Of a DNA stretch of 64,000 nucleotides, positions 1 through 64,000 are shown one piece after another (positions within the stretch are counted from its first letter, which is position 1; every line of letters starts with the position of its first letter). Source of the DNA: a virus. The DNA lies in IMG/VR virus record IMGVR_UViG_3300045988_067909. One strand, given 5' to 3'. The notes beneath the pieces are model-generated. The model was not told the DNA's origin. It did no database searches and was given only the letters and a program-made list of their open reading frames with translations. A program made the position numbers and the translations under genes.

Positions 1-31
1 AATAATTACCGTATCTAAGAGACAGAGAAAA

Positions 32-58
32 CCCTATATAGGCAATGCCTATATAGGG
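32..58 (+). terminator. Intrinsic terminator hairpin (CCCTATATAGG-caatg-CCTATATAGGG) followed by a T-rich tract; member of the TATAGGCAATGCCTATA hairpin family
   Basis: Perfect 11-bp stem, 5-nt loop, T-rich run at 62-75. Confidence 0.6.
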
Positions 59-607
59 AACTTTCTCTATTTTCTTAAGGATAATGATGGCTAGTGTTTG
101 ATATAATAATATTATTCTTTTTAAGCGGAGTTTACCCATCTATGAAGAACACTGTTAAAATCTACATAGATAGAATTTATACAAAATGTATGTACGTTTG
201 TTAACTATTAACCATATTCTAATTGAACCAGAATTAGCTGTAAGTTATTTGTAGCACTTAGCCATCATTAATGATTTGTTTGTCTAGTTTTTAAAAATAA
301 ATATTAAGACTGTATAGATCATTGATCTATACAGCTATAGGTGTACAGGTGGTGGATTTAACGTATTCGTAGTAGTGTGTTCTATTTTGTGTCTTTATTA
401 TATAAGAGAGAGATTTTATATTTAAAGTTATTTATTTTGGAGCGAAGTTTTCAAGCAAGTAGTATAATGCAATATACCACAGTCGTGAGAGATTTTAACC
501 ACCTGTACACCGATAGTTGTATATAATAGAGAATGCAGAATCTTAAGCCAACACAAACCTCTCTATTATAAAAGTGTTTATATATGCATAAAAATAAAAA
601 CAATATA

Positions 608-634
608 ACCCTAACTAGTATTACTAGTTAGGGT
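608..634 (-). terminator. Minus-strand intrinsic terminator (ACCCTAACTAGTA-t-TACTAGTTAGGGT) ending the leftward operon
   Basis: Perfect 13-bp stem; an A-run on the plus strand at 590-606 gives a T-run downstream on the minus strand; lies just downstream of the minus gene ending at 710. Confidence 0.55.
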
Positions 635-709
635 ATACTGTATGTGGATATTCTGTAAAGAAAGGATTTAAGAAGTGACATCTGCAAATACCACTTCATT
701 ATATTGTTC

Positions 710-1093
710 TTAGCATATTGATATAATATATTTATCATTCATAGTATAGATCTTATGAATGGTATTAATATTTTCGATAAGATAGTTGAACTCTTCTTCA
801 GTAAATCCCATATCTAATAACTCAGTTTTATTATTATGGTAGCATTTTGCAATATAACTTAAGATGTGCTCATCGGAAATATTATTTAGTTTAGGTATAG
901 AATAGGCATGGCAATAAGTAGACCCTTTGATGTCTTTCTTATCTACGCCTAGTCTATTAAATAATTTATCAATTCTTTCTTGAGACCAGAATTTAGATCG
1001 GTATAGCTTACCCATCAATTCTGATATAGAGAAGATATATGAGTTATCATATACCGTTCCGTTTTTGTATAAAACTGTATTATCAGAAGCCAC
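710..1093 (-). CDS. Hypothetical protein (127 aa)
   Basis: ORF in a tight array with the 123-aa ORF; no recognisable motif. Confidence 0.55.
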   Translation of the reverse strand: MASDNTVLYKNGTVYDNSYIFSISELMGKLYRSKFWSQERIDKLFNRLGVDKKDIKGSTYCHAYSIPKLNNISDEHILSYIAKCYHNNKTELLDMGFTEEEFNYLIENINTIHKIYTMNDKYIISIC

Positions 1094-1096
1094 TGA

Positions 1097-1468
1097 TTAG
1101 TCCTCCAAAATCTCCTTAGGATCATAGTAATCTGACCCTGTATTATCAGAAGTTTCGGATTCCTCAATAGTTACATTAAGATCAACTCCACGAGACTCCA
1201 TAATCTCTTTGATCTTTTTATTATCCCCAAATCCATTCTCTAATAGAGCATGGACTAGTTCTGTTGGTCCTTCTGGAGTGGAGAATACTACACCCTTGTT
1301 AGGAGTAAAGTCTCCATCAGTATTGACCATCCATTTACGGACCTCAAGTTTTGCAGGTCTATTATTCCATGATACTTCAGCTAAACGAATAAGAGTATTA
1401 CCTCGTTCTTCTACAATAACATCAATACCACCTTCAACAACTTCGAATGTGAGTTGTTTCTTTTCCAT
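1097..1468 (-). CDS. Hypothetical protein (123 aa)
   Basis: ORF with the SD GGAGACT upstream of the ATG on the minus strand (plus 1469-1490 region). Confidence 0.6.
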   Translation of the reverse strand: MEKKQLTFEVVEGGIDVIVEERGNTLIRLAEVSWNNRPAKLEVRKWMVNTDGDFTPNKGVVFSTPEGPTELVHALLENGFGDNKKIKEIMESRGVDLNVTIEESETSDNTGSDYYDPKEILED

Positions 1469-1674
1469 AGTTATAGTCTCCTCAAAGAAAAAATAAACCC
1501 TGCATTATTATATGAAATATGCGTTTTAGGTTGTCATTAATGGTTGCACACGGAAATGTGTATATCCTAAATTAATGCAGGGTTATTTTTTATATACAAC
1601 TATGGTAGGTTGATGATGAACGAAACAAGTGAACACATAGTTTACCTACCATAGTGTATTACATAATTAGATTA

Positions 1675-2511
1675 TTAGCGACGTGGTTTTACGAAGCGGT
1701 CGTTGCCAACAACTGTACCAACGTAACGGTTTTGAAGTTCGTTGATTTTGGATTGTTTAATACGACGTACTTCTAATACGTAGCCTACATCGTTACGACG
1801 GGATTGTGCACCCAATGTAACTTTGTATTGGTATTTGTCGCCATATACCAAAGACATAGCTTTTTCCAATGTCATACCACGAACGATCAAACTGATCTTA
1901 TTTGAATACTGATCGTATTCGTACGCAATATTAATTGTACGGAAGTCTTTGTTATGTTTGTCATCACGGTTATAATCAGAGATAGCAATCTTTTTCAAGA
2001 TAGTAATAGCCATGTCTGTCATACGGAAACCAGCGAAATCTTCGTCAATGTATCCATTAGATGTACGGCTATTACGCATGCTATTAGTCATAGCCATGAT
2101 GCGTTGAGTTTGCTCATCCAATTGATTATTGGCTTGAGCTTCTTTTAAAGTTTCTAATGCTCGGATACCGTCTTGACCAGCACCTAAGTTAATATCGAAA
2201 CCTAATTCGATATAGATACGGCCATTGCTGTATGCTTCACGGCAACCAGCAAAATCAGGAAAAATGCGACCAAGGATATCAGATACTTGGGAACAGATTT
2301 CATTAGTAGAAACTAATTTACCAGCATAGTCTGCATCGAAGTCAGCGAAATCCAATTGGATATCGACATCTTCATTCTGTACAGAATTGTCTTCGCTGTT
2401 TTTAGGATTACCTGCATTGATTGCATCCACTAAATATTCCATGGATGTAAACTGAGGTTGCATTAAATTTGGGTCTTGAACAAACCCTGGTTTGAAATAA
2501 CTCATAGTCAT
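1675..2511 (-). CDS. Hypothetical abundant protein (278 aa); codon usage typical of highly expressed (virion) genes
   Basis: Codon choice is rich in CGT/TTC/AAC/TCC, unlike its neighbours; strong SD (AGGAGGAAATG on the minus strand). Confidence 0.65.
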   Translation of the reverse strand: MTMSYFKPGFVQDPNLMQPQFTSMEYLVDAINAGNPKNSEDNSVQNEDVDIQLDFADFDADYAGKLVSTNEICSQVSDILGRIFPDFAGCREAYSNGRIYIELGFDINLGAGQDGIRALETLKEAQANNQLDEQTQRIMAMTNSMRNSRTSNGYIDEDFAGFRMTDMAITILKKIAISDYNRDDKHNKDFRTINIAYEYDQYSNKISLIVRGMTLEKAMSLVYGDKYQYKVTLGAQSRRNDVGYVLEVRRIKQSKINELQNRYVGTVVGNDRFVKPRR

Positions 2512-2626
2512 TTCCTCCTTGTTAATAAATATATAGAAAATTACCTAGGTGTTTGGGGCACTGTAATTGTCTACACAATACCCATGTACACACCTTTATA
2601 TTATATAACCATAAAACTCTTTGGCT

Positions 2627-3508
2627 TTATAGATATATTCCTTGGATTTCATTCTTGTCTATATACTTGACTATATAGAGTCTATCGTTCTTATCTTCTA
2701 CTAGCATATACTTACCTTTGATATTATACAGATTGACGTCATGATAATACTCAGTAACTATACAGTCTAAGAAGATAGCTCTAGCTACAGATTCAAGAAC
2801 GAAGATATCACCACGTGTTAACTGACCATGTGTAAGATATCTATCTTTAAACGATAGTTCAATTCGTTTAATTTTAAAGTTAGCTCTAAAGTAAGATTGG
2901 AAATTGATTCCTTCGAAGAATTTAGTTAGTCCTTCGATAGGTGTATCGCTATATGTAATACCAAAGCTTCTATCAACTAAGAGATCAAATATCTTCTCAG
3001 TAATAACTGTATTAGTTGCAATAAGTGGAATGATAGTACTATGGTTATCATTTACATATAAGTCTATAGTCATCTTAGAATGAAGCTCTTTAACATCACT
3101 CATTAGATTCATATAAGACATCTCATACTCTTCTACAGAGTTATTCTCTAATAAGGCTTTAGTACAACACTTACCAGGTTGTAAAGCCCCAGTTACAGAA
3201 TCTCTATAACCAACTCTACAGATATAGAATGGGTAACCATAAGATTCTCTTTCATTGTATATAGAAATAACTACGTCTTCTTGACCATTCTTCAATACAG
3301 CTATTTCTACATGTAACTTACAATGTGGATTAAGAGCCTTATACTCTTTATTAACTACATCTCTAGCTATACTCTTTCTACCAGTATTACCAATAATCTC
3401 AGTAACACCGTAAAAGTTTTTAGTATTAGTTGACGTTACTCTATAAAGTTCTTTAATATTTTCATTATCATCATATTTAAGAAACTTTTGTCCTAATGTC
3501 AGTATCAT
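2627..3508 (-). CDS. Hypothetical protein (293 aa)
   Basis: Long ORF with the SD GGGAGGT upstream. Confidence 0.6.
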   Translation of the reverse strand: MILTLGQKFLKYDDNENIKELYRVTSTNTKNFYGVTEIIGNTGRKSIARDVVNKEYKALNPHCKLHVEIAVLKNGQEDVVISIYNERESYGYPFYICRVGYRDSVTGALQPGKCCTKALLENNSVEEYEMSYMNLMSDVKELHSKMTIDLYVNDNHSTIIPLIATNTVITEKIFDLLVDRSFGITYSDTPIEGLTKFFEGINFQSYFRANFKIKRIELSFKDRYLTHGQLTRGDIFVLESVARAIFLDCIVTEYYHDVNLYNIKGKYMLVEDKNDRLYIVKYIDKNEIQGIYL

Positions 3509-3576
3509 AGTAAATTACCTCCCAAGCACAATATATGGTGGTACATATATAGTTATGTACCACCAATTATTATTTT

Positions 3577-5670
3577 TTATCTTAAGAATAGTACCGCTTT
3601 AAGATAGTCCAATGTATATTTCAACGTAGACCCTTTGATGCGAATGACTTTATCATTAAATTTAGTTGTGCTATAGTACTTAGTAAAGTTAAAGTTAGTT
3701 TCTTTATTAAGTATATACACCATACACTTAGTATAGTCATTCAAGATTCTAGCTCTTGTATCAATTAGCTTCTTATCTTTATGACCTTTGTTTAGCATAG
3801 ACTCAATACATATATTCATATACCATAGTTTAGCTGATTCGAATTTAACACCATCCATATTACCAGCTGTCATATAGATTACCAATAAACGATGTGTCTT
3901 AAAGAACTCATCATCAAAGTTAATCTTTTCTGGCTTAGTAATTAATAGATCACCATAGTTATTAAACTCTATAGGGATATCTTTAGCTTCATTAATAGCA
4001 GATTCACGTAAGATTCTATCAATCACTTTCTGTTTAGCTACAGATTGTAAACGTTTCTTATAAGCTATACTATCTGACGGTAAGAACTTGGTTGTTGGTA
4101 CACCTAAAGCTAATAGCTTCTCTGTAGCACTAGTAAGTTCTTCTTCACTTTCAGAAGTTCTCCATTGCTTAATGGTTTTATTAACCATAGTAAACCATTT
4201 ATTGAACGCTAAACGTTTACTACGATTAGAACTGATATCGATACCTTGCCAGATATCTTTATATGCATCTAGCCAAGCAAGCATATCTACACAATCAGTA
4301 TCAGTACTATGCTTCCTAGTGTATTCTTTTAGCTTACTTTCAATCTCTTCTGGTGTAAAGAATGGTACACCTGCTGGTAATACTGGATCTTGTATTTGAT
4401 TACCCCAAACATCTGTAGCTTCTATTAGAGTGATATCTTGATACTTAAGTTCCATTGTATTTAGAAGATGAGACTTCATAAAGTTATAGAACGTTTCATT
4501 AGTACAACCAACTAACTCTAATAGTTTCCAGTCAGACATTTGTTGTAATTGAATAGGCATACCCTTATATAAAGACCATAGTTCTTCTAAAGATACTATA
4601 GACTTACATAGGTTCATAATATAGATACCTGTATTTAAAGACCATTCTTTAGCAGAATGAAGTTCTCTACCCTTATTAGCAAGATTGATACCAAACATAT
4701 TTGCTCTATTAAGAATAGCACTATTCTTTAATTGTACTTCTTCATCACTGATGTCAGCTTCAGCATCTTCTTTGATAGATATATTGTCATATTTAATAGG
4801 CTGATTCAAGAACTGTTTCTTTAATTCTTCATATCTATCTGAATTGGTTTTACCAAATAGACGAATAGATACATCATCAGAGAAGCGTTGTTGGTCATTA
4901 GTTAAACCATAGAAAATATCCATCTGTGCATCTAATTCTTTCTCAGATTCTGGTGTAGCCAATACAAATGAATTAGGGTCACAGTTTAAGAATGCTTCTT
5001 TAGTATAGTTATCACAGTTGCTACATGGTGTATCAGATAATACATTATCAGTTAACAATACATCATTCAAATCAATAGCTGAATCAGTACGATTCATAGT
5101 CTTTACATTAATAGCAAAGTATCCATCATTATCTGTCATTACATCGATATCAGGATGATCTCTAACTATCTCTTTGGCTTTATTCTTTTCTAATTCACCT
5201 ATTAATGGCATATAGTCATCAGGTAACTTAGAGAAGTCTATCTCAGCCATTTCTGCTTCTTGCTCTAGAGTAGCAATAACAGAAGACATTTCAACCAATG
5301 CTTTATCTGGTTCAAATGTAATCTCTTCAAAGTCTTTATTGTATTTGATTTGGTCATGAGAGATTAGTTCCATACCAGTCAATTGTTCATAGAAGTTATT
5401 AGCTTCTAGTTTACGTTTATCTTCACCTTTGAAACGGTATAAGTTAAACTTACGGTCTTTTAAGAAATCTGATTTCTTATATTCTTTTGTACCATCAGAA
5501 GACTTTACTTTAATAGTATCATCTTCTAAGTCTTTGGTTAAACCATAACCCTCTACTGATTCATCACCAGTAAAAGAGTTACTGTAACCATATTGTACTA
5601 CGATTTGATCACTAGCATTAGCTGGTGGAACTCCACCAACGTTAGCAGTGAACTCTTTTAGATTAGACAT
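3577..5670 (-). CDS. Hypothetical protein (697 aa)
   Basis: Long ORF; its start overlaps the upstream stop (TAATG), so likely translationally coupled. Confidence 0.7.
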   Translation of the reverse strand: MSNLKEFTANVGGVPPANASDQIVVQYGYSNSFTGDESVEGYGLTKDLEDDTIKVKSSDGTKEYKKSDFLKDRKFNLYRFKGEDKRKLEANNFYEQLTGMELISHDQIKYNKDFEEITFEPDKALVEMSSVIATLEQEAEMAEIDFSKLPDDYMPLIGELEKNKAKEIVRDHPDIDVMTDNDGYFAINVKTMNRTDSAIDLNDVLLTDNVLSDTPCSNCDNYTKEAFLNCDPNSFVLATPESEKELDAQMDIFYGLTNDQQRFSDDVSIRLFGKTNSDRYEELKKQFLNQPIKYDNISIKEDAEADISDEEVQLKNSAILNRANMFGINLANKGRELHSAKEWSLNTGIYIMNLCKSIVSLEELWSLYKGMPIQLQQMSDWKLLELVGCTNETFYNFMKSHLLNTMELKYQDITLIEATDVWGNQIQDPVLPAGVPFFTPEEIESKLKEYTRKHSTDTDCVDMLAWLDAYKDIWQGIDISSNRSKRLAFNKWFTMVNKTIKQWRTSESEEELTSATEKLLALGVPTTKFLPSDSIAYKKRLQSVAKQKVIDRILRESAINEAKDIPIEFNNYGDLLITKPEKINFDDEFFKTHRLLVIYMTAGNMDGVKFESAKLWYMNICIESMLNKGHKDKKLIDTRARILNDYTKCMVYILNKETNFNFTKYYSTTKFNDKVIRIKGSTLKYTLDYLKAVLFLR

Positions 5671-6485
5671 TAATCTTCTCCTTTAAGTTCCTTGATGGCA
5701 TTCTCACACCATGAAGTGAATTCATTAATATTGAAAGTCTTAGTATTATCATTATCCTCTAACTTGAAACGTAGTTCCATGAATATAGCTAATAGCTGTG
5801 CAAAGTTATTATCAGTAAGACGAATATAGTTATACTTGTCTAGAGTGATAATATTAAACTCTTTGGCTTTTTGTTTAGCTCTATACTCAGGCATGCTTCT
5901 TGTGTTAGGATGATCACCTCCATCTTTGACTTCGATTATGAGGTTATATGGTATATAATATATATCCGTAATCCAATTTCGTGTAACACCATTTTGGTCT
6001 ACATATTGGATAGTTGGACCAGGCATCATAATATCATCACTAGGGATATGTAGAACTTTATCCATGAACTCAATAGCACGTTTCTCATATGTACCAGTAT
6101 AAGTAAACATAGTACCATCAGAATATTTGTAAGTACCAGATATACGTCTATTGGCTAACATCTTTTCTTGGTGCTCTGGATCATGCATGAATGTATATCT
6201 CCCATATACTTTATGCATATTCTCTAAAGCACGTTTACGCATTTCTTTCTTACACTTCTCACTACAATACTTATTATATCTCCAAGTCTTTTCATTCCAT
6301 TGTGTTTCATTCTTACAGATAACACAAGTTCCTTTAGACTTTTTATTAATTGTATTGAATACAATTCTAGCTGCAGAGTAACCCTCAGGGATTAGTTCTT
6401 GGTGTTTATTTTGTATATGTCTTACCAATGGTTCACGTTCTAGACGTTTCTCACAGAAAGGACATTTGAATCTTTTCGTTGCCAT
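5670..6485 (-). CDS. Zinc-finger protein with a possible PD-(D/E)xK-like nuclease core (271 aa)
   Basis: N-terminal FKCPFCEKRL...HIQNKH (C2H2-like) and CVICKNE...CSEKCKK Cys pairs; C-terminal D...IIEVKD motif. Confidence 0.6.
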   Translation of the reverse strand: MATKRFKCPFCEKRLEREPLVRHIQNKHQELIPEGYSAARIVFNTINKKSKGTCVICKNETQWNEKTWRYNKYCSEKCKKEMRKRALENMHKVYGRYTFMHDPEHQEKMLANRRISGTYKYSDGTMFTYTGTYEKRAIEFMDKVLHIPSDDIMMPGPTIQYVDQNGVTRNWITDIYYIPYNLIIEVKDGGDHPNTRSMPEYRAKQKAKEFNIITLDKYNYIRLTDNNFAQLLAIFMELRFKLEDNDNTKTFNINEFTSWCENAIKELKGED

Positions 6486-6582
6486 ATGTACCTCCTTTAG
6501 GGCAGTTTACATGTATGTTTTCACAGGGCTAACTTTATAATAAGATGCTTAAAGCTACCCAAATAAGCCGAAAGGAGGCATT

Positions 6583-6984
6583 ATGGATACTAATAAATAT
6601 AAGACATCATCTAAGATTAAAGAATATGCTTTATCGGTAGATTCATTTAATAAACCAACAGAATATACTAATGCTAGAGCTATAGCTGTAGATATTATTA
6701 GACTATTCTTATTAGAACCTGGTACATTACAAAACAATCCAGACTGTGGTATTGGTTTGTATAGTAGATATAAGTTTATAAATAGTGATAGACTACATGA
6801 ACTAGAAGATACTGCCAAGAATCAAATACAAACATATCTTGCTCCTATGTCTTCTATTACAGTAGACTGCTCATTTATCAACGTAAATGTATTACTTATT
6901 AGAATGACTATTGACACATCTTCTGTCAATCTAGTTTTTAATAAGGATAACCTTACTTTAAAAGATATTTCCAATTATAATTAA
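6583..6984 (+). CDS. Hypothetical protein (133 aa)
   Basis: SD AAAGGAGG 5 nt upstream of the ATG. Confidence 0.6.
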   Translation: MDTNKYKTSSKIKEYALSVDSFNKPTEYTNARAIAVDIIRLFLLEPGTLQNNPDCGIGLYSRYKFINSDRLHELEDTAKNQIQTYLAPMSSITVDCSFINVNVLLIRMTIDTSSVNLVFNKDNLTLKDISNYN

Positions 6985-6997
6985 GGAGGACTATTAG

Positions 6998-8752
6998 ATG
7001 GAAAAGAAAACTCTTTCCTTATCTGATTTGCAAGCTGAAGCTAATGTATCTGCAGAAGAAAATAATGCTGTAGAAACACCAGCTGAAGATACACCTGTAA
7101 CGCCACAACCTGTAGAAGAGGAAGCACCTAAAAGTATTCGTGATAATCCACTATACAACTTAGGCAATCCTACAGAAGATGCTATCAAAGAAGTAGCAAT
7201 CGAAGATGTAGCTAAGTATGAAAATGAAAACTTTGCTGAAAAAGAATACGAAAAGAAAATGAATGACTTCGATGAACAAACTCGTCGAGCATTCCAACGT
7301 CGTTTCGGTCCAGCTATCGAAGAAGTTCAACGTATGGCTGATGAATACGAAGAACGTAAAGAAATCGAAGGTGGAGATGTACGTGTAGTTTCTACTTATG
7401 ATAAGAATGCTGAAGTAAATCCTGATGAAGCTCTTACTAAAGAAGAAATCGAAGAACGTAATGCTATTGCTTTAGCAGAAGCACGTAAGAAATCTCCAGC
7501 TAAGAAAGTTGAAACTAAAACAGTAGAAACTCCGACTACAGTTAAAGAAGAAACTGTAGATGATATTGAAGCTGAACTATTAGACCAACCTACAGTACCA
7601 GAACAAACTGTAGTTGATCCAGAAGATGATGATAAAGAATTAGATATCATTGATGATGATATTATTAATGACTTAGGTCTAGCAGATGAAATGCGTGAAA
7701 TTGAAGAAAAAGAACGTGAAGAACGATTAAACAAACGTATGTCTACGTTCAAAGATCAATTACGTACTATGCTAGTTCCTAATAAAGCAAAAACTGATTT
7801 ATCTAAATTCAAGATTCTTAAATCTACTATGCCAGCAAGTAATATCTTAAGTAAACAAGCTGAAGAAACTCCATATTACACTTGGGTATTACCTTATACC
7901 GGTATTTCTGTATCTGTTTCTCCATTGTCCGCTATTGAAATCCAAAACTTAATTAATACAGAAGAAGGACGTAATAACGTTGAAGCTGCACGTGCTCAAT
8001 TCGAATTGATTTGGAAACACTTGCATCCTAAATGTAATGCTGGGTCTTTTGAAAACTGGTGTAAGAAAATTCACTATGCTGATATTGACCACTTATACTT
8101 CGCTGTATATAAAGCATGCTTCCAAAATGCTAATATCATTGGCTTCCAATGTCAAAATACTAAATGTGATAATATCTTTGCAGAAAAACGTGAAATCATG
8201 GAAATGGTTAAATTCGGTTCTGATAAAGATAAAGAGCTATTCGATAAGCTTTACCAAAAAGACCCATCTGTAGATTGCACTTTAGAAGAAGACTTAATGG
8301 AAGTCTCTGATAAATATGCTATTGGTGTAGGCCCTATCACATTATACAATATCCTATTTGAAATTAACTTCGTAGATAAAGCTATGACTGAAAAGTATGA
8401 TACTTTCGTTGGTATGGCCGCTACTATTAAATCCTTATATCGTATTGATGAAGAAAAAGAAGCATTGATTCCTATCGCTTTCCGTACAGATAAGAATGAT
8501 GTAGTTAAGACATACAAATATCGTATTGCTTCTCTATACAAAATCTTCAATACTTTAAGTGATATTGACTTAAACGATATCAGTGATCGTATTGGTGAGT
8601 ATGCTGATAGATATGCTGATTCCATTGATATTTCTTACCAAATGCCAGCGGCTACATGTCCTGAATGTGGTGATGAAATCCAAGCTGCTGAGGCTCCAGC
8701 TCAACAATTGGTTTTTATACGACATCGGCTAGTACAAGTTTTGAACTCCTAG
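6998..8752 (+). CDS. Hypothetical abundant protein with an acidic N-terminus and Cys-rich C-terminal half (584 aa)
   Basis: SD AAGGAGG; highly-expressed-type codon usage; CxxC pairs near the C-terminus (ATCPECGDE). Confidence 0.7.
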   Translation: MEKKTLSLSDLQAEANVSAEENNAVETPAEDTPVTPQPVEEEAPKSIRDNPLYNLGNPTEDAIKEVAIEDVAKYENENFAEKEYEKKMNDFDEQTRRAFQRRFGPAIEEVQRMADEYEERKEIEGGDVRVVSTYDKNAEVNPDEALTKEEIEERNAIALAEARKKSPAKKVETKTVETPTTVKEETVDDIEAELLDQPTVPEQTVVDPEDDDKELDIIDDDIINDLGLADEMREIEEKEREERLNKRMSTFKDQLRTMLVPNKAKTDLSKFKILKSTMPASNILSKQAEETPYYTWVLPYTGISVSVSPLSAIEIQNLINTEEGRNNVEAARAQFELIWKHLHPKCNAGSFENWCKKIHYADIDHLYFAVYKACFQNANIIGFQCQNTKCDNIFAEKREIMEMVKFGSDKDKELFDKLYQKDPSVDCTLEEDLMEVSDKYAIGVGPITLYNILFEINFVDKAMTEKYDTFVGMAATIKSLYRIDEEKEALIPIAFRTDKNDVVKTYKYRIASLYKIFNTLSDIDLNDISDRIGEYADRYADSIDISYQMPAATCPECGDEIQAAEAPAQQLVFIRHRLVQVLNS

Positions 8753-8799
8753 ACCAAGTCAATAGGCTATCTTATGAGTATCGTGGGCGAATAACTATC

Positions 8800-9072
8800 A
8801 TGGAGATTATGAATGCTCCTGTATGGTATATGGTAGCCCTACGATACTTTAAATACCAAGAACGTGTAACTGCTAAAAAGAAACAAAAAGAAGATGATAT
8901 TAAAGCCAAAGCTAAAAAGCAAAGCTTTAATAAGAATAAATACACTGGTAGACAGTTACTAGAGATGGATATAGCCAGAGAAAATGGTCACCATATCCCT
9001 GGTTTCGAAGGATTAACTAGAGACGAAGCTGATGATCTTAATGAACAAATGATGGAAGAAGGTCTCATCTAA
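8800..9072 (+). CDS. Small protein (90 aa) immediately upstream of and overlapping the radical SAM gene
   Basis: Its stop overlaps the start of the next gene (TAATG); basic, K-rich middle and acidic C-terminus; weak SD, so uncertain. Confidence 0.4.
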   Translation: MEIMNAPVWYMVALRYFKYQERVTAKKKQKEDDIKAKAKKQSFNKNKYTGRQLLEMDIARENGHHIPGFEGLTRDEADDLNEQMMEEGLI

Positions 9073-10136
9073 TGTATACTATACCTAAGAAAGCAATTAA
9101 TACTTTAGATGATTTTACTCTATCAAACTTAGAATTGATTCTAAATAAAGACTGTAATATGGCTTGTAGTTATTGCTTCTTATATGGTGATACAAATAGT
9201 GGTGAAAGATTCTCCAGATGGGATGACTTATTAGAGATGCTTAAGAATATAAATATATCTGAAACATTATCTGTTGGGCTAGACTCTGGAGAATTATTTA
9301 CCCCTGATAGATTACCATTAGTTATGAAAGCTATGAGAGTCTTAAAAAAAATTACTAGGTATAAAAACACTACAATAGATTGGTGTACTTATAGTAATGG
9401 TACTAACTTCGAGCCTATAAGAGATTTCTTAATAGCAACTCAGGGTGAGAATAGAACCATTAGTGTATCATATGATGGCGAAGATTCATATAGAAGACTT
9501 AAGAACAATAAACCATCTAATACATTAGACACTCTTAAGAGATTAAGTGAATCTGGATTTGCTAATGATATCATTATCAGATATGCTATTACAGAGAAAG
9601 TGTATAATATGAAAGAGACTTTCGATGCTCTATACAAATTAGGATATAAGAATATTGAATACTATTTTATACGTAATTATAATTCTTATACCATTCCACT
9701 AGTTGTGGATACTTTTAGAAAGAGTCTTACTGATACACTTAACTATGTAAAAGATACTGATATTGATTTGTATAATCTACATGATTACTATAGCAATCAA
9801 AATCCAACCGTTATTTGTAACTATGGTAATATGCTCACTATAACACCTAACGGTAAAATGAGTACTTGCTGTGCAGTCTATGAGGGTATCTATGCTGATA
9901 ATGTAGAAGCTGATCTATTAGAGTATAATCGTATACCTGAACTATATAACTCTTTCGAAGCTAACTATATCTATGATAGGTCTAAAAGTGAATGTGCAGT
10001 ATGTACAAATCAAATGTGTAAAGAATGCTGTTCATATAAAGCTATTGGAAGAGATAAATATTATAATAAGAGACACCATCAACAGTGTCATATTAGGCAT
10101 GCTGAACTAGCTGTCTATGATTCTATTTTTAATTGA
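9072..10136 (+). CDS. Radical SAM enzyme with a C-terminal SPASM/twitch-like cysteine cluster (354 aa)
   Basis: CNMACSYC (CxxxCxxC) at aa 29-36; SGELF (GGE-like SAM motif); SVSYDG; C-terminal STCC...ECAVCTNQMCKECC cluster. Confidence 0.75.
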   Translation: MYTIPKKAINTLDDFTLSNLELILNKDCNMACSYCFLYGDTNSGERFSRWDDLLEMLKNINISETLSVGLDSGELFTPDRLPLVMKAMRVLKKITRYKNTTIDWCTYSNGTNFEPIRDFLIATQGENRTISVSYDGEDSYRRLKNNKPSNTLDTLKRLSESGFANDIIIRYAITEKVYNMKETFDALYKLGYKNIEYYFIRNYNSYTIPLVVDTFRKSLTDTLNYVKDTDIDLYNLHDYYSNQNPTVICNYGNMLTITPNGKMSTCCAVYEGIYADNVEADLLEYNRIPELYNSFEANYIYDRSKSECAVCTNQMCKECCSYKAIGRDKYYNKRHHQQCHIRHAELAVYDSIFN

Positions 10137-10153
10137 TATTTTCGGAGACATAA

Positions 10154-10477
10154 ATGGACTTACTAGAGTTTTCATCTAAATTTATTATGGGAGAAACAGA
10201 TGCATTATCTACATTTTGTCGTCTATTTACCGAGAATAATATCTTATACTTTATGCTAGCACCATATGGATGTCTTGGTAATAAAATTGTCAAGTCTGAC
10301 TTATGTGAAGATAGTGTAGCAGTTACTATATTTGGTAATAAATCAAATATTAATGCGTTTAAAAGCATTGAAACAGATTACAATGGGAAGGTAATAAATC
10401 GCCATAACACGAATATTGCAATTTCCTGTGTATGTCATAAGCCAACTGAAATACAAATGGTTTTCAGTAGAGTTTAG
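10154..10477 (+). CDS. Small Cys-containing protein (107 aa) downstream of the radical SAM gene
   Basis: SD GGAGA 5 nt upstream of the ATG; 6 Cys including a CVC pair. Confidence 0.5.
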   Translation: MDLLEFSSKFIMGETDALSTFCRLFTENNILYFMLAPYGCLGNKIVKSDLCEDSVAVTIFGNKSNINAFKSIETDYNGKVINRHNTNIAISCVCHKPTEIQMVFSRV

Positions 10478-10487
10478 ATGTGTAAAT

Positions 10488-10516
10488 TCCCATAGTCCAC
10501 ATATAGGACTATGGGA
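10488..10516 (+). terminator. Hairpin TCCCATAGTCC-acatat-AGGACTATGGGA
   Basis: 11-12 bp perfect stem after the 107-aa gene; the first ATG of the next ORF lies inside it. Confidence 0.45.
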
Positions 10517-10552
10517 TTTCTACATATTAATAACTACGGAGGTTATAAAAAT

Positions 10553-12232
10553 ATGGCAGATAAACTTAGAGGAGATCATTTAGAGGTCTCTTTATTAGAT
10601 ATGGATGACTTCGTAAAGAAGAATAATCTACAACCTATAACGAATCCTATATTTTTTGATGTGAATGGTAATCCAACTGATGATGGATTACTATCTAATA
10701 TCATCTTTGGTATTACTAAGCAAACACGTGCTGGTACTTTTGCTTATATTGATTTACATGGTAGATTCTTAGCACCATTGGTATACAAGATCTGGGGTAA
10801 GATTGATCGTAAACTAAAAGAAATTGTTAAAGGTACTAAGTTCTTTAAAATAGATTCGGATGGTCAATTTGTTGAAGATGAGAATGGTGAAACTGGTTTA
10901 GACTTCTTATATAAGAATATAGACAAGGTTAAGTTTAGAGAGACTGGTTCTACTAAACGTAGTCGTTTTATTAAGTTCTTAGAACGTAACCGTAAGAACT
11001 TCTTCATTACTAAACTATTAATCATTCCACCATACTATCGTGACGTTAAAAGTGATGGTGGTAAAGTCTCAGTTGGTGATATTAATAAGCTATACCAAAA
11101 CGTATTAGTATCAGCTAAGTCTTTAGAAGAATCTAAATACTATGGTATTAATATCGGTGATGCTAATAAGGGACGTATACAAGACTTACTATTAGAAATC
11201 TATAACTGGTTTGGCTCTGGTACAGAGTCTAATCCTAATGGTGGTATTCCTGGTAAGTTTGGTGTATTACGTCGTACTAATATTAGTAAGACTACAGACT
11301 ATGCTACACGTTTAGTTATGTCTTCTCCAAATCTTAAAGTTGAAAATCTTGAAGATATCGAAGCTAACTTAGAATACTCAGTATTACCAATGACTTCAGC
11401 TGCAGCTAACTTCTTCCCATTTGTATTATTCCATATGAGAAGATTCTTTGAAGAGCAATTTGCTGGACGTACAGTATACGAATGTATTGGTTCCAAGGGT
11501 GAAGTCTTATATCCTAGAATAGATGATTGGCAAACGTATTTCAATGATCTAGTTCTTAAGAAAGAGTTAGACCGTTTCATTCATGGTTATTCTGATAGAT
11601 TTAGACCAATAGAAGCACCTATTAGTTCTAAAGAGATGGAACGTATTGGTTATAAGGGTAAAACTTTATACATGAAATTTAAAGCACGTTTTAAACGAGT
11701 TGAAGATATTGCTGAAGATAAAGATTCTGGTGTAGCAAAAGAGCTTCAACGTAAACTAACTTGGTGTGATGTAATCTTTATGGCTGCTACAGAAGCTATA
11801 AAAGATAAAATGATTCTTATATCACGTTTCCCTATAGATACATTCTATAACCAGTTCTCTACTAAATGTAAATTATCATCTACTATTGAAACTGAAAGTA
11901 TAGAATTTGATGGTAAGTTCTATAAGAACTATCCTAAGATTCGTGATGAATACATTGGCACTAATACTGCAAATAAGTTTATTGATACAATGAATATCTG
12001 TAATGCTTATTTGGAATCTATTGGTGGTGACTATGATGGTGATATGGTAACCATCAAAGGCATATTCACAGATGAAGCTAACGCTGAACTTAAAAAGCAA
12101 CTAGAGTCTAATGTCCATTTTATTGACTTAGGTTGTAAAGCAGTAATAGCTAATACTAACGAATGTATCCAAGCATTGTTCTCTTTAACTATGACATTAG
12201 ATGGGGATGTACTTACTGACCCTAAATTTTAA
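10553..12232 (+). CDS. Multisubunit RNA polymerase beta-prime subunit, N-terminal half (split gene)
   Basis: GGDYDGDMV matches the NADFDGD catalytic Mg site. PTDDGLLSNIIFG resembles E. coli PERDGLFCARIFG. AYIDLHGRFLAPLVYKIW resembles GHIELASPTAHIWF. Start moved to the internal ATG with GGAGG 10 nt upstream; the first ATG lies inside the preceding hairpin. Confidence 0.75.
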   Translation: MADKLRGDHLEVSLLDMDDFVKKNNLQPITNPIFFDVNGNPTDDGLLSNIIFGITKQTRAGTFAYIDLHGRFLAPLVYKIWGKIDRKLKEIVKGTKFFKIDSDGQFVEDENGETGLDFLYKNIDKVKFRETGSTKRSRFIKFLERNRKNFFITKLLIIPPYYRDVKSDGGKVSVGDINKLYQNVLVSAKSLEESKYYGINIGDANKGRIQDLLLEIYNWFGSGTESNPNGGIPGKFGVLRRTNISKTTDYATRLVMSSPNLKVENLEDIEANLEYSVLPMTSAAANFFPFVLFHMRRFFEEQFAGRTVYECIGSKGEVLYPRIDDWQTYFNDLVLKKELDRFIHGYSDRFRPIEAPISSKEMERIGYKGKTLYMKFKARFKRVEDIAEDKDSGVAKELQRKLTWCDVIFMAATEAIKDKMILISRFPIDTFYNQFSTKCKLSSTIETESIEFDGKFYKNYPKIRDEYIGTNTANKFIDTMNICNAYLESIGGDYDGDMVTIKGIFTDEANAELKKQLESNVHFIDLGCKAVIANTNECIQALFSLTMTLDGDVLTDPKF

Positions 12233-12242
12233 CAAAAGAAAT

Positions 12243-12269
12243 CCCAGTATAGTCAATGACTATACTGGG
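12243..12269. terminator. Bidirectional hairpin CCCAGTATAGTCA-a-TGACTATACTGGG between convergent genes
   Basis: 13-bp perfect stem, A-rich on the left and T-rich on the right. Confidence 0.55.
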
Positions 12270-12275
12270 TATATT

Positions 12276-12635
12276 TTACATTCTTTTACGTTTATTGCCA
12301 TTGAGTAATCCATTAATTTGTGTAATAGTAGTCTTCTGTACATTAATAGCTTTGAAGTATTCTTTATTGATTTCTTCAAACTCTTTACTTCTAGGGTCTA
12401 GTATATTCATAAAATTACGGAATAACCCAACAAACGTCACTTTTGCAGAATATCGTTGGTTTTTAAACCAAGCAGATGTTTTAGCTGATTGATATACATT
12501 CATAAGATATTCAAGTTTTTCAAACTTATTATCTTGGCAAGCTTTCCATCCCTCATTTATAGTCTGAGCATATTCAAACTTGCCACAGTCTGCAATGAAA
12601 TATATCAAATCGTCTATTCTAGATAAATTTGCCAT
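12276..12635 (-). CDS. Hypothetical protein (119 aa)
   Basis: ORF downstream of and co-oriented with the polymerase fragment. Confidence 0.5.
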   Translation of the reverse strand: MANLSRIDDLIYFIADCGKFEYAQTINEGWKACQDNKFEKLEYLMNVYQSAKTSAWFKNQRYSAKVTFVGLFRNFMNILDPRSKEFEEINKEYFKAINVQKTTITQINGLLNGNKRKRM

Positions 12636-12650
12636 GCAACACAGTTCCCT

Positions 12651-14714
12651 TTAAATAGTTATAATATTAGTATAGTTTACATTTTCCTTTTCGAATCTAG
12701 TTATACCAATAGACTCTAATGGGAAGTTCTTGATATTGGTATTGATGATTTCAAAATAATCAGCATAGTCTAATACCCAGCTTGGTAAGTGTTCATCTGC
12801 TGGTACTGCAACGGCAAGTATCTCTCCCTTATACGTTGCTCTATTATTATCAAAGAACTTAATAAGTCTTTCATATACCGCAGGATTAGACTGCTGTAAT
12901 TCACCAATGTTTTTCTCTCTAATATTAACTTTAAGTATCTCTAAATAGTTTCTGCTATCTAAATCTATTGGTTCAGTACCCTCATCACGAATAGCTTCAT
13001 TATACGCAATAGCTGCTTTAATACCTTGTATTCTCATAGGGTCTGCATATGAAGATATAGATTTTACAGATACTGGTTTGTAATAGTCTTTCTCTCCAGA
13101 CTTGATACTATCATGGATATTTTTTTCAATCTTAGCTAGTAAACCAATAACTTCTAATTGGTCTACTTCAGGTTTAAGTAATACTTTCTCTCTAAGTATT
13201 CCTTGAAGCTCATCTTTAATACTGTCTTTAAATACAGACTTATTGATAGGAAGACCTTTAATATCCATTTGCTTATTCTTAGGTACTATATTACCCTCTT
13301 GAAGCTCTTGGATTGTAGCGTAGTTCTTCTTAGCTGGTGTAAGTAATGCACGTTTAAATAAGAACTCATTCTTCATGTCAATAAGACATACCTTGTATGG
13401 TGTCAAAGTATTATACTGCTCAGCAATAAGATGGAAATGAGATTTAAGAATCTTACTTACGATATAGCATAAGATATTTACACTGGAAATGCGTACTGCA
13501 TCATAACCCTCGGTAATCTTAGTCTCTTCTTCCACTTCTTCGATTTCATCAGTATAGAAGTTGTATAACTCTTTTCTCTCTTTAGTTACAACTTCCTTGA
13601 GGTCATTGACTAATGTACAATCATGGTCTACTAAGATATTATCTACAAGATGAATCCATTTATCTGTACTAATTACAGAAGAATCTGTATCTGTAAGTAA
13701 TACGATATCCCTAGTCATAGTAGAGCATCTTTCAAACTTATCAGATACAATGTATCTCATATAACACCATTCCATAAATATAGTTGTAAGTTTATTTAGA
13801 CTTTCAACTATATTCTCTGGTGGTTCATTAGGGTTCATAAATGGTTCATTAATACCACTAAAGATATTCTTAATTAAGTCTTGTACGTGAGATGAATCAA
13901 CTACAAGTCTATATAAGTTATTCTTATAGTATATCTTATTAAGTACTTCTTGAGATTGATACATCAAGATATTCCAAATGATATCACTATACTTACTGAA
14001 ATGCTCTTCTGTATCATTAACCCATACGCCACAAGACTCTATAACTTTCTTATAGACTTCTTCTATAGGTATATCTCTAGACAACTCTAGTTCTCTACTA
14101 TAGATATGAGATGGTTCTTTAATAATCCTATTCAAGAATACTACAGCTTCATCTATATTCTGGAACTTAAGATTATTAGTGAAGATTTGTTCAAATAAAC
14201 TAATAGCATGAGTAATAAGCATACGACCTGTAGCTGTAGTCCCTACTGCAACGTATAAGTTATATGATGCTGATGCTGGTGAACCAATATCACCATATGT
14301 AGCATTACCATCACGTTTAGCTAATAGCTGTAATAGATTATACTTATTAAATTCATCTGAACCCTTAGGGAATTCAAACATCTTCTTCTTATAAGCTTTA
14401 CGTTTAGTTACATAAGACTCTAATAGTCTGTAGAATGGTGTAAACCCCTCTTCGTGTTGTTTAAACAAACACCCATTAGGAACTAAGATAGGTTTATCTG
14501 TCTCTATCTTATTAACTAAATCAGTTAACTGTAAGTCAACTACAATATCTTTATAGTTATTATCTATACGTACATCTGGATTATTAAACTTCCGTTCAAT
14601 AGCATCTTCAATGAAGAACTGTATTTCATCTATAGTCAATGTCGGGAACTGCATACGTAATAACGTAGTCATTTCCTCTTTGTATTTCTTAATCACATTC
14701 AAATCTAGTTTCAT
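12651..14714 (-). CDS. Family B DNA polymerase, C-terminal catalytic fragment (motifs B, C, KKRY; no exonuclease or motif A)
   Basis: GFTPFYRLLESYVTKRKAYKKKM followed by LLAKRDGNATYG (Kx3NSxYG-like), then LLTDTDSSV (motif C DTDS), then PAKKNYATI (KKRY-like). No DxxSLYPS or Exo motifs in the ORF. Confidence 0.7.
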   Translation of the reverse strand: MKLDLNVIKKYKEEMTTLLRMQFPTLTIDEIQFFIEDAIERKFNNPDVRIDNNYKDIVVDLQLTDLVNKIETDKPILVPNGCLFKQHEEGFTPFYRLLESYVTKRKAYKKKMFEFPKGSDEFNKYNLLQLLAKRDGNATYGDIGSPASASYNLYVAVGTTATGRMLITHAISLFEQIFTNNLKFQNIDEAVVFLNRIIKEPSHIYSRELELSRDIPIEEVYKKVIESCGVWVNDTEEHFSKYSDIIWNILMYQSQEVLNKIYYKNNLYRLVVDSSHVQDLIKNIFSGINEPFMNPNEPPENIVESLNKLTTIFMEWCYMRYIVSDKFERCSTMTRDIVLLTDTDSSVISTDKWIHLVDNILVDHDCTLVNDLKEVVTKERKELYNFYTDEIEEVEEETKITEGYDAVRISSVNILCYIVSKILKSHFHLIAEQYNTLTPYKVCLIDMKNEFLFKRALLTPAKKNYATIQELQEGNIVPKNKQMDIKGLPINKSVFKDSIKDELQGILREKVLLKPEVDQLEVIGLLAKIEKNIHDSIKSGEKDYYKPVSVKSISSYADPMRIQGIKAAIAYNEAIRDEGTEPIDLDSRNYLEILKVNIREKNIGELQQSNPAVYERLIKFFDNNRATYKGEILAVAVPADEHLPSWVLDYADYFEIINTNIKNFPLESIGITRFEKENVNYTNIITI

Positions 14715-14886
14715 AGCTCATACCTCCTGGTTAGTTTGGTGTTTTAAGCTATGTATTTTTGTATTTTTAAACCAGATTGCTAGCTATAGCTATAACAATA
14801 CAGTAATCGTGGTTACCAAAACCATATAAATCCAAGAAAAATATTTTTCTTTTAAATCAATTCTTAATATTAAGGAGGATTATCTC

Positions 14887-15324
14887 ATGTTTTTTGATGA
14901 CGACATTATGTTAGAAGACGCTCCTGTACTTGAAGATACAGCACAAAGCGTAGTTGAAGCTACTGCAGCATCTTACTTGTACACTGAGCTTGCTAAATTG
15001 GATGACGAAGCTCGTAAAGAATTCGTTGAATCCGCTGAAGCTGAAGCTTTATTGGAAAAAGCAGTTCTTAACAAAAAGACTATGGTTCGTTTGTCCCGTC
15101 AAGATGATATGGCTCGCCGTGTAAAAATCGCTGCTTATCAATTGGCTAAAGACAAAAAAGATCCATTATGGACTAAATTGGTTCTTAACCGTGTTAAAGA
15201 ACGTCAACTTATTGCTAAGATTGTTCAAAAATACCACAATGCAGCAGTTAAACTTGCTAAAGTTGGTCAACGTGAATTCATCAAATCCGCATCCAAAGTT
15301 AAAGCATTACCTAATAAAAAATAA
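14887..15324 (+). CDS. Small abundant protein (145 aa) with an N-terminal acidic leader
   Basis: SD AAGGAGG; highly-expressed-type codon usage; followed by a strong terminator. Confidence 0.65.
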   Translation: MFFDDDIMLEDAPVLEDTAQSVVEATAASYLYTELAKLDDEARKEFVESAEAEALLEKAVLNKKTMVRLSRQDDMARRVKIAAYQLAKDKKDPLWTKLVLNRVKERQLIAKIVQKYHNAAVKLAKVGQREFIKSASKVKALPNKK

Positions 15325-15335
15325 TCACAAAGTAT

Positions 15336-15362
15336 CCACTATAGGGCACTGCCCTATAGTGG
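15336..15362 (+). terminator. Hairpin CCACTATAGGG-cactg-CCCTATAGTGG plus TATTTTG
   Basis: 11-bp perfect stem directly after the stop of the 145-aa gene. Confidence 0.6.
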
Positions 15363-15458
15363 GTATTTTGCCTATAAAAATCAACAACGTTCCGGACATA
15401 TAAATGTATATTATAGTAGTAGTAATATACATGGTTTATTTTATAAGGAGGAGCGTTT

Positions 15459-17585
15459 ATGAATAACCTAGCTAATTACGGTATCTATGCTGACTATGTC
15501 TTAGGTAAAGATATAGTCATAGACGTAGAAAAAATTAATATATATAATTGGGAATCTCACTACCAAAGCATTCTAAATATCCTGAAAGATATGATTGAAT
15601 CTGAATTAGTGAGAACTAAAAAGATTGGTGTACGGATTGGTGGTAAAGTTATTAAACTCACATTCGCACACTATATGATTAATATGATCTTCTGGAATAT
15701 CATCGTTAAAGTCGGTGATACTATTAAACCAGAACACTTATTCTTCGATAACTGTATTCCTGGTAGAGCTATCGAAAGCTATATTAATAAACTTATCATT
15801 GGTCCATATAGAGAAATTATTCCATTGAAGACTTTGAATCAAGCTATTGCTGATATGATATTCAATATTAGTTTCGTGGACCAATTTGCACCATTCTTCG
15901 TTAATAGTGTAAACTTACATGACGAAGTTATGATGCTTAAGAATATTCCTGAATATAGAAACCTTATCTATCCTAACTTAGATGAGGTAACTTTATCTGA
16001 ATCTAAGTCTTATGGTAATAAGTTAATTGATAAGATTCAGGATTATGTAAAGAACTCTAAGAAGTATATTGGATATGACCATATCTATGCTAATGCTTTT
16101 AGAGCAAAAGAAACTATCAACCTTAAACAGTTGAGAGAGTTTATGGGATTCATTGGCGCTAAGCCAGATGGTGAGGGTGGTGTATATCCATACATTATCT
16201 CCAATAGCTTTATTACTGGTGGTGTAAATAATAATGTATCCTATTTCATTGAATCTGCTGGTGGACGTATTGCCCAAATCTTAGCTAAAGATAACGTTGG
16301 TGATGCAGGTTACTTTGCACGTCTTCTTGGTCTATTAGCTCAAGAAAGTTATCTCCATGAAGATAAGAACTTCAAATGTGATACTCAAAACTTAATACCT
16401 ATTACGTTTGATAATAAAGTCTTCTTCGATAAGTATATAGACAGATGGTGTCGTCTAGAGCCTAATGGTTTTGATGTACTTATTACTGAAGATAGTTGGA
16501 AAGACCTCAAGGGTAAAACTGTATATCTATATAGTCCAGCTACATGTGCATCTGCTGTACATGGTCATGGTATTTGCTATCGTTGTTATGGTAAGTTAGC
16601 TCATACTAATAATAATATCAATATCGGTAAATTCGCTGCAGAACTTATCAGTAGAGAGTTTACTCAAGTACTATTATCAGCTAAGCATCTTCTTGAAGTT
16701 AAGCTTCAAACTATTGAATGGCCTGCTAAGTTCCAAAAGTACTTTACTATCTTTGATAACCGTATTCTTCCTAAAGAAGAAGTAGATTTATCTAAAGTCA
16801 AGATTCGTATCTATAAAGATAGTATCTCTGAAGATACTACAGATGAAGAATACGATTCTATCCGTGAAGAACGTGAAGATACTGATATCTTAAATGAATA
16901 TATCGATAAGTTCATGATCATCGATGAAGATGGCGGTGAAGAAATCGATATAGACCATGTATCCAAGTTCTATCTTGGTGATATCTTTGGTAGAATGGTT
17001 AACTCTAGTATTCCTGATGATGATAGTGAGTATTTCGATGTACGATTACATGTGGCTAAGAAGAATGCTAAACCATTATTGAATGAAGAAACTCCATTAT
17101 TCTTTATGCGTATTCAAAATAACGAATTAGCTAAAACAATGGAACAAGCTCAACGTATTATCAATATTGCAAGTATAACTCCTAAGTTTACATTACCTGA
17201 AATCATTACTAAGTTTAACGCTACCATCATCGAGGGTGGTCTTAATGTAATGAGTGTACATACTGAAGTTATCATTGCTAACTTAGTTAGAGCGGCTGAT
17301 GATATTATGGGTAAACCTGATTGGTCTTATCCTGAAGCCAAGTATCAATTACTTGCATTAAGCACAGCATTGAGAGAAAATCCATCATTGATTATCTCTT
17401 TAGCTTATGAACGTATTAAAGATACATTGAAGAACCCTAATACATTCTTAAAAGAAACCCCATCTTCTATAGATTACTATTACATGCTTAATCCTCAAGA
17501 GTTCTTAAACCAAGAAGCTAGAGACTTGTCTATAGATGATACTAAGAAAGAAGTCAAGAGCATGTTTGTTAAAGTTGAAGACTAA
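15459..17585 (+). CDS. Multisubunit RNA polymerase beta-prime subunit, C-terminal half (bridge-helix region)
   Basis: SAGGRIAQILAKDNVGDAGYFARLLGLLAQE resembles the E. coli beta-prime bridge helix [38 protein letters not shown]. Confidence 0.65.
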   Translation: MNNLANYGIYADYVLGKDIVIDVEKINIYNWESHYQSILNILKDMIESELVRTKKIGVRIGGKVIKLTFAHYMINMIFWNIIVKVGDTIKPEHLFFDNCIPGRAIESYINKLIIGPYREIIPLKTLNQAIADMIFNISFVDQFAPFFVNSVNLHDEVMMLKNIPEYRNLIYPNLDEVTLSESKSYGNKLIDKIQDYVKNSKKYIGYDHIYANAFRAKETINLKQLREFMGFIGAKPDGEGGVYPYIISNSFITGGVNNNVSYFIESAGGRIAQILAKDNVGDAGYFARLLGLLAQESYLHEDKNFKCDTQNLIPITFDNKVFFDKYIDRWCRLEPNGFDVLITEDSWKDLKGKTVYLYSPATCASAVHGHGICYRCYGKLAHTNNNINIGKFAAELISREFTQVLLSAKHLLEVKLQTIEWPAKFQKYFTIFDNRILPKEEVDLSKVKIRIYKDSISEDTTDEEYDSIREEREDTDILNEYIDKFMIIDEDGGEEIDIDHVSKFYLGDIFGRMVNSSIPDDDSEYFDVRLHVAKKNAKPLLNEETPLFFMRIQNNELAKTMEQAQRIINIASITPKFTLPEIITKFNATIIEGGLNVMSVHTEVIIANLVRAADDIMGKPDWSYPEAKYQLLALSTALRENPSLIISLAYERIKDTLKNPNTFLKETPSSIDYYYMLNPQEFLNQEARDLSIDDTKKEVKSMFVKVED

Positions 17586-17592
17586 AGAAACT

Positions 17593-17623
17593 ATACAGTA
17601 TGGGAGCTATTCCCATACTGTAT
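17593..17623 (+). terminator. Hairpin ATACAGTATGGGA-gct-ATTCCCATACTGTAT
   Basis: 13-14 bp stem after the beta-prime C-terminal gene. Confidence 0.5.
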
Positions 17624-17642
17624 TCTCTTTAAAGGAGGTATT

Positions 17643-19223
17643 ATGAGAGCTATAATACGAAATACCTGTATAGTAGTTACTGATTATACTCCAGGTAAAG
17701 TACCTGGGTTAGAAAAGTACTTTACTATCTTCGATCCTTTGACTCATACATATAAATACGTAGGAGTTAGGTTTGACGAAGAGAAGAAACTTATGTATCT
17801 CCCTAGAGGGGTTGATACAGGATTTATAGCTAGAACTTTAGGTGTAGAAATGGAACGTGAGTACAATAGTGATCCATATGAGCAGACTACTATGACCACT
17901 ATTAAGTATATGCCTAGAGATGATGTACAAAAAGAGGCTTTAAGATTCATTCTAGCTAAGGGTGAATACATGGCCAATAGTAATAGGACACAGTTATCGG
18001 TAAACTTAAATACTGGTGCTGGTAAAACCTATGTAACTATAGCAGCTATGGCATATTGGAATATAAAGATATGCGTAATTGCCTCAAATAAGGCATGGTT
18101 AGAACAGTGGCAAAACTGTGTAGCAGAATATACCAATACCGACATTAGGGAGGTACTGATAATCACTGGTGCAGCTGCTATACACAAGATTCTTAAAGGA
18201 TTTACCGACCTATCTAAGTATAAAGCATTCATGGTAACTCATTCTACACTAAAGAACTTTGGTGAACGATTTGGATGGGATTCTATAGGTGAACTATTCA
18301 AGAAGCTTAATGTATATATGAAAGTATTCGATGAAGCACATCTTAACTTTGAGAATATTGCTAGTATAGACTATGCTACAAATACAAAGAAGACTTTATA
18401 TCTTACAGCTACACCTATACGGAGTAATAGTGATGAGAATACTATCTATAAACTATACTTTAAGAATGTACCTAAGATAGACTTGTTTGATGCTGATAAT
18501 GATCCACATACAAGATACCATGCTATACTGTATAATAGCAGACCGACTCCACAGATGAGAGCTAACTGTTATAATTACATGTATGGCTTAGACCGTAATA
18601 AATATATGAACTCATTAGTCAATACTGAAGAGTTTAGAAAGATTATGCTTGTTATGATGGATAAGATTCTTCGTATAGGCGGTAAAGTCTTAGTATATAT
18701 TGGGACTAACCAAGCTATTGAAGAGATTAAAGTCTGGATAGAAGAGAACTATCCAGAGTATCGTGGTGATGTGGGTATATTTACATCCACATATACACAA
18801 GCAGAGAAGCAAGTTGCACTATCTAAGACTATCATTCTCTCTACAACTAAGTCAGCTGGCGCTGCTTTAGATATACGTGGTCTTAAGGCTACATTTGTAT
18901 TAAATGAACCATTTAAGTCTGAAGTATTAGCTAGACAAACCCTAGGCAGAACTAGAAATGATGATACTGACTATATTGAGTTTGTAGATACAGGATTTAC
19001 ATCTACTAGACAGTATTATAGAGCTAAGAAACCTATATTTAAGAAATATGCTTCAGATTGTAAAGAAATCCAACTAGATTTCAATACATTGAATAATAAA
19101 GCTGAAGAACTTGAGTTAATTCGTGAGAATGTAAAAGCTCAATATGAAGCAAAACGTATGTTTATAGACTATCGAGATACATTCGATATAAATAGCGTAT
19201 ATAAGAAAGATAAAGACAAATAA
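17643..19223 (+). CDS. Superfamily 2 DEAH-box helicase (526 aa)
   Basis: NTGAGKT (Walker A), VFDEAHLNF (motif II), LTATP (motif III), TLGRTRN (motif VI). Confidence 0.75.
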   Translation: MRAIIRNTCIVVTDYTPGKVPGLEKYFTIFDPLTHTYKYVGVRFDEEKKLMYLPRGVDTGFIARTLGVEMEREYNSDPYEQTTMTTIKYMPRDDVQKEALRFILAKGEYMANSNRTQLSVNLNTGAGKTYVTIAAMAYWNIKICVIASNKAWLEQWQNCVAEYTNTDIREVLIITGAAAIHKILKGFTDLSKYKAFMVTHSTLKNFGERFGWDSIGELFKKLNVYMKVFDEAHLNFENIASIDYATNTKKTLYLTATPIRSNSDENTIYKLYFKNVPKIDLFDADNDPHTRYHAILYNSRPTPQMRANCYNYMYGLDRNKYMNSLVNTEEFRKIMLVMMDKILRIGGKVLVYIGTNQAIEEIKVWIEENYPEYRGDVGIFTSTYTQAEKQVALSKTIILSTTKSAGAALDIRGLKATFVLNEPFKSEVLARQTLGRTRNDDTDYIEFVDTGFTSTRQYYRAKKPIFKKYASDCKEIQLDFNTLNNKAEELELIRENVKAQYEAKRMFIDYRDTFDINSVYKKDKDK

Positions 19224-19228
19224 AGGAT

Positions 19229-19255
19229 TCCGATATAGGCAATGCCTATATCGGA
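19229..19255 (+). terminator. Terminator hairpin TCCGATATAGG-caatg-CCTATATCGGA plus TTTTTG (TATAGGCAATGCCTATA family)
   Basis: 11-bp perfect stem, same loop and inner stem as 32-58. Confidence 0.65.
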
Positions 19256-19346
19256 TTTTTGTTATCTAAGACTTTTTCAATTGTATACTATATTGGTAAT
19301 AGTGATTATGTATATTTATTTTAATTTCCACAAGGAGGGACCTATC

Positions 19347-20150
19347 ATGAGAACTATTAATTTTAGAACAGACGCTTCCCGTTACGATGTTGCAGATTTA
19401 TCCTTAGCAACTGGTCTTACCATTAGTGAGTTAATGATTAATGCAGATAAGCATTATGAAAAAACTTGCAAGGCCTTAATGAAAAAGGTCGTTACTAAAG
19501 ACTTAGCGAAGGAAATCTTCAAAAACATCAAAAAAGGAAAACTTACCAATATCCACGATATTGGTAATGCATTCTATGTAATGGGTGCACTTAGTTCCAA
19601 ACCAAAGAAAGATAAGCTATTAGTAATTAAAGATTTACTAGTAAAATATCTTTCCATCTATTACAATAAACGTACTGATAAATACGGTATTGTAAAAGAT
19701 GAGGACATCGCAGCGTTGCTCGATGTCTGTGGTGAAACCAAAATTGTAGTAGCTAAGAAAGCTAAAACTAATAACAATGATGGTGAAGCCAAAAAACAAC
19801 ACACAGTATCCGATACAACAAAAGCTTATAATAAATTAAATAAGCTAATCAACTTAAAATCTATTAAAAAAGATGTAGTTGATGTATTGGTGAAAACTGT
19901 GAATAAGGATGCATATAAACGCATCCAAACCCAAGCTGATAGTCTTGGTAAAGATCAAAGATTCTTCTTCAATAAGAAGGAGTCTGATCTTAAAAATGGT
20001 GTTTTGATTCTTCAAGGTCTTAATGACGCTGGTGAACGTTTCAATATTAAATTGGAACTCCCTAAAGCTAATAAACCAGCGAAGAAACAAGAACAACCAA
20101 AACAAGAAACAGCTACAGTAGAAACAGAATCTACAGAAGCTTCTGCATAA
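19347..20150 (+). CDS. Lys-rich protein, possibly nucleic-acid binding (267 aa)
   Basis: SD AAGGAGGG 6 nt before the internal ATG; the ORF-track start at 19242 lies in the terminator loop. K-rich: KKAKTNNNDGEAKKQ, KANKPAKKQEQPKQ. Confidence 0.6.
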   Translation: MRTINFRTDASRYDVADLSLATGLTISELMINADKHYEKTCKALMKKVVTKDLAKEIFKNIKKGKLTNIHDIGNAFYVMGALSSKPKKDKLLVIKDLLVKYLSIYYNKRTDKYGIVKDEDIAALLDVCGETKIVVAKKAKTNNNDGEAKKQHTVSDTTKAYNKLNKLINLKSIKKDVVDVLVKTVNKDAYKRIQTQADSLGKDQRFFFNKKESDLKNGVLILQGLNDAGERFNIKLELPKANKPAKKQEQPKQETATVETESTEASA

Positions 20151-20161
20151 TCACTAGGAAT

Positions 20162-20195
20162 AAAGACGGGTAACCAATCCCGTCTTTATTTTTTG
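20162..20195 (+). terminator. Hairpin AAAGACGGG-taaccaat-CCCGTCTTT plus T7
   Basis: 9-bp GC-containing stem plus TTATTTTTTG. Confidence 0.6.
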
Positions 20196-20252
20196 TCTTC
20201 TACAAGGACTTTAACTATCTTATGAAAGTTAATTTTTCTTGGAGGAAGCACT

Positions 20253-20903
20253 ATGGAAAATTTTGAATCATATACTAAGATAAGCGAGGAAGTATTTGAT
20301 TTTGGTAATAATCTAATTATGAAAATTACTGTAGCATTCAATACTACAACACTAAGAAATGGTAATACTAAGTTTAGCCCATTACATAATGAGTATACGA
20401 TAGTTAATAGTGGTAATAAGATAACTACAAATCTTAGGTATAAGTATTACATGTCTTTAACACAACGTGGTAATAGTAATGTATCTATAGACTTGACTTG
20501 GGAGAACTATGATGAGTTCTGTGAGTTAATAGATACTATTCTTGAAGTCTGTGATGTAAATGCTGAGGGTTCACCATTTGACTACGTACGTGGTAAAGAT
20601 GGTGTATCTTATGACTTAAGATGCAACTCTAATACAGTAAGACCTATGCTTATGAAAGACTATCGAGGTGCATCATTATACTGTGTACCTGTGGTAATTG
20701 ATAATAAGAAGACTGGGTCATTCTATGCTGGTGTAAGTTTTGTATTTAATGAGTCTTCTGAAGATTCATTCAATGTAACTATAAACCGCATCAAAGGATT
20801 TAAAAGATTCTTGTCTACATATAATCCATTATTACATGCTAGTACTATGGCTAAGTATATGGGCACAACTGGTTTACTTGGAACTAATAATATCTCACTA
20901 TAG
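20253..20903 (+). CDS. Hypothetical protein (216 aa)
   Basis: SD GGAGGAAG. Confidence 0.6.
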   Translation: MENFESYTKISEEVFDFGNNLIMKITVAFNTTTLRNGNTKFSPLHNEYTIVNSGNKITTNLRYKYYMSLTQRGNSNVSIDLTWENYDEFCELIDTILEVCDVNAEGSPFDYVRGKDGVSYDLRCNSNTVRPMLMKDYRGASLYCVPVVIDNKKTGSFYAGVSFVFNESSEDSFNVTINRIKGFKRFLSTYNPLLHASTMAKYMGTTGLLGTNNISL

Positions 20904-20915
20904 ACAAAGAAATAT

Positions 20916-20943
20916 CCACTATGAGGAAATTCCTCATAGTGGG
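20916..20943. terminator. Bidirectional hairpin CCACTATGAGG-aaatt-CCTCATAGTGG
   Basis: 11-bp perfect stem between convergent genes, A-rich on the left and T-rich on the right. Confidence 0.55.
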
Positions 20944-20952
20944 ATTTTTCTA

Positions 20953-21708
20953 TTATACTGTGTACATGATTGGCTGATTACCATTTGCTGGGTTGACATA
21001 GTTCTCTTGTAAGAACTGTACAATCTCTTCACGTCTTGAAGCCTGCTGTTCAAGAGAGGATAACTTAAGATCGATATTAGCAAATACTGTCTCAATACCA
21101 TCAAAGTGTTTTAAGTATTCAAACAGCCAAGTTGCTACATCAGCTGTAGCCAATCGTTCAAATGTTTCCATCTTAGTTGGTTCAATGGTCATTAGGTTAG
21201 ATGGGTGTTTAACAAATACACCTAGAGTCATTTGGTCTAGGATATTAGATACTTGTCCAGCCATATTCATAGTTACACGAACCATATTAGGTGGAATGTA
21301 TTCAACGTATACATTGTTATTAAACAAAGATGCAATGTTTGAATATTGTTGAGATAGCATCATATCATCAAAGCTTAATGCTTTAGCTGACATAACGTAT
21401 GTACCATATTGCTGTACACCAGTTCTTGTAGTGTCTAAGTCTTCCCACATAAGATCTTTAACACCAAGAATTTCATAGTTCTCTGGAATATGTCTATCAA
21501 GAAGATAATAGTCTCCACGTTGATCGTCTTTAGTCAACAAGACTCTAATCATATGAGGGAAATATCTACTAAATGTAGATAGTGTATCTGGAATGATTAC
21601 TTCACTAGCCCATTTATCTTTAGCTAGTTCAGGCGGTAATCCTAATGGCTTTGTACCTAGACGTCGTTCGATCTTATTAATGACGTCTGTCATTCTATTA
21701 TATGCCAT
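20953..21708 (-). CDS. Hypothetical protein (251 aa)
   Basis: ORF; AAGGAGG SD on the minus strand upstream of its start (plus 21712-21722). Confidence 0.6.
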   Translation of the reverse strand: MAYNRMTDVINKIERRLGTKPLGLPPELAKDKWASEVIIPDTLSTFSRYFPHMIRVLLTKDDQRGDYYLLDRHIPENYEILGVKDLMWEDLDTTRTGVQQYGTYVMSAKALSFDDMMLSQQYSNIASLFNNNVYVEYIPPNMVRVTMNMAGQVSNILDQMTLGVFVKHPSNLMTIEPTKMETFERLATADVATWLFEYLKHFDGIETVFANIDLKLSSLEQQASRREEIVQFLQENYVNPANGNQPIMYTV

Positions 21709-21770
21709 GCCTATTTGCCTCCTTTAAGGGTTATTTTGGTTATATATCATAATGTTGAGGTGATAGATTT

Positions 21771-22502
21771 ATGCGTATTTCTTATGAAGTGGCCTCTAGA
21801 TTAATGAGGAAAGCTGCTATTAAAGTTTATCTTAAGTACAACGGGATTATTAATCCATCCCACCCATACACCACATTACACGTTCTAGATACTCCATTAC
21901 GAGAAGATCCTGATGCATATGCAAATACATCAGTATTTGGCAAGATCAGTGTAAGCTTACCAACCATATTCAAATATGGTGAAGATGAAGATACTATAGA
22001 ACGGTATATAACCAGAGTCACTGAGATTACTTTACATGAGTTATCTCATTGTGAACAAGCTCTAGACATTTATCAATTACATTTCCAGAATAGACTGGTT
22101 GATAAATGTGAAGCAGAGAATGAGTATAGAACTGGTACATTTATGCTTAATAGGTTAGATGAGTTAACTAAACTATTAGGCTACCAAATAGATGTAGATT
22201 TTATAAAGACTTATTATGTAGACGAGTATTCTGATCATAAGAACTTTGTCTACAGAAATCCTACTACATACCCTATATATTTAAACTATGTAATGCTAGG
22301 TGATATGACTAATATTCCTAGAGACTGTGATCTCTATACAGGATTAAAAGAATTTGGTGATTTACCAGTAAGACGTAATGGTATATACATACCATCCCAT
22401 AAACTCTTTGAGTACTATGGTGAAGTCTATGACAATTACTGGCCTATGGGTTGGAGATTTGTAACTCCAAATAAGATAGCTTTGATAGTAAAACCTAGGT
22501 AG
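21771..22502 (+). CDS. Putative Zn-metallopeptidase (HExxH), 243 aa
   Basis: ITLHELSHCEQ contains an HExxH, SprT/ImmA-like signature. Confidence 0.4.
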   Translation: MRISYEVASRLMRKAAIKVYLKYNGIINPSHPYTTLHVLDTPLREDPDAYANTSVFGKISVSLPTIFKYGEDEDTIERYITRVTEITLHELSHCEQALDIYQLHFQNRLVDKCEAENEYRTGTFMLNRLDELTKLLGYQIDVDFIKTYYVDEYSDHKNFVYRNPTTYPIYLNYVMLGDMTNIPRDCDLYTGLKEFGDLPVRRNGIYIPSHKLFEYYGEVYDNYWPMGWRFVTPNKIALIVKPR

Positions 22503-22521
22503 AGTCATTGACTCTACCTAG
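22495..22521. terminator. Bidirectional hairpin CTAGGTAGAGTCA-t-TGACTCTACCTAG plus T-run
   Basis: 13-bp perfect stem plus TTCTTTTTTATTTTTT. Confidence 0.6.
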
Positions 22522-22539
22522 ATTCTTTTTTATTTTTTC

Positions 22540-23373
22540 TTAGAAATTCTTTTCGGCGTAGCTTCTGATTTCTTTTAAGATATAGTCTTCAGGTTTCATA
22601 ACCAATGTAGAACCATCTTGGTTAAACATTTGGATTGTACCCTCTTTGGTAACAGCAACGCTATCATAAGAACTAATACCAAATGCTTCTGCCATAATAT
22701 CTAAGTTAGCAGATTCAGTTTTAATGAAGTCTTTAACTTGTGGACAGTTAGTAATAGGGATAATAGAACCTTGGTAAGATTCTTCTACTATAACTTGATT
22801 ACTATTTATAGAAGTTGTATCTACATCAGCAGATTCAGTAATAAGTTTTTCTACATAAGCTACTTTATGGGAAGGATAGATTACACGGTCCCAAGTGATA
22901 ACTTTAATATTTTTTACATAAGACTTACCACCATTAACTTGCATAGTACCTAGAGCACGTAAACTGAAAGATGGTTTTTCGCCATCCATAAGGTCTCTAT
23001 TAAAGTAATCACCGTATTGGTTATTAGTACCAGTAACGTGAGCTTTAATAAGATTACCTTCATTCCAGAGTTTAAGATATTTACAGCAAACTAATACTGG
23101 ATCGATAGTTTGTTGACGGGATAACTCTTGGCTCATAGGGTGACCTAATTCACCTTTAAGATTACCAGTTTCAAGAAGCTCCATAGCACGACTAGCACGC
23201 AATTCTGGCAATAAGTCATTAGGTAAGTAAATACGTCTATTACGGTTTTGTACACCTAAGTCTTGTAAAATAGTTTGAGCAATGATCTTACCATTATTCT
23301 CAGACACAATTTCAGAAGATGCGATAGCCATAGGAGCTTCGTGGATAATGTATGGGATGTTTTTAATGGACAT
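22540..23373 (-). CDS. Hypothetical protein (277 aa)
   Basis: ORF with GGAGGTA SD (plus 23381-23387). Confidence 0.6.
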   Translation of the reverse strand: MSIKNIPYIIHEAPMAIASSEIVSENNGKIIAQTILQDLGVQNRNRRIYLPNDLLPELRASRAMELLETGNLKGELGHPMSQELSRQQTIDPVLVCCKYLKLWNEGNLIKAHVTGTNNQYGDYFNRDLMDGEKPSFSLRALGTMQVNGGKSYVKNIKVITWDRVIYPSHKVAYVEKLITESADVDTTSINSNQVIVEESYQGSIIPITNCPQVKDFIKTESANLDIMAEAFGISSYDSVAVTKEGTIQMFNQDGSTLVMKPEDYILKEIRSYAEKNF

Positions 23374-23511
23374 CTATATAGTACCTCCGATTCTTCTTAT
23401 GGGATTAAAATTAACTATATGTTTCCCTTATAAGTGCATTCTGGGTAAATTAATTAGAGAACCTATATATAATCATCAATTATTCATAGAAAGTGAGGGT
23501 AAAACGTAAAA

Positions 23512-25224
23512 ATGCTAAGACGACTAAGACAACGTAAAGCATACTTAGAAAGTAAGCGTAAACCTAGTGGGGTTATCATGGCTTATGCTTATGAGAAAGC
23601 CAGGAGAAATCCTACAGAGGAAAATTTGAAAATTGCAATCGAGAACCATTTAAACTTGGATGCTAACTTAGATGAATCAGTGGCTAAGTCTATTGGTTTA
23701 TATCTTGATGCATTAGAGATTAATAACCCTGTACATGTAAAGAAATACTTTGGCCGAGTATTAGAAGGTGTACGTCGAGTACAAGATCCTGAACGTATCC
23801 GTAGAATTATGAAGAATATTCTTGCTAACCGTACAGATGCAATCAATGAAAGTACTGAACTTACTAAGCATCAAAAAGATGCTTATATCCATGCTGTAGA
23901 AAAGATTCTTAATGAGGCTAATGCTCTATGTACTTATGACCGAGTTATTAAGAATCATACAATGATTAATAAACGTTTCAATACAGATAAGCTTATCTCT
24001 GAGAATGTATTCAATGAAGTACAATCTAAAGTATATGCTATTAAATTTGCTGAGTTGATTGATACTTACAAACTTCCTATCGAAGATAAGTATAAGATCA
24101 CTCTAGAAAACTATTTCTATCTATTAGATAAGTATAACTGTGATTATGATAGATATGCTGTACTAGAAGCTATTACTGGATACTTCTTCGTTAGAGATAC
24201 TGATAATGTATTACAAGAAAGCTTTAGAAAGATTATCAAGCATTCTTCCGTAGTTACTGAAGCTACTGAAGAAGATACTAATCATATCGATAAGGACTTC
24301 TATGATGACGGTGGTAATGAGTTACTCCGTAGTAATATTATCCGTACTTGGAGAGCATTAAAACTGGATAGTGATACTGGTTTCAAATATAAAGAGTTTA
24401 TCATTAACTCTACTAAGCCAGAAGAGCTCGCTATGATTCTATCCAAGAGCCTAGTTCTATCTGACTATATTCGTAAAGAAATCTTTGATTTGGTTGTAAC
24501 TAAAATATCTTCTCTCCAAGAGGGTTATGATTACAATCAATTAGTAGCTATCTTCCGAGGATATGTAGAAGAACTAGAACGCCGTGATATGAAAGAATAT
24601 CTTTACGTATTAGGTGAACTATACTATGCTTTGGAATGCGATATCAAAGGTATCTTTACTACACCTAGTAAGGCTAATCTAGATACTGCAGAAAAAGTAC
24701 ATATGGAAATGAGTTTCTTAGATACAGTTAAAGCTATTGGTGTAAAACTAGATAAGAAACTTACTGAGTTATCTGATAATGAAAAGATGGCTAGTCGTAC
24801 TTTTGATGCAGCTATTAAGAACTTAATGTCTGCTGTAACTAAAGATACAGAAGATAATGCTAGGGAAGAAGTTATTGCTGATAAGTTTATCCCTAAAGCT
24901 TCTACTATTATTAAGCTTGCTATCACTACTGGTGTACTATATATGGTAGCACCAACGTTATCTGTAATTGGTTTATTCGGATGGTGGGTAACTAGACGTC
25001 AAGCATCTGCTGATGAACGTAGAAAACTTATGGATGAATTAGAAATCGAAATCAATATGTGTAACCGTTATCTTAAAGATGCCGAAGAAAAGAACCAATT
25101 AGAAAAGATTCGTAATCTTATGAAGATTAAACAAAAACTTATCCGTGAAAAAGAAAAGCTTGGATATACTATGGTAGTTAAACATGGTGAAGCTATTAGT
25201 AAATCTAAAGACGAGGATGATTAA
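23512..25224 (+). CDS. Coiled-coil protein with a C-terminal transmembrane segment pair (570 aa)
   Basis: Hydrophobic stretch IIKLAITTGVLYMVAPTLSVIGLFGWWV followed by a charged coiled-coil tail. Confidence 0.6.
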   Translation: MLRRLRQRKAYLESKRKPSGVIMAYAYEKARRNPTEENLKIAIENHLNLDANLDESVAKSIGLYLDALEINNPVHVKKYFGRVLEGVRRVQDPERIRRIMKNILANRTDAINESTELTKHQKDAYIHAVEKILNEANALCTYDRVIKNHTMINKRFNTDKLISENVFNEVQSKVYAIKFAELIDTYKLPIEDKYKITLENYFYLLDKYNCDYDRYAVLEAITGYFFVRDTDNVLQESFRKIIKHSSVVTEATEEDTNHIDKDFYDDGGNELLRSNIIRTWRALKLDSDTGFKYKEFIINSTKPEELAMILSKSLVLSDYIRKEIFDLVVTKISSLQEGYDYNQLVAIFRGYVEELERRDMKEYLYVLGELYYALECDIKGIFTTPSKANLDTAEKVHMEMSFLDTVKAIGVKLDKKLTELSDNEKMASRTFDAAIKNLMSAVTKDTEDNAREEVIADKFIPKASTIIKLAITTGVLYMVAPTLSVIGLFGWWVTRRQASADERRKLMDELEIEINMCNRYLKDAEEKNQLEKIRNLMKIKQKLIREKEKLGYTMVVKHGEAISKSKDEDD

Positions 25225-25226
25225 TA

Positions 25227-25889
25227 ATGAGCTTGTTAAAATCAGAGATAGATCATCCATTATTTTTTAGTGATGATGATATATATGTAAACTTTGATAG
25301 ATTTGACCGTGGCAAAGGATTCAACGTGTGTTTTATACTAGGCTATCCAGCATCTGGTAAGACAACACTATCATTTGAATTAGCTAAAAAGCATAATGCT
25401 GAATTATTGAATTTGGACGCTATAATCTATCCACAAAGTATTGATTGGTTAGTCGACTATTGTAAGAAGCACTATAAAACTTTTTATGAGTTTATTAATA
25501 AGAACCCTAAATACCTAAAGTTCATTTATACATGGGCAAGAGTATTTGCTGATGGGGAGAACCCTATGACCCCTGAAAAGAAGCAGCTTACTATTGAGCG
25601 TAGAAGATGGATTATTAAGATAATAGAATTTTGTATTTCTAAATCACATAAGATAGTCATAGAGGGTGTAGATTTGTATCCTATATTTACAATACATCCA
25701 GAATTATGTGAATATCCTATAATTATTAAGGGTACTAGTAAACTTACATCAATGCTCCGATATGTGAAACGAGACCTTGAATCTGGAGTAGGGGTACGAA
25801 ATGTATTAGATCTAATAGAGATGTATGGGCAACAGTCAACCAAGTTAAATGATTTTAGAATAAATATGAGAGTTTTTATGAAAGGATAA
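25227..25889 (+). CDS. P-loop NTPase/kinase (dNMP-kinase or polynucleotide-kinase-like), 220 aa
   Basis: GYPASGKTT (Walker A) near the N-terminus; small size. Confidence 0.55.
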   Translation: MSLLKSEIDHPLFFSDDDIYVNFDRFDRGKGFNVCFILGYPASGKTTLSFELAKKHNAELLNLDAIIYPQSIDWLVDYCKKHYKTFYEFINKNPKYLKFIYTWARVFADGENPMTPEKKQLTIERRRWIIKIIEFCISKSHKIVIEGVDLYPIFTIHPELCEYPIIIKGTSKLTSMLRYVKRDLESGVGVRNVLDLIEMYGQQSTKLNDFRINMRVFMKG

Positions 25890-25892
25890 TAT

Positions 25893-26933
25893 ATGGGATT
25901 CCTTGACGAACTAACTAATTCTATTATCCTTGAAGCAGAGGATAATAAGAAGAAAAAAGATACCCCTGCTGAAGATGATGATACAATGGAACCAGATGTT
26001 CCTGAAGATGGAGATGAAGTTCCAGAAGATGATGACACTAAAGAAGAACCACCAGCAGATGATACAGCTGATGACGACACCGATGATGACGTTGAACCTG
26101 ATGACGGGGACGATGAAGTTCCTACTGATGACGATGATACTGATACCGGTGATGATGGTACAGATGGTGGGGATACTGCAGATGATACACCAGAAGATGA
26201 TGGAGTAGAACCTGACGAAGGTGATGATATTCCAGCTGATGATGACGGTGGGGATATTGCAGATAGAGCTGCTGATGGTGGAGATGATACTGGTGATGAT
26301 ATTGAACCTGATACTACCGAAGACGGTGAAGATGTACCATCCGAAGATGGAGATGATGCTCCAGACGCTGGTACTGACGACACTGGTGATGACACAGGTG
26401 ATGGTGATGATATCGAACCAGATACTGGTGAAGATGGAGATGAAATTCCATCTGAAGATGGTGACGATGTACCTGATGCTGGAGGAGATGACGGTGGAGA
26501 CACTGATGACTCTGGAGATGGTACAGGTGATACTGGTACTGATGATGGTAGTACTGGTGGAGACCCTAAACTAGATACTGATATCAAAGCCATTGAAGAT
26601 AACCTTTTCAACAATCTAAAACCAGAACAGAAAAATATAGCAATAAAAGAACTTAAGACTAGATGGATGGATTTGTATGATCAAATCAATCGATTTATTA
26701 CTAAGATCGATTATATTGCTAAGACCCCAGACAATATCAATATAGTACTACGTGTGACTAAACTTACGCAACAATTACGTGATACAGTTGAACACTATAT
26801 CATTAATACGTTTAGCACTAAGTCCTATATTGAGAATAAGTCTGAGCTATTTTACTCGCTGCTTATATTAGATAGACTTGTCAAACTACTTGCCACTACA
26901 GTTAAAGAAGACGATACAGAAAAAACTGAGTGA
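25893..26933 (+). CDS. Polyacidic repeat protein (Asp/Gly/Thr/Pro/Glu-rich ~200-aa disordered region plus helical C-terminal domain), 346 aa
   Basis: Imperfect tandem protein repeats IEPDTxEDGxxxPSEDGDDxPDAG; the underlying DNA repeats span ~25960-26560. No terminator before the next gene. Confidence 0.7.
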   Translation: MGFLDELTNSIILEAEDNKKKKDTPAEDDDTMEPDVPEDGDEVPEDDDTKEEPPADDTADDDTDDDVEPDDGDDEVPTDDDDTDTGDDGTDGGDTADDTPEDDGVEPDEGDDIPADDDGGDIADRAADGGDDTGDDIEPDTTEDGEDVPSEDGDDAPDAGTDDTGDDTGDGDDIEPDTGEDGDEIPSEDGDDVPDAGGDDGGDTDDSGDGTGDTGTDDGSTGGDPKLDTDIKAIEDNLFNNLKPEQKNIAIKELKTRWMDLYDQINRFITKIDYIAKTPDNINIVLRVTKLTQQLRDTVEHYIINTFSTKSYIENKSELFYSLLILDRLVKLLATTVKEDDTEKTE

Positions 26934-27030
26934 CCAGTCTGCCCTGTTTAGCTAATATAACAATATATTAAAATGCGCTAATTTGAGCATTAATGTTTAA
27001 ATTAAACTATCCTGAAAGGAGACTACAAAT

Positions 27031-29121
27031 ATGCCAGTTGTAGGTAATCAATCTAGCGATGTTGTATCCAGCCGTTCTTTCCATAAAGGTGCTGAATACG
27101 AATTCGCTAATGCCATTGTAGAAATGGCGGAAAATATCGCAAGCGAAACACAAACAGACTTCTTTACTGAGTCTGCTCGTTTAATGCGTAATAAGGACGC
27201 TGCTCGTGCCCTTAAAAACTTCTTCGTAAATGAATCTGCTGATGCAGACGAATTTGCTGACAATCCAGCAGGTCTTCGTGACCACGAAATGATGATGGAA
27301 CAACTTTTCGAAAATGACCGTCAAGGTATCTTGGAATATGCTTCCATCGGTTCTTACAACCCTGTAATGGGTCTTGTGTTACCTTTACACAAAAATATGA
27401 TGATGAATAACGTTTTCGATAAAGGCGTTATTCCTAAAGCTGTAGCTAAAACTCCTAAGTTCACTTTGAGCATGGAAGTGCGCAAAATGATCGGTGTTGA
27501 TGGTACTGAAATCGATATGTTCACAGAACAAAATCGTATTTTCGAATTGATGGAATCTTCTGCTCCTACACGTCGTGTATTCGTAGAAGTTAACCCAACT
27601 AAACCTATCATCCCTGGTGGTGCTGACGAAAAAGCTATGCGTGAATCCTTGAACTTGGCTCTTTATGGTGCTAAAGATGGTTTCAACAAAGCTTATGATG
27701 CATACTCCATTACTACAGCTATCACTGGTATCGTAATCGACGGTACTAACGCTCATGATGGCGATGCTATCGTAGTTGACTCCAAAGCTGTAAATGCTGC
27801 TGGTGAAACTTACAAAACTGTAGGCGTTAAAACTGCAACTAATACTGGTGACTTGGTTATTGCTATTAGCCCTCGTCGTTTCGAACCTGGCTATGGTGAA
27901 TTAGATCGTCAAATCACTACTAAATTCAACTTTGTAAAACCTGGTACTACAGACGTAGTTGAAGGTTACATCACTGGTTACACTAAAAACAATCAATTCA
28001 TGATTTCCTGTGTTGGTTCTGCTGACATCAAAGGTGTAATCATCGATTCCAAACGTGACACTTCCAACGCTATGATCGATACTCCATCCGTACGTTGGGA
28101 TGCTGTAACTCAAATCGTAGAAATCCCTAATGCTAACCCTATCAACGTTCCTATTTCTCCTGAAGAAGTAAAAGACGTTCAAGCATTATACAACGTTGAC
28201 CAATTGTCCAAAACTCTTGGCTTGATCAAAGATGTATTGGGTAACTACAAAGATGACAAAATCCGTAAAGAATTGGACTTGTCTTTCAAAACTATGCCTG
28301 CAGCTAACAAACTTGCAGCTACATTCGACTTCTGCCCACCAGACACTTATAACATGGATCCAGTAAACTGGAGACGTACAATGTTCATGGACCAATTAGA
28401 TATGTATGTAACTACATTGCTCCAAGTATTGAACGATCCTAACGTAACTGTTTCCGTTATCGGTGCTCCTGCATTGATTCGTCGTATTACTCCAGTAGAA
28501 TACACTTACCAATCCCCATCCAGCATTGGTCCTGTAGAATTGGATTACAAACGTACAGTTGTAACTTCCGACAAACGTGTTTACAACTTCGTTTCTTCCG
28601 ATAAACTTCGTAACGATTCCAACTTGATCATCGTATTGAACCCTCGTAACACTGACCGTGTTATCTACACTATTTACGATTATCAATTGTACTTATCCAA
28701 CGAAATCCGTAACAAACAAAACTACGCTCTCCCAGCTGTACATGCGTTTGAACGTTTCCACTTCTTCTCCTATCAACCAGTACAAGGTCGTCTTCGTATC
28801 TTGAACGCTTCCGGTCTTCGTGATACAGTTCAAAATACTAAACCTGTAACTAAAGATTACAACGAACGTTACGACATGAACGATCATGGTTTCTATGATT
28901 CCATCCGTCATGACGGCACTAAAGTTGTATCCCCAACTGGTTACCCTTATCCTGTAAAATATGACTTAGCTTCCAACCCTCATTCCTACTCTGTAGAAGC
29001 TGAATTGACTCCAGCAGCTCAAGCAGCTAAAGCAGAATTGGATGCTATGCGTGCAGCAGGTGTAACTTCTAAAGTTGAACCATTCGAATTGGATCGTGTA
29101 GTTCGTGAAACTGAAAAATAA
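27031..29121 (+). CDS. Abundant virion protein, candidate major capsid protein (696 aa)
   Basis: Strongest highly-expressed codon bias in the window (CGT, TTC, TCC, AAC, GGT); strong SD GAAAGGAG; size typical of jumbo-phage MCPs; follows a scaffold-like acidic protein. Confidence 0.6.
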   Translation: MPVVGNQSSDVVSSRSFHKGAEYEFANAIVEMAENIASETQTDFFTESARLMRNKDAARALKNFFVNESADADEFADNPAGLRDHEMMMEQLFENDRQGILEYASIGSYNPVMGLVLPLHKNMMMNNVFDKGVIPKAVAKTPKFTLSMEVRKMIGVDGTEIDMFTEQNRIFELMESSAPTRRVFVEVNPTKPIIPGGADEKAMRESLNLALYGAKDGFNKAYDAYSITTAITGIVIDGTNAHDGDAIVVDSKAVNAAGETYKTVGVKTATNTGDLVIAISPRRFEPGYGELDRQITTKFNFVKPGTTDVVEGYITGYTKNNQFMISCVGSADIKGVIIDSKRDTSNAMIDTPSVRWDAVTQIVEIPNANPINVPISPEEVKDVQALYNVDQLSKTLGLIKDVLGNYKDDKIRKELDLSFKTMPAANKLAATFDFCPPDTYNMDPVNWRRTMFMDQLDMYVTTLLQVLNDPNVTVSVIGAPALIRRITPVEYTYQSPSSIGPVELDYKRTVVTSDKRVYNFVSSDKLRNDSNLIIVLNPRNTDRVIYTIYDYQLYLSNEIRNKQNYALPAVHAFERFHFFSYQPVQGRLRILNASGLRDTVQNTKPVTKDYNERYDMNDHGFYDSIRHDGTKVVSPTGYPYPVKYDLASNPHSYSVEAELTPAAQAAKAELDAMRAAGVTSKVEPFELDRVVRETEK

Positions 29122-29189
29122 TTGCCACATTCAGTAATACTATGCTGATGGTGAATTAGTATAGCATTCGTGGTTTATTTGTAAAAGAG

Positions 29190-29220
29190 CAGGCCTATAG
29201 ACTGAGAGTCTATAGGCTCA
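29190..29220 (+). terminator. Hairpin GCCTATAGACT-gag-AGTCTATAGGC plus CTCTTTGTTTTC
   Basis: 11-bp perfect stem after the putative MCP gene. Confidence 0.6.
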
Positions 29221-29246
29221 CTCTTTGTTTTCACAAGGGGATAAGA

Positions 29247-30407
29247 ATGGATAAAGCAAAAACAAATTATGATTTTAATGATCTCTTAACTATAATTGAT
29301 TCGTTAAAACAAGATGCTGATCCTGATGTCCTTCGAAACTTTGCATATGAATTAAACATGTTCTTCAGAGATGTCAAATGTGAGGGTGTCTTATACACTA
29401 ATAACACAGACTTAGACTTCTTTGGTGTATACGTACAACCAGTCTTAAAAGAAAAGGATGTATATCCTTTACTTATATCTGATTATACTACTACTATTGA
29501 GAAGTACTATGTAGAACTGGACTCTAAACTATTTAATCCATTGCTAGGTTTGACTAATAGAGAGATCCTCGCTATTATTCTACATGATATAGGTTCAATG
29601 ATTAACTCATCTGGTCCAATAGACCGTGCTGTAAAAGAGATTGATTTATATCTTGACACTACAAATGATGTACTACGTACTACAGACAATGTAAACTATG
29701 TAGCTATTCTTACATTTGGATTGAAAGATTTATTACATAAATTAACCTCAATCTTCACGGCGGACTTGACTAGCAACGTTGCTATTGATGACTTTATTAT
29801 GTCTTGTGGGTTCATTAACGAACTTAATAGTGCTATTAGTAAACTCAAAAAGTTTGGCTACTTAAACATGTTCTCCGAAGGTGGTTCTCCTTCTGCGATT
29901 ATTGCATGGACAATCCGGATCTACAATGATATCAAAGGTCAACGTATCCGTACTATACGTTTACTACGTAAAGCTGCTTCTTACACTCCAGTACGTTTAG
30001 TTAAACGTGAAATGAATCATATGATTACTGCGTTATCTAGAATTGATGATTCTTCTATCTTAGAATCTGTATTTGACGACGTTAAAATGAAATACCAAAG
30101 TATGACCAAGAAATTCACAATGTCTTCTATTAAAGACATTGAGGAAGACTATTATGATTATGCTGTCACTCTTCAAAACGTTAATGACGAGGACGATGCT
30201 CTATTACTCTTGCATAGAATTAATAGTCGTATGAGCGTTATCGATGGTATTCTTAATGACGATAATCCTCAAATCTCTGACAGAGAACGTAAAGCATTCG
30301 CTGATTTATATGAACGATATAACAAATTGCGTAATGACGTTGTAGCTAAGAAAGTATATAAACGTAACTATCGACGTATTTATGTAAACTACGGCGAAGA
30401 TGACTAA
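29247..30407 (+). CDS. Hypothetical protein (386 aa)
   Basis: ORF; SD AAGGGGA. Confidence 0.6.
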   Translation: MDKAKTNYDFNDLLTIIDSLKQDADPDVLRNFAYELNMFFRDVKCEGVLYTNNTDLDFFGVYVQPVLKEKDVYPLLISDYTTTIEKYYVELDSKLFNPLLGLTNREILAIILHDIGSMINSSGPIDRAVKEIDLYLDTTNDVLRTTDNVNYVAILTFGLKDLLHKLTSIFTADLTSNVAIDDFIMSCGFINELNSAISKLKKFGYLNMFSEGGSPSAIIAWTIRIYNDIKGQRIRTIRLLRKAASYTPVRLVKREMNHMITALSRIDDSSILESVFDDVKMKYQSMTKKFTMSSIKDIEEDYYDYAVTLQNVNDEDDALLLLHRINSRMSVIDGILNDDNPQISDRERKAFADLYERYNKLRNDVVAKKVYKRNYRRIYVNYGEDD

Positions 30408-30421
30408 TAACAAAACAGGTT

Positions 30422-30448
30422 CTACCATAGAGCAATGCTCTATGGTAG
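30422..30448 (+). terminator. Hairpin CTACCATAGAGCA-a-TGCTCTATGGTAG plus T-run
   Basis: 13-bp perfect stem plus CCTATTTTTATC. Confidence 0.55.
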
Positions 30449-30536
30449 CCTATTTTTATCTAAGTAGGAAATTATAACTAGTATAACACATTCGTAATCA
30501 AAATTAAGTTAGATTTTCTATAGGAGGAAACTTAAA

Positions 30537-31292
30537 ATGGCTCTAGGACAATCATTATTTAACACACGTAAAGCTGGTAATGGTAGCAACAATCGTTCTG
30601 TAAACGTATACTGTGGTTATCGTTTCCGTATGCCAGATGGTAACAAGGATAAAGCGCCTACTGGTATTGATATTTCTTATTGGAATAATATGCTTAAACT
30701 TACTATTGCTCATTTAGTTAAGTCTAATGGTAACAATGGTGAGTACTATACAATGGACCGTGATAACCGTGCTGATGCATTCTTGACACCAGTTAAAGCA
30801 CGTATCTTAGCTAATGAAATTCGTAAGTTCATTGATGCTGATGGTGCTATTAAATCTGCTGGTGTAACTACAGGTAAAACACTTGTAACTGTATCCACTG
30901 GTGAAGAATTTGAAGTGGCTAAAGCAGACTTCCCATGCATTACAATTCGTAAGTTCTCTGATGATGCATCTAAAATTGAAATGGAAATCTTCTATGAAAT
31001 TAACGCTGATTACTATTTCGGTGTACACAACTTCAATCGTGATGATATGGATGGTGAACATAACACAGATGATTACAAATACATTGAATTAGAAAACTTG
31101 ATTACTATCTTGGAAGACTTCTATAATGGCATGGCTTATGGTAGTGCTTATGCATCTGCTCGTGCAGTATATGACTATTCCCCAGTTGGTAAATTATTGA
31201 ATGATTTATCTGGTGATGGTAATAGTTCTTCTGGTTCTAATACTATGAATAACTCTGGTGGGTTCTCTAACGGCTCTTTAGATGACTTATAA
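30537..31292 (+). CDS. Hypothetical protein (251 aa)
   Basis: SD TAGGAGGAAA. Confidence 0.6.
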   Translation: MALGQSLFNTRKAGNGSNNRSVNVYCGYRFRMPDGNKDKAPTGIDISYWNNMLKLTIAHLVKSNGNNGEYYTMDRDNRADAFLTPVKARILANEIRKFIDADGAIKSAGVTTGKTLVTVSTGEEFEVAKADFPCITIRKFSDDASKIEMEIFYEINADYYFGVHNFNRDDMDGEHNTDDYKYIELENLITILEDFYNGMAYGSAYASARAVYDYSPVGKLLNDLSGDGNSSSGSNTMNNSGGFSNGSLDDL

Positions 31293-31354
31293 TAGATAGA
31301 AAAGATATAGGGAATGGTCTAAGACTATTCCCTATTATCCTATGAGGTATTATT

Positions 31355-31999
31355 ATGTCTGAAATAAAAGCAATCTTTGAATTTGAGATGCTATTTGATT
31401 TGGATTATACATTAGCAACCCTAATACAAAGATATTATGGTAAATCTAAATACTTTGACACCGTATTAGAAGAAGACCCTATAAGTCTTAGATTGCTTCT
31501 TCTTACTAGAACAGAGAAGAATCCTATCTATATACTACTTAAACCAGAATATAGAGATTCTGCTGATTCTTTATATGAAGAACTTAAAGAAGAGTTCTCT
31601 ATGGAATTATATCTCAGACGTAATATATACTTTACAGAGTTCTATAAGTTCTTTTCTGTATTGATTAAGTCTGATGGTGCTGTAGCTGATATCGGGGTTA
31701 TAGTTAATAATAAGAAAGAAGAAGCTATTGTAAGAGAACTATCTCCATTGATTAGAGTATTTGATTCAAAAGAGATAGCTCGTAATGATTATGATGCTTT
31801 ATATATAAAAGATAAAGATACAGTTGGACTTATAACCCCTAAAGTTGAAGGAAAGACTATATTTTTAGCTAATTATGGATTTAATCTAACCACCATAGGT
31901 GAAGAAGAAAGTCCTGACTTAGAATTTATGGAAGAGTATAGTGATGATAATGCAATATTTACAGTAGACCTATATTCTTCAGTGGTTAAACCTGTATAA
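31355..31999 (+). CDS. Hypothetical protein (214 aa)
   Basis: ORF. Confidence 0.55.
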   Translation: MSEIKAIFEFEMLFDLDYTLATLIQRYYGKSKYFDTVLEEDPISLRLLLLTRTEKNPIYILLKPEYRDSADSLYEELKEEFSMELYLRRNIYFTEFYKFFSVLIKSDGAVADIGVIVNNKKEEAIVRELSPLIRVFDSKEIARNDYDALYIKDKDTVGLITPKVEGKTIFLANYGFNLTTIGEEESPDLEFMEEYSDDNAIFTVDLYSSVVKPV

Positions 32000-32016
32000 A
32001 TTAAGGAGGAAGAAAG

Positions 32017-33879
32017 ATGCAAATTCTTTCTAATATCGTATCTAAAGATAGTCTACACGAAACTAATCTTAAAACGTTAAAGATTATCCGTGATTCTATA
32101 TTAACTTCTTTTGGTCCTTATGGTAGTGCTACTCAGATTATGCAAACTGACGCTACACCTAAGTTTACTAAAGATGGTAATACTATTCTTAAGAATATTA
32201 AATTCTTAGGTCAAATCGAAAGTAGTCTAGCAGACATTATGGTTGATTTGACTAATAACGTTGTCAAAGAAGTAGGTGATGGCACCACCTCTGCAACACT
32301 TCTTGCATACAACATTTACAAACGTTTTGTTACCAAAGAAGAACCTAACTTCATGGCAACAAATGGAGCGGGAAATATCAAGATTTATGATGATGAGCTT
32401 AATAATGTACCACCAGTTATGATTGAACGTACATTCAAAGCTATCGTAAAAGAGATTAATGAACTTATTGTATCTCGAGCTAAAGAAGCTACTCCTGATG
32501 ATATGTATCGTATTGCTAAAATCTCTACTAATGGTGATGAAGACTTATCTCTTATCATCGCTAATATCTACAAAGAGATGGGTAATGAAGTATTTATCAC
32601 AGTTAAACACTCTTCTATCGATGAAGACTATACTCGCACATATGACGGTATGACTATTAACACTGGTTATGGTGATAAAGTCTATGTAAATAACAAAGAA
32701 GGATTTGCTGAATTGAACCATCCACAAATCTACTTCTTTGAAGACCCTGTAGATACACCAGAAATGATTGGTTATGTACAAAATATTATCATGCGTAATA
32801 TCATGGATCCAATCAAAGCTAATGATATTAAGGGTATGATTCCAACAGTAATTCTATGTCCTAGAACTACTCGTGATATTGATACTACTATGGATGCTGT
32901 AACTGAAGCTATCTATAAATATCGCTCCGCTGGTATTCAAATCCCATTCTTATTTGTACCTAATATTACAGATAAGAATATGATTCTTGATTTAGCACGT
33001 CTATGTAATGCTACAACAATCAAGAAGTATGTAGACTTATCTATTCAAGAAGAAGAACAAAAACAAGGTCTTGCACCAACTAATGAAACAGTACATGATT
33101 TCTTTGGTTGTGCTGATGCTGTAATCTCTGATTTCAGTAAAACTAAGATTATCAATCCTTGTGAAATGTACAAACAAGGTACTACAGAATATAGTGACTT
33201 ATATCAAGGTATGATTGATCATGCTGAACGTGAAGTTGCTGAAGCTAAACGTGATGGTCAAGATGTAAATACTCTTGGTACACTTAAGCGTAGACTTAAC
33301 TCTCTTAAAGCTAATACATTAGACTTATATATTGGTGGGTCTACTCAAGAAGAACGTGATAATCGTTTTGATGCTGCTGAAGATGCTGTATTGAACTGTA
33401 TGTCTGCTGCTATCCATGGGTTCGGTTATGCATCTAACCTTGAAGGATTATTTGCAGCTGAAGATGTATATAAGAAATATGGTAATGCTTTTGATGAAAA
33501 TCCTACATTAGAAGCGGTTATCTCTTCTATTATCTATAACTCTTACTTGGATCTTGTAGCATTGCTATATGGTACTAAACGTTCTGAAATTCATGAAAGT
33601 TATAGTGAATATGAATATCAAGGTATTGTACATCAAATGATGGTTGCAGCTCTAGGTGGTGAAGATAAACTATTACCTAGAATGCCTATTGATATCACTA
33701 CAGGTGAACGTTCTGAAGACGTAGTTACTTCTATTCGTTCTGACATTGCAGTATTGACTATCATTTCCAAATTGATGACTATTCTTATCACATGTAATCA
33801 GTTCTTAACTCCAGAGGCTTCGAATAATATGTATGACGCTATACGTGAAATTGAAAAGAAGAAATCTGAAGAAAAATAA
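32017..33879 (+). CDS. Phage-encoded chaperonin (GroEL/thermosome-like), 620 aa
   Basis: VKEVGDGTTSATLLAYNI at aa ~84-100 matches the chaperonin ATP-binding signature (GroEL AGDGTTTATVLA; group II GDGTTS); SD AAGGAGGAAG. Confidence 0.75.
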   Translation: MQILSNIVSKDSLHETNLKTLKIIRDSILTSFGPYGSATQIMQTDATPKFTKDGNTILKNIKFLGQIESSLADIMVDLTNNVVKEVGDGTTSATLLAYNIYKRFVTKEEPNFMATNGAGNIKIYDDELNNVPPVMIERTFKAIVKEINELIVSRAKEATPDDMYRIAKISTNGDEDLSLIIANIYKEMGNEVFITVKHSSIDEDYTRTYDGMTINTGYGDKVYVNNKEGFAELNHPQIYFFEDPVDTPEMIGYVQNIIMRNIMDPIKANDIKGMIPTVILCPRTTRDIDTTMDAVTEAIYKYRSAGIQIPFLFVPNITDKNMILDLARLCNATTIKKYVDLSIQEEEQKQGLAPTNETVHDFFGCADAVISDFSKTKIINPCEMYKQGTTEYSDLYQGMIDHAEREVAEAKRDGQDVNTLGTLKRRLNSLKANTLDLYIGGSTQEERDNRFDAAEDAVLNCMSAAIHGFGYASNLEGLFAAEDVYKKYGNAFDENPTLEAVISSIIYNSYLDLVALLYGTKRSEIHESYSEYEYQGIVHQMMVAALGGEDKLLPRMPIDITTGERSEDVVTSIRSDIAVLTIISKLMTILITCNQFLTPEASNNMYDAIREIEKKKSEEK

Positions 33880-33947
33880 ATAACGAACAGCTATCAAGGT
33901 TAGGGTCACTGACTCTAACCTACGGTAGTTTATGATGGAGAATTATT

Positions 33948-34712
33948 ATGGCTAAAAAGATAATGACTCTACGTCAATATATTAAGAACCCATCGGGTAC
34001 AGGTGCATCATTTGCTGGTAATAGAACAGCATTGACATCTATGTACTCATTGAAGTTCTTTAAGGTATTAGTAGACTACAATAATAAGATTGAATACTCT
34101 GCCATAAAAGATAAACAAGGCAACTTCTGGTGTATCATGAAGATACCATCAGAAAATATCCCTAGATTCTTTTATGACGTTATATATAAATTCTCTCCAG
34201 TTAAAGCTGGTGATGAGCATGATACTAAGCTAGAAGATTACAAAGTGCAATTCTTTAGTAATGACCCAGCTTTTACATATACATTCTCTTATGCATATCA
34301 TAAGAATGGTTTAACTATTCCTGAACTAGAGAAGAAATATAGTTCAGAAGCTATTAGTGATAAACCTAAGACTACTAACCCTAATCTAGTAATTAACTAT
34401 GCTAAGATATTATACTTTGGGTATTTGACTATTAATAAGTATAAGCTTACTGATAAGGGTAAATATAAAGATGGTACAGTAAATCTCAAAGAGATTACTG
34501 ATGCTGAAACTAAGATTGCTGAACGTGTAAAACAGCAAAAGAAATATGGTACTAAGACTAAACGTACCACTTCTAAAACAACAGGGAAATCCACTGCTCG
34601 TGGAGATCGTGGTTCATCTAAGACCATAGGTAATACAAAGAGAGTTGGAATTAGTAAAGCAAGTAAGTCAATACGTAGCACAAAATCAACAAAATCTGTC
34701 AAACGAAAGTAA
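33948..34712 (+). CDS. Protein with a K/R/S/T-rich basic C-terminal tail (254 aa)
   Basis: C-terminal ~70 aa: KQQKKYGTKTKRTTSKTTGKSTARGDRGSSKTIGNTKRVGISKASKSIRSTKSTKSVKRK. Confidence 0.6.
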   Translation: MAKKIMTLRQYIKNPSGTGASFAGNRTALTSMYSLKFFKVLVDYNNKIEYSAIKDKQGNFWCIMKIPSENIPRFFYDVIYKFSPVKAGDEHDTKLEDYKVQFFSNDPAFTYTFSYAYHKNGLTIPELEKKYSSEAISDKPKTTNPNLVINYAKILYFGYLTINKYKLTDKGKYKDGTVNLKEITDAETKIAERVKQQKKYGTKTKRTTSKTTGKSTARGDRGSSKTIGNTKRVGISKASKSIRSTKSTKSVKRK

Positions 34713-34762
34713 GATATAATGATATATTATATCTGTGCACGTATTAGGGAGGTTAATATTAA

Positions 34763-36406
34763 ATGCAAGCATCTGAGAAACTAAAAGATTACAGAATGTC
34801 GATGTTTACCAAACTACCATTTGAGGTCGAAAGTAAAGTACTAGACCCAAATAAGTTAACTATGGAGGTGATAAAACCGCACTTATTTGTAAAAGGCAGT
34901 AATAATATTCCTTTGGTGGATCGATGGGATCCACTACCAGAAGATGAAATTGTAAAGAAAATACCTTCCGCTTTATATATGCCTATAGCTGAGAAGTTAG
35001 GACAAGATCCAGAATTAAACGTGCATCTGGATATCTTTAACCTAAAATCTAAACGAGGCTATAGCATACCTAAGGCTAATTTTGACATGCAGGAGCACTT
35101 TTGTAAGTATATCAATTACTTTGAAAAGTTCTATGACCCTGAACATGAGTTATTAGCAGCATATGCATACATCAAAGCAACTATGGATGCATACCCGCAA
35201 TATAACAAAGCCAATCTAGAATGGGATATCAGACGATTAATCCTGGATTCTAATATTGGTAAGAAAGTTAAAGAAATGAATGATGCTAACTGTGTATTAG
35301 AGCTTCGTTCATTTGATGGTGAAGGACGTAATATTGTATTAAACTATAATAACCAACACGTCCATGCTATGATGGAAGTAAGTTTATTCCAAGTTATACT
35401 TATTCCATTATTAACACACTTTGCATTTCATAGACAAGTAGCGAATATTGATGAGTTCTTAATCTACTTCTACAATATTCTTCTTCGTGAAATGCATCCA
35501 GAAATGGATTTGGTTAACAAGTTATATCAAACAGTAATGAATGGTGTAATGGTTAACTATAAACGGAATACTAAGTTATGGGTTAAGTTGGAGATTGCAG
35601 CTGTAGGTGTACATGAACAAGCAGCCAATATCTTAAACAATGTAATCATTCAGTTATTCCCAAAATACACTTACATCAGAAACGTAGTTCACTTTAACCA
35701 TACTAGTATCGAACAAACATTGAGCTTTAAGATAGTAGATGGTAAGTATGATTATGTCTTCAATAGATTTAATCATGATAAACGTGATGATGAAAGCAGT
35801 AGTGACTTAGATATCTTTGAAGCTCATATGAGTAAAAGAAATGAGTCATTGCTATTACATAACCAAGTTAACTATGAACGGGTTATGGAAACTATTGATA
35901 ATGAGTTTGGTCCATTTGACCCTGAAGAAATAGCTTATTATCAAAAAGAGTTATCTAAAGATGCAGTATCTCCAGTAAATGAGCTACAACGGGAATTAGT
36001 TAGCTATCTATTCTTAAGATACTTTGGAGATCCATCTGCATTAAAGTCATTGACTCTAACTGGTTATATAAAACTTATTATAGCTAGTAGAAAAATATTA
36101 TGCGAAAAGGGCCTATATACGATGGCAGCTATTCTATCTGGTAAAGTAGTTAAACGTGTAAATCGTAACTCAGTAAATAAGAAAGAATCTACTAAGATTC
36201 AATCTTCTCCTGAGTATAGAAAGCTTATTGACAGATATAAGAGCGAGAAAACCGAGAACTATATTATGGCTCTTTTAGCTACTATCCTATCATCTAAGTT
36301 TACATGTATTGATTATCATAATCAAGAGAACACTGGTGCACCTATCATGTCTAACTCTGATGTAATCAATGATGAGTTCTTACGTTATGTATTGATGATT
36401 GGATAG
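34763..36406 (+). CDS. Hypothetical protein (547 aa)
   Basis: SD GGGAGGT. Confidence 0.6.
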   Translation: MQASEKLKDYRMSMFTKLPFEVESKVLDPNKLTMEVIKPHLFVKGSNNIPLVDRWDPLPEDEIVKKIPSALYMPIAEKLGQDPELNVHLDIFNLKSKRGYSIPKANFDMQEHFCKYINYFEKFYDPEHELLAAYAYIKATMDAYPQYNKANLEWDIRRLILDSNIGKKVKEMNDANCVLELRSFDGEGRNIVLNYNNQHVHAMMEVSLFQVILIPLLTHFAFHRQVANIDEFLIYFYNILLREMHPEMDLVNKLYQTVMNGVMVNYKRNTKLWVKLEIAAVGVHEQAANILNNVIIQLFPKYTYIRNVVHFNHTSIEQTLSFKIVDGKYDYVFNRFNHDKRDDESSSDLDIFEAHMSKRNESLLLHNQVNYERVMETIDNEFGPFDPEEIAYYQKELSKDAVSPVNELQRELVSYLFLRYFGDPSALKSLTLTGYIKLIIASRKILCEKGLYTMAAILSGKVVKRVNRNSVNKKESTKIQSSPEYRKLIDRYKSEKTENYIMALLATILSSKFTCIDYHNQENTGAPIMSNSDVINDEFLRYVLMIG

Positions 36407-36449
36407 ATTTCAGAATGCTAATTGTTTTATCGTAAAGGAGAATCCTATT

Positions 36450-37520
36450 ATGTATGGAAAACTATTTGAAAGTGACGACTATATTAGCGACGTTGTTAGA
36501 AGATGTCGTGGTTTTAGAGAGTTCGTTAAAAGCGAAATCTTAAAAGGTGTCGGAGGCCATAGTAGTGCCTCTGGTACTGATGAAAACGGTGAACCTATAC
36601 AATATATTGGTGAAAAGAAAGTATTGATCAAAGGTAATGTATTAGAGTTCATTGACAAAGTATATTGGTTGACTTATCATATCGAACGGTTTGTTGTTTG
36701 GAATACACCAGCTAACCCTAGATATAAAAGTCTAAAAGTGGCTATAGATAATATCCCTGGTGGAAAATTTAATAGCAAAGAATGCTTTAGATTAGCAGAT
36801 GAAGCAGTAAGCTTCTTTGTAAAATATGATGAAGCATATAAAGATAGTGATAATGCAGCTATCGCTATTCTAAAAGCAAAAACTAGACAGCAACTAACTG
36901 CTTTATCTAATGTATTTGTGGATAGAAGGAAATCAAGATCAGTAACTGATAAACTAGAGCAATTAGACTCTGTAATTGGTAGTAGATATAATGATTACAA
37001 TGATGCTAGAGATCTTATCAGTGAATACTGCTGTTTCTTATATGAATATATTAATGAAGTATATGATGATGATTTTACCAATCTACTAGACTTCCATGTT
37101 GGCGATGTAGCATACTGGCCTACAGGGGTAGATTATAGAACTGATGATAACTTCTATTATAAAGATGAGTCAGAAGATAATACTAAAAGATTTGCACCAC
37201 CAACTGTCAATATAAAACAAATTGACACTTTTAGCATTCATAAAGTGCTAATGATTCTAAATGATATACGCTATGATAGCTTTGAAGAATTTATTGGAGC
37301 TATGGCGGATACTATGAGTGATTGTCTTGGTAAGGTAGATGCAACTCAAATTACTGATGCTTTATATTATTACCGTGTACAAGTTATGAAAAAATTCCCT
37401 AATGTGGAGTTTGATGTGTCTTCTGACGAATTCGAAAGAGTTATAATGAATCTTCAACGAGTTATCAATAATTTGTATAACCCAATGCTAGTTAGTATTA
37501 TTGATAAAGAAAGTTGGTAA
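36450..37520 (+). CDS. Hypothetical protein (356 aa)
   Basis: Start moved to the internal ATG preceded by AAAGGAGAATCC; the upstream ORF-track start would overlap the previous gene. Confidence 0.55.
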   Translation: MYGKLFESDDYISDVVRRCRGFREFVKSEILKGVGGHSSASGTDENGEPIQYIGEKKVLIKGNVLEFIDKVYWLTYHIERFVVWNTPANPRYKSLKVAIDNIPGGKFNSKECFRLADEAVSFFVKYDEAYKDSDNAAIAILKAKTRQQLTALSNVFVDRRKSRSVTDKLEQLDSVIGSRYNDYNDARDLISEYCCFLYEYINEVYDDDFTNLLDFHVGDVAYWPTGVDYRTDDNFYYKDESEDNTKRFAPPTVNIKQIDTFSIHKVLMILNDIRYDSFEEFIGAMADTMSDCLGKVDATQITDALYYYRVQVMKKFPNVEFDVSSDEFERVIMNLQRVINNLYNPMLVSIIDKESW

Positions 37521-37525
37521 TAGTC

Positions 37526-38065
37526 ATGTATTATAGCTATTTTGATAAACAGACCACTATTGATAAGAAAGTAAAGACTGCATTAAAGACTTTATCATAT
37601 GTAATGGATGAAAATCCATTTACTGTTACAGTAGAAGATGATATCCATTGTAGATTCACATCCAGAGGATCTACAAACGATAACATCTTTCTTATTTGTG
37701 AGAAAGAAGTCGGTAATGCTATACGTGAAGACATTGTAGAGATAACTTCTGAGATTGAAGTGTATCATGCTCTAATAGACTCTATTAAATTTCTTGATTA
37801 CATCAATCTATTCTATGATGATATTGATGCATACTCAAGTGGTGTAGCTTATGATTTACTATATGATCTATTTAGTGATTATGGTAGAATAAGATTCCTA
37901 TCCAAGGATAGAAAAGATATTACATTTAAAGATATCAACGACATATTAGTTAATGCTGAAAAGTTCATATTAGCAGCGTATAATGTAGATATCTCTGAAA
38001 AACTAGAAGATGCTCATAAAGCATTATTAGACCTTGATATTATATATACGGAGGCTAGTAAATAA
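37526..38065 (+). CDS. Hypothetical protein (179 aa)
   Basis: The ORF-track start is a TTG; the first ATG is at 37526. Confidence 0.5.
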   Translation: MYYSYFDKQTTIDKKVKTALKTLSYVMDENPFTVTVEDDIHCRFTSRGSTNDNIFLICEKEVGNAIREDIVEITSEIEVYHALIDSIKFLDYINLFYDDIDAYSSGVAYDLLYDLFSDYGRIRFLSKDRKDITFKDINDILVNAEKFILAAYNVDISEKLEDAHKALLDLDIIYTEASK

Positions 38066-38523
38066 TGAGTTACAGTAAATTAGCAGAGATTGCACAAATT
38101 GAATCGTCTTTTGATGATTATGCTAGTGATATTCTAGATCTATTGGAAGACCTATTGAGTATTACAAAAGATGGTGATACTTATGAATTCAAAACTACAG
38201 TTAATAGATTAGCTTTGACTAATTTCAAAGGTAAAGAAGAAACAGTAGAATCGTATACTAAGTCTTTATATAGACTTTGTAGATTGAAAGCTCTTATTCG
38301 GTATAGTTTTGCCGAAGGAGCATCTTCATTATGTATATTAGATGTATTCTTTAATGACGATTTCCCTGGTGAAGGCATTACATTCCTTACACTATGTCAA
38401 GATGTACTTGATGTAGTAGATTGGATTGCTAAAGAATATGACTATAAGGTAAATGAAGCTAATGCAAAAGTGTTAATTAATTTATTTGAGTGCTTTAGTA
38501 AGGCATTTGATAAACTACGTTAA
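38065..38523 (+). CDS. Hypothetical protein (152 aa)
   Basis: Start overlaps the previous stop (TAAATG); SD GGAGG. Confidence 0.55.
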   Translation: MSYSKLAEIAQIESSFDDYASDILDLLEDLLSITKDGDTYEFKTTVNRLALTNFKGKEETVESYTKSLYRLCRLKALIRYSFAEGASSLCILDVFFNDDFPGEGITFLTLCQDVLDVVDWIAKEYDYKVNEANAKVLINLFECFSKAFDKLR

Positions 38524-38544
38524 GAATCAATCGAGGTAAAAAAC

Positions 38545-39042
38545 ATGAAATTCACAAAAAGATTAAAATTAGTACAAGATAAAATAGGTAGTATCATCAA
38601 TGAACTATACTGGGACTATGAATGTAGTCAAGGTAGTGTATTTGAGTTTGAATATAATGGTGAAATCTATCGACCAATAAAAGATGATTGGTGGACATAT
38701 TCAGACAATTGTGTTTGGTATGATGCAAAGATAGACTATACTATTACTAATGAATCTCTATATGTGATTGGTTATCTATTTGAGTACTTTGAATACAATC
38801 AATTATATGAAATCTTTTCTGATTTAGAAGATTTCTTAGATAAAGAATATCATGTTAAAGAACTTGACCTAAATAAGGTTGGAGAAGGTATATTAGAAAT
38901 TCGTGAAGGTATCGAAAAGAAATTTCCTGGTGCTAAATTCACTAATGATGCGGATGCTATGATTAAAGGTCTCCAATCTATTCAACGTATTTTAGATAGT
39001 ACAATCAGTAAATACGTTGTATGGATGATCAAAGAAGCATAA
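38545..39042 (+). CDS. Hypothetical protein (165 aa)
   Basis: SD TCGAGGTAAAAAAC. Confidence 0.5.
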   Translation: MKFTKRLKLVQDKIGSIINELYWDYECSQGSVFEFEYNGEIYRPIKDDWWTYSDNCVWYDAKIDYTITNESLYVIGYLFEYFEYNQLYEIFSDLEDFLDKEYHVKELDLNKVGEGILEIREGIEKKFPGAKFTNDADAMIKGLQSIQRILDSTISKYVVWMIKEA

Positions 39043-39061
39043 AGATAAAAGGTTCAATGAT

Positions 39062-40111
39062 ATGGACATCTATAGTTTAAAAGAGCTATTGAAAGATAGC
39101 ATACAGGGCTCAATGTTTGCAGCCCAAAGAAAAGAACTAGTAGCTAGATGTCCATATTGTGGACATACATCTAGTGCTAGTAAGAAGCATTTATATATTA
39201 GCGTCCAAGAAGATAAACCTATAATGTATAATTGCTTTAAATGTAATGAACGTGGTATAGTTGATCAAGAGATCTTAATGAAACTTGGTGTAAGAGATAT
39301 TAATACAATCAAAGAAGTCAATATCTATAACCAGGAGGTAAGAGAGAACTCTGATCATTCTACGTATACTAAGAAGAGAAACTATTCTAGTATAAATTAC
39401 AATAAGCTATATGATAATTTCATGCAGAGTGGTAATAAGTTACCTAATGAGATTATACAGAAGAAACTTGATTATCTTAATGGTCGTTTAGGATTGAACT
39501 ATCCTATACAGAGATATATAGATAGTCGTATAGTATTTGACTTATCAAATGATGCTATATATTATAAGATACGTAAGTATAAGAGAATGACTGACGATGA
39601 TTTCGTTATACTCAATAATGAGTATATTGGATTTGTTACAGCAGACCAATCTGGGATAGTTTTACGTCATATTTATGATAATGAACTTCCCAGATACATT
39701 ATAATCAATATGTCTGGGAACGATGAAATGGTCAAAAGCTATACAATTCCATGTTGCCTTAGTATACCCACTGGGCCTATTAAAATTCATCTCTCAGAAG
39801 GCCAATTTGATATACTGTCCATATTCTTTAACGTACGTAATCAAGAGCCTGGTATATACTTAGCCACATCTGGTTCTAACTATATATCAGCTATACAATA
39901 TCTAGCTAGTAGATATGGTCTATTTAATATGGAATGGCATTTCTACTTTGATAATGATGATGCTGGTACAATATCCAAAGAAGTCACCAAGTCTTATATC
40001 AAAAGACATGGATTCTACTTCACTGGAGATGTATATTTCCATAGTAATAGAAAGAAGAAAGACTTTGGTGTACCATTAAGTGATATAGTTGAAGAATACG
40101 AATTATTCTAA
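39062..40111 (+). CDS. DNA primase (Zn-ribbon plus TOPRIM), 349 aa
   Basis: CPYCGH-x21-CFKCNERG (CxxC...CxxC zinc ribbon); HLSEGQFDILSI (TOPRIM E-G-x-x-D); YFDNDDAG (DxD). Confidence 0.6.
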   Translation: MDIYSLKELLKDSIQGSMFAAQRKELVARCPYCGHTSSASKKHLYISVQEDKPIMYNCFKCNERGIVDQEILMKLGVRDINTIKEVNIYNQEVRENSDHSTYTKKRNYSSINYNKLYDNFMQSGNKLPNEIIQKKLDYLNGRLGLNYPIQRYIDSRIVFDLSNDAIYYKIRKYKRMTDDDFVILNNEYIGFVTADQSGIVLRHIYDNELPRYIIINMSGNDEMVKSYTIPCCLSIPTGPIKIHLSEGQFDILSIFFNVRNQEPGIYLATSGSNYISAIQYLASRYGLFNMEWHFYFDNDDAGTISKEVTKSYIKRHGFYFTGDVYFHSNRKKKDFGVPLSDIVEEYELF

Positions 40112-40112
40112 T

Positions 40113-40150
40113 CCAGTATGGGGATAATACCTCATACTGGGTTTATTTTT
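40113..40150 (+). terminator. Hairpin CCAGTATGGGG-ataata-CCTCATACTGG plus T-run
   Basis: 11-bp stem with one mismatch, then GTTTATTTTTTG. Confidence 0.5.
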
Positions 40151-40192
40151 TGTCTTTAACAGATAGGTAATCGTACACAAGGAGGAATAACT

Positions 40193-41422
40193 ATGGGTAA
40201 AATAGCAAATAAGACCTATATCAATACTGTCAACTCAATGACAAATAGTATGGTCGATAGAATTGATAATAACTTCTATACATTCATAGATAAGGCTCCG
40301 ACTACAGTAACGTATTATAATATCAATACTGAAAAGACAACTATCGACGAAGGTACAGCTATGATGTATAGCTATACTGATAAAGATAGCAGCATTAGAT
40401 TTAATAAGATCAATGATGTAGTATTATTTGGTATAGATAGAATTGCCATAGATATTGATGCTGGTGATTTTGGTGCTGAAGGTAGTTCCGTAGAAGGGGA
40501 TGCTTACTTAGTACCTAATGCGTTCAAACCATTTCCTCAAGACTATTTCATCATTAACCATATGAAAGATAAAGCTGTATTTAAGATTACAGCTGTATCT
40601 TTAGATACTATGCCTAATGGTGCTAATATGTATAAGCTTAGCTATAAACTAAGTCTTATGGATGCAGATACTACTGAGCTAGATAACTTAGCTACAGATG
40701 AGTATGAAATGGTTGTCGGTAACCAAGGTACTAACCTATCTATGCTTATTAGAAGCACAGACTATGATTATATCACCAGATTAGAAAATATCTGTAATAG
40801 TTTGAGAGCTATCTTTAGAAGCTACTTCTATAGTGATAGAACTCAAGCATATATCTTTAAGTATGATGATCGTAATTTCTATGATCCTTTCATGATAGAG
40901 TTTATATTACGTACTGATTGTATGAACTCTCCAGAACTGCCATACTTATTTATGGACCACCAACTATATATGCCACAGACTTTCCCATTAGACTATAAGC
41001 GTACATTCCAGTATGCTGTAGAGAAAGGTAAAGTCGATGTACTATGTAATCCAAATCTTAATGCTACATTGGTTACAGACCAAACTTCTATGCTGGCTAG
41101 ATGCTTAGAAGAATACTATTACGTACATTTATATAGGCCTGGTGCTTATTATCCTATCAGTGCTTATGATGATGATACAGTAAGACGTATTCAACAAGCA
41201 GATGCTTATGATAGAACAGAACCTGGATTCTATAAGAATATTCTTATAGAGTATTTCTTACGTAGAAACGATAAACGTTTCACTGAAGAGGTTCTAAGAG
41301 AGTTAGAAGAATTCAATTATGATAGACCTCTAAATGAACTATTCTACTATTTACCAGTGATTATCTATATCTTAATGGATAAATGTAATCTACTTAGTAC
41401 AGATATAGCTAAAAGAGGGTAA
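40193..41422 (+). CDS. Hypothetical protein (409 aa)
   Basis: SD AAGGAGGAATAA. Confidence 0.6.
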   Translation: MGKIANKTYINTVNSMTNSMVDRIDNNFYTFIDKAPTTVTYYNINTEKTTIDEGTAMMYSYTDKDSSIRFNKINDVVLFGIDRIAIDIDAGDFGAEGSSVEGDAYLVPNAFKPFPQDYFIINHMKDKAVFKITAVSLDTMPNGANMYKLSYKLSLMDADTTELDNLATDEYEMVVGNQGTNLSMLIRSTDYDYITRLENICNSLRAIFRSYFYSDRTQAYIFKYDDRNFYDPFMIEFILRTDCMNSPELPYLFMDHQLYMPQTFPLDYKRTFQYAVEKGKVDVLCNPNLNATLVTDQTSMLARCLEEYYYVHLYRPGAYYPISAYDDDTVRRIQQADAYDRTEPGFYKNILIEYFLRRNDKRFTEEVLRELEEFNYDRPLNELFYYLPVIIYILMDKCNLLSTDIAKRG

Positions 41423-41468
41423 GTCCAACATATTCATAATTTCATAGTCCTTATGGAGGTTAAAAAAT

Positions 41469-41723
41469 ATGAATGATTTAGACCGATTCTTCCTAGAGGA
41501 TCTAGAAGGTGAACTATTTCTAGACGTTCTAAGTGAAGATACTACATTGGATCTATTAATTGACGATACTCATCGTGGTGATGTTGATGTAGATCCTGCA
41601 AGTGATGACTACACAGCTAATTACTTAGATGATGTAGATGATAACAATCTTGATCGTGTTATTGATGGTGAAGAAATCGATGATGACGACGATTACGATG
41701 ATGATTATGATGATTTTTATTAA
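41469..41723 (+). CDS. Small polyacidic protein (84 aa, Asp-rich)
   Basis: SD ATGGAGGT; about 40 percent D/E; C-terminal DDDDDYDDDYDDFY. Confidence 0.6.
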   Translation: MNDLDRFFLEDLEGELFLDVLSEDTTLDLLIDDTHRGDVDVDPASDDYTANYLDDVDDNNLDRVIDGEEIDDDDDYDDDYDDFY

Positions 41724-41741
41724 AAAAGGAGCTTTGTAACA

Positions 41742-42095
41742 ATGGCTGATGTAATTAGACAAGACTTAGACCGTGATGCTACTGCTGTAATTGATATTGT
41801 TAAATCTGGTAGTGCAGATGATCATGTAGTTGATAATGTTATTGACACCGTAACTGATGCTATCTCTGATGTAGAATTAGATGATACTCATAACGATGGT
41901 GATGACATTGATGCAGTTGAAGGTTTAGAACCTCAAGAGATAGATATCTATGCTGATGATGAAAATGATGCAGCTGAAATCGAATTAATGAATGATGCTG
42001 GTACAGAAGATGATAGTGATACTGATGATGAAGGTGTTACTGAAGAAATCGTTGATGCTGTACAAGAAGCTATGTCTGAACTAGAAGACTTTTAA
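41742..42095 (+). CDS. Small polyacidic protein (117 aa, Asp/Glu-rich)
   Basis: SD AAAGGAG; D/E-rich throughout. Confidence 0.6.
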   Translation: MADVIRQDLDRDATAVIDIVKSGSADDHVVDNVIDTVTDAISDVELDDTHNDGDDIDAVEGLEPQEIDIYADDENDAAEIELMNDAGTEDDSDTDDEGVTEEIVDAVQEAMSELEDF

Positions 42096-42121
42096 TTTTT
42101 TACAAAAAATAAAACAATTAT

Positions 42122-42148
42122 GTAGAAGAGGCTGCGAACCTCTTCTAC
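42122..42148. terminator. Bidirectional hairpin GTAGAAGAGG-ctgcgaa-CCTCTTCTAC
   Basis: 10-bp perfect stem, A-run upstream and T-rich downstream, between convergent genes. Confidence 0.55.
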
Positions 42149-42168
42149 ACATTGTTTTGTTTAGAGTA

Positions 42169-42345
42169 TTATGGTTCTAATCCTTCGATAAAGGATAAGC
42201 AGTCCATATACTCATTATGAGAATAGTTTTTTGAATTACCATTCTCATAATTGTGTACCACAGATAAAGCTAATCTTACTTTTAGTGCAAAATTAGCTTT
42301 ATAACCTGCGTTGAGATTAAAATATCTCATTTGTGCCCCTGTCAT
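42169..42345 (-). CDS. Microprotein A (58 aa) under the duplicated leader
   Basis: True start is at the internal ATG 5 nt after AAAGGAGGTGAT; the ORF-track N-terminal extension MFSTVKGGDP is the translated SD region from a GTG. Confidence 0.55.
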   Translation of the reverse strand: MTGAQMRYFNLNAGYKANFALKVRLALSVVHNYENGNSKNYSHNEYMDCLSFIEGLEP

Positions 42346-42470
42346 AGGATCACCTCCTTTGACGGTGGAGAACACACCGTGTATGGTTATATTTAGATAC
42401 AGCTATTTGCGGTAGCTGTATCTACCATACACATTTATAGTATATAACTATAACTCAGTTTACTTTATAA
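42341..42470 (-). promoter_or_regulatory. Duplicated leader copy A: SD, a conserved 11-bp-arm inverted repeat (42395-42423) and promoter-like AT-rich upstream sequence
   Basis: About 125 bp is near-identical to 42703-42830; the IR AGATACAGCTA-n7-TAGCTGTATCT is conserved while the loop differs. Confidence 0.6.
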
Positions 42471-42524
42471 AAAATAATGGTTCATGGGTAGATGAGTGAA
42501 CACCTACCCATGAAGGTAGTCAAA

Positions 42525-42707
42525 CTACCTTACACCATATTTGTCCATCAGCCTAGCTGATGCACCTCCTCTAACAGGTAGAGGAGATGGGTGTTGTAAA
42601 ACACCAAACTTATCAACGTATGGAATCGATTCAGACTCGATTCTCATACGATCAATGTCTGGGACTAGTTTACACCAGTCCAACATTTTCTCTCTTTCTG
42701 ACGTCAT
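42525..42707 (-). CDS. Microprotein B (60 aa) under the duplicated leader
   Basis: Same SD and leader as microprotein A; unrelated protein sequence. Confidence 0.55.
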   Translation of the reverse strand: MTSEREKMLDWCKLVPDIDRMRIESESIPYVDKFGVLQHPSPLPVRGGASARLMDKYGVR

Positions 42708-42830
42708 AGGATCACCTCCTTTGACGGTGGAGAACACACCGTGTATGGGTAAATTTAGATACAGCTAATTCCGATAGCTGTATCTACCATGCACATTTAT
42801 AGTATGCAATTGTAAAACAGTTTACTTTAA
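42703..42830 (-). promoter_or_regulatory. Duplicated leader copy B with conserved inverted repeat (42757-42785)
   Basis: Near-identical to copy A across SD, IR arms and upstream AT-rich sequence. Confidence 0.6.
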
Positions 42831-42841
42831 CGAAAAGAAAT

Positions 42842-42868
42842 CCCTGTATAGGCATTGCCTATACAGGG
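42842..42868. terminator. Terminator hairpin CCCTGTATAGG-cattg-CCTATACAGGG plus TATTTTTG (TATAGGCAATGCCTATA family; loop variant TTG)
   Basis: 11-bp perfect stem; related core to 32-58, 19229-19255 and 54727-54751. Confidence 0.6.
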
Positions 42869-42882
42869 TATTTTTGTGTTTC

Positions 42883-43851
42883 TTATCGATAGTCGTATTG
42901 TTTTTGGATATCATTAGGAATATAGAATCCTAATGCTTCAGATAATACCATCATAGTTAGTGTAGCTTCACAAGCTGCTGTGATTTTATCCATATCTAAT
43001 GTACCAGATTCAGTAATCATACCATAACCTAGATTAGCTAAAGCTTTCTTAGATAGGTCACGAACCATAGCTTCATATAAACCTACTTTACGAGTATCCA
43101 AACGTTTCTTAATTTGCAATCTACCACGTTGAATAGTAGATTCTTTAATCTCTTCTTCCTCTTCAGCATTAGCTGCTTGGATAGTTGCAACTTTATCTTC
43201 TACGTTTTGTAATACATCTTTGATGTGTTCTTTATCTTCGATATTAGCAATGATGAACTGTTCAATACCATTAGCTACATGAGTTTTTACAGAATCACCA
43301 ATGTCTTGGATTTCTTCTTTGTTTTCATCGGAGTTTACTTTATCAACGAATGTTTCAGTATCATCTGGAGAAACTTTAGGTTCTTCATCTAAGTCATTGG
43401 ATTTTAAAGCTTCTTCATTATCTTCCATGATAGCTTTATGAGTTTCTGTTACATACTTAGCAATTTGTGCAGTGAATGCATTTGTTTTGCTTAATGTAGA
43501 TAGGATTTTATCAGAACCGGTTTGCTCAATGAAATTGGAGATAACTTTGTTTCTAATTACACGGTTATCTTCAGACATCATTGGATAACTAGCAGATGCT
43601 TCGAATAAGATATTCAAAGCTTCAAAGATAAGACCATTACGTACAGAATTAGAGAAGTCTTGACGACGTTTAGTCATTTTACTACGATTAGCAATTTGAT
43701 CATATAGATTACTTGCTACTGCAGATTCATGTACAGGTTGGTATTCTAATTCTTTTAAACCTTTTACAATTTCTTCACGTCTAGCGGATTGTACTGCTTC
43801 AAAAAATAAAGAACCAGATGTAATTCCTCTAGGTTTATTTTTAATATTCAT
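42883..43851 (-). CDS. Hypothetical protein (322 aa)
   Basis: ORF; SD GGAGGTTAATG on the minus strand. Confidence 0.6.
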   Translation of the reverse strand: MNIKNKPRGITSGSLFFEAVQSARREEIVKGLKELEYQPVHESAVASNLYDQIANRSKMTKRRQDFSNSVRNGLIFEALNILFEASASYPMMSEDNRVIRNKVISNFIEQTGSDKILSTLSKTNAFTAQIAKYVTETHKAIMEDNEEALKSNDLDEEPKVSPDDTETFVDKVNSDENKEEIQDIGDSVKTHVANGIEQFIIANIEDKEHIKDVLQNVEDKVATIQAANAEEEEEIKESTIQRGRLQIKKRLDTRKVGLYEAMVRDLSKKALANLGYGMITESGTLDMDKITAACEATLTMMVLSEALGFYIPNDIQKQYDYR

Positions 43852-43865
43852 TAATCATTAACCTC

Positions 43866-44864
43866 CTAGAATAGACTGCTATTAGCACCAGCAGAATCAG
43901 GAATGCTGTCACTAATGTCATCATGTTTAAATTTAGTTTTAGAAGAATCTTCTTCTTTGATTTCTTTAGACATCTTAGCCGTAGCTGCTTTATCATTGAT
44001 GTCCAATTTATCAGCATAACGACGGAACTTAACTGCAACGTCACGTTGGTAATCAGCTGCATCTTTCATATCATCATCGTATTCAATCTTAGAAGCATTG
44101 ATTTCTAGCATACTTGCTTGTACTTCAAGATATTCAGCTAAGCTAGTTCTACAGAAGTAGAAATAGTATACGATTTCACGTAAGATAGGAATGATATTGA
44201 AGATCAAGTAAATACCAGCACCAATCATGGATACTGCTGCCATAGTACCTAAGATACCACGAGCATGTGCTTTAGTGAATAAAGATAATGCTTTAGCTAA
44301 TTTACCATTACGGGAGTTTTCATTAAAGCGTTCAAGATTCTTGATAACTACGTTGTCGTCTAATACATTAAAGTGTTTAGACTCCATGGCAAACTTAGTT
44401 GTACCATCATTATCCATAATGTATTCTGTAATAGCAGATACCATCATACTAGTAGAAGCGATGATAGACAATACGGTGAAATTATAAATAGTGCAAGGGT
44501 AATCCAAGTTACGCATGAATGCGCCAACGTAAGCATATTTATCTTTTTCTAAGTTAGCTAATGCTTCTTTAGTAGTCTTTAATGCTTTAGATTGGATATT
44601 ACGAGAAGCACAAAGACGTTCTAAAGCTTCTAGTGTTTGTTTCACTAGTTTATAGTGACGTAAACGTTGTACATCACCTTTGGATAATGGAATATCACCA
44701 AAGTCTACTTCATTAGCTTTAAGCTTAATGAAATCATAGATCTTATTGGATACATTCATCATAATCATTCGTTGGTCTGCTTCATTTACAGCAGACACGA
44801 TTGCTAATGTTTCTTTATCACCCAAATCCATATAGGAGCAGGCTTCTTTAAAGTATTTAGTCAT
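43866..44864 (-). CDS. Hypothetical protein with an internal hydrophobic segment (332 aa)
   Basis: GILGTMAAVSMIGAGIYLIFNIIPIL hydrophobic stretch; SD AGGAGGAGG. Confidence 0.6.
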   Translation of the reverse strand: MTKYFKEACSYMDLGDKETLAIVSAVNEADQRMIMMNVSNKIYDFIKLKANEVDFGDIPLSKGDVQRLRHYKLVKQTLEALERLCASRNIQSKALKTTKEALANLEKDKYAYVGAFMRNLDYPCTIYNFTVLSIIASTSMMVSAITEYIMDNDGTTKFAMESKHFNVLDDNVVIKNLERFNENSRNGKLAKALSLFTKAHARGILGTMAAVSMIGAGIYLIFNIIPILREIVYYFYFCRTSLAEYLEVQASMLEINASKIEYDDDMKDAADYQRDVAVKFRRYADKLDINDKAATAKMSKEIKEEDSSKTKFKHDDISDSIPDSAGANSSLF

Positions 44865-44875
44865 GTGTCCTCCTC

Positions 44876-46075
44876 CTAGGCCATTTTAGTTAATAGGTTA
44901 ACGATTTGCTTAGCATCCATGTCTTTATCTTTCTTCAAGGATTTGAATCGTACTAATTCGTATTCATCATCACCTGTATCAAAGATTAAAGCTACAGACT
45001 CTGTAGTTTCATCTACAATACCAATACAGAGTAAGTTGTAGTCAGACATAATCTTTCTAGCTACATTAGATCTGGAAAGGTCAATGTCATTATTCTTTTT
45101 CAATTCTTCAACTTCATCTGTAGTTACTAATAAAGAAGTGATAGCTGTAGCATCATTCTTTTGACGGAAGAATTGATTAAGTTTAGATTTGGTAGCACGT
45201 TGCTCTAAGGCTTTCCACATTTTAGAGGAGGAACCATTACGAGCATTGGAGATAGCATCAACTTTAGCCTTACTCAATGCAAATACAAAGTCTCTCCAGA
45301 AACCAATTTCTTGAGATGTAGCACGGATAAAGTTGAATAAACTAATGGCAGAAGAGTTCTTAGATACAATACGTTGAACGATATCTAAACCAGCTACGTC
45401 GAATAATTTACATTTGATGCCTAAGTATGCAGATGTAGTAATAGGACGTCCAGTAGCTTTAGAGATGAAATTAACTTTCATCATCAATGGCATTTGTAGG
45501 TTAGCCTTATCAAGTTTATCTTGAGTTAATATGATGCTACCAGGTTTATTATCACCACCATTACCATTACGTTTAGCATCAGCTTCTGTAATGATAGTAT
45601 TAGTTAATGGTAAGCTATGTTTTAAGCTGTGTTTGTAGTTTTCATATACAGCTTTAATACCAGGTGTAAACATGGTCATTGCACCAGATTCTTTTGCTAG
45701 TTTATTATTAATAGTAAGATAATCATCTACATCAATACCATCATTAAATTGCATATTGCTATGGATATTCTTAACGTAATCAATAGCATCTGTAGCATTA
45801 GTAATGGCCATAGCAGTTAAAAGCATTTTAACTAAGTTTGCATACTTAGCTTCAAGTGCTTTAGCAATTAGCTCAGCTGTTGCTAATTCCATATTACGGC
45901 TAAACATAACTGGGAATGTAAGTACCAAGTCTTTAGTTGCACTATTAATAGACTTGAAAGACTTATATCCACCAGCTTGAGTCGGTAATAATTTGTCTAA
46001 ACTGAAATCATCAGCGGTTACATTGTCATAGACATTAATGATGTCGCTGAGGATTGATTCTTGAATGTAAGACAT
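44876..46075 (-). CDS. Hypothetical protein (399 aa)
   Basis: ORF; SD AAGGAGGACT. Confidence 0.6.
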   Translation of the reverse strand: MSYIQESILSDIINVYDNVTADDFSLDKLLPTQAGGYKSFKSINSATKDLVLTFPVMFSRNMELATAELIAKALEAKYANLVKMLLTAMAITNATDAIDYVKNIHSNMQFNDGIDVDDYLTINNKLAKESGAMTMFTPGIKAVYENYKHSLKHSLPLTNTIITEADAKRNGNGGDNKPGSIILTQDKLDKANLQMPLMMKVNFISKATGRPITTSAYLGIKCKLFDVAGLDIVQRIVSKNSSAISLFNFIRATSQEIGFWRDFVFALSKAKVDAISNARNGSSSKMWKALEQRATKSKLNQFFRQKNDATAITSLLVTTDEVEELKKNNDIDLSRSNVARKIMSDYNLLCIGIVDETTESVALIFDTGDDEYELVRFKSLKKDKDMDAKQIVNLLTKMA

Positions 46076-46183
46076 TATAGTCCTCCTTAAAATACGTATT
46101 CTAAATTCAATATTGAAATTTACTACTATGTTAAACTAGCCCCATTTAGGCAAAAAATAAAAGCCTAGCCGAATATAAAATAG

Positions 46184-46666
46184 TTACTTAATAAATATAG
46201 ACGTTGGCTCTGCATCATTGATACAGTCTAAAATATCTTCATAATAACCGTCTTCTTCGGCATACATTCTAGCGAGTTCCATACGTTCTTTATATGTACA
46301 ACATTTCTCCTCAGGGGTTCTCATAGCTTCTTCATCACCACAGTTATAGTGTTTACCAGGTCCGATTAAAGATAATAGCTCATCCACAAGAACAGCATTC
46401 TCCAAAAGATCTTTTCTTAGCTTCTTAACGATTCTACTTGAATAATAAGTTTTACCATCTTGGTCAATAAGAACTTCACCTGGTTTAGCTGGTCTAAAGT
46501 TTGTCTTCTCTACCTGATTAACTTTGATGCTTTCATCAATAACTACATAGTTCCCTAAGTAAGACATATCATAAGATTCATTATAGCCCGTAATAATCTC
46601 GTTAGTATCGTAATCATAGCTGCTCATAGTGGTTACCTCTTCCTTTAATTGATGTCTAATAAACAA
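46184..46666 (-). CDS. Hypothetical protein (160 aa)
   Basis: ORF; SD AAGGAAGAGGT. Confidence 0.55.
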   Translation of the reverse strand: MFIRHQLKEEVTTMSSYDYDTNEIITGYNESYDMSYLGNYVVIDESIKVNQVEKTNFRPAKPGEVLIDQDGKTYYSSRIVKKLRKDLLENAVLVDELLSLIGPGKHYNCGDEEAMRTPEEKCCTYKERMELARMYAEEDGYYEDILDCINDAEPTSIFIK

Positions 46667-46794
46667 AACTTTGGAGGGAGAGTTAACTCTAATGAGTTAT
46701 CAGCTAGACTCTTATCTCTTATTCATAGTTATAGTATACAATTAAAGATATCTTTGAAACATCTCTATAATCCTATAAAGAAAGGAGACTGAGA

Positions 46795-47961
46795 ATGTCC
46801 GATGAAACAACTGACATCAGACAGGGTAAAACTTTAACCGAGAATAATCAAGAATATAAGAATCTTAAACCTACGGTTGATTCCCAAATGATGTTGCAAT
46901 TCATTAAAAAGAATGGTATATACAATCCGACATCTCTAGATAGATATCATAGATTTGCTAGGTTCTCTAAGATAGATCCGTATAATCGTGTAGGTATGAC
47001 TAGAGAATATATATTCTTTACCAAACCAGATTTACAAATCTTCTTACATGATAAGAACTTTTCTATTGGTAGTGGTGGTAGTAATGATATGTCTAAAACA
47101 TTCATTGACTCTGTAGCCAATAATCCACTATTTGTAGAAGCAGCAACTAAATATCCTGAGGTATTGCATCAACTATGCTATTCTCAAAACCGTTCTGAAC
47201 CATTCGTTAATCTTCTTTCAAACCAGAAAACTTCTAATGTCGATTTACCAGCTATTAGTGTAGCTAATGATTATGAGACATCTAGAAATATTTTAGGTTC
47301 TTCTGTATTCTATCGAGGGACTTCAATAGAGAGTGATGAAAACCATGAATTCAGTGTAGAGTTTCTAGATACTAAGTATCTAGAAGTCTACATGTTTTTC
47401 AAGCTGTTTGATGAATATTCTAGATTGAAGCACTTTGGTAGAATCAATCAGCCTAATAAAGCTTATGCTATGCAACGTATTATTCATGACCAAATGTCTA
47501 TGTATAAGTTCATAGTATCTGAAGATTCTGGTGGTGAAGATATCATCTATTGGGCTAAGTATGTTGGTGTGTACCCTAAGACAGTACCACGTGATGTATT
47601 TAGTGACATGGCAGACGGTTCTGATTTAAGATTTACAGTTAGTTTTAAATCTACATTTGTTTTCGATATGGAAGTTGACACATTACATGAATTCAATCAA
47701 CTATGTAGTCTATATTCTGGTGGTAATGCTGCTGGTGGTGGTTATATAGACGCATTAGATGGTTGGTCTGGTGATTGGATGCAGGCTCCATATATTGCTG
47801 GTCTTAATGGTGATGGTAAGAATCAATACAAGTTCTATAAACTTAAATGGAAAGCTCCATCTGATTCTTATAACTTCACTGACAAAAACCCTAGAGGGTA
47901 TGATGAGGCTAGAAAGAATTTACAAGAATATGCTAGATATCGTGAGAAATATAACGTTTAG
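46795..47961 (+). CDS. Hypothetical (virion-associated?) protein (388 aa)
   Basis: SD AAAGGAGACT; begins a plus-strand block of large genes. Confidence 0.6.
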   Translation: MSDETTDIRQGKTLTENNQEYKNLKPTVDSQMMLQFIKKNGIYNPTSLDRYHRFARFSKIDPYNRVGMTREYIFFTKPDLQIFLHDKNFSIGSGGSNDMSKTFIDSVANNPLFVEAATKYPEVLHQLCYSQNRSEPFVNLLSNQKTSNVDLPAISVANDYETSRNILGSSVFYRGTSIESDENHEFSVEFLDTKYLEVYMFFKLFDEYSRLKHFGRINQPNKAYAMQRIIHDQMSMYKFIVSEDSGGEDIIYWAKYVGVYPKTVPRDVFSDMADGSDLRFTVSFKSTFVFDMEVDTLHEFNQLCSLYSGGNAAGGGYIDALDGWSGDWMQAPYIAGLNGDGKNQYKFYKLKWKAPSDSYNFTDKNPRGYDEARKNLQEYARYREKYNV

Positions 47962-47975
47962 GAAGGGGGAGATTA

Positions 47976-50612
47976 ATGGCTAATGAACTATTGACGAACT
48001 CTAATATTTATGATCTTAATTCATATATTGATGCTGTCAAGAAAAAACATATCCAAGAAGATGATCTTACCCTATCTATGGGTATATTTGGTTATCTAAG
48101 TGACGTATTCTCTACATCTCTACAAAATAATATCATTATGGCTTCTGAATTTGGTAATGAAGCTATTCCGACTAGAGCTAAATTCGAAAAGAATATTATT
48201 GCTCATGCTTTAGGTTTAGGTATTAAGAATATTAATGCTAGACCTGCATATATGGATATAGTATTTACTATCTCTGAAGACGTACTATTAGCTAATATGC
48301 GTAATGATGTATTTACGTTTGATAGGGAAGTAGCTATTAATATTGGTGGATTTGAATTCCATACTGAGTATGATATCCTAATTCGTCGTGTGGTATTACC
48401 AGACGGTGATTATGTGTATACTGCACAGTATGACTTATCTGCTTATAATCCAATTATTGATTCATTTGAAATCATTGATCCATACTTACCACCAGTTGGT
48501 CGGATTCTTGATGAGAATGAACAAAAGATTGCAGTAAGATGTCGTATACGTCAATATACGTATACGAAAAACACTGCTACAATTCTTAATAGAAACCCTA
48601 TTGAGAATAAAACTTATCAGTTTACATTCGATGATCAGTTAGCTGGTTTCGATGTAACTATTAAGAACTATGGTAGTCAACCAGTTAAACTCTTACCTAT
48701 ATATGAAGGGTTACATACTGGTAGTGAAGTCAACTACTGTAGCTATACATATATAGATGAGAAGACTATTAGATTGGTATTTAGTGATACTTCTAATATT
48801 CCTGGTATGAACTCTGAGATTTCAGTTAATCTATATACCACCAAGGGTTCCGAAGGTAACTTCAAGTATATAGATCCTATCCAGTTATATCCTATCAGTG
48901 ATAGATTTAACTATGACCGTCTATTTATGGTTATCACACCATTAGGTGATCCATTAGGTTTACCTGCATCTGAAGATGGTTTGGATAAAAAGACTATTGA
49001 TGAGTTAAAGTTAATGATTCCTAAAGAAGCATTAGCTCGTGGTAGTGTAACCAACTCTAAAGACGTTAATAACTTCTTTAACTCTTTAAGCTATGGTTTA
49101 CCTAAGAATAAGCTATACTTCTTTAAGAAGATGGAATCTCCATTATATCGTCTATACTATGCTTATCTTTTAGCAAGCACTGATACACAAATGATTCCAA
49201 CTAATACAGTTCCTATAGAACTGATTAGACGTGACTTTGATAACGTATCTAGTGAAAACTATATCTTCAATACTGGTAATACTATTCAGTATGATGCTGG
49301 TGGTAATGGTAAAGTCATTTATGATAGATCAAAAGAAGATTTAGAATCTATAAATAAGATTAAGTTCTTATACTTCAATCCATTTATGATTGTAATCAAC
49401 AAGAGTCCTCTATACGCTTCATATTATATTAACTATATGGATACTAAGAAAGCTCTTGAGTTTGAGTATATCAATAAGGCTTCCAAATACCAATTCATTT
49501 GTAATAATCTTAACTGGAAGAGAGAATACTTCACTGATAAGAATACCTACAAGTGTACAGTTAAGCTAGTTCAAAACATCGATAGAAATATTGGTGTGGT
49601 TCATAAAGACAATGAACTAGATCCTGATGAAATTACTAGTGTAGATCTTAAAGTTCTAGGTGTATTCTATAAAGATGGTAAACCTGTACGTTGGACTCAA
49701 GGTAAATTCAAGAAGTACAATGAAACAGAGTTCTCTTTCTTATATGAGTTTGATATGGAAACAGACAACTCTATTGATACACTAAACCAACTTAAGATCT
49801 TAAATCTTAAAGAAGCTGGTTCTGATAATGACTTGTATGGTTATATGCCAAATAATACTCAGTTTAAAGTATTCACTTTCATTAAGAATAAAGATGGTGA
49901 AGATGCTGGTACATATAAGTCAGAACAAATCTTTACTAGTGGTAACTTAGATGGATATAGTCTTACTAATATCTACAACACTCGTGGTGGTGTAGACTTT
50001 ATGTATAACTACTCTGACATTATCGAATCTAAAGTTAAAGTCACTAAGTTGGATAATGGTACACTAAGCTATACTATAGATAAAGTTCCTATGGTTGGTT
50101 GGTCTTTCATTAATACTGAGATGAAATTACAAAAGTTCATTTTAGATTTAGAGAAGAAACGTGTACATATCAATCAGTGTTTGAACGTACTAGAAGACTC
50201 ATTCGGTATTGACTTTAAGTTATTTAATACATATGGCCCATCTAAACTATTCTATGTGGAAGATGGTAAACCATTGAATAGAACTAACTTAAGTTTACGA
50301 TTCCGAGTTAAGTTTATCAATACTAGTACCAAAGAGATGATTACATTGATTAAGAATGATATTCGATTATATATCGAAGATACTACTCAAATCAATGATC
50401 TTCATATACCTAATCTTATCACTTACATTACTGATAAGTATAAAGATGTATTAGTATACTTTGAGTTCTTAGAATTCAATGGATATGGACCAGGCATTCA
50501 GCATATCTATCGCAGAGATGAAATGATAGTTGGACGTATTCCTGAGTTCTTGAATGTCAATACAGCTAATACTGAAGAAAATCAATTAGATATTGAATTT
50601 GTTATTGTTTAG
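47976..50612 (+). CDS. Large hypothetical structural-type protein (878 aa)
   Basis: SD GGAAGGGGGAG; tightly spaced after the previous gene. Confidence 0.65.
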   Translation: MANELLTNSNIYDLNSYIDAVKKKHIQEDDLTLSMGIFGYLSDVFSTSLQNNIIMASEFGNEAIPTRAKFEKNIIAHALGLGIKNINARPAYMDIVFTISEDVLLANMRNDVFTFDREVAINIGGFEFHTEYDILIRRVVLPDGDYVYTAQYDLSAYNPIIDSFEIIDPYLPPVGRILDENEQKIAVRCRIRQYTYTKNTATILNRNPIENKTYQFTFDDQLAGFDVTIKNYGSQPVKLLPIYEGLHTGSEVNYCSYTYIDEKTIRLVFSDTSNIPGMNSEISVNLYTTKGSEGNFKYIDPIQLYPISDRFNYDRLFMVITPLGDPLGLPASEDGLDKKTIDELKLMIPKEALARGSVTNSKDVNNFFNSLSYGLPKNKLYFFKKMESPLYRLYYAYLLASTDTQMIPTNTVPIELIRRDFDNVSSENYIFNTGNTIQYDAGGNGKVIYDRSKEDLESINKIKFLYFNPFMIVINKSPLYASYYINYMDTKKALEFEYINKASKYQFICNNLNWKREYFTDKNTYKCTVKLVQNIDRNIGVVHKDNELDPDEITSVDLKVLGVFYKDGKPVRWTQGKFKKYNETEFSFLYEFDMETDNSIDTLNQLKILNLKEAGSDNDLYGYMPNNTQFKVFTFIKNKDGEDAGTYKSEQIFTSGNLDGYSLTNIYNTRGGVDFMYNYSDIIESKVKVTKLDNGTLSYTIDKVPMVGWSFINTEMKLQKFILDLEKKRVHINQCLNVLEDSFGIDFKLFNTYGPSKLFYVEDGKPLNRTNLSLRFRVKFINTSTKEMITLIKNDIRLYIEDTTQINDLHIPNLITYITDKYKDVLVYFEFLEFNGYGPGIQHIYRRDEMIVGRIPEFLNVNTANTEENQLDIEFVIV

Positions 50613-50627
50613 TAAAGGAATTAAAAA

Positions 50628-51533
50628 ATGGACGAATTATTATTAGTCGATGATCTTGGTACACTATTAGAAGATACTGCCGAAAGTATTGAATCTTTAG
50701 AATCTGTGATTGAATCTTATGATGCTAAAATCCAAGAATTATTCGATAAAGAGCAACAGCTTTTAGCTGAAGGTGCTTCTGAAGTAGCAGTAGAATGCTG
50801 GTGGGCTAACGAAGCATCTAATAACCCATATATGGGTAAAGCTGGTGGAGACTTCTTTAAAACATGTCATGACCAAATGGTTAAATGGTACAAAAGCTCT
50901 AAAGTTGGCAATATCCAAGAAGTTGTCGAAAAAACAGAGAATCTTGAAATTATCCGTGCTAATGCTAAAAAGAAATTCTCTAAGAAATTTAAAGTACATA
51001 CGTTATATGGTAAACCATTATTCGATCATATTAACTTATTTACTTCTTTTATTGCAACTCCACTTAAAAATCTTTTAGGTCAATTTGAACATCTTGCTGG
51101 TTTAGTTACAGCATCTCGTGCCCGCATTCAAAGCGGTGAGTTATTTAATGATGCAATCAGAAATAACTCTTTTGGTACTACAGAAATTGGTCAATCTTTC
51201 ATCTCTTCCCATATCGATGAGATTATCAACTTCCTTGATTTTGACTGGTTGAAATTAGATCGTTTATATGTAAGCGGTATGGATGAATTAGCTAAACAAA
51301 TAGAATTGCAAATTGAAGCAAAATTCAAAGGTGCTATGCTAGCTACATACCCTATCTGGCGTTTCCAAGCTGGACGTTTTATTTTCGCTATGCATCGCCA
51401 ACAATTAGATGCTATTCGTGAAAATATGCAAACAGCTCATGATATTTGTGTATTCTTACTTAAACTTAAAGATGGTAAAAACGAATCTTATGAATTAGAG
51501 GATGCTGAACTACTTGATTTAGATATAATCTAA
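50628..51533 (+). CDS. Paralog-family protein 1 (301 aa) with an N-terminal acidic leader LLEDTAESIESLES
   Basis: Shares ...EGASE...VKWYK... with the next gene; its N-terminal leader resembles that of the 14887 gene. Confidence 0.6.
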   Translation: MDELLLVDDLGTLLEDTAESIESLESVIESYDAKIQELFDKEQQLLAEGASEVAVECWWANEASNNPYMGKAGGDFFKTCHDQMVKWYKSSKVGNIQEVVEKTENLEIIRANAKKKFSKKFKVHTLYGKPLFDHINLFTSFIATPLKNLLGQFEHLAGLVTASRARIQSGELFNDAIRNNSFGTTEIGQSFISSHIDEIINFLDFDWLKLDRLYVSGMDELAKQIELQIEAKFKGAMLATYPIWRFQAGRFIFAMHRQQLDAIRENMQTAHDICVFLLKLKDGKNESYELEDAELLDLDII

Positions 51534-51615
51534 TAACAAATATGTATAGAGCATCTTCCTTTTATAGGAAAAATATTAACGTTAATACTTTTTAATTAAA
51601 TGGAGGCTAATTAAT

Positions 51616-52518
51616 ATGGCATTCTTCACTGAATCCGTTCTAGAAGACGGTATTGTATTAGAAAATAAAGAAATGTATGCTAACGAATATGGCATAGACG
51701 CTATCATGATGGAATGTGCTGAATTCGATAAAGAAACTTTCTCTGACTTAGTAGTAGCTGATTTCCGTGAAATGGCTATGATTCATGAAGGCGCTTCTGA
51801 AGAAGCTATTCAAGAAGGCGTTATCGAAACACTTAAAAAAGTTGGTAAAAAAATCGTTGAATTCGTTAAAAAATGGTACGCTAAAATTAAAACTTTCATA
51901 TCCAATATGGTATCTAAAATCTTAGGTCGCTTCTCTTCCGATAACAAAAAAGTCTTTGAAAAATACAAAGACAAAGTTAAAGAAAACAAAGATGCGGCGT
52001 CTACAGAAATCAAATGGGTTAAAGATTGCAAAAAATGCTTCACTGCTATTGATTGCGGCGTAACTACAGCTGATATTGAAAAATTGGTGGGCCAATCTAC
52101 AACTGGTAAAGTTGAATTTTCTGATCTTAAAGAAATTAAAACTCAAGTTAAAAACTTGATGGGCTTGAAAGATCAAGATGGTGACATCACTACTAATTCT
52201 GTAATTAAACACTTCATTGGTGAAGAAATCGATTCCACTTTTGGTAAAGAACAAGCTGACATTGAACGTACATTACAAAATGGTGATGCTGCTATGAAAG
52301 CTATCCAAACTACTGGTAATACTGCTCAATCTCTTATCAAAACTTCTGAAAGTTTGTTCAAAAACCCTAAAGAAAATGAAAGCAAACGCTACACTATGTA
52401 TCGTCAAGCTGTAATGCAATTTACTGCAGCTGCAAATACTTTGATCAAAGGTCAAATCGCTGCAGCTCAATTAGTATTGCGTCTTGCACGTACTGCTTAC
52501 ATCAAAGCTGCTAAATAA
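51616..52518 (+). CDS. Paralog-family protein 2 (300 aa), abundant (codon-biased)
   Basis: MIHEGASEEAIQEG...VKKWYAKIK parallels LLAEGASEVAVECW...MVKWYKSSK in 50628; highly-expressed codon usage. Confidence 0.65.
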   Translation: MAFFTESVLEDGIVLENKEMYANEYGIDAIMMECAEFDKETFSDLVVADFREMAMIHEGASEEAIQEGVIETLKKVGKKIVEFVKKWYAKIKTFISNMVSKILGRFSSDNKKVFEKYKDKVKENKDAASTEIKWVKDCKKCFTAIDCGVTTADIEKLVGQSTTGKVEFSDLKEIKTQVKNLMGLKDQDGDITTNSVIKHFIGEEIDSTFGKEQADIERTLQNGDAAMKAIQTTGNTAQSLIKTSESLFKNPKENESKRYTMYRQAVMQFTAAANTLIKGQIAAAQLVLRLARTAYIKAAK

Positions 52519-52558
52519 TTTTAGTTTACTCGTAAACTGACTATTATGTAAAATAATT

Positions 52559-52603
52559 TATAAGGTATGGGGTACATCCTCATACCTTATAAATATTTTT
52601 TTA
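52559..52603 (+). terminator. Hairpin ATAAGGTATGGGG-tacat-CCTCATACCTTAT plus T8
   Basis: 13-bp stem with one mismatch, followed by ATATTTTTTTAT. Confidence 0.55.
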
Positions 52604-52614
52604 TGAGGTAACTT

Positions 52615-54714
52615 ATGGAAAATAAACAATTCTCCTTTAGTTATATTATGGATGCTACTAATAATAAGTTGGTTACTGGTAAATGTGATATTTCCCGTAA
52701 ACAATTTATGTATTCTCTAGTAGAAGATATCCGTAACCACGAAGCTAAAGGTCTACAAGAATTCTACCGTGGTGTATTATCCGCTGACGGTGATGTAGTT
52801 AAATACAAAGCCGTAAGTGAAAACTTATATAACGTATACCGTAAGAACTTAAAGTCTATTGTAGAAGCATATGGTAAATCTTACAATGATGCTGTATCTA
52901 CATTAGCTTATGTAAGTTCTAAAGATAAACGTTTCTTAAAAGAATTTGCTAACCAAGCTGACTGTAAAGGACTTAAACTTAAGAAGTTATTCTTCGAAGA
53001 GTCTAAGTATACTCCAGCAGTTAAAGATGCTTTCAAATCTATTAGCAAAATCTATGAAAACTTCTACCATAGCTCTAAAGAAGATCTTGATGGTGTGATT
53101 AAAACTATCAGTGAAAACTTCAATGTATTAGAGTCTGGTATTCGTGGTTCTGTAATGGGTAAAGAAGATCATTTGACTTATATGCAATTGATTGAGAAAG
53201 TCGAAAACCCTACTATTGAAGCTCGTGAAGTTACTTTAGAAGACGCTAGTGAATTATTGAAAACACTAGATACTAATAAGAAAGAAAAGCTTACTGATCT
53301 TAAGACTGGTAAAGAAAATGCTATCAAAGAATATGACTATATCTTTGGTAAATTAGATTCCATGAAGATTGGTGAAATCAATGCTGATACTGTACGTGAA
53401 GTGGCTAAACTTGAACAAGCTTTGTTACATCAATTACAAGAAATGGCATTGACTGATTTGTATAAATACAATCATTCTATCTTCTTAGCTGAGAAAGCTA
53501 TTGAATCTGATCGTGTAACTTTACTTAAAGCTATTTACTTAACAGCACCAGAAGCCATTTCTAAAAACTCTGATATCAAATTGGCTACTTCTCTTGTAGC
53601 ATTGACTTCTAGTGATAAAGATGGTTTAGCTGAATTAGAACACTTGATCAAATTAAGCGAAACATCTGTAAATCTTGAAGCGTGTATTCTTGAAGCATCT
53701 ACATTTGCTAAGAAAATTGATGTGGAAAACAAACTTCAACGAATCAACGAAGGAGTAGCTGATAAGTTCTCTGGTTTCTTAGGTAAACTTAAAGACTTTA
53801 TCAATAATATCTACACTAAATCTTCTGATTGGTTCAAGAAGTTCACTGGTATCTCTAAAGAGTATATCCAAAAGAATATGGCTGTAATGGACAAAGAGTT
53901 CAAAGCTATTAGTGATCTTAAAATGTTTGACTATGATAAAGCTAAAGCTAATATTAGCAACGCTGGCTTAATCAACAACTTATCTTCTAAGATTACTTCT
54001 GATACTCAAGCTATTGCTAGTGGCTCTAAATCTGTAGATGATGCTGTTAAAGAATTGGAAAACTCTTTAGTTGGCAACACTGAAGGTGAAACTTTCAAAG
54101 ATAAATGTAAGACATTCTTCTATGGTTCTAAAGAAGTAGTATCTTATCAAATCAAGAATATGAAAGAATTGGCTGAGTACTGCTTAAATATCGATAACTT
54201 AACTAAGTTATTTGAATCTGATAAGAATAAAGCATTAGCTGATGTAGACAACTTGATTAAATTGGCTAATACTAACCAACAACAAAAAGCAAATGAATCT
54301 GCGTTCTTATACAATGATCAATTATTCTTAGAAGATGATGCTAATGGTGGTAATAACCCAGCACCAGCAAATAATGGTAATCAACCATCTCAACCAGCAG
54401 CTAATAACCAACAACAAAATCAAAAGACTATCGGTAATCAAGATAGTAAAGATTCTTTGTCTGGTAAAATCAATGAAAACCCTAATAAACCTAATGGTAG
54501 TGGTAATAATAATGTACAGCAATATGCTAAACGTGTAACTTCCACAGTGGCTACATTGATGTCTATTCGTATTGCTGCAGCTGAACGTTTTGCTTCTGAT
54601 TTCTATAAAATCATTAAGCAACACGTTAAATATTACGAAGGGGATAATGGTAATAATAACCAACAACAACAAACCCAAGGTAATGATGATCAACAAAATC
54701 AACCTGCTAAGTAA
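52615..54714 (+). CDS. Large protein with a Q/N-rich low-complexity C-terminal region (699 aa)
   Basis: C-terminal ~150 aa rich in N/Q/G/P (NGGNNPAPANNGNQPSQPAANNQQQNQ...GDNGNNNQQQQTQGNDDQQNQ). Confidence 0.65.
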   Translation: MENKQFSFSYIMDATNNKLVTGKCDISRKQFMYSLVEDIRNHEAKGLQEFYRGVLSADGDVVKYKAVSENLYNVYRKNLKSIVEAYGKSYNDAVSTLAYVSSKDKRFLKEFANQADCKGLKLKKLFFEESKYTPAVKDAFKSISKIYENFYHSSKEDLDGVIKTISENFNVLESGIRGSVMGKEDHLTYMQLIEKVENPTIEAREVTLEDASELLKTLDTNKKEKLTDLKTGKENAIKEYDYIFGKLDSMKIGEINADTVREVAKLEQALLHQLQEMALTDLYKYNHSIFLAEKAIESDRVTLLKAIYLTAPEAISKNSDIKLATSLVALTSSDKDGLAELEHLIKLSETSVNLEACILEASTFAKKIDVENKLQRINEGVADKFSGFLGKLKDFINNIYTKSSDWFKKFTGISKEYIQKNMAVMDKEFKAISDLKMFDYDKAKANISNAGLINNLSSKITSDTQAIASGSKSVDDAVKELENSLVGNTEGETFKDKCKTFFYGSKEVVSYQIKNMKELAEYCLNIDNLTKLFESDKNKALADVDNLIKLANTNQQQKANESAFLYNDQLFLEDDANGGNNPAPANNGNQPSQPAANNQQQNQKTIGNQDSKDSLSGKINENPNKPNGSGNNNVQQYAKRVTSTVATLMSIRIAAAERFASDFYKIIKQHVKYYEGDNGNNNQQQQTQGNDDQQNQPAK

Positions 54715-54726
54715 ATAAAAGAAACT

Positions 54727-54751
54727 CCCATATAGGCAATGCCTATATGGG
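54727..54751. terminator. Bidirectional terminator hairpin CCCATATAGG-caatg-CCTATATGGG plus ATTCTTTTT (TATAGGCAATGCCTATA family)
   Basis: 10-bp perfect stem between convergent genes. Confidence 0.65.
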
Positions 54752-54762
54752 ATTCTTTTTGT

Positions 54763-57063
54763 CTATTCTTTCTTTTTCCCAGAAGGAAGTTTATGGAATG
54801 TAAGAATTGTATTGGCTACAAGTGTAGTACCATTATTATCATATACTTCTTGTTTAGAAACTAGTATATACTCACCACTACGTGTAGTTTTTTCTGTTTC
54901 ATTACTAATCATATATTTAATATTGATATTGAATATATCATTGTCCAATTCTAGCTTATGAACTGTAATAGTAGTCTTTTGTAAATCTAATGCATGTTTA
55001 ATATTCTTTAAGATATTGATATTGTCATTAGGTAAACGAATAATCTTTTGCTTAGCTAATGTCTCTACTGTATCTAAAGCAATACTTACTAAGGATTCAC
55101 CATCAGAACCTATATCACCTAAGTCTTTAAAACTATCAATAGATAATTGAGCACCTTGTTTGATTACATTAAATGTATCACGCATACTATTGAATTGCTG
55201 TCTATACATTTGCTTATTATCTATAAACATTTGCTTAGCAGAGTCGGCTTGTGATTTAAAGTCCTTAATTACCATATTGCCACCCTCAAGCAATTTATTA
55301 CTAAAGTCTGTGGGTATACCCTGGGCCTTGTCTACAAACGCCTTTATCGTTGCACCAGCATTCCTATTTAGCTTGTTTGAGGCATCCATAGTCGCTGTAT
55401 CTTTTGTAATTCCTTTACCATAAGCATCAGCACTAGTAAACATCTCTTGAAATGGGGCACTAAATTTCTTTAAGTGTTTTAAATCTACTTCTTTGTATTG
55501 TCTAGAATCTACTGGGTCTTTTGGATTAATACAATATGTAACCTTATCTGGTAAATCCATTAACGTTGTGGATATATTACCTATATTTTGAGACCAACCT
55601 ACAAACCCTCTAGAGAATTGTGCCATACCTTTCTTATGTGTAGCATCAGTTTTCTCAGCATCTTTCTTAAAGTCCCAGCAAGATGTTTGTAAACTACCTA
55701 GATTATCTTGGAAGTTTATAGGCTTAATACCACCTACATAGTTTTTAGTTCCTTCGATATTATATATCTGGCCAGTATATGCTTTTACATACTCATCAAA
55801 GTTAGGTATACATTTATTGATGTATTTACCATACTTATCGTTAGCTTCATTTATCTGAGTCAGTATATTCTTTACATCATCTATTTGACCGATTTGTTGT
55901 AATGCTTCCTGTGGTAAAGATGCTATAGTTGCTTTAGTCTGATTGTATAGATCTAGAGTAGTTGTTTTAAAATCATCAACCTGCTCTTTCATTTCAATCA
56001 TTCTACCCTTAATCTCATATGTAGTTCTATGTATATTCTGGACTACATTGCGTACTTGTCCAGAGAAGACTTTTACATTGTCCATGATATTAAGGATATT
56101 CTTATAAGCACCTAAGATACCGCCAAACCCTTTATGTTTCTTTAGGAATGATTCTTGCTTTTGTTTAGATGCATCAACTACAGCAGCGATACCTTCCATG
56201 GATTTGTCTATTAGATCATCGCTATTAAAGTTAGTATCGTTCATAGGCACAATCATATCATACACTTTATCTGTATCATTTGTTTCTATACCACGAACCA
56301 TACCATCTTCACCCATCAAAGGTTTTACATCAATCTTAATGGTTGGATATCTATCATTCTTACGTAATACAGATTTACCAGCTTTAGATACAAGATATGT
56401 ATTATCAAAATCCATAAAGAATCTATAACCAGTCTCATAGAATACTTTTACACTGTTTAAGTAGTCTAAAGACTTTGATAGGGATTCTTTTGGGGATAAT
56501 ATCAATTGAGGAATAGGGTCTTTATAATCAAATGGTTCCATTAGTAATGGGATACCATTATTTAATAACTGCATAACTATATCTTGCATATTAGAATTGT
56601 ATACAGTTAGATTGGCTGGTTTTTGTAACGCATCAGCTAATCGCTTAGATAATAGGCCGACACGAATAAGTCTAAACTTATCTTTGTTTTCAGCTTCTTC
56701 TTTCGTTGGGGCTTTATTATCCCATTCTTTATTAGGGTTTACATCACCCTCAATGAGATATGTACATTCTTCTTTTATATAAGCCTCTACTATATTTGTA
56801 GTCGACTGTGTATTAGTATTCTTCTTATTAATAGTCAATATTATAGTTGATTCTTTATTATCTTTAATCATTAAGTCAACTATATTCGTATCGACACTCA
56901 TAGTCACCGTTATAATCGGCATATTAAGATCATCATATTCTTTATTGATGATAATCTGTTTTATATTCTCTTGCTCTATAGGATATGATTTTGATTCATT
57001 ACCACCACGATGGTTAAAATCTATCCTAGCCATATATTCATAAGTGAGCTGCATATGTATCAC
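54763..57063 (-). CDS. Large hypothetical structural-type protein (766 aa)
   Basis: Long ORF in the minus-strand block; no catalytic motif seen. Confidence 0.65.
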   Translation of the reverse strand: MIHMQLTYEYMARIDFNHRGGNESKSYPIEQENIKQIIINKEYDDLNMPIITVTMSVDTNIVDLMIKDNKESTIILTINKKNTNTQSTTNIVEAYIKEECTYLIEGDVNPNKEWDNKAPTKEEAENKDKFRLIRVGLLSKRLADALQKPANLTVYNSNMQDIVMQLLNNGIPLLMEPFDYKDPIPQLILSPKESLSKSLDYLNSVKVFYETGYRFFMDFDNTYLVSKAGKSVLRKNDRYPTIKIDVKPLMGEDGMVRGIETNDTDKVYDMIVPMNDTNFNSDDLIDKSMEGIAAVVDASKQKQESFLKKHKGFGGILGAYKNILNIMDNVKVFSGQVRNVVQNIHRTTYEIKGRMIEMKEQVDDFKTTTLDLYNQTKATIASLPQEALQQIGQIDDVKNILTQINEANDKYGKYINKCIPNFDEYVKAYTGQIYNIEGTKNYVGGIKPINFQDNLGSLQTSCWDFKKDAEKTDATHKKGMAQFSRGFVGWSQNIGNISTTLMDLPDKVTYCINPKDPVDSRQYKEVDLKHLKKFSAPFQEMFTSADAYGKGITKDTATMDASNKLNRNAGATIKAFVDKAQGIPTDFSNKLLEGGNMVIKDFKSQADSAKQMFIDNKQMYRQQFNSMRDTFNVIKQGAQLSIDSFKDLGDIGSDGESLVSIALDTVETLAKQKIIRLPNDNINILKNIKHALDLQKTTITVHKLELDNDIFNINIKYMISNETEKTTRSGEYILVSKQEVYDNNGTTLVANTILTFHKLPSGKKKE

Positions 57064-57082
57064 CTCAAGAAAAAAAAATAAA

Positions 57083-57110
57083 GTACAAGGACCGATAGTG
57101 GCCCTTGTAC
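57083..57110 (-). terminator. Minus-strand terminator hairpin GTACAAGG(A)CC...GG(C)CCTTGTAC with a downstream T-run (the A-run at 57069-57080 on the plus strand)
   Basis: 8-10 bp stem plus A8 on the plus strand. Confidence 0.45.
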
Positions 57111-57124
57111 TAGAATGTTGAGGA

Positions 57125-58213
57125 TTATAGTCTAGTTAGATCTAATGGGTGGTTAGAGAAGTACTTATTATTAAGACTCTTTACCATATCAGGATCTATT
57201 AGATTTACATTCCATCTGATATCCTCAACTGGTTTACCAGCTAATATATACTTATTGTATTGATGTAGCACATCAACTGCTTTAAAGTTACTAAATACTT
57301 TATTAGGGTCTAAGTTCTTATTTAATAACTGACATAGTTCAGCTATATCAGCAAAGCTACTGATATAGTTTGTACGTTTATGTGCTAAGAACTGTGGTAC
57401 TGTTTTAATAATCTTATCAGTACGTATACCTGTACCACTCACACTACGTTGTTTTACTCCTAATAATGCCATGATTAAACTTAAAGCATCTCTAGGGATA
57501 GTTCCAATTAGTTCTGGTTCAGATATATTACGTTTAAGACTATCAATATATTCTAAGATACAGTTATCAATATTGATAGCTTTACACTCTAATTCGCCAT
57601 ATCTATACAAATGCTTAATCTGTACAGTCTGTGTCATAGATATAGGAATCAATTGATGATTCATTACTGATCTACTTAGAATGATATTAGGATTATAGTT
57701 ACCACTAGCAAACTCATCATTCATAATAGAATAGATTGATACTGATGGATCTACTGGAGCCTCAATAAAGTATATATCAGGAAGATACTTACAAAGTATA
57801 TTCAATACGTACATATTATGCTCAAGATATTCCTTGATACCTATAGACATTTCATAATCATTTAATGAATTCTGATTATAAGTTGGTAACTCATCTACAG
57901 CGGTAGGAAAATATCCTGTAGTGTATATTAAGAAGAACTTCGTATGTACACCAAAGTATCTTCTATAGAAGTCTCTATAGTGACCAACTAAGTTAGTTAT
58001 ATATGCTACTAAGTCATGTTTAGCTATAAGAAGCATATTATTCTTATAGAAGTCTCTAAAGATATGATACAAGTCTATATAGATATTTAAACCTGTAGCG
58101 TCACTATTAGCAAACTCTCTAATAGTTAAATCATTTAATACACGATAAGGAATCATATTAGATATAATGATTCCTTCTACGCTAGCTTTATATCTTGATT
58201 GTAATTCTTGCAT
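57125..58213 (-). CDS. Hypothetical protein (362 aa)
   Basis: ORF; SD GGAGGTAATAG. Confidence 0.6.
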   Translation of the reverse strand: MQELQSRYKASVEGIIISNMIPYRVLNDLTIREFANSDATGLNIYIDLYHIFRDFYKNNMLLIAKHDLVAYITNLVGHYRDFYRRYFGVHTKFFLIYTTGYFPTAVDELPTYNQNSLNDYEMSIGIKEYLEHNMYVLNILCKYLPDIYFIEAPVDPSVSIYSIMNDEFASGNYNPNIILSRSVMNHQLIPISMTQTVQIKHLYRYGELECKAINIDNCILEYIDSLKRNISEPELIGTIPRDALSLIMALLGVKQRSVSGTGIRTDKIIKTVPQFLAHKRTNYISSFADIAELCQLLNKNLDPNKVFSNFKAVDVLHQYNKYILAGKPVEDIRWNVNLIDPDMVKSLNNKYFSNHPLDLTRL

Positions 58214-58249
58214 TGTCTATTACCTCCTATAGTTATAATATATAACTAA

Positions 58250-58663
58250 TTAGGCATTTCCACAATACTTACAATGCACAGAGTTTCTTAGTTTACGTAA
58301 ACATGTATTACATATCGGAGTAGAGAATCCTTTAGGTGGAGATGATTGTGTTTTACCACAGATGATACAAGTAAATGGTAAACGTTCTGCTTTAGCTAAT
58401 CGCTCTAGACAGCTATCACAAAACATTAGTTTCATATCACGTACATCACGTTGGTCTATCTTATGACATGCTTGACATTCAAAATCCCAATATTGTACAT
58501 ACCCTGGGTCTTCATTATCAAACTTACATGTTTCCCAAATACATCTACCATTATTATTTAAGTATACACAAGTTTTTCTTTCACATTTCTCAAACTGTTC
58601 ATAAGGGGGTTGTGTATCACCCTTTAGTTTGTTTTCTTCTGATTGACCGCTACCAAAACTCAT
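58250..58663 (-). CDS. Cys-rich multi-zinc-ribbon protein (137 aa)
   Basis: About 16 Cys arranged as repeated CxxC pairs (CQAC, CDSC, CIIC, CNTC, CKYC). Confidence 0.6.
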   Translation of the reverse strand: MSFGSGQSEENKLKGDTQPPYEQFEKCERKTCVYLNNNGRCIWETCKFDNEDPGYVQYWDFECQACHKIDQRDVRDMKLMFCDSCLERLAKAERLPFTCIICGKTQSSPPKGFSTPICNTCLRKLRNSVHCKYCGNA

Positions 58664-59280
58664 TTCTTTTCACCAGATTTCTTTTTAGAATTAGTACGTT
58701 TACGACGTTTCTTTTGTATAGGTTTCTTAGTGTCCTTATTTGGCTTTGTAACTTCACGTATAGCTTTAGTTATACCATCAATTACTTCTTTATTAGATAC
58801 AGCTGCACCACTAAGTAATGGAGAGATATCTTCATGGTATTTAGGGTTCTTTTGGATATCCTTAAACTTTTCAGCCATATCTTTTATACCATTTACCGTA
58901 GAGTTAGGTGATTTTTTATACCATCTATCAATCTTAGCATCTACTTCTTTGATTTCTTCTTTAGTTAGCTTTAGATCATCTTCATCTAACTCTAAACGAC
59001 GCATTGCCTCTACTCCATATATCATAGAGTCTACTTTATCACCATCAGTATCAGCTTTAACTTTTTCTTTAGGTGGTGCTGGTGGTCTAATAGGTTTTTT
59101 ACTATCAGGAAGCTGAATAGAAATATTTTTACCAAACTGTGGTGGTGTAGTCCCTTTAGGTACAAAGAATCCTGGACCATTTGGTACTTGATATAAATCG
59201 TATTCAGGTTCTTCTTTTTTACCTCTAAGCTTTTGCCATAATCTTTTAGCCCAGGTGTTTATAATCTGTTTCAATGTCAT
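58660..59280 (-). CDS. Basic protein with a K/R-rich C-terminus (206 aa)
   Basis: ATGA overlap with the downstream gene; C-terminal KKRRKRTNSKKKSGEKK. Confidence 0.6.
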   Translation of the reverse strand: MTLKQIINTWAKRLWQKLRGKKEEPEYDLYQVPNGPGFFVPKGTTPPQFGKNISIQLPDSKKPIRPPAPPKEKVKADTDGDKVDSMIYGVEAMRRLELDEDDLKLTKEEIKEVDAKIDRWYKKSPNSTVNGIKDMAEKFKDIQKNPKYHEDISPLLSGAAVSNKEVIDGITKAIREVTKPNKDTKKPIQKKRRKRTNSKKKSGEKK

Positions 59281-59290
59281 AGTCTCCTCC

Positions 59291-60010
59291 CTATTTAATA
59301 ATATAATCTATCTCTTTAGTTATACCTTGATTCTCTAAAGATTTAGATATACCTTTGGCTTGTTTCTTAGTATATACTTTATCCATAAAGTATATATCTA
59401 TTTCAACTCTAGGTTTTACTGAATAGAATCGTCTTACTGAACCATCTATAACTAGAGTATCATCTAACCAGATATTAGAATTAAACATATCAGAATACTT
59501 CTTACCAATATTATCCCAGTCTGGCTTAGATAGTGGTCTTATTAAACCAACTTCAGCTAATGCAGTTTCTTTCTTATTAAAATATTGTGGTGTTTTAAGA
59601 TAAGCATTAAACTCAACTATAGTTGGAGTATAAAGCATTTGCTGTATTTGATTTAGCTCACCAGAGTCTATCATACGACGCATACTACTATTGTCTTCTA
59701 ACCCAGTTGGTGAATATACTTTAACAAATGAGCCATTACTTAAAGCAGCATTTGCTAAGTTATATCTATTAACTAATTGGAACCTAGGTCTTGGTGCACC
59801 CTCAGGTTCTTCATATAGTATAACTCTAATATGACTATATTGTGTACTATCTATAGCATTATGATATGCTTCCATAATCTCAGCTTGTTGTTTATTACTA
59901 ATACCTAGTTCATTAGATATGAATTGTAGTCTATCATAATGATCACTAGGTATTTCTCCATATTTCTCTTCATATTGTAAGAGCTTCTCATGTCTTGTTT
60001 TACGTTTCAT
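59291..60010 (-). CDS. Hypothetical protein (239 aa)
   Basis: ORF; SD AAAGGAGGACAC. Confidence 0.6.
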   Translation of the reverse strand: MKRKTRHEKLLQYEEKYGEIPSDHYDRLQFISNELGISNKQQAEIMEAYHNAIDSTQYSHIRVILYEEPEGAPRPRFQLVNRYNLANAALSNGSFVKVYSPTGLEDNSSMRRMIDSGELNQIQQMLYTPTIVEFNAYLKTPQYFNKKETALAEVGLIRPLSKPDWDNIGKKYSDMFNSNIWLDDTLVIDGSVRRFYSVKPRVEIDIYFMDKVYTKKQAKGISKSLENQGITKEIDYIIK

Positions 60011-60042
60011 GCTATAAGTGTCCTCCTTTCTGTGAATAAAAA

Positions 60043-60073
60043 CCCCGATAAGACACTTATGGTCTTATCGGGA
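60043..60073. terminator. Hairpin CCCGATAAGAC-actta-tg-GTCTTATCGGG flanked by A-run and T-run
   Basis: 11-bp perfect stem; AATAAAAA on the left and ATGTTTTTG on the right. Confidence 0.55.
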
Positions 60074-60094
60074 TGTTTTTGTTCTTATATTAAA

Positions 60095-62113
60095 CTAATT
60101 ATACATATGCATTATTCTATTCATTACAGTTTGAGTTAATGCTTGCATTGGGCCATTAGATAATAACTGTGTAGCTTGTCCTTTGATAGACCAATATGAT
60201 AATCTAAAAGCACGACCAATATCTGTTTGGTTAATATTTACACCAGCCATATTAGCTAGGTAAGTTAAAGCATTTACATTCTTTAATGAACTTTCCATAG
60301 ATAGATTACCAGATAAATCACCTATTACATCAGGAGCAATGATGTTCATACTATGATATAAGTCTTTGATATCCATAGATACTTCGACTACAGTTGGTAA
60401 ACCATCAATAGTCCATCCGCCATCTGTACCCTTAGTGATAGATAGTGAACCAATCATACCACTATCTATACTAAAGAACCCTTTATAGAATGCTCTGACT
60501 AAGAATGGAGATGCATAACCATTAGCACCCATTTGTCTTGGAGCAGCCATACATATTAGATGAATAAGTGGTGCACCTATATTTAGGAACCAGCTATATT
60601 TATCAAAATCAGGTGTAGTCAATTTAAGATTAACCGTATAACTTACACTATGACTAGAGTCTGACCATATTTCTGGGAATACTAGCTTACCACCAGCAAA
60701 TACAGTTTTAGCACCAGTCTTTAAGTTATCAATGAAAGTACCAAAGCTACCAAACATGTTATCACCAGCATTTTTACTATCTGATGCAGTATTATTGATT
60801 ACATTACCGCTACTAGTATTAGCATTATCATAGAATGAGATATTAGTTAAACCAGTAATGAATTGTAACTCTCTAACCATACCAGACATCTCATTAACTT
60901 TAGATGCTAATTGTGATTGAGTCGTATCATTACTAAAAGATTCAGAAATAGATGTTTCTGAGTTTAGATAGAATGCTACAGCACCATAATAAGATAGTTG
61001 TTTAGACAATGAAGATGTGGATGTTAAAGTAGACCAATCAAAATTACCAATCTTACCACCATACGGTGAATCTTCATCAGATATACCTAGGTAAGCTGCT
61101 AATGCATTAGTCATAGCATTTACATAAGTAAAATACTCTTTCTTAGCAAAACGTAATTGGTAATACTTAGTTTCTTTACCTTTACCAACTATACCATCAG
61201 CTAATGACTGTAAGGATATACCATCAGCACCACCAGATAGTTTCTGAATCAAAGCATTCTTTTCTTTACTAGAATATCCTGCTAAGAATTCTGGTAACCC
61301 TGGTGTCATAATTAATAATGGTATCTTAGATGCTATCTTAGCACCAAAAGTTCTACCTATATCAGTACCAGGAATACGTCTATCTGCTATATCCATCCAT
61401 TGGTAAGGCATACCAAATACACGATATAACTGAGATGTTTCAAATTCATTGATATTGATATTATAAGCATTAAAGTTTGATGCAGCTGCCATATCAGCAG
61501 TAGATGCTAATGAATCTTCATATTCACGTTTTTGACCAGCAGCTACATCTTTACCAGAGTTCTTTATAATAGCATCTCTACCAGCTTTATAACCCTGCTC
61601 TAATGTCATACCAGCATTACCTTGACCAGCTACAGCTTTAACTGGGCTTTTATTAGCACCTTTAGAAGCACTACCATTACTATAGTCTACAGCTGTACCA
61701 GCAACACCCAATTCGGTTACAATATTACCTTTAATCATCTTTTGATTTTCGGCACTACCAGTACCCCAGTAATCTGCTGATACTTCTGCTGCTCTTTGAC
61801 GAATAGTAGCTTGCTCTTGAGGGCTCATATTACTATAATTAGATATCTCTTTAGCCATACGATAGTACTGTATTTCACCATCAGACATCTTATCAGTACC
61901 AAGACGTTCAGCAGCCTCAGTAAACATTTGATAGTTTGCCAAATCTGTTTGGTTGAAAGGTTTACCTAATGCAAGTTTTTCTGTACTACTAGAATTGAGT
62001 ACAGTTGACATTGTTTTTTTAAGTTTATCAGCGTCTCCACCAATACCATCTAAACCTTCATTACGTAAATTATTTAATGCTCTATCTGCCATATCTGTAG
62101 CAGTGGATGCCAC
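60095..62113 (-). CDS. Large virion-type protein (672 aa); tail-sheath-like size, function unproven
   Basis: Long ORF in the structural-looking block; moderately biased codon usage. Confidence 0.6.
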   Translation of the reverse strand: MASTATDMADRALNNLRNEGLDGIGGDADKLKKTMSTVLNSSSTEKLALGKPFNQTDLANYQMFTEAAERLGTDKMSDGEIQYYRMAKEISNYSNMSPQEQATIRQRAAEVSADYWGTGSAENQKMIKGNIVTELGVAGTAVDYSNGSASKGANKSPVKAVAGQGNAGMTLEQGYKAGRDAIIKNSGKDVAAGQKREYEDSLASTADMAAASNFNAYNININEFETSQLYRVFGMPYQWMDIADRRIPGTDIGRTFGAKIASKIPLLIMTPGLPEFLAGYSSKEKNALIQKLSGGADGISLQSLADGIVGKGKETKYYQLRFAKKEYFTYVNAMTNALAAYLGISDEDSPYGGKIGNFDWSTLTSTSSLSKQLSYYGAVAFYLNSETSISESFSNDTTQSQLASKVNEMSGMVRELQFITGLTNISFYDNANTSSGNVINNTASDSKNAGDNMFGSFGTFIDNLKTGAKTVFAGGKLVFPEIWSDSSHSVSYTVNLKLTTPDFDKYSWFLNIGAPLIHLICMAAPRQMGANGYASPFLVRAFYKGFFSIDSGMIGSLSITKGTDGGWTIDGLPTVVEVSMDIKDLYHSMNIIAPDVIGDLSGNLSMESSLKNVNALTYLANMAGVNINQTDIGRAFRLSYWSIKGQATQLLSNGPMQALTQTVMNRIMHMYN

Positions 62114-62151
62114 TTTGAAGTAAATACCATGGGGCAGTGCAGCTTCCCCGT

Positions 62152-62799
62152 TTATTTTCCCCGGAATGGATCCTCTTCAGCTTTAGCACGTGCTTTAGCA
62201 TACATACCATCAGCATTTTCATTATTGTAACGAGCATATGGGTCATATTGTTTAACCATAACCAATGTTTTAGTTGGAATCCATTGGTTAATACCGTTTT
62301 TAACACGATGACCTAATAAAGTCAAACGACGAGAAGAATCTAGCATATAAACTACATGATAGCAGTTTGGTAAGCAAAGTTCTTTAGCAATCTTTTGACC
62401 ATATGCATTTACAGAACCTGGTTTAATACCAACGATATCATTGTATTTCAAAGTACGAGAGTCTACTGGTGGGAATTGTGCAATATTAGAAGTATCTTCT
62501 TCTAAATAGTCAAATGTACCATATGTAGAAGAGATACGTACCCAACGTTCTGGCCTACCAGGTTCACTAACTCTACCCCATACATTCTCACGTTCTTTAG
62601 AGATTTCTGGTGGTACTGCATAAATAATACCAGGAGCAAAGCCATAAATATGTACTACTTCACCTGGACGTACAAATGCACGCATAAGACCACGGTCATC
62701 AGGTGTTTCACGTACATATAAAGGTTTCTTACTTGTATTGACATAAACTTTATATTCAACCTTGTTTTCTGAGGTTGTCTTATTTTCAATGTCAGGCAT
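62152..62799 (-). CDS. Hypothetical protein (216 aa)
   Basis: Start moved to the internal ATG preceded by AAGGAGGTAAATAAT on the minus strand. Confidence 0.55.
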   Translation of the reverse strand: MPDIENKTTSENKVEYKVYVNTSKKPLYVRETPDDRGLMRAFVRPGEVVHIYGFAPGIIYAVPPEISKERENVWGRVSEPGRPERWVRISSTYGTFDYLEEDTSNIAQFPPVDSRTLKYNDIVGIKPGSVNAYGQKIAKELCLPNCYHVVYMLDSSRRLTLLGHRVKNGINQWIPTKTLVMVKQYDPYARYNNENADGMYAKARAKAEEDPFRGK

Positions 62800-62884
62800 A
62801 TTATTTACCTCCTTAGAAAAGAAAAATAAAAATTTAATAAGATGTTCCACTAGGCCAATTTACAGACCTAGTGGGACTATAATA

Positions 62885-64000
62885 CTACAATTCTGGATCC
62901 CAAGGAATACCCATAATATCTTTTACATGTCTACTAAGCTCAATAAGAACTTTATTCATAGCAGCCATAATAAGTACAGAGCCTACCATACGACCATTAA
63001 TGGAATGTGTCGCTAGTAGCGTATGTACTTTTTCGTCTTTACGATATTCACTTACAGGTTCTTTACCTTTAGGGAAGATAGATTTTACTACACCTTTTAA
63101 TGCGGAGTAGTATACTAGTTTATCACCTACACCCATAGTATCATCATACTTCACATAGAATTCAATAAGAACTTTATCTTCAGCATGTTTTAGTTTACCA
63201 GTTGCAGGTAATTTACCAGTAGAATCATATTCTTTTGTAGATATATTCAATTTTTCAAGACGTTTCTTAGTTTTATTGATACTAGATTCATAATCTTCTA
63301 CAGTCTTACGTAATGTAGGAGATAATTCTTCTAATTCATTAGTACGATAAATCTTGATACCTTGTAATACACCAGTTACTTTAGATTTGACTTTAATTTT
63401 ACCTAAATCTCCAGCTTCATCACCATCTAACTTAAGCTTAGCTAAAATATCATTAGATGTTTCATCTTCTGAAGCTATTTGATAAGTGAATAAAGTGTCA
63501 CCCTCTTGTACAGGTGTACCTACTTTAGCAATGAAGTCTACTATATCTTCTTTATTAAGTCTTACGTCTATTTGTAAGACTACATCAGAAGACATATCAC
63601 CAGATAATTTATCAGATATGATAGCGCTATCTTCAAAACCTTCGTCAGTATTCATAATAGCTATCTTTGCTAATGTACCGATATTGTATGATAGATTACC
63701 AGTACCAACGTTATCAGAATAACTGGATTTATCATATGCTACAATATCACCAGGTTTAACTTTAGAACCAACTTTAAGATCAGTATCTAATTTAAGATTA
63801 ACGAAGAAACCACCATCAGAGTTCTTTTCTATACGATTACGTAAGTCAACGTGTTCAACCATATCCTGTTCTGGATATCTAATAATCATATAGTCATCAG
63901 TTAACTCTGTAATTACACCTTTGTATTTAGCTTTAAAAGCAAATGTATCAGATGTCATATAAGGTAATGCTTGGTCTGCACCATTAGTTACTAATAATGG
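62885..64000 (-). CDS. Hypothetical protein, 5' end outside the window (more than 371 aa)
   Basis: The open frame continues upstream of the ORF-track Met to the window edge with no stop. Confidence 0.55.
   Translation of the reverse strand, partial: PLLVTNGADQALPYMTSDTFAFKAKYKGVITELTDDYMIIRYPEQDMVEHVDLRNRIEKNSDGGFFVNLKLDTDLKVGSKVKPGDIVAYDKSSYSDNVGTGNLSYNIGTLAKIAIMNTDEGFEDSAIISDKLSGDMSSDVVLQIDVRLNKEDIVDFIAKVGTPVQEGDTLFTYQIASEDETSNDILAKLKLDGDEAGDLGKIKVKSKVTGVLQGIKIYRTNELEELSPTLRKTVEDYESSINKTKKRLEKLNISTKEYDSTGKLPATGKLKHAEDKVLIEFYVKYDDTMGVGDKLVYYSALKGVVKSIFPKGKEPVSEYRKDEKVHTLLATHSINGRMVGSVLIMAAMNKVLIELSRHVKDIMGIPWDPEL

Follow-up and report, generated by a model that had tools for sequence, protein, structure and literature searches.

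Which function can be assigned to ~600 bp of AT-rich DNA without genes in a jumbo phage? The region in question lies at the start of a stretch of 64,000 nucleotides, referred to here as the window, taken from the IMG/VR virus record IMGVR_UViG_3300045988_067909. This record corresponds to a human-associated jumbo phage of ~268 kb, and the GC content of the window is 32%. Like the AR9/PBS1-like phages, this phage possesses a split multisubunit RNA polymerase, one subunit of which is encoded at 10511-12232 of the window. Its closest RNA polymerase relatives, with ~29-32% identity, belong to the AR9/PBS1-like jumbo phages of Staphylococcus, Listeria and Bacillus, a group that carries out its own transcription by means of two multisubunit polymerases. 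The original prediction, made from the DNA letters alone, had noticed within positions 100-700 a perfect palindrome next to a long-range inverted repeat, and had proposed an origin, a packaging or partition site, an operator cluster or a structured non-coding RNA. The analysis presented here leads to the conclusion that the segment 20-578 probably consists of two tandem minus-strand genes, independently transcribed, for structured non-coding RNAs. They are called RNA1 and RNA2.

The gene-free region and its inverted repeats

On the plus strand, a gene for a protein of 123 aa ends at position 18 of the window (its upstream sequence was supplied by relatives). On the minus strand, a gene for a protein of 127 aa (710-1093), located upstream of the RNA locus, ends at position 710. 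The region is therefore enclosed by converging genes. Both possess their own terminator hairpin, at 32-58 and 608-634 respectively, exactly where these hairpins had been placed before. As each flanking gene has a terminator of its own and the two genes converge, the RNA units are predicted to be independent of them. The earlier statement that no credible ORF is present is confirmed: ribosome-binding sites are lacking in front of all ORFs of the region, and neither the frame nor the length of any of them is maintained in the five lineages described below. A leaderless mini-ORF at the very start of RNA2 (AUGAUGG...) was rejected as coding sequence, its length ranging from 5 to ~19 codons by lineage. 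A weakly PC4/YdbC-like (ssDNA-binding) protein is encoded at 1097-1468, ~0.5-0.9 kb from the locus.

The symmetrical elements of the original prediction were all recovered, with small corrections of their coordinates. The perfect palindrome CTGTATAGATCA-t-TGATCTATACAG is located at 310-334 (311-335 had been given), and the adjacent arm CTATAGGTGTACAGGTGGT at 335-353 (instead of 337-355). The partner arm ACCACCTGTACACCGATAG, which carries one mismatch, is found at 498-516 (instead of 499-517), and the spacer between the arms measures 144 nt, against ~143 bp in the earlier description. This inverted repeat can be extended to 26 nt (328-353/498-523, 92%). A second long-range repeat, which is perfect and joins 82-93 to 259-270, had been overlooked. 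The expectation by chance was assessed using 200 dinucleotide-preserving shuffles of positions 100-700. With at most two mismatches, the best inverted repeat of the shuffled sequences averaged 14.5 nt and reached 18 nt at most, so that none of the 200 was as long as the 26 nt observed; a perfect stem of 12 or more was obtained in one shuffle out of 200.

Relatives of the locus

No DNA match to window 1-1500 was found in deposited phage genomes, with either near or distant search modes. Relatives were retrieved by exact-pattern and protein-guided searches, and ~16 IMG/VR contigs proved in this way to carry the locus, as did assemblies from ENA and Logan and metagenomes from JGI. These relatives come mostly from human-microbiome samples; their genomes, of ~257-269 kb, are labelled 'Caudoviricetes sp.'. 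One variant of the flanking protein is recorded on more than 700 contigs, and this phage is common in human metagenomes. Pattern scans of IMG/VR for the 5' ends of the RNAs returned the same ~16 contigs, the rest being chance matches; two of the matching loci (L043 and L044) proved on reading to be coding DNA and were discarded. The scan of metagenomes added close variants and one new lineage (L125), and no distant relatives of the locus.

In total, 31 related loci were compared, and they fall into five diverged lineages. Lineage A comprises the window and L017-L024, which are 92-98% identical to it. RNA1 is 87% identical to that of the window in lineage E (L125) and 73% identical in lineage D (L047). 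The interior of the locus can no longer be aligned to the window in lineages B (L025-L029) and C (L030-L033). Beyond these lineages, the distribution appears to be narrow. Only five clusters of homologues of the flanking 127-aa protein, all with at least 72% identity, were found among 5.8 billion proteins. More distant relatives were reached through a neighbouring protein of 697 aa (36% identity), and they display a gap of 40 nt at the equivalent junction, which implies that the locus is absent there or has moved. The RNAs appear to be either restricted to this phage group or located elsewhere in the genomes of these distant relatives.

Helices maintained across the lineages

In blastn comparisons with lineages B and C, positions 496-1100 and 4-60 of the window align with ~78-91% identity, and positions 61-495 do not align. 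Despite these unalignable interiors, each lineage presents the same elements in the same order: a helix joining both ends of a segment of 180-230 nt, a perfect hairpin, a helix of 15-20 bp around 120-225 nt which directly abuts the perfect hairpin, and a 5' hairpin AAUAGAGA.../...UCUCUAUU. Conservation in relatives, which had been suggested as a check of the region, is therefore present as a conservation of architecture in five lineages, even though 61-495 cannot be aligned to B and C. Between lineages, the interiors of the RNAs gain and lose entire hairpin modules.

A conventional treatment of the full RNA1 with MAFFT and RNAalifold missed the long helix, the arms being misaligned. The arms were aligned in pairing register and the pairs counted, the control consisting of the same count with the partner slid. 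The RNA1 helix (498-516/335-353) comprises 20 pairs, with 87% of the cells paired and nine pairs changed on both sides, against 27-51% of the cells and zero to three two-sided changes in the slid-partner controls. A mismatch occupies one constant place of this helix in seven of eight sequences (six times pyrimidine-pyrimidine and once A·C). The RNA2 helix (253-269/83-99) comprises 17 pairs, with 93% of the cells paired and four pairs changed on both sides, the controls giving 21-48% and zero to three; in five others, only one side varies, and every such change gives G·U. The hairpin at 310-334, designated T1, covaries as well: one of its pairs is G-C in eight sequences and A-U in seven, another is A-U in eight and U-A in seven, and the closing pair is G·U in eight sequences (lineages A and D) and G-C in seven (B and C).

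The five lineages are close relatives and provide few independent events, so that shuffle statistics overstate the significance of both helices; sounder evidence comes from the controls with the partner slid and from the count of distinct two-sided changes. As judged from these comparisons, the helices are maintained by compensatory changes while the interiors become unalignable between lineages. Of the 3' arm of the RNA1 long helix, the greater part is missing from one metagenomic scaffold of lineage B (L048), as a result of either a real deletion or an assembly error. This scaffold counts against a strict necessity of the helix.

Probable strand of the transcripts

Taken alone, the RNA1 helix carries no strand information. 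The RNA2 helix is more instructive. When its inner 14 pairs are read on the minus strand, 151 cells are Watson-Crick, eight are G·U and none is A·C. On the plus strand these eight G·U cells would be mismatches, and the variation of the RNA2 helix therefore points to the minus strand. Folding energies lean in the same direction, with z-scores (minus against plus strand) of -6.9 against -3.1 for 60-607, of -5.7 to -6.8 against -3.2 to -4.5 for RNA1, and of -9.0 against -5.7 for RNA2. The minus strand was favoured in five of six tests on individual RNAs, the exception being RNA2 of L028, for which the plus strand was preferred.

The idea of a structured non-coding RNA is thus supported in substance, with two RNAs instead of one and on the minus instead of the plus strand. 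A plus-strand transcript starting near 470 had been envisaged on the basis of a TATAAT sequence. This sequence is present at 463-468, but it is not conserved in the other lineages as a plus-strand -10 element. It corresponds to one half of a minus-strand hairpin stem, and in a relative with 92% identity (L017) the TATAAT is altered and the minus-strand stem is kept. Another plus-strand promoter candidate, TGATATAAT at 98-108, is likewise not conserved in other lineages, and no good match to an AR9-like early promoter motif exists in the region. The two GATC sites pointed out in the palindrome are present in the window and lost in lineages B, C and D. These lineages read GCUGUAUGG... at the corresponding positions, so that the sites are incidental.

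Promoter motifs

The late promoter recognized by the non-virion RNA polymerase of AR9 has the form AACA-N6-T-A/G, the last base being the transcription start, +1 (PMC5312081, PMC7598289, PMC9209446). Two minus-strand motifs of this late type are found in the region. In P1 (567-578), AACA occupies 578-575, N6 574-569 and T 568, and the +1 A is at 567. In P2 (269-280), AACA occupies 280-277, N6 276-271 and T 270, and the +1 A is at 269. Both motifs are present in 31 of the 31 loci, with AACA and TA invariant and N6 variable (CTTTTA, ATTCTA, ATTCTG, AATCTG or CTTTTG in P1; AATCAT, AATCAG, ATTCAA, ATTCAG or ATTCAT in P2). The predicted +1 A coincides with the first base of the RNA1 5' hairpin for P1, and with that of the RNA2 closing helix for P2. 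A third match to AACA-N6-TA, at 381-370, was not retained, being lost in lineage D (L047) and in the close variant L017.

The general behaviour of this motif was considered across the window. AACA-N6-T[AG] occurs 2.33 times per kb and strand in intergenic DNA against 0.33 times in coding DNA, a sevenfold difference in density. Among the 22 intergenic matches, 15 face a gene located 18-304 nt downstream, 14 within 82 nt. By this indirect evidence, the motif would act as a promoter in this phage. The AACA-N6-T-A/G(+1) unit is identical to that of the AR9 late units and precedes many genes in both phages; the late-promoter consensus of AR9 thereby also covers an uncultured and distant relative.

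Putative terminator hairpins

At least 11 perfect palindromes of 25-27 bp are present in the window. They are located at the 3' ends of genes, with A-runs and T-runs alongside, and often share the core TATAGG-CAWTG-CCTATA. This family is best read as the standard terminator hairpins of the phage, often bidirectional, and the palindrome at 310-334 is one of its members rather than a structure special to this spot. The hairpin at 608-634, a perfect 13-bp stem followed on the minus strand by a U-run at 586-607, would terminate the 127-aa gene and forms the upstream boundary of the RNA locus; its stem covaries between lineages. The hairpin at 32-58, designated T2, is predicted to act on both strands, as the end of RNA2 (minus strand) and of the 123-aa gene (plus strand). 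T2 and 608-634 fit the hairpin and U-tract pattern, and T1 was called by a terminator scan on the minus strand. In lineages A, B and C, the distance from the T1 stem to the start of its main U-run is 8-14 nt; it is 4 nt in lineage D. This displacement is atypical of an intrinsic terminator, and RNA1 and RNA2 may consequently be one co-transcript, or may give rise to one through partial read-through. The firing of the motifs and the termination at the hairpins are both inferred from these sequence features.

Architecture of RNA1 and RNA2

RNA1 (293-567, minus strand) has a length of ~275 nt in the window, which rises to ~340-355 nt in lineages B and C. With 12% G, RNA1 is poor in this base, and its architecture is the same in the five lineages. 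The phage's own non-virion RNA polymerase would start it at 567, and RNA2 at 269, from AACA-N6-T-A(+1), so that the first nucleotides of both RNAs would enter a helix directly. The 5' hairpin of RNA1 (525-567), which begins at the predicted transcription start, is the part of the locus best conserved in sequence. Its loops contain the conserved GUGUUGGC and, in most lineages, CCUGC (UCUGC in the window); its outer stem is invariant and gives no covariation evidence. It would be followed by a long-range helix of 18-20 bp closing a fast-evolving multi-hairpin body, the 5' arm (498-516) being the right arm of the inverted repeat first noticed and the 3' arm (335-353) its left arm. The putative terminator T1 (310-334), i.e. 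the perfect palindrome, adjoins this helix. A U-rich tail (293-308) comes next, and RNA1 would end there. The long helix and the palindrome share 6 bp (328-334) in lineages A and D but, as judged by eye, not in B and C. A riboswitch-like alternative pairing at 328-334 was therefore dismissed.

Several short motifs of RNA1 are kept and mostly predicted to be unpaired, namely UAAAAUCUCU, which occurs once or twice, and either CGCUCC or CUCCC. In the window, the motif UAAAAUCUCUC forms a direct repeat (copy 1 at 487-497, copy 2 at 408-418), predicted to be unpaired on the minus strand. The motif is present in all lineages, and the unpaired probability of its AAUCUCU core is 0.68-0.96 against a mean of ~0.5. 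CGCUCC is located at 439-444.

RNA2 (20-269, minus strand) is ~250 nt long including the terminator, and its architecture is shared by the five lineages. Its 5' and 3' ends pair: the 5' arm of the closing helix (253-269) starts at the predicted transcription start, and would pair with the 3' arm (83-99) around a multi-hairpin body, the RNA ending at the bidirectional terminator 32-58. A conserved motif, CUCCGC (125-130, minus strand), is found in all five lineages, except that one lineage-C variant (L033) reads CUCCAC. It is predicted to be unpaired; the probability amounts to 0.71-0.92 for four representatives, but to 0.45 for lineage D. A 5' end paired from +1 or +2 together with a strong 3' hairpin would place both molecules among the stable RNAs protected from exonucleases.

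Comparison with RNA families

With Rfam 15, which covers pRNA, 6S, tmRNA, RNase P, Y RNA, GOLLD, ROOL, RsaE, riboswitches and introns among others, no match at E<=1 was obtained in window 1-3000, and nothing reached the gathering score across the entire window. The matches returned for lineages B, C and D were limited to chance hairpins far below threshold, and none of 4227 Rfam models matched even at E<=5. The window contains no tRNA or tmRNA. Neither RNA body is present in a further copy within the 64 kb, the nhmmer matches being limited to shared terminator palindromes. As far as these searches indicate, RNA1 and RNA2 match no described RNA family and constitute two new ones. A riboswitch or attenuator leader was rejected because no gene follows on the same strand, the next gene being convergent, and because the alternative pairing at 328-334 is not found in B and C.

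Alternative explanations

A single minus-strand non-coding RNA or 3' UTR of ~550 nt, starting at 567 or reading through from the 127-aa gene, would reduce RNA1 and RNA2 to domains and the hairpin at 310-334 to a structural element. The U-run displaced from the T1 stem in three lineages speaks for it, as do the gap of only ~25-40 nt between the units and the fact that RNA1 closely follows the co-oriented 127-aa gene. It is nonetheless unlikely: the AACA-N6-TA motif at 280-269 is invariant in 31 of 31 loci amid varying surroundings and puts +1 on the first base of the RNA2 closing helix, and the 127-aa gene has its own strong terminator. This explanation alters the number of RNAs and leaves their nature unchanged. 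A replication origin was considered as well. The promoters would then produce primer or R-loop transcripts, as in T4 ori(uvsY) and ori(34) or in ColE1 RNA II, and the role of the dyads would be that of structures in DNA or single-stranded DNA. An AT-rich island without genes, between converging genes and with two promoter motifs, is what such a site might look like. The AR9 non-virion RNA polymerase is able to start on single-stranded DNA, and the gene for the weakly PC4/YdbC-like protein (1097-1468) is close by. The region nevertheless lacks iterons, repeated boxes and repeat arrays, its sole direct repeat being 11 nt in two copies. A hairpin and U-run bound each transcript, so that the RNA would be released and no R-loop kept. 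Selection on long-range pairing, with one-strand variation to G·U only, is as expected for RNA. There is no gene strand switch, and the cumulative skew has no extreme at the window start, a test limited by the position of the locus at the window edge. An origin is on balance quite improbable.

The remaining alternatives explain the symmetry at the DNA level. Binding sites for dimeric proteins, forming an operator cluster or serving partition or packaging, would account for the perfect 25-bp palindrome with its nested dyad symmetry, and for the core TATAGG-CAWTG-CCTATA common across the genome. The arm sequences, however, change freely as long as pairing is kept, where a binding site would keep its sequence, and 144-225 bp separate the arms. 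The members of the palindrome family are located at gene 3' ends with A-runs or T-runs, like terminators, and the GATC sites are not conserved. Such sites must be regarded as very improbable here. The hypothesis of a degraded miniature inverted-repeat mobile element, whose terminal inverted repeats would be the 26-bp repeat, has in its favour the inverted repeats around ~144 bp of non-coding DNA. The locus, however, exists in a single copy in the window, all close relatives carry it at an identical site with no observed presence/absence polymorphism, and the arms covary rather than being conserved. Of all these proposals, it deserves the least credence. Two tandem minus-strand genes for structured non-coding RNAs are thus retained as the preferred explanation.

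Resemblance to known RNAs and proposed function

The phi29 pRNA (RF00044) is an RNA of ~120-174 nt whose paired 5' and 3' ends close a multi-branch fold and which is part of a protein machine. RNA1 and RNA2 resemble it as phage-encoded RNAs closed by 5'-3' end pairing around a multi-branch fold. They differ in that there are two different RNAs, with no covariance-model match and no identified interlocking-loop complementarity, and in that pRNA is an early transcript of small podoviruses. The C-rich-seed sRNAs of Firmicutes, of the RsaE/RoxS and RNAIII type, are stable RNAs whose unpaired C/U-rich motifs pair with G-rich Shine-Dalgarno regions. The motifs containing CUCC found here are similarly conserved and mostly predicted to be unpaired, but the RNAs are two to three times longer, are closed by long-range helices and have no Rfam match. 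GOLLD, ROOL, 6S and Y-like RNAs are likewise encoded by phages or hosts and highly structured, with end-pairing in 6S and Y RNA, and their function is unknown or consists in protein sponging. Sizes and branch patterns are different, again with no Rfam match, and a tRNA, Ro or RtcB context is missing (no tRNA exists in the window). In comparison with AR9, the promoters studied here precede non-coding RNAs, and the published AR9 transcriptome describes no non-coding units.

As to function, it is tentatively proposed that both RNAs may be stable, end-protected, trans-acting molecules made late in infection and displaying CU-rich single strands. The proposal is derived from short conserved unpaired motifs only: the partners of UAAAAUCUCU, CGCUCC and CUCCGC would be either GGAG-type (Shine-Dalgarno-like) sequences, recognized by base-pairing, or a protein. 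A structural role, or one within an RNP, would be just as plausible. More speculatively, RNA1 and RNA2 might form a new phage RNA pair acting as RNP components or decoys. A decoy could be an anti-Shine-Dalgarno-like or protein-titrating sponge, reprogramming host or early-phage expression late in infection, and an RNP component could be a structural RNA of the virion or of the packaging machinery. To our knowledge, no such function has been described for jumbo phages with multisubunit RNA polymerases of the AR9 type, and jumbo phages as a whole have so far provided very few known structured non-coding RNAs. For the AR9/PBS1-like group, none was found described in the literature, and this locus provides a concrete case for RNA-based functions in these phages. 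If the RNAs are indeed sponges, decoys or RNP components, they would represent a new tool of phage takeover; if they are not, they would still provide two new RNA families for databases.

Transcription signals distributed across the window

The sequence AACA-N6-TA, the late-promoter consensus of the Bacillus jumbo phage AR9, is found 18-82 nt upstream of many genes of the window and is often directly followed by AT, giving TAAT. The intergenic DNA of the window is 7-fold enriched in this motif, with consensus matches for example at 14794, 26959, 30485, 40158 and 46758 on the plus strand, and at 2553, 6519, 14743, 23423 and 46132 on the minus strand. This enrichment, together with the placement upstream of genes, suggests that the template-strand promoter recognition of AR9 is common to this uncultured phage, which perhaps also shares the uracil DNA of AR9.

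A second recurrent element is a family of perfect palindromes of 25-27 bp, built from 13-bp arms with one base at the centre. Its members lie at 32-58, 310-334, 608-634, 12243-12269, 15336-15362, 19229-19255, 20916-20942, 22495-22521, 30422-30448, 42842-42868 and 54726-54752, and many of them have in common the core TATAGG-CAWTG-CCTATA. Because they occupy the 3' ends of genes and the space between converging genes, and are bordered by an A-run and a T-run, these palindromes look like bidirectional terminators. Terminator stems that are alike in sequence are unusual, and the likeness observed here hints either at a sequence-specific factor or at duplication as the means of spread.

Surroundings and variants of the RNA locus

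Two genes upstream of RNA1, one of the two proposed structured RNAs of the locus, a minus-strand gene (1097-1468) encodes a 123-aa protein with an acidic C-terminal tail. Over residues 4-69 this protein weakly resembles (E 0.01-0.2) several PC4-like ssDNA-binding proteins of bacteria, namely SP_0782 (2l3a), YdbC (2ltd), 4g06 and 3pm7. Two long imperfect hairpins, AAACCCTGCATTA...TAATGCAGGGTT and CTATGGTAGG...CCTACCATAG, lie in the adjacent 206-nt spacer (1469-1674), which separates two minus-strand genes; they may correspond to a terminator and a structured leader.

Among the related loci, a lineage-B variant, L048 (3533-3844 of ENA ERZ28634280 scaffold_1456), has a deletion of ~30 nt that takes out most of the 3' arm of the RNA1 long helix. 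In L024, a lineage-A locus, the 32-58 terminator is replaced by a poly-T/poly-C stretch that looks like an assembly artefact.

The distant relatives L096 and L098 (~36% protein identity) carry a gene block homologous to 710-5670 of the window. There it adjoins, across a gap of only ~40 nt (L096 15259-15303; L098 15730-15771), genes for products of 326, 333 and 399 aa, lengths that match those of the products of window 42883-46075 (322, 332 and 399 aa). If these adjoining genes are homologues, the genome is rearranged between these relatives and the window, with no RNA locus at that junction. In the window, an HNH/homing-endonuclease-like gene (phrog_15137) lies at 5670-6485 on the minus strand.

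Other features of the window

A second long gap of the gene map (42096-42882) contains two small minus-strand genes, of ~58 aa (MTGAQMRYF...) and ~60 aa (MTSEREKML...). In front of each gene lies one of two copies of a ~90-nt leader that contains a 12-bp hairpin (42394-42424 and 42756-42786), and both genes have the full-length Shine-Dalgarno sequence AAGGAGGTGATCC. Two neighbouring plus-strand genes at 41469-42095 encode extremely acidic, D/E-rich products of 84 and 117 aa. Finally, the GC content rises locally to 38-40% at 26000-30000, against 32% elsewhere in the window, in a region that encloses a 696-aa gene (27031-29121).

Follow-up and report, generated by a model that had tools for sequence, protein, structure and literature searches.

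The window (the whole stretch of DNA that was analysed, 64,000 nt of the virus record IMGVR_UViG_3300045988_067909) contains on its minus strand two small open reading frames of 58 and 60 amino acids, each preceded by its own copy of the same leader (Table 1). The leaders form a direct repeat of 137 nt (42341-42477 and 42703-42839, offset 362) with 88% identity, in agreement with a preliminary description of this DNA, made from the sequence alone, in which the two segments had been called near-identical. Each leader contains a perfect 12-bp inverted repeat, TAGATACAGCTA-n7-TAGCTGTATCTA (42394-42424 and 42756-42786), and no further site of this kind occurs in the 64-kb window, for which 100 shuffles gave an expectation of 0. 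As had been described, the arms are the same at both sites while the loops differ (TTTGCGG versus ATTCCGA on the plus strand), and in each copy a Shine-Dalgarno (SD) sequence is followed by an ATG. A block of 41 nt, CACGGTG..AAAGGAGGTGATCCTATGAC, is unchanged between the copies. Each cassette unit is bracketed by intrinsic terminators (42842-42868, 42481-42514 and 42119-42151) and the cassettes are monocistronic. With Rfam covariance models no match reached the gathering score in the window, and between 42100 and 42900 there were chance-level matches only. The outer stem, the second hairpin (hp2), the flanking terminators, the dispersed leader family and the paralogous protein families described below had been missed previously.

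Table 1. Features of the two-cassette array and its flanks, in the direction of minus-strand transcription.
Feature	Position	Strand	Basis
Bidirectional intrinsic terminator upstream of cassette B; ends the 322-aa gene	42842..42868	both	terminator prediction
Leader B, promoter half: T-run, CGTTAAAGTAAAC upstream element, core ATACTAT-AAATGT, then predicted G(+1) at 42792	42793..42839	-	AR9 early promoter match
Leader B, bulged hairpin with outer stem GTGCATGG/CCATACAC	42741..42794	-	
Leader B, inverted-repeat arms; 7-nt loop; 7-nt bulge	42775-42786 / 42756-42767; 42768-42774; 42749-42755	-	
Leader B, second hairpin (hp2) ACGGTG-n7-CACCGT, directly 5' of SD	42724..42742	-	
Copy B Shine-Dalgarno AAAGGAGGTGAT and CCT spacer	42708..42722	-	
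ORF B, 60 aa, family 2 (MTSEREKML...KYGVR), including stop codon	42525..42707	-	
Terminator T1, internal (separates cassettes B and A), sense direction only	42481..42514	-	
Leader A, promoter half: T-run, AAAGTAAAC, core ATACTAT-AAATGT, then predicted G(+1) at 42430	42431..42477	-	
Leader A, bulged hairpin with outer stem GTGTATGG/CCATACAC	42379..42432	-	
Leader A, inverted-repeat arms; loop; bulge	42413-42424 / 42394-42405; 42406-42412; 42387-42393	-	
Leader A, second hairpin (hp2)	42362..42380	-	
Copy A Shine-Dalgarno AAAGGAGGTGAT and CCT spacer	42346..42360	-	
ORF A, 58 aa, family 1 (MTGAQMRYFNL...), including stop codon	42169..42345	-	
Bidirectional terminator T2 at the array end, common to the convergent gene 41742-42095	42119..42151	both	terminator prediction
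Hypothetical AR9-type late-promoter motif AACA-ATTATG-TA, antisense into the array, predicted start 42124	42113..42124	+	

The leader (about 135 bp) was found upstream of all of the checked non-truncated genes of families 1 and 2 (94/94) and before no other gene. More than 115 distinct leader copies were retrieved from public contigs; the exact arms were present in 67 IMG/VR loci and further loci were obtained with a repeat-independent pattern. Three contigs of about 260 kb carried 7, 10 and 11 copies, spread over about six loci per genome. The repeats of what had been taken for a two-copy duplication are real, but they are not a local duplication and belong to a dispersed, clade-wide family with 7-11 copies per genome. 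The leader is a shared expression module found only with two orphan microprotein families that are unrelated to each other, and it is compact and portable (promoter, two hairpins and strong SD) and nearly frozen by selection. The locus of the window held one, two, three or four cassettes depending on the genome, and the presence or absence of cassettes differed between otherwise syntenic genomes. The indel that separates one-cassette from two-cassette loci comprises terminator, leader and ORF and runs from just past one stop codon to just past the next, and unequal crossing-over between the 135-bp direct repeats is enough to explain these changes in copy number. Protein-guided searches for distant loci found no stretch conserved enough in family 1 and only the same clade for family 2, so that more divergent leaders could not be sampled.

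The products of the cassettes fall into two families of 58-70 aa, each expanded with paralogues. Homology between the families was rejected (hhalign probability 0.4%), which upholds the earlier statement that the two downstream proteins are unrelated. The ATG following the SD had been taken as the true start, with the apparent N-terminus MFSTVKGGDP as an artefact of translation from further upstream, and this extension was indeed found in only 10 of the 94 distinct leaders, because the spacer between SD and ATG varies from 5 to 8 nt and hp2 changes in sequence. In ORF B the third codon position was the most variable. The cargo is in part fast-evolving and has diverged to about 25% identity while the leader has stayed nearly frozen, and a family 2 cassette followed by a family 1 cassette is a frequent pairing. 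No match to either microprotein was found in Pfam or in PHROGs, a profile search with family 1 against 1.84 billion proteins (representatives) returned nine proteins, all from the same clade, and no NCBI names exist for the cluster members. The AF2 model of family 1 consists of three helices (pLDDT 77) and had no match in a PDB fold search; the model of family 2 (pLDDT 64) was too poor for use. As orphans with variable copy number, the two families would be worth screening for host-takeover or anti-defence functions.

Jumbo phages with their own RNA polymerases place rigid early-promoter motifs before small orphan genes, and to our knowledge almost nothing has been described of how such genes are tuned or shut off. 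To judge from its genes, the source of the window is an uncultured AR9/PBS1-like jumbo phage with its own split multisubunit RNA polymerases. Homologues of split RNAP beta/beta' subunits lie at 10511-12232, 15459-17585 and 62885-63958, as expected for an AR9-type phage with two sets of split multisubunit RNAP subunits, and a DNA polymerase and a major head protein are also present. The nearest isolates were AR9/PBS1, to which the phage is only about 25% identical at the amino acid level; no isolated phage was matched by DNA similarity, and the 322-aa neighbour of the array likewise had no match. Upstream of genes in the window the AR9 late motif AACA-N6-T[AG] was enriched 6.5-fold.

The early promoter of AR9, which is used by the virion RNA polymerase, has the form AAATATATATTAT-N6-G(+1) (Lavysh et al. 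2017, PMC5312081), and the upstream half of the leader matches this promoter as aaaTATATATTAT-N6-G (ATAyTAT-N6-G; PMC5312081), with ATA(C/T)TAT(A/T)A-nn-GT-G in both copies in the window. In a comparison with the 39 AR9 promoters of Table S2, ATATACTAT-AATTGT-G aligned with atatattat-aattgt-G of AR9 g292; the core ATATACTAT-N6-G is one base off ATATATTAT-N6-G and an upstream CGT(A)TTAAA-like element lies at a similar distance. The core ATACTAT was kept in at least 90% of the 94 leaders, with rare ATATTAT or TGATAT variants. In a scan for sigma-70 promoters nothing was found at the leaders, and what had earlier been called an AT-rich promoter-like region is not of that type and matches an AR9-type early promoter of the virion RNAP. 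By analogy with AR9, transcription is predicted to start at 42430 and 42792, which would give a leader of 85 nt. As in AR9, the genes driven are short and of unknown function, and the late motif AACA-N6-TA is used by both phages. In contrast to AR9, for whose early leaders no shared 50-nt hairpin is reported, the promoter is here fused to a fixed 85-nt leader that serves only two protein families. ATAnTAT-N6-G/A is present at four other intergenic sites in the window and the other early-type leaders of the window are unstructured, which means that structure is an added feature of the cassette leader family. For this uncultured, human-associated lineage of AR9-like phages the leader supplies an early-promoter consensus that can be tested.

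The inverted repeat extends outward in both copies, where GTGTATGG (42425-42432 and 42787-42794) pairs with CCATACAC (42379-42386 and 42741-42748) across a 7-nt bulge, and makes up the upper part of a bulged hairpin of 20 bp. The +1 predicted from AR9 is the first paired base of this hairpin. The complete leaders fold at -41 and -37 kcal/mol and are far more stable than shuffled sequences (z = -6.7 and -5.6), and the bulged hairpin of leader A has -25 kcal/mol in the sense and -27 kcal/mol in the antisense direction (z about -6.6). The preliminary description had read the constant arms and differing loops as a sign of selection, and across the family selection on the arms with none on the loop was borne out by pairwise identities of 0.96 for the arms and 0.40 for the loop. 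The loop was 7 nt long in 109 of the 124 copies found (92/111 distinct repeat/ORF combinations) and 4, 6, 8 or 9 nt in the others (15/124 and 19/111, respectively), and the ORFs of all these others were intact. Compensatory double changes were observed at 5 of 11 pairs of the repeat, with 22 double-change cells compared to 1.9 +/- 1.2 in shuffles (0/500), and triple- and double-compensated variants of the arms were AGATGCGACTA/TAGTCGCATCT, AGATATGGTTA/TAACCATATCT and AGATATGGCTA/TAGCCATATCT. Given that pairing was kept through compensatory changes and that the loop is free, the repeat appears to be selected as a folded single-stranded hairpin and not as a rigid double-stranded operator.

The second hairpin showed at least four different stem sequences across the family with pairing kept. 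With RNAalifold on full leaders only the first hairpin was recovered, as hp2 varies in length and is misaligned by MAFFT; hp2 was therefore analysed in each sequence separately. The possibility that the inverted repeat is an intrinsic terminator in the antisense direction was rejected, since no U-tract follows it. Quasi-palindrome correction by template switching is a process that could yield seemingly compensatory changes without selection.

The mismatches tolerated in the first hairpin are strongly polar. In the inverted repeat 34 of 39 non-Watson-Crick cells were A·C when read on the mRNA strand (equivalent to G·U on the other strand) and 4 were G·U; in the outer stem the numbers were 9 A·C and 2 G·U cells, and in hp2 they were reversed, with 24 G·U versus 2 A·C on the mRNA strand. 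When the repeat was counted as site x ORF-subfamily events there were 24 A·C-type and 3 G·U-type events, compared to a neutral expectation of 0.48:0.52 from 4-fold degenerate sites in neighbouring genes. P values for the polarity ranged from 1e-5 to 7e-3 and, given that mismatch events are not fully independent, distinct site changes alone gave 9 versus 2 (P = 0.03). A mutation bias was rejected as the source of the A·C excess, since neither the ORF columns (1.5-2:1) nor the 4-fold sites explain a ratio of 24:3. On the bottom strand 99.6% of the cells are standard pairs. It is on the bottom (template/antisense) strand, and not on the mRNA strand, that the mismatches tolerated by the repeat are G·U, and this pattern of substitutions suggests that the molecule in which the bulged hairpin has to fold is mainly a bottom-strand one. 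An antisense RNA and a DNA hairpin of the template strand fit the signature equally well, and it does not distinguish DNA from RNA. For hp2, the survival of pairing through sequence turnover and the tolerance of G·U on the mRNA strand indicate an mRNA element adjoining the SD. The evolutionary signal is clean, with two adjacent hairpins read on opposite strands, and suggests that early genes are controlled by antisense RNA or through the template strand.

If the bulged hairpin acted in the early mRNA only, with no role in an antisense RNA or in DNA, it would together with the very strong SD stabilise the transcript against 5'-end-dependent RNases or, alternatively, be a host RNase III site. 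Models for these two functions are the Bacillota 5' stabilisers and STAB-SD sequences (the aprE leader, the cryIIIA STAB-SD and SP82 early RNA) and RNase III processing in T7 or SP82 early mRNAs. The likeness to the stabilisers lies in a hairpin at the predicted 5' end, an SD with extended 16S rRNA complementarity and very highly expressed transcripts. The SD AAAGGAGGTGA comes close to perfect and hardly varies (unchanged in 92/94 leaders), and the position of the predicted +1 at the first paired base, the stability of the leader with its compensated pairs, the monocistronic, terminator-bounded cassettes and the lack of structure in the other early-type leaders of the window are all compatible with such a 5' element. 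However, a hairpin in mRNA should accept G·U and refuse A·C, and both the repeat and the outer stem show the reverse; hp2 in the same molecules has the expected sense pattern, and the neutral mutation spectrum is symmetric. What known stabilisers require, furthermore, is structure and no particular sequence, and G·U pairs in the mRNA would be tolerated by them, whereas the arms are here conserved in sequence and the loops saturated with changes. A 5' UTR stem-loop had been one of two options in the preliminary description, and although the hairpin would begin at the predicted 5' end, its mismatches are not those expected, which leaves a purely sense function rather doubtful. The other option, a dimeric operator by which a phage or host repressor would switch all cassettes together, would account for the position of a perfect palindrome of 12 bp, its half-sites mostly 7 bp apart, immediately after the predicted start, and for strongly conserved arms around a spacer of free sequence. 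We nevertheless consider it very improbable, given that the spacer ranges from 4 to 9 nt with intact ORFs, that compensatory changes hit both half-sites together at five positions, that strand-asymmetric substitutions are impossible for a symmetric dimer, and that an outer stem and a one-sided 7-nt bulge make sense only in a folded strand.

The bottom-strand signature is shared by two further candidates. Integron attC sites fold on the bottom strand into an imperfect, bulged stem with a variable terminal loop and flank cassettes with small ORFs, and a recombination site of this kind in a mobile cassette would agree with arrays of one to four cassettes that are present or absent in otherwise syntenic genomes. 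It has, however, hardly any probability in our view: the cassette boundaries lie right after stop codons and outside the hairpin, there is no GTTRRRY/RYYYAAC core (R-box), each cassette has a promoter and a terminator of its own, unlike integron cassettes, no integrase was identified, and crossing-over between the direct repeats suffices for the changes in copy number. A template-strand DNA hairpin (cruciform), extruded in supercoiled or entering phage DNA and read by a protein such as a polymerase or a regulator of the virion RNAP, could switch the cassettes on or off, and we regard this as unlikely but far from negligible. Precedents for template-strand recognition are the N4 vRNAP hairpin promoters (PMC4496689) and the AR9 nvRNAP (PMC5449584, PMC9209446). 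N4 also has inverted repeats in early-gene control regions and injects its own RNAP, its functional form is a template-strand hairpin, and its stem positions may vary if pairing is kept, as some positions of the otherwise conserved arms do here (PMC4496689). The N4 hairpin has 5-7 bp and a 3-nt loop with essential bases, is centred at -11 and is used by a single-subunit RNAP (PMC4496689), whereas the polymerase is here multisubunit and the hairpin has 20 bp and, by the AR9 analogy, lies from +1 to +52, downstream of the predicted start. N4 depends on particular purines in its loop, whereas the 7-nt loop is here fully variable, and the other early-type promoters predicted in the window work without any repeat.

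Our preferred reading, put forward tentatively from comparative sequence evidence, is that the leader serves early cassettes and that the bottom strand is where its hairpin acts, probably as part of an antisense RNA made late. A cassette would begin and end with a terminator and contain, in this order, an AR9-type early promoter, a structured leader of 85 nt, a very strong SD and an ORF of 58-70 aa. The likeliest bottom-strand molecule would be a late RNA that starts from AACA-N6-TA promoters at the far end of each array and stops at the bidirectional terminator upstream of it. By pairing with the early mRNAs this RNA would silence them, and the complementary 7-nt loops on bulged stems may allow a fast, locus-specific loop-loop contact. 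A need for folding on both transcripts would explain the near-frozen arms together with the change-saturated loop. In the known cis-antisense systems with kissing hairpins, CopA/CopT of R1, RNAI/RNAII of ColE1 and hok/sok, the target mRNA likewise carries in its leader a bulged stem closed by a loop of 6-7 nt, sense and antisense loops are complementary by construction so that the loop sequence drifts freely, and constraint on structure is stronger in the antisense partner. On the antisense strand the present leader is predicted to form a bulged stem (7-nt bulge) with a loop of mostly 7 nt, within the 5-8 nt of a kissing hairpin. The proposed antisense RNA differs from theirs in being long (a whole cassette or array) and driven by a late promoter, where theirs are short and constitutive, and the leader loops have no consistent YUNR motif. 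What the bottom-strand-selected hairpin does, silencing by an antisense kissing hairpin or control of the multisubunit virion RNAP by template-strand DNA, is an assignment that we hold with somewhat less than even confidence, and we know of no description of either for phiKZ/AR9-like phages.

The ends of the arrays were examined for signals that a late antisense RNA would use. The antisense late motif was present in 55 of 89 array-end tails, in only about four sequence contexts and hence as few independent observations, and 34 of the 89 were without it; at other spacings it was found in 1-20 of 89 and at internal tails in 4 of 33. In the window the motif sits within terminator T2, in a T-rich tail where TGTT is common. 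No antisense promoter was seen by eye inside the leader, and the systematic scan for antisense promoters spanned the whole antisense strand of the cassette. Late antisense transcripts are present in AR9 (PMC5312081). Terminators that look bidirectional were found upstream of 81 of 85 first or single cassettes versus 8 of 22 internal ones, and in the window the terminator at 42842..42868 would also halt antisense transcripts that exit the array.

The two leaders, the repeated promoter and hairpin segments preceding ORF A and ORF B on the minus strand, were 88% identical, and both carried a perfect inverted repeat, TAGATACAGCTA-n7-TAGCTGTATCTA, that was found at no other site in the window and in none of the shuffled sequences. 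This agrees with the preliminary description of near-identical leaders with an inverted repeat and SD, which had missed the outer 8-bp stem with its bulge and the second hairpin. The segments GTGTATGG, 5' of the repeat, and CCATACAC, 3' of it, are reverse complements, which extends the structure to a hairpin of 8 + 12 bp, bulged on one side by 7 nt. Next to the SD lies a second one (hp2, ACGGTG-n7-CACCGT), and a 41-nt block ending in AAAGGAGGTGATCCTATG is the same in both leaders. When folded as RNA, a check proposed earlier, the 93-nt leaders gave -41 and -37 kcal/mol (z = -6.7 and -5.6). In all likelihood these segments represent a family-wide leader of early-expression cassettes, which combines an early promoter of AR9 type with two hairpins and a strong SD and serves two orphan microprotein families.

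Coordinates of cassette elements, promoter motifs and neighbouring features in the window
Feature	Position	Strand	Remark
Terminator upstream of cassette B	42868-42842		first element in minus-strand order; terminator prediction
Leader B	42703-42839	-	copy of leader A by sequence comparison
ORF B	42707-42525	-	60 aa, family 2; ORF call
Terminator T1	42514-42481	-	between ORF B and leader A
Leader A	42341-42477	-	copy of leader B by sequence comparison
ORF A	42345-42169	-	58 aa, family 1; ORF call
Bidirectional terminator T2	42151-42119		array end, after ORF A; terminator prediction
SD with SD-ATG spacer	42346-42360, 42708-42722	-	spacer holds CC(C/T)
Late motif AACA-N6-TA	42113-42124	+	antisense into array; also at array ends in L003-L040 and others
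Late motif AACA-N6-TA	upstream of 27031		AACAATATATTA
Late motif AACA-N6-TA	upstream of 40193		AACAGATAGGTA
Late motif AACA-N6-TA	upstream of 44876-46075 (-)
Late motif AACA-N6-TA	upstream of 46795, of 30537, of 51616
Early-type promoter candidate	2591-2604	-	ATAnTAT-N6-G/A, hairpin-less
Early-type promoter candidate	34724-34737	+	ATAnTAT-N6-G/A, hairpin-less
Early-type promoter candidate	46724-46737	-	ATAnTAT-N6-G/A, hairpin-less
Early-type promoter candidate	about 58233-58250	-	ATAnTAT-N6-G/A, hairpin-less
Acidic protein genes	41469-41723, 41742-42095	+	84 and 117 aa
Radical SAM domain protein	9072-10136	+
GroEL-like chaperonin	32017-33879	+	phage-encoded
GC-rich island	26001-30000		GC 0.38-0.40 vs ~0.33 elsewhere; spans major head protein gene 27031-29121
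TTG ORF, 362 aa	25526-26614	-	probably spurious (antisense); overlaps genes on + at 25227-25889 and 25893-26933

A search with the repeat arms alone retrieved 67 IMG/VR loci, mostly from contigs reaching 267 kb, which carried several copies each, and a pattern without the repeat recovered additional copies with variant arms. The further copies that the preliminary description had suggested looking for thus form a dispersed family, with 7, 10 and 11 copies in three near-complete genomes at about six loci, single or in tandem. All copies precede a family 1 or family 2 gene, and the leader was present at 94/94 non-truncated genes of the two families in the retrieved loci. The window's locus contains 1, 2, 3 or 4 cassettes depending on the genome, the indel unit being terminator + leader + ORF, and whole cassettes are present or absent among otherwise syntenic genomes (L147, L150 vs L148-L156; L167-L174 vs the window). 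In the single-cassette genomes L147 and L150 a promoter half of the upstream-cassette type is joined to the downstream half of the second cassette, which suggests recombination inside the leader.

No promoter was found at the leaders by a sigma-70 scan. The conserved upstream block (T/C)ATACTAT(A/T)A-nn-GT-G agrees with the early promoters of the Bacillus jumbo phage AR9, aaaTATATATTAT-N6-G(+1), for example atatattat-aattgt-G of AR9 g292 vs ATATACTAT-AATTGT-G in the leader. By this analogy transcription is inferred to start at 42430 and 42792, giving leaders of 85 nt in which pairing of the big hairpin begins at the very first base. ATAnTAT-N6-G/A also occurs at four other intergenic sites in the window, with no significant structure in their leaders. 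The gene at 1675-2511 has both an early-type candidate and a late motif upstream, suggesting continuous expression as in AR9. The AR9 late-promoter motif, AACA-N6-T(A/G) (PMC5312081), occurred 15 times within 80 nt upstream of window genes, 6.5 times the window average and chiefly before structural genes, and AACA-N6-TA lay 17-93 nt upstream of many genes. This enrichment indicated that AR9 transcription logic holds for this phage and that this distant relative retains the AR9 nvRNAP promoter.

Pairwise identity among 94 leaders was 0.96 for the repeat arms, 0.93 and 0.99 for the 5' and 3' arms of the outer stem, 0.87 for the bulge, 0.68 for hp2 and 0.40 (saturated) for the loop, and the SD was nearly invariant (92/94). 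At least four hp2 stem sequences occur with pairing kept (GTAGAC/GTCTAC, GTAGGA/TCCTAC, ATGGGA/TCCCAT and CGGTG/CACCG), and given that its non-Watson-Crick pairs on the mRNA strand are 24 G·U vs 2 A·C, hp2 is an mRNA structure. The SD-ATG spacer of nearly all leaders holds CC(C/T), which in the predicted fold can base-pair with the SD's GG (AGGA..UCCU) and may form a weak SD-masking hairpin.

For the repeat, either a stem-loop or a dimeric operator had been envisaged. Compensatory double changes were observed at five pairs, some variants having two or three pairs exchanged (22 double-change cells vs 1.9 +/- 1.2 in shuffles), RNAalifold recovered the hairpin with five covarying pairs, and the loop, 7 nt in most copies, is 4, 6, 8 or 9 nt in 12-17%. 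These features disfavour a rigid dimeric operator, and the repeat very probably functions as a folded hairpin. Among 117 distinct repeat sequences, the 39 non-Watson-Crick cells comprised 34 A·C, 4 G·U and 1 other on the mRNA strand, where A·C corresponds to G·U on the bottom (template) strand; the outer stem had 9 A·C vs 2 G·U. Counted as site by ORF-subfamily events the repeat ratio was 24:3, and as distinct site changes only 9:2, compared with a neutral expectation of 0.48:0.52 from four-fold degenerate sites of neighbouring genes and at most 0.66 in ORF columns (P between 1×10−5 and 7×10−3; 0.03 under the most conservative count). Since loop changes have reached saturation, selection acts against single changes of either kind, though far less against bottom-strand wobble. 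A hairpin acting only in the sense mRNA predicts the opposite polarity, and a duplex operator or symmetric cruciform predicts none. On balance the strand under selection is somewhat more likely to be the bottom strand.

The bottom-strand molecule could be a late antisense RNA, a tentative identification of fairly low probability. AR9 produces late antisense RNAs (PMC5312081), and opposite-strand AACA-N6-TA was found at distal array ends in 55/89 distinct tails vs 1-20/89 at other spacings, in only about four sequence contexts inside T-rich tails and with one third of arrays lacking it; at internal tails it was found in 4/33. Terminators appeared bidirectional in 81/85 cases upstream of the first cassette vs 8/22 internally. 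Late antisense transcription would start at array ends and run over the early cassettes, and the hairpin would have to fold in both transcripts, most critically in the antisense one. The need to fold in both would account for the frozen arms, and the unconstrained 7-nt loops carried by bulged stems would lend themselves to loop-loop contact. A template-strand DNA hairpin, with precedent in N4, would explain the strand signature equally well.

The two families, family 1 (ORF A and diverged MxxGC...NY.N.LAERS forms, 58-70 aa) and family 2 (ORF B and ...RMRLYHKYGV forms), are not homologous, as first proposed, and codon-position patterns identified both as genuine coding sequences. The dismissal of the shared N-terminus MFSTVKGGDP as an artefact also held: this GTG extension was present in only 10/94 distinct leaders, 34/94 had no in-frame start upstream of the ATG and in 45/94 the sole one was a GTG within the SD, a distribution by which the ATG is the true start. 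Family 1 comprised 259 clusters at 90% identity, none annotated, the cases listed being from contigs as long as ~255-270 kb; an exhaustive profile search found no relatives beyond the clade, the microproteins had no Pfam match and the predicted three-helix model of family 1 had no fold match in PDB. A 68-aa MxxxGC subfamily of family 1 varies equally at all codon positions, suggesting fast or diversifying evolution. The order family 2 then family 1 is frequent, window included (three ~260-kb contigs), which suggests that the two act together. Convergent to the array run two genes for extremely acidic, Asp/Glu-rich proteins with internal repeats, neither with a family match.

Among the window's gene products are several split RNA polymerase beta/beta' homologues, a DNA polymerase, a helicase, a primase, a major head protein and virion proteins. 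DNA comparison with isolated phages gave no match; at protein level the sole isolated relatives, the Bacillus jumbo phages AR9/PBS1, show ~25% identity. ENA and HMP-style sample names suggest that the clade comes from human-associated samples. Genome-collection matches to the repeat were confined to four GTDB genome contigs binned in MAGs (L204-L207), three bearing the label uncultured Solobacterium sp. and the fourth Oscillospiraceae, a weak hint of a Bacillota host.
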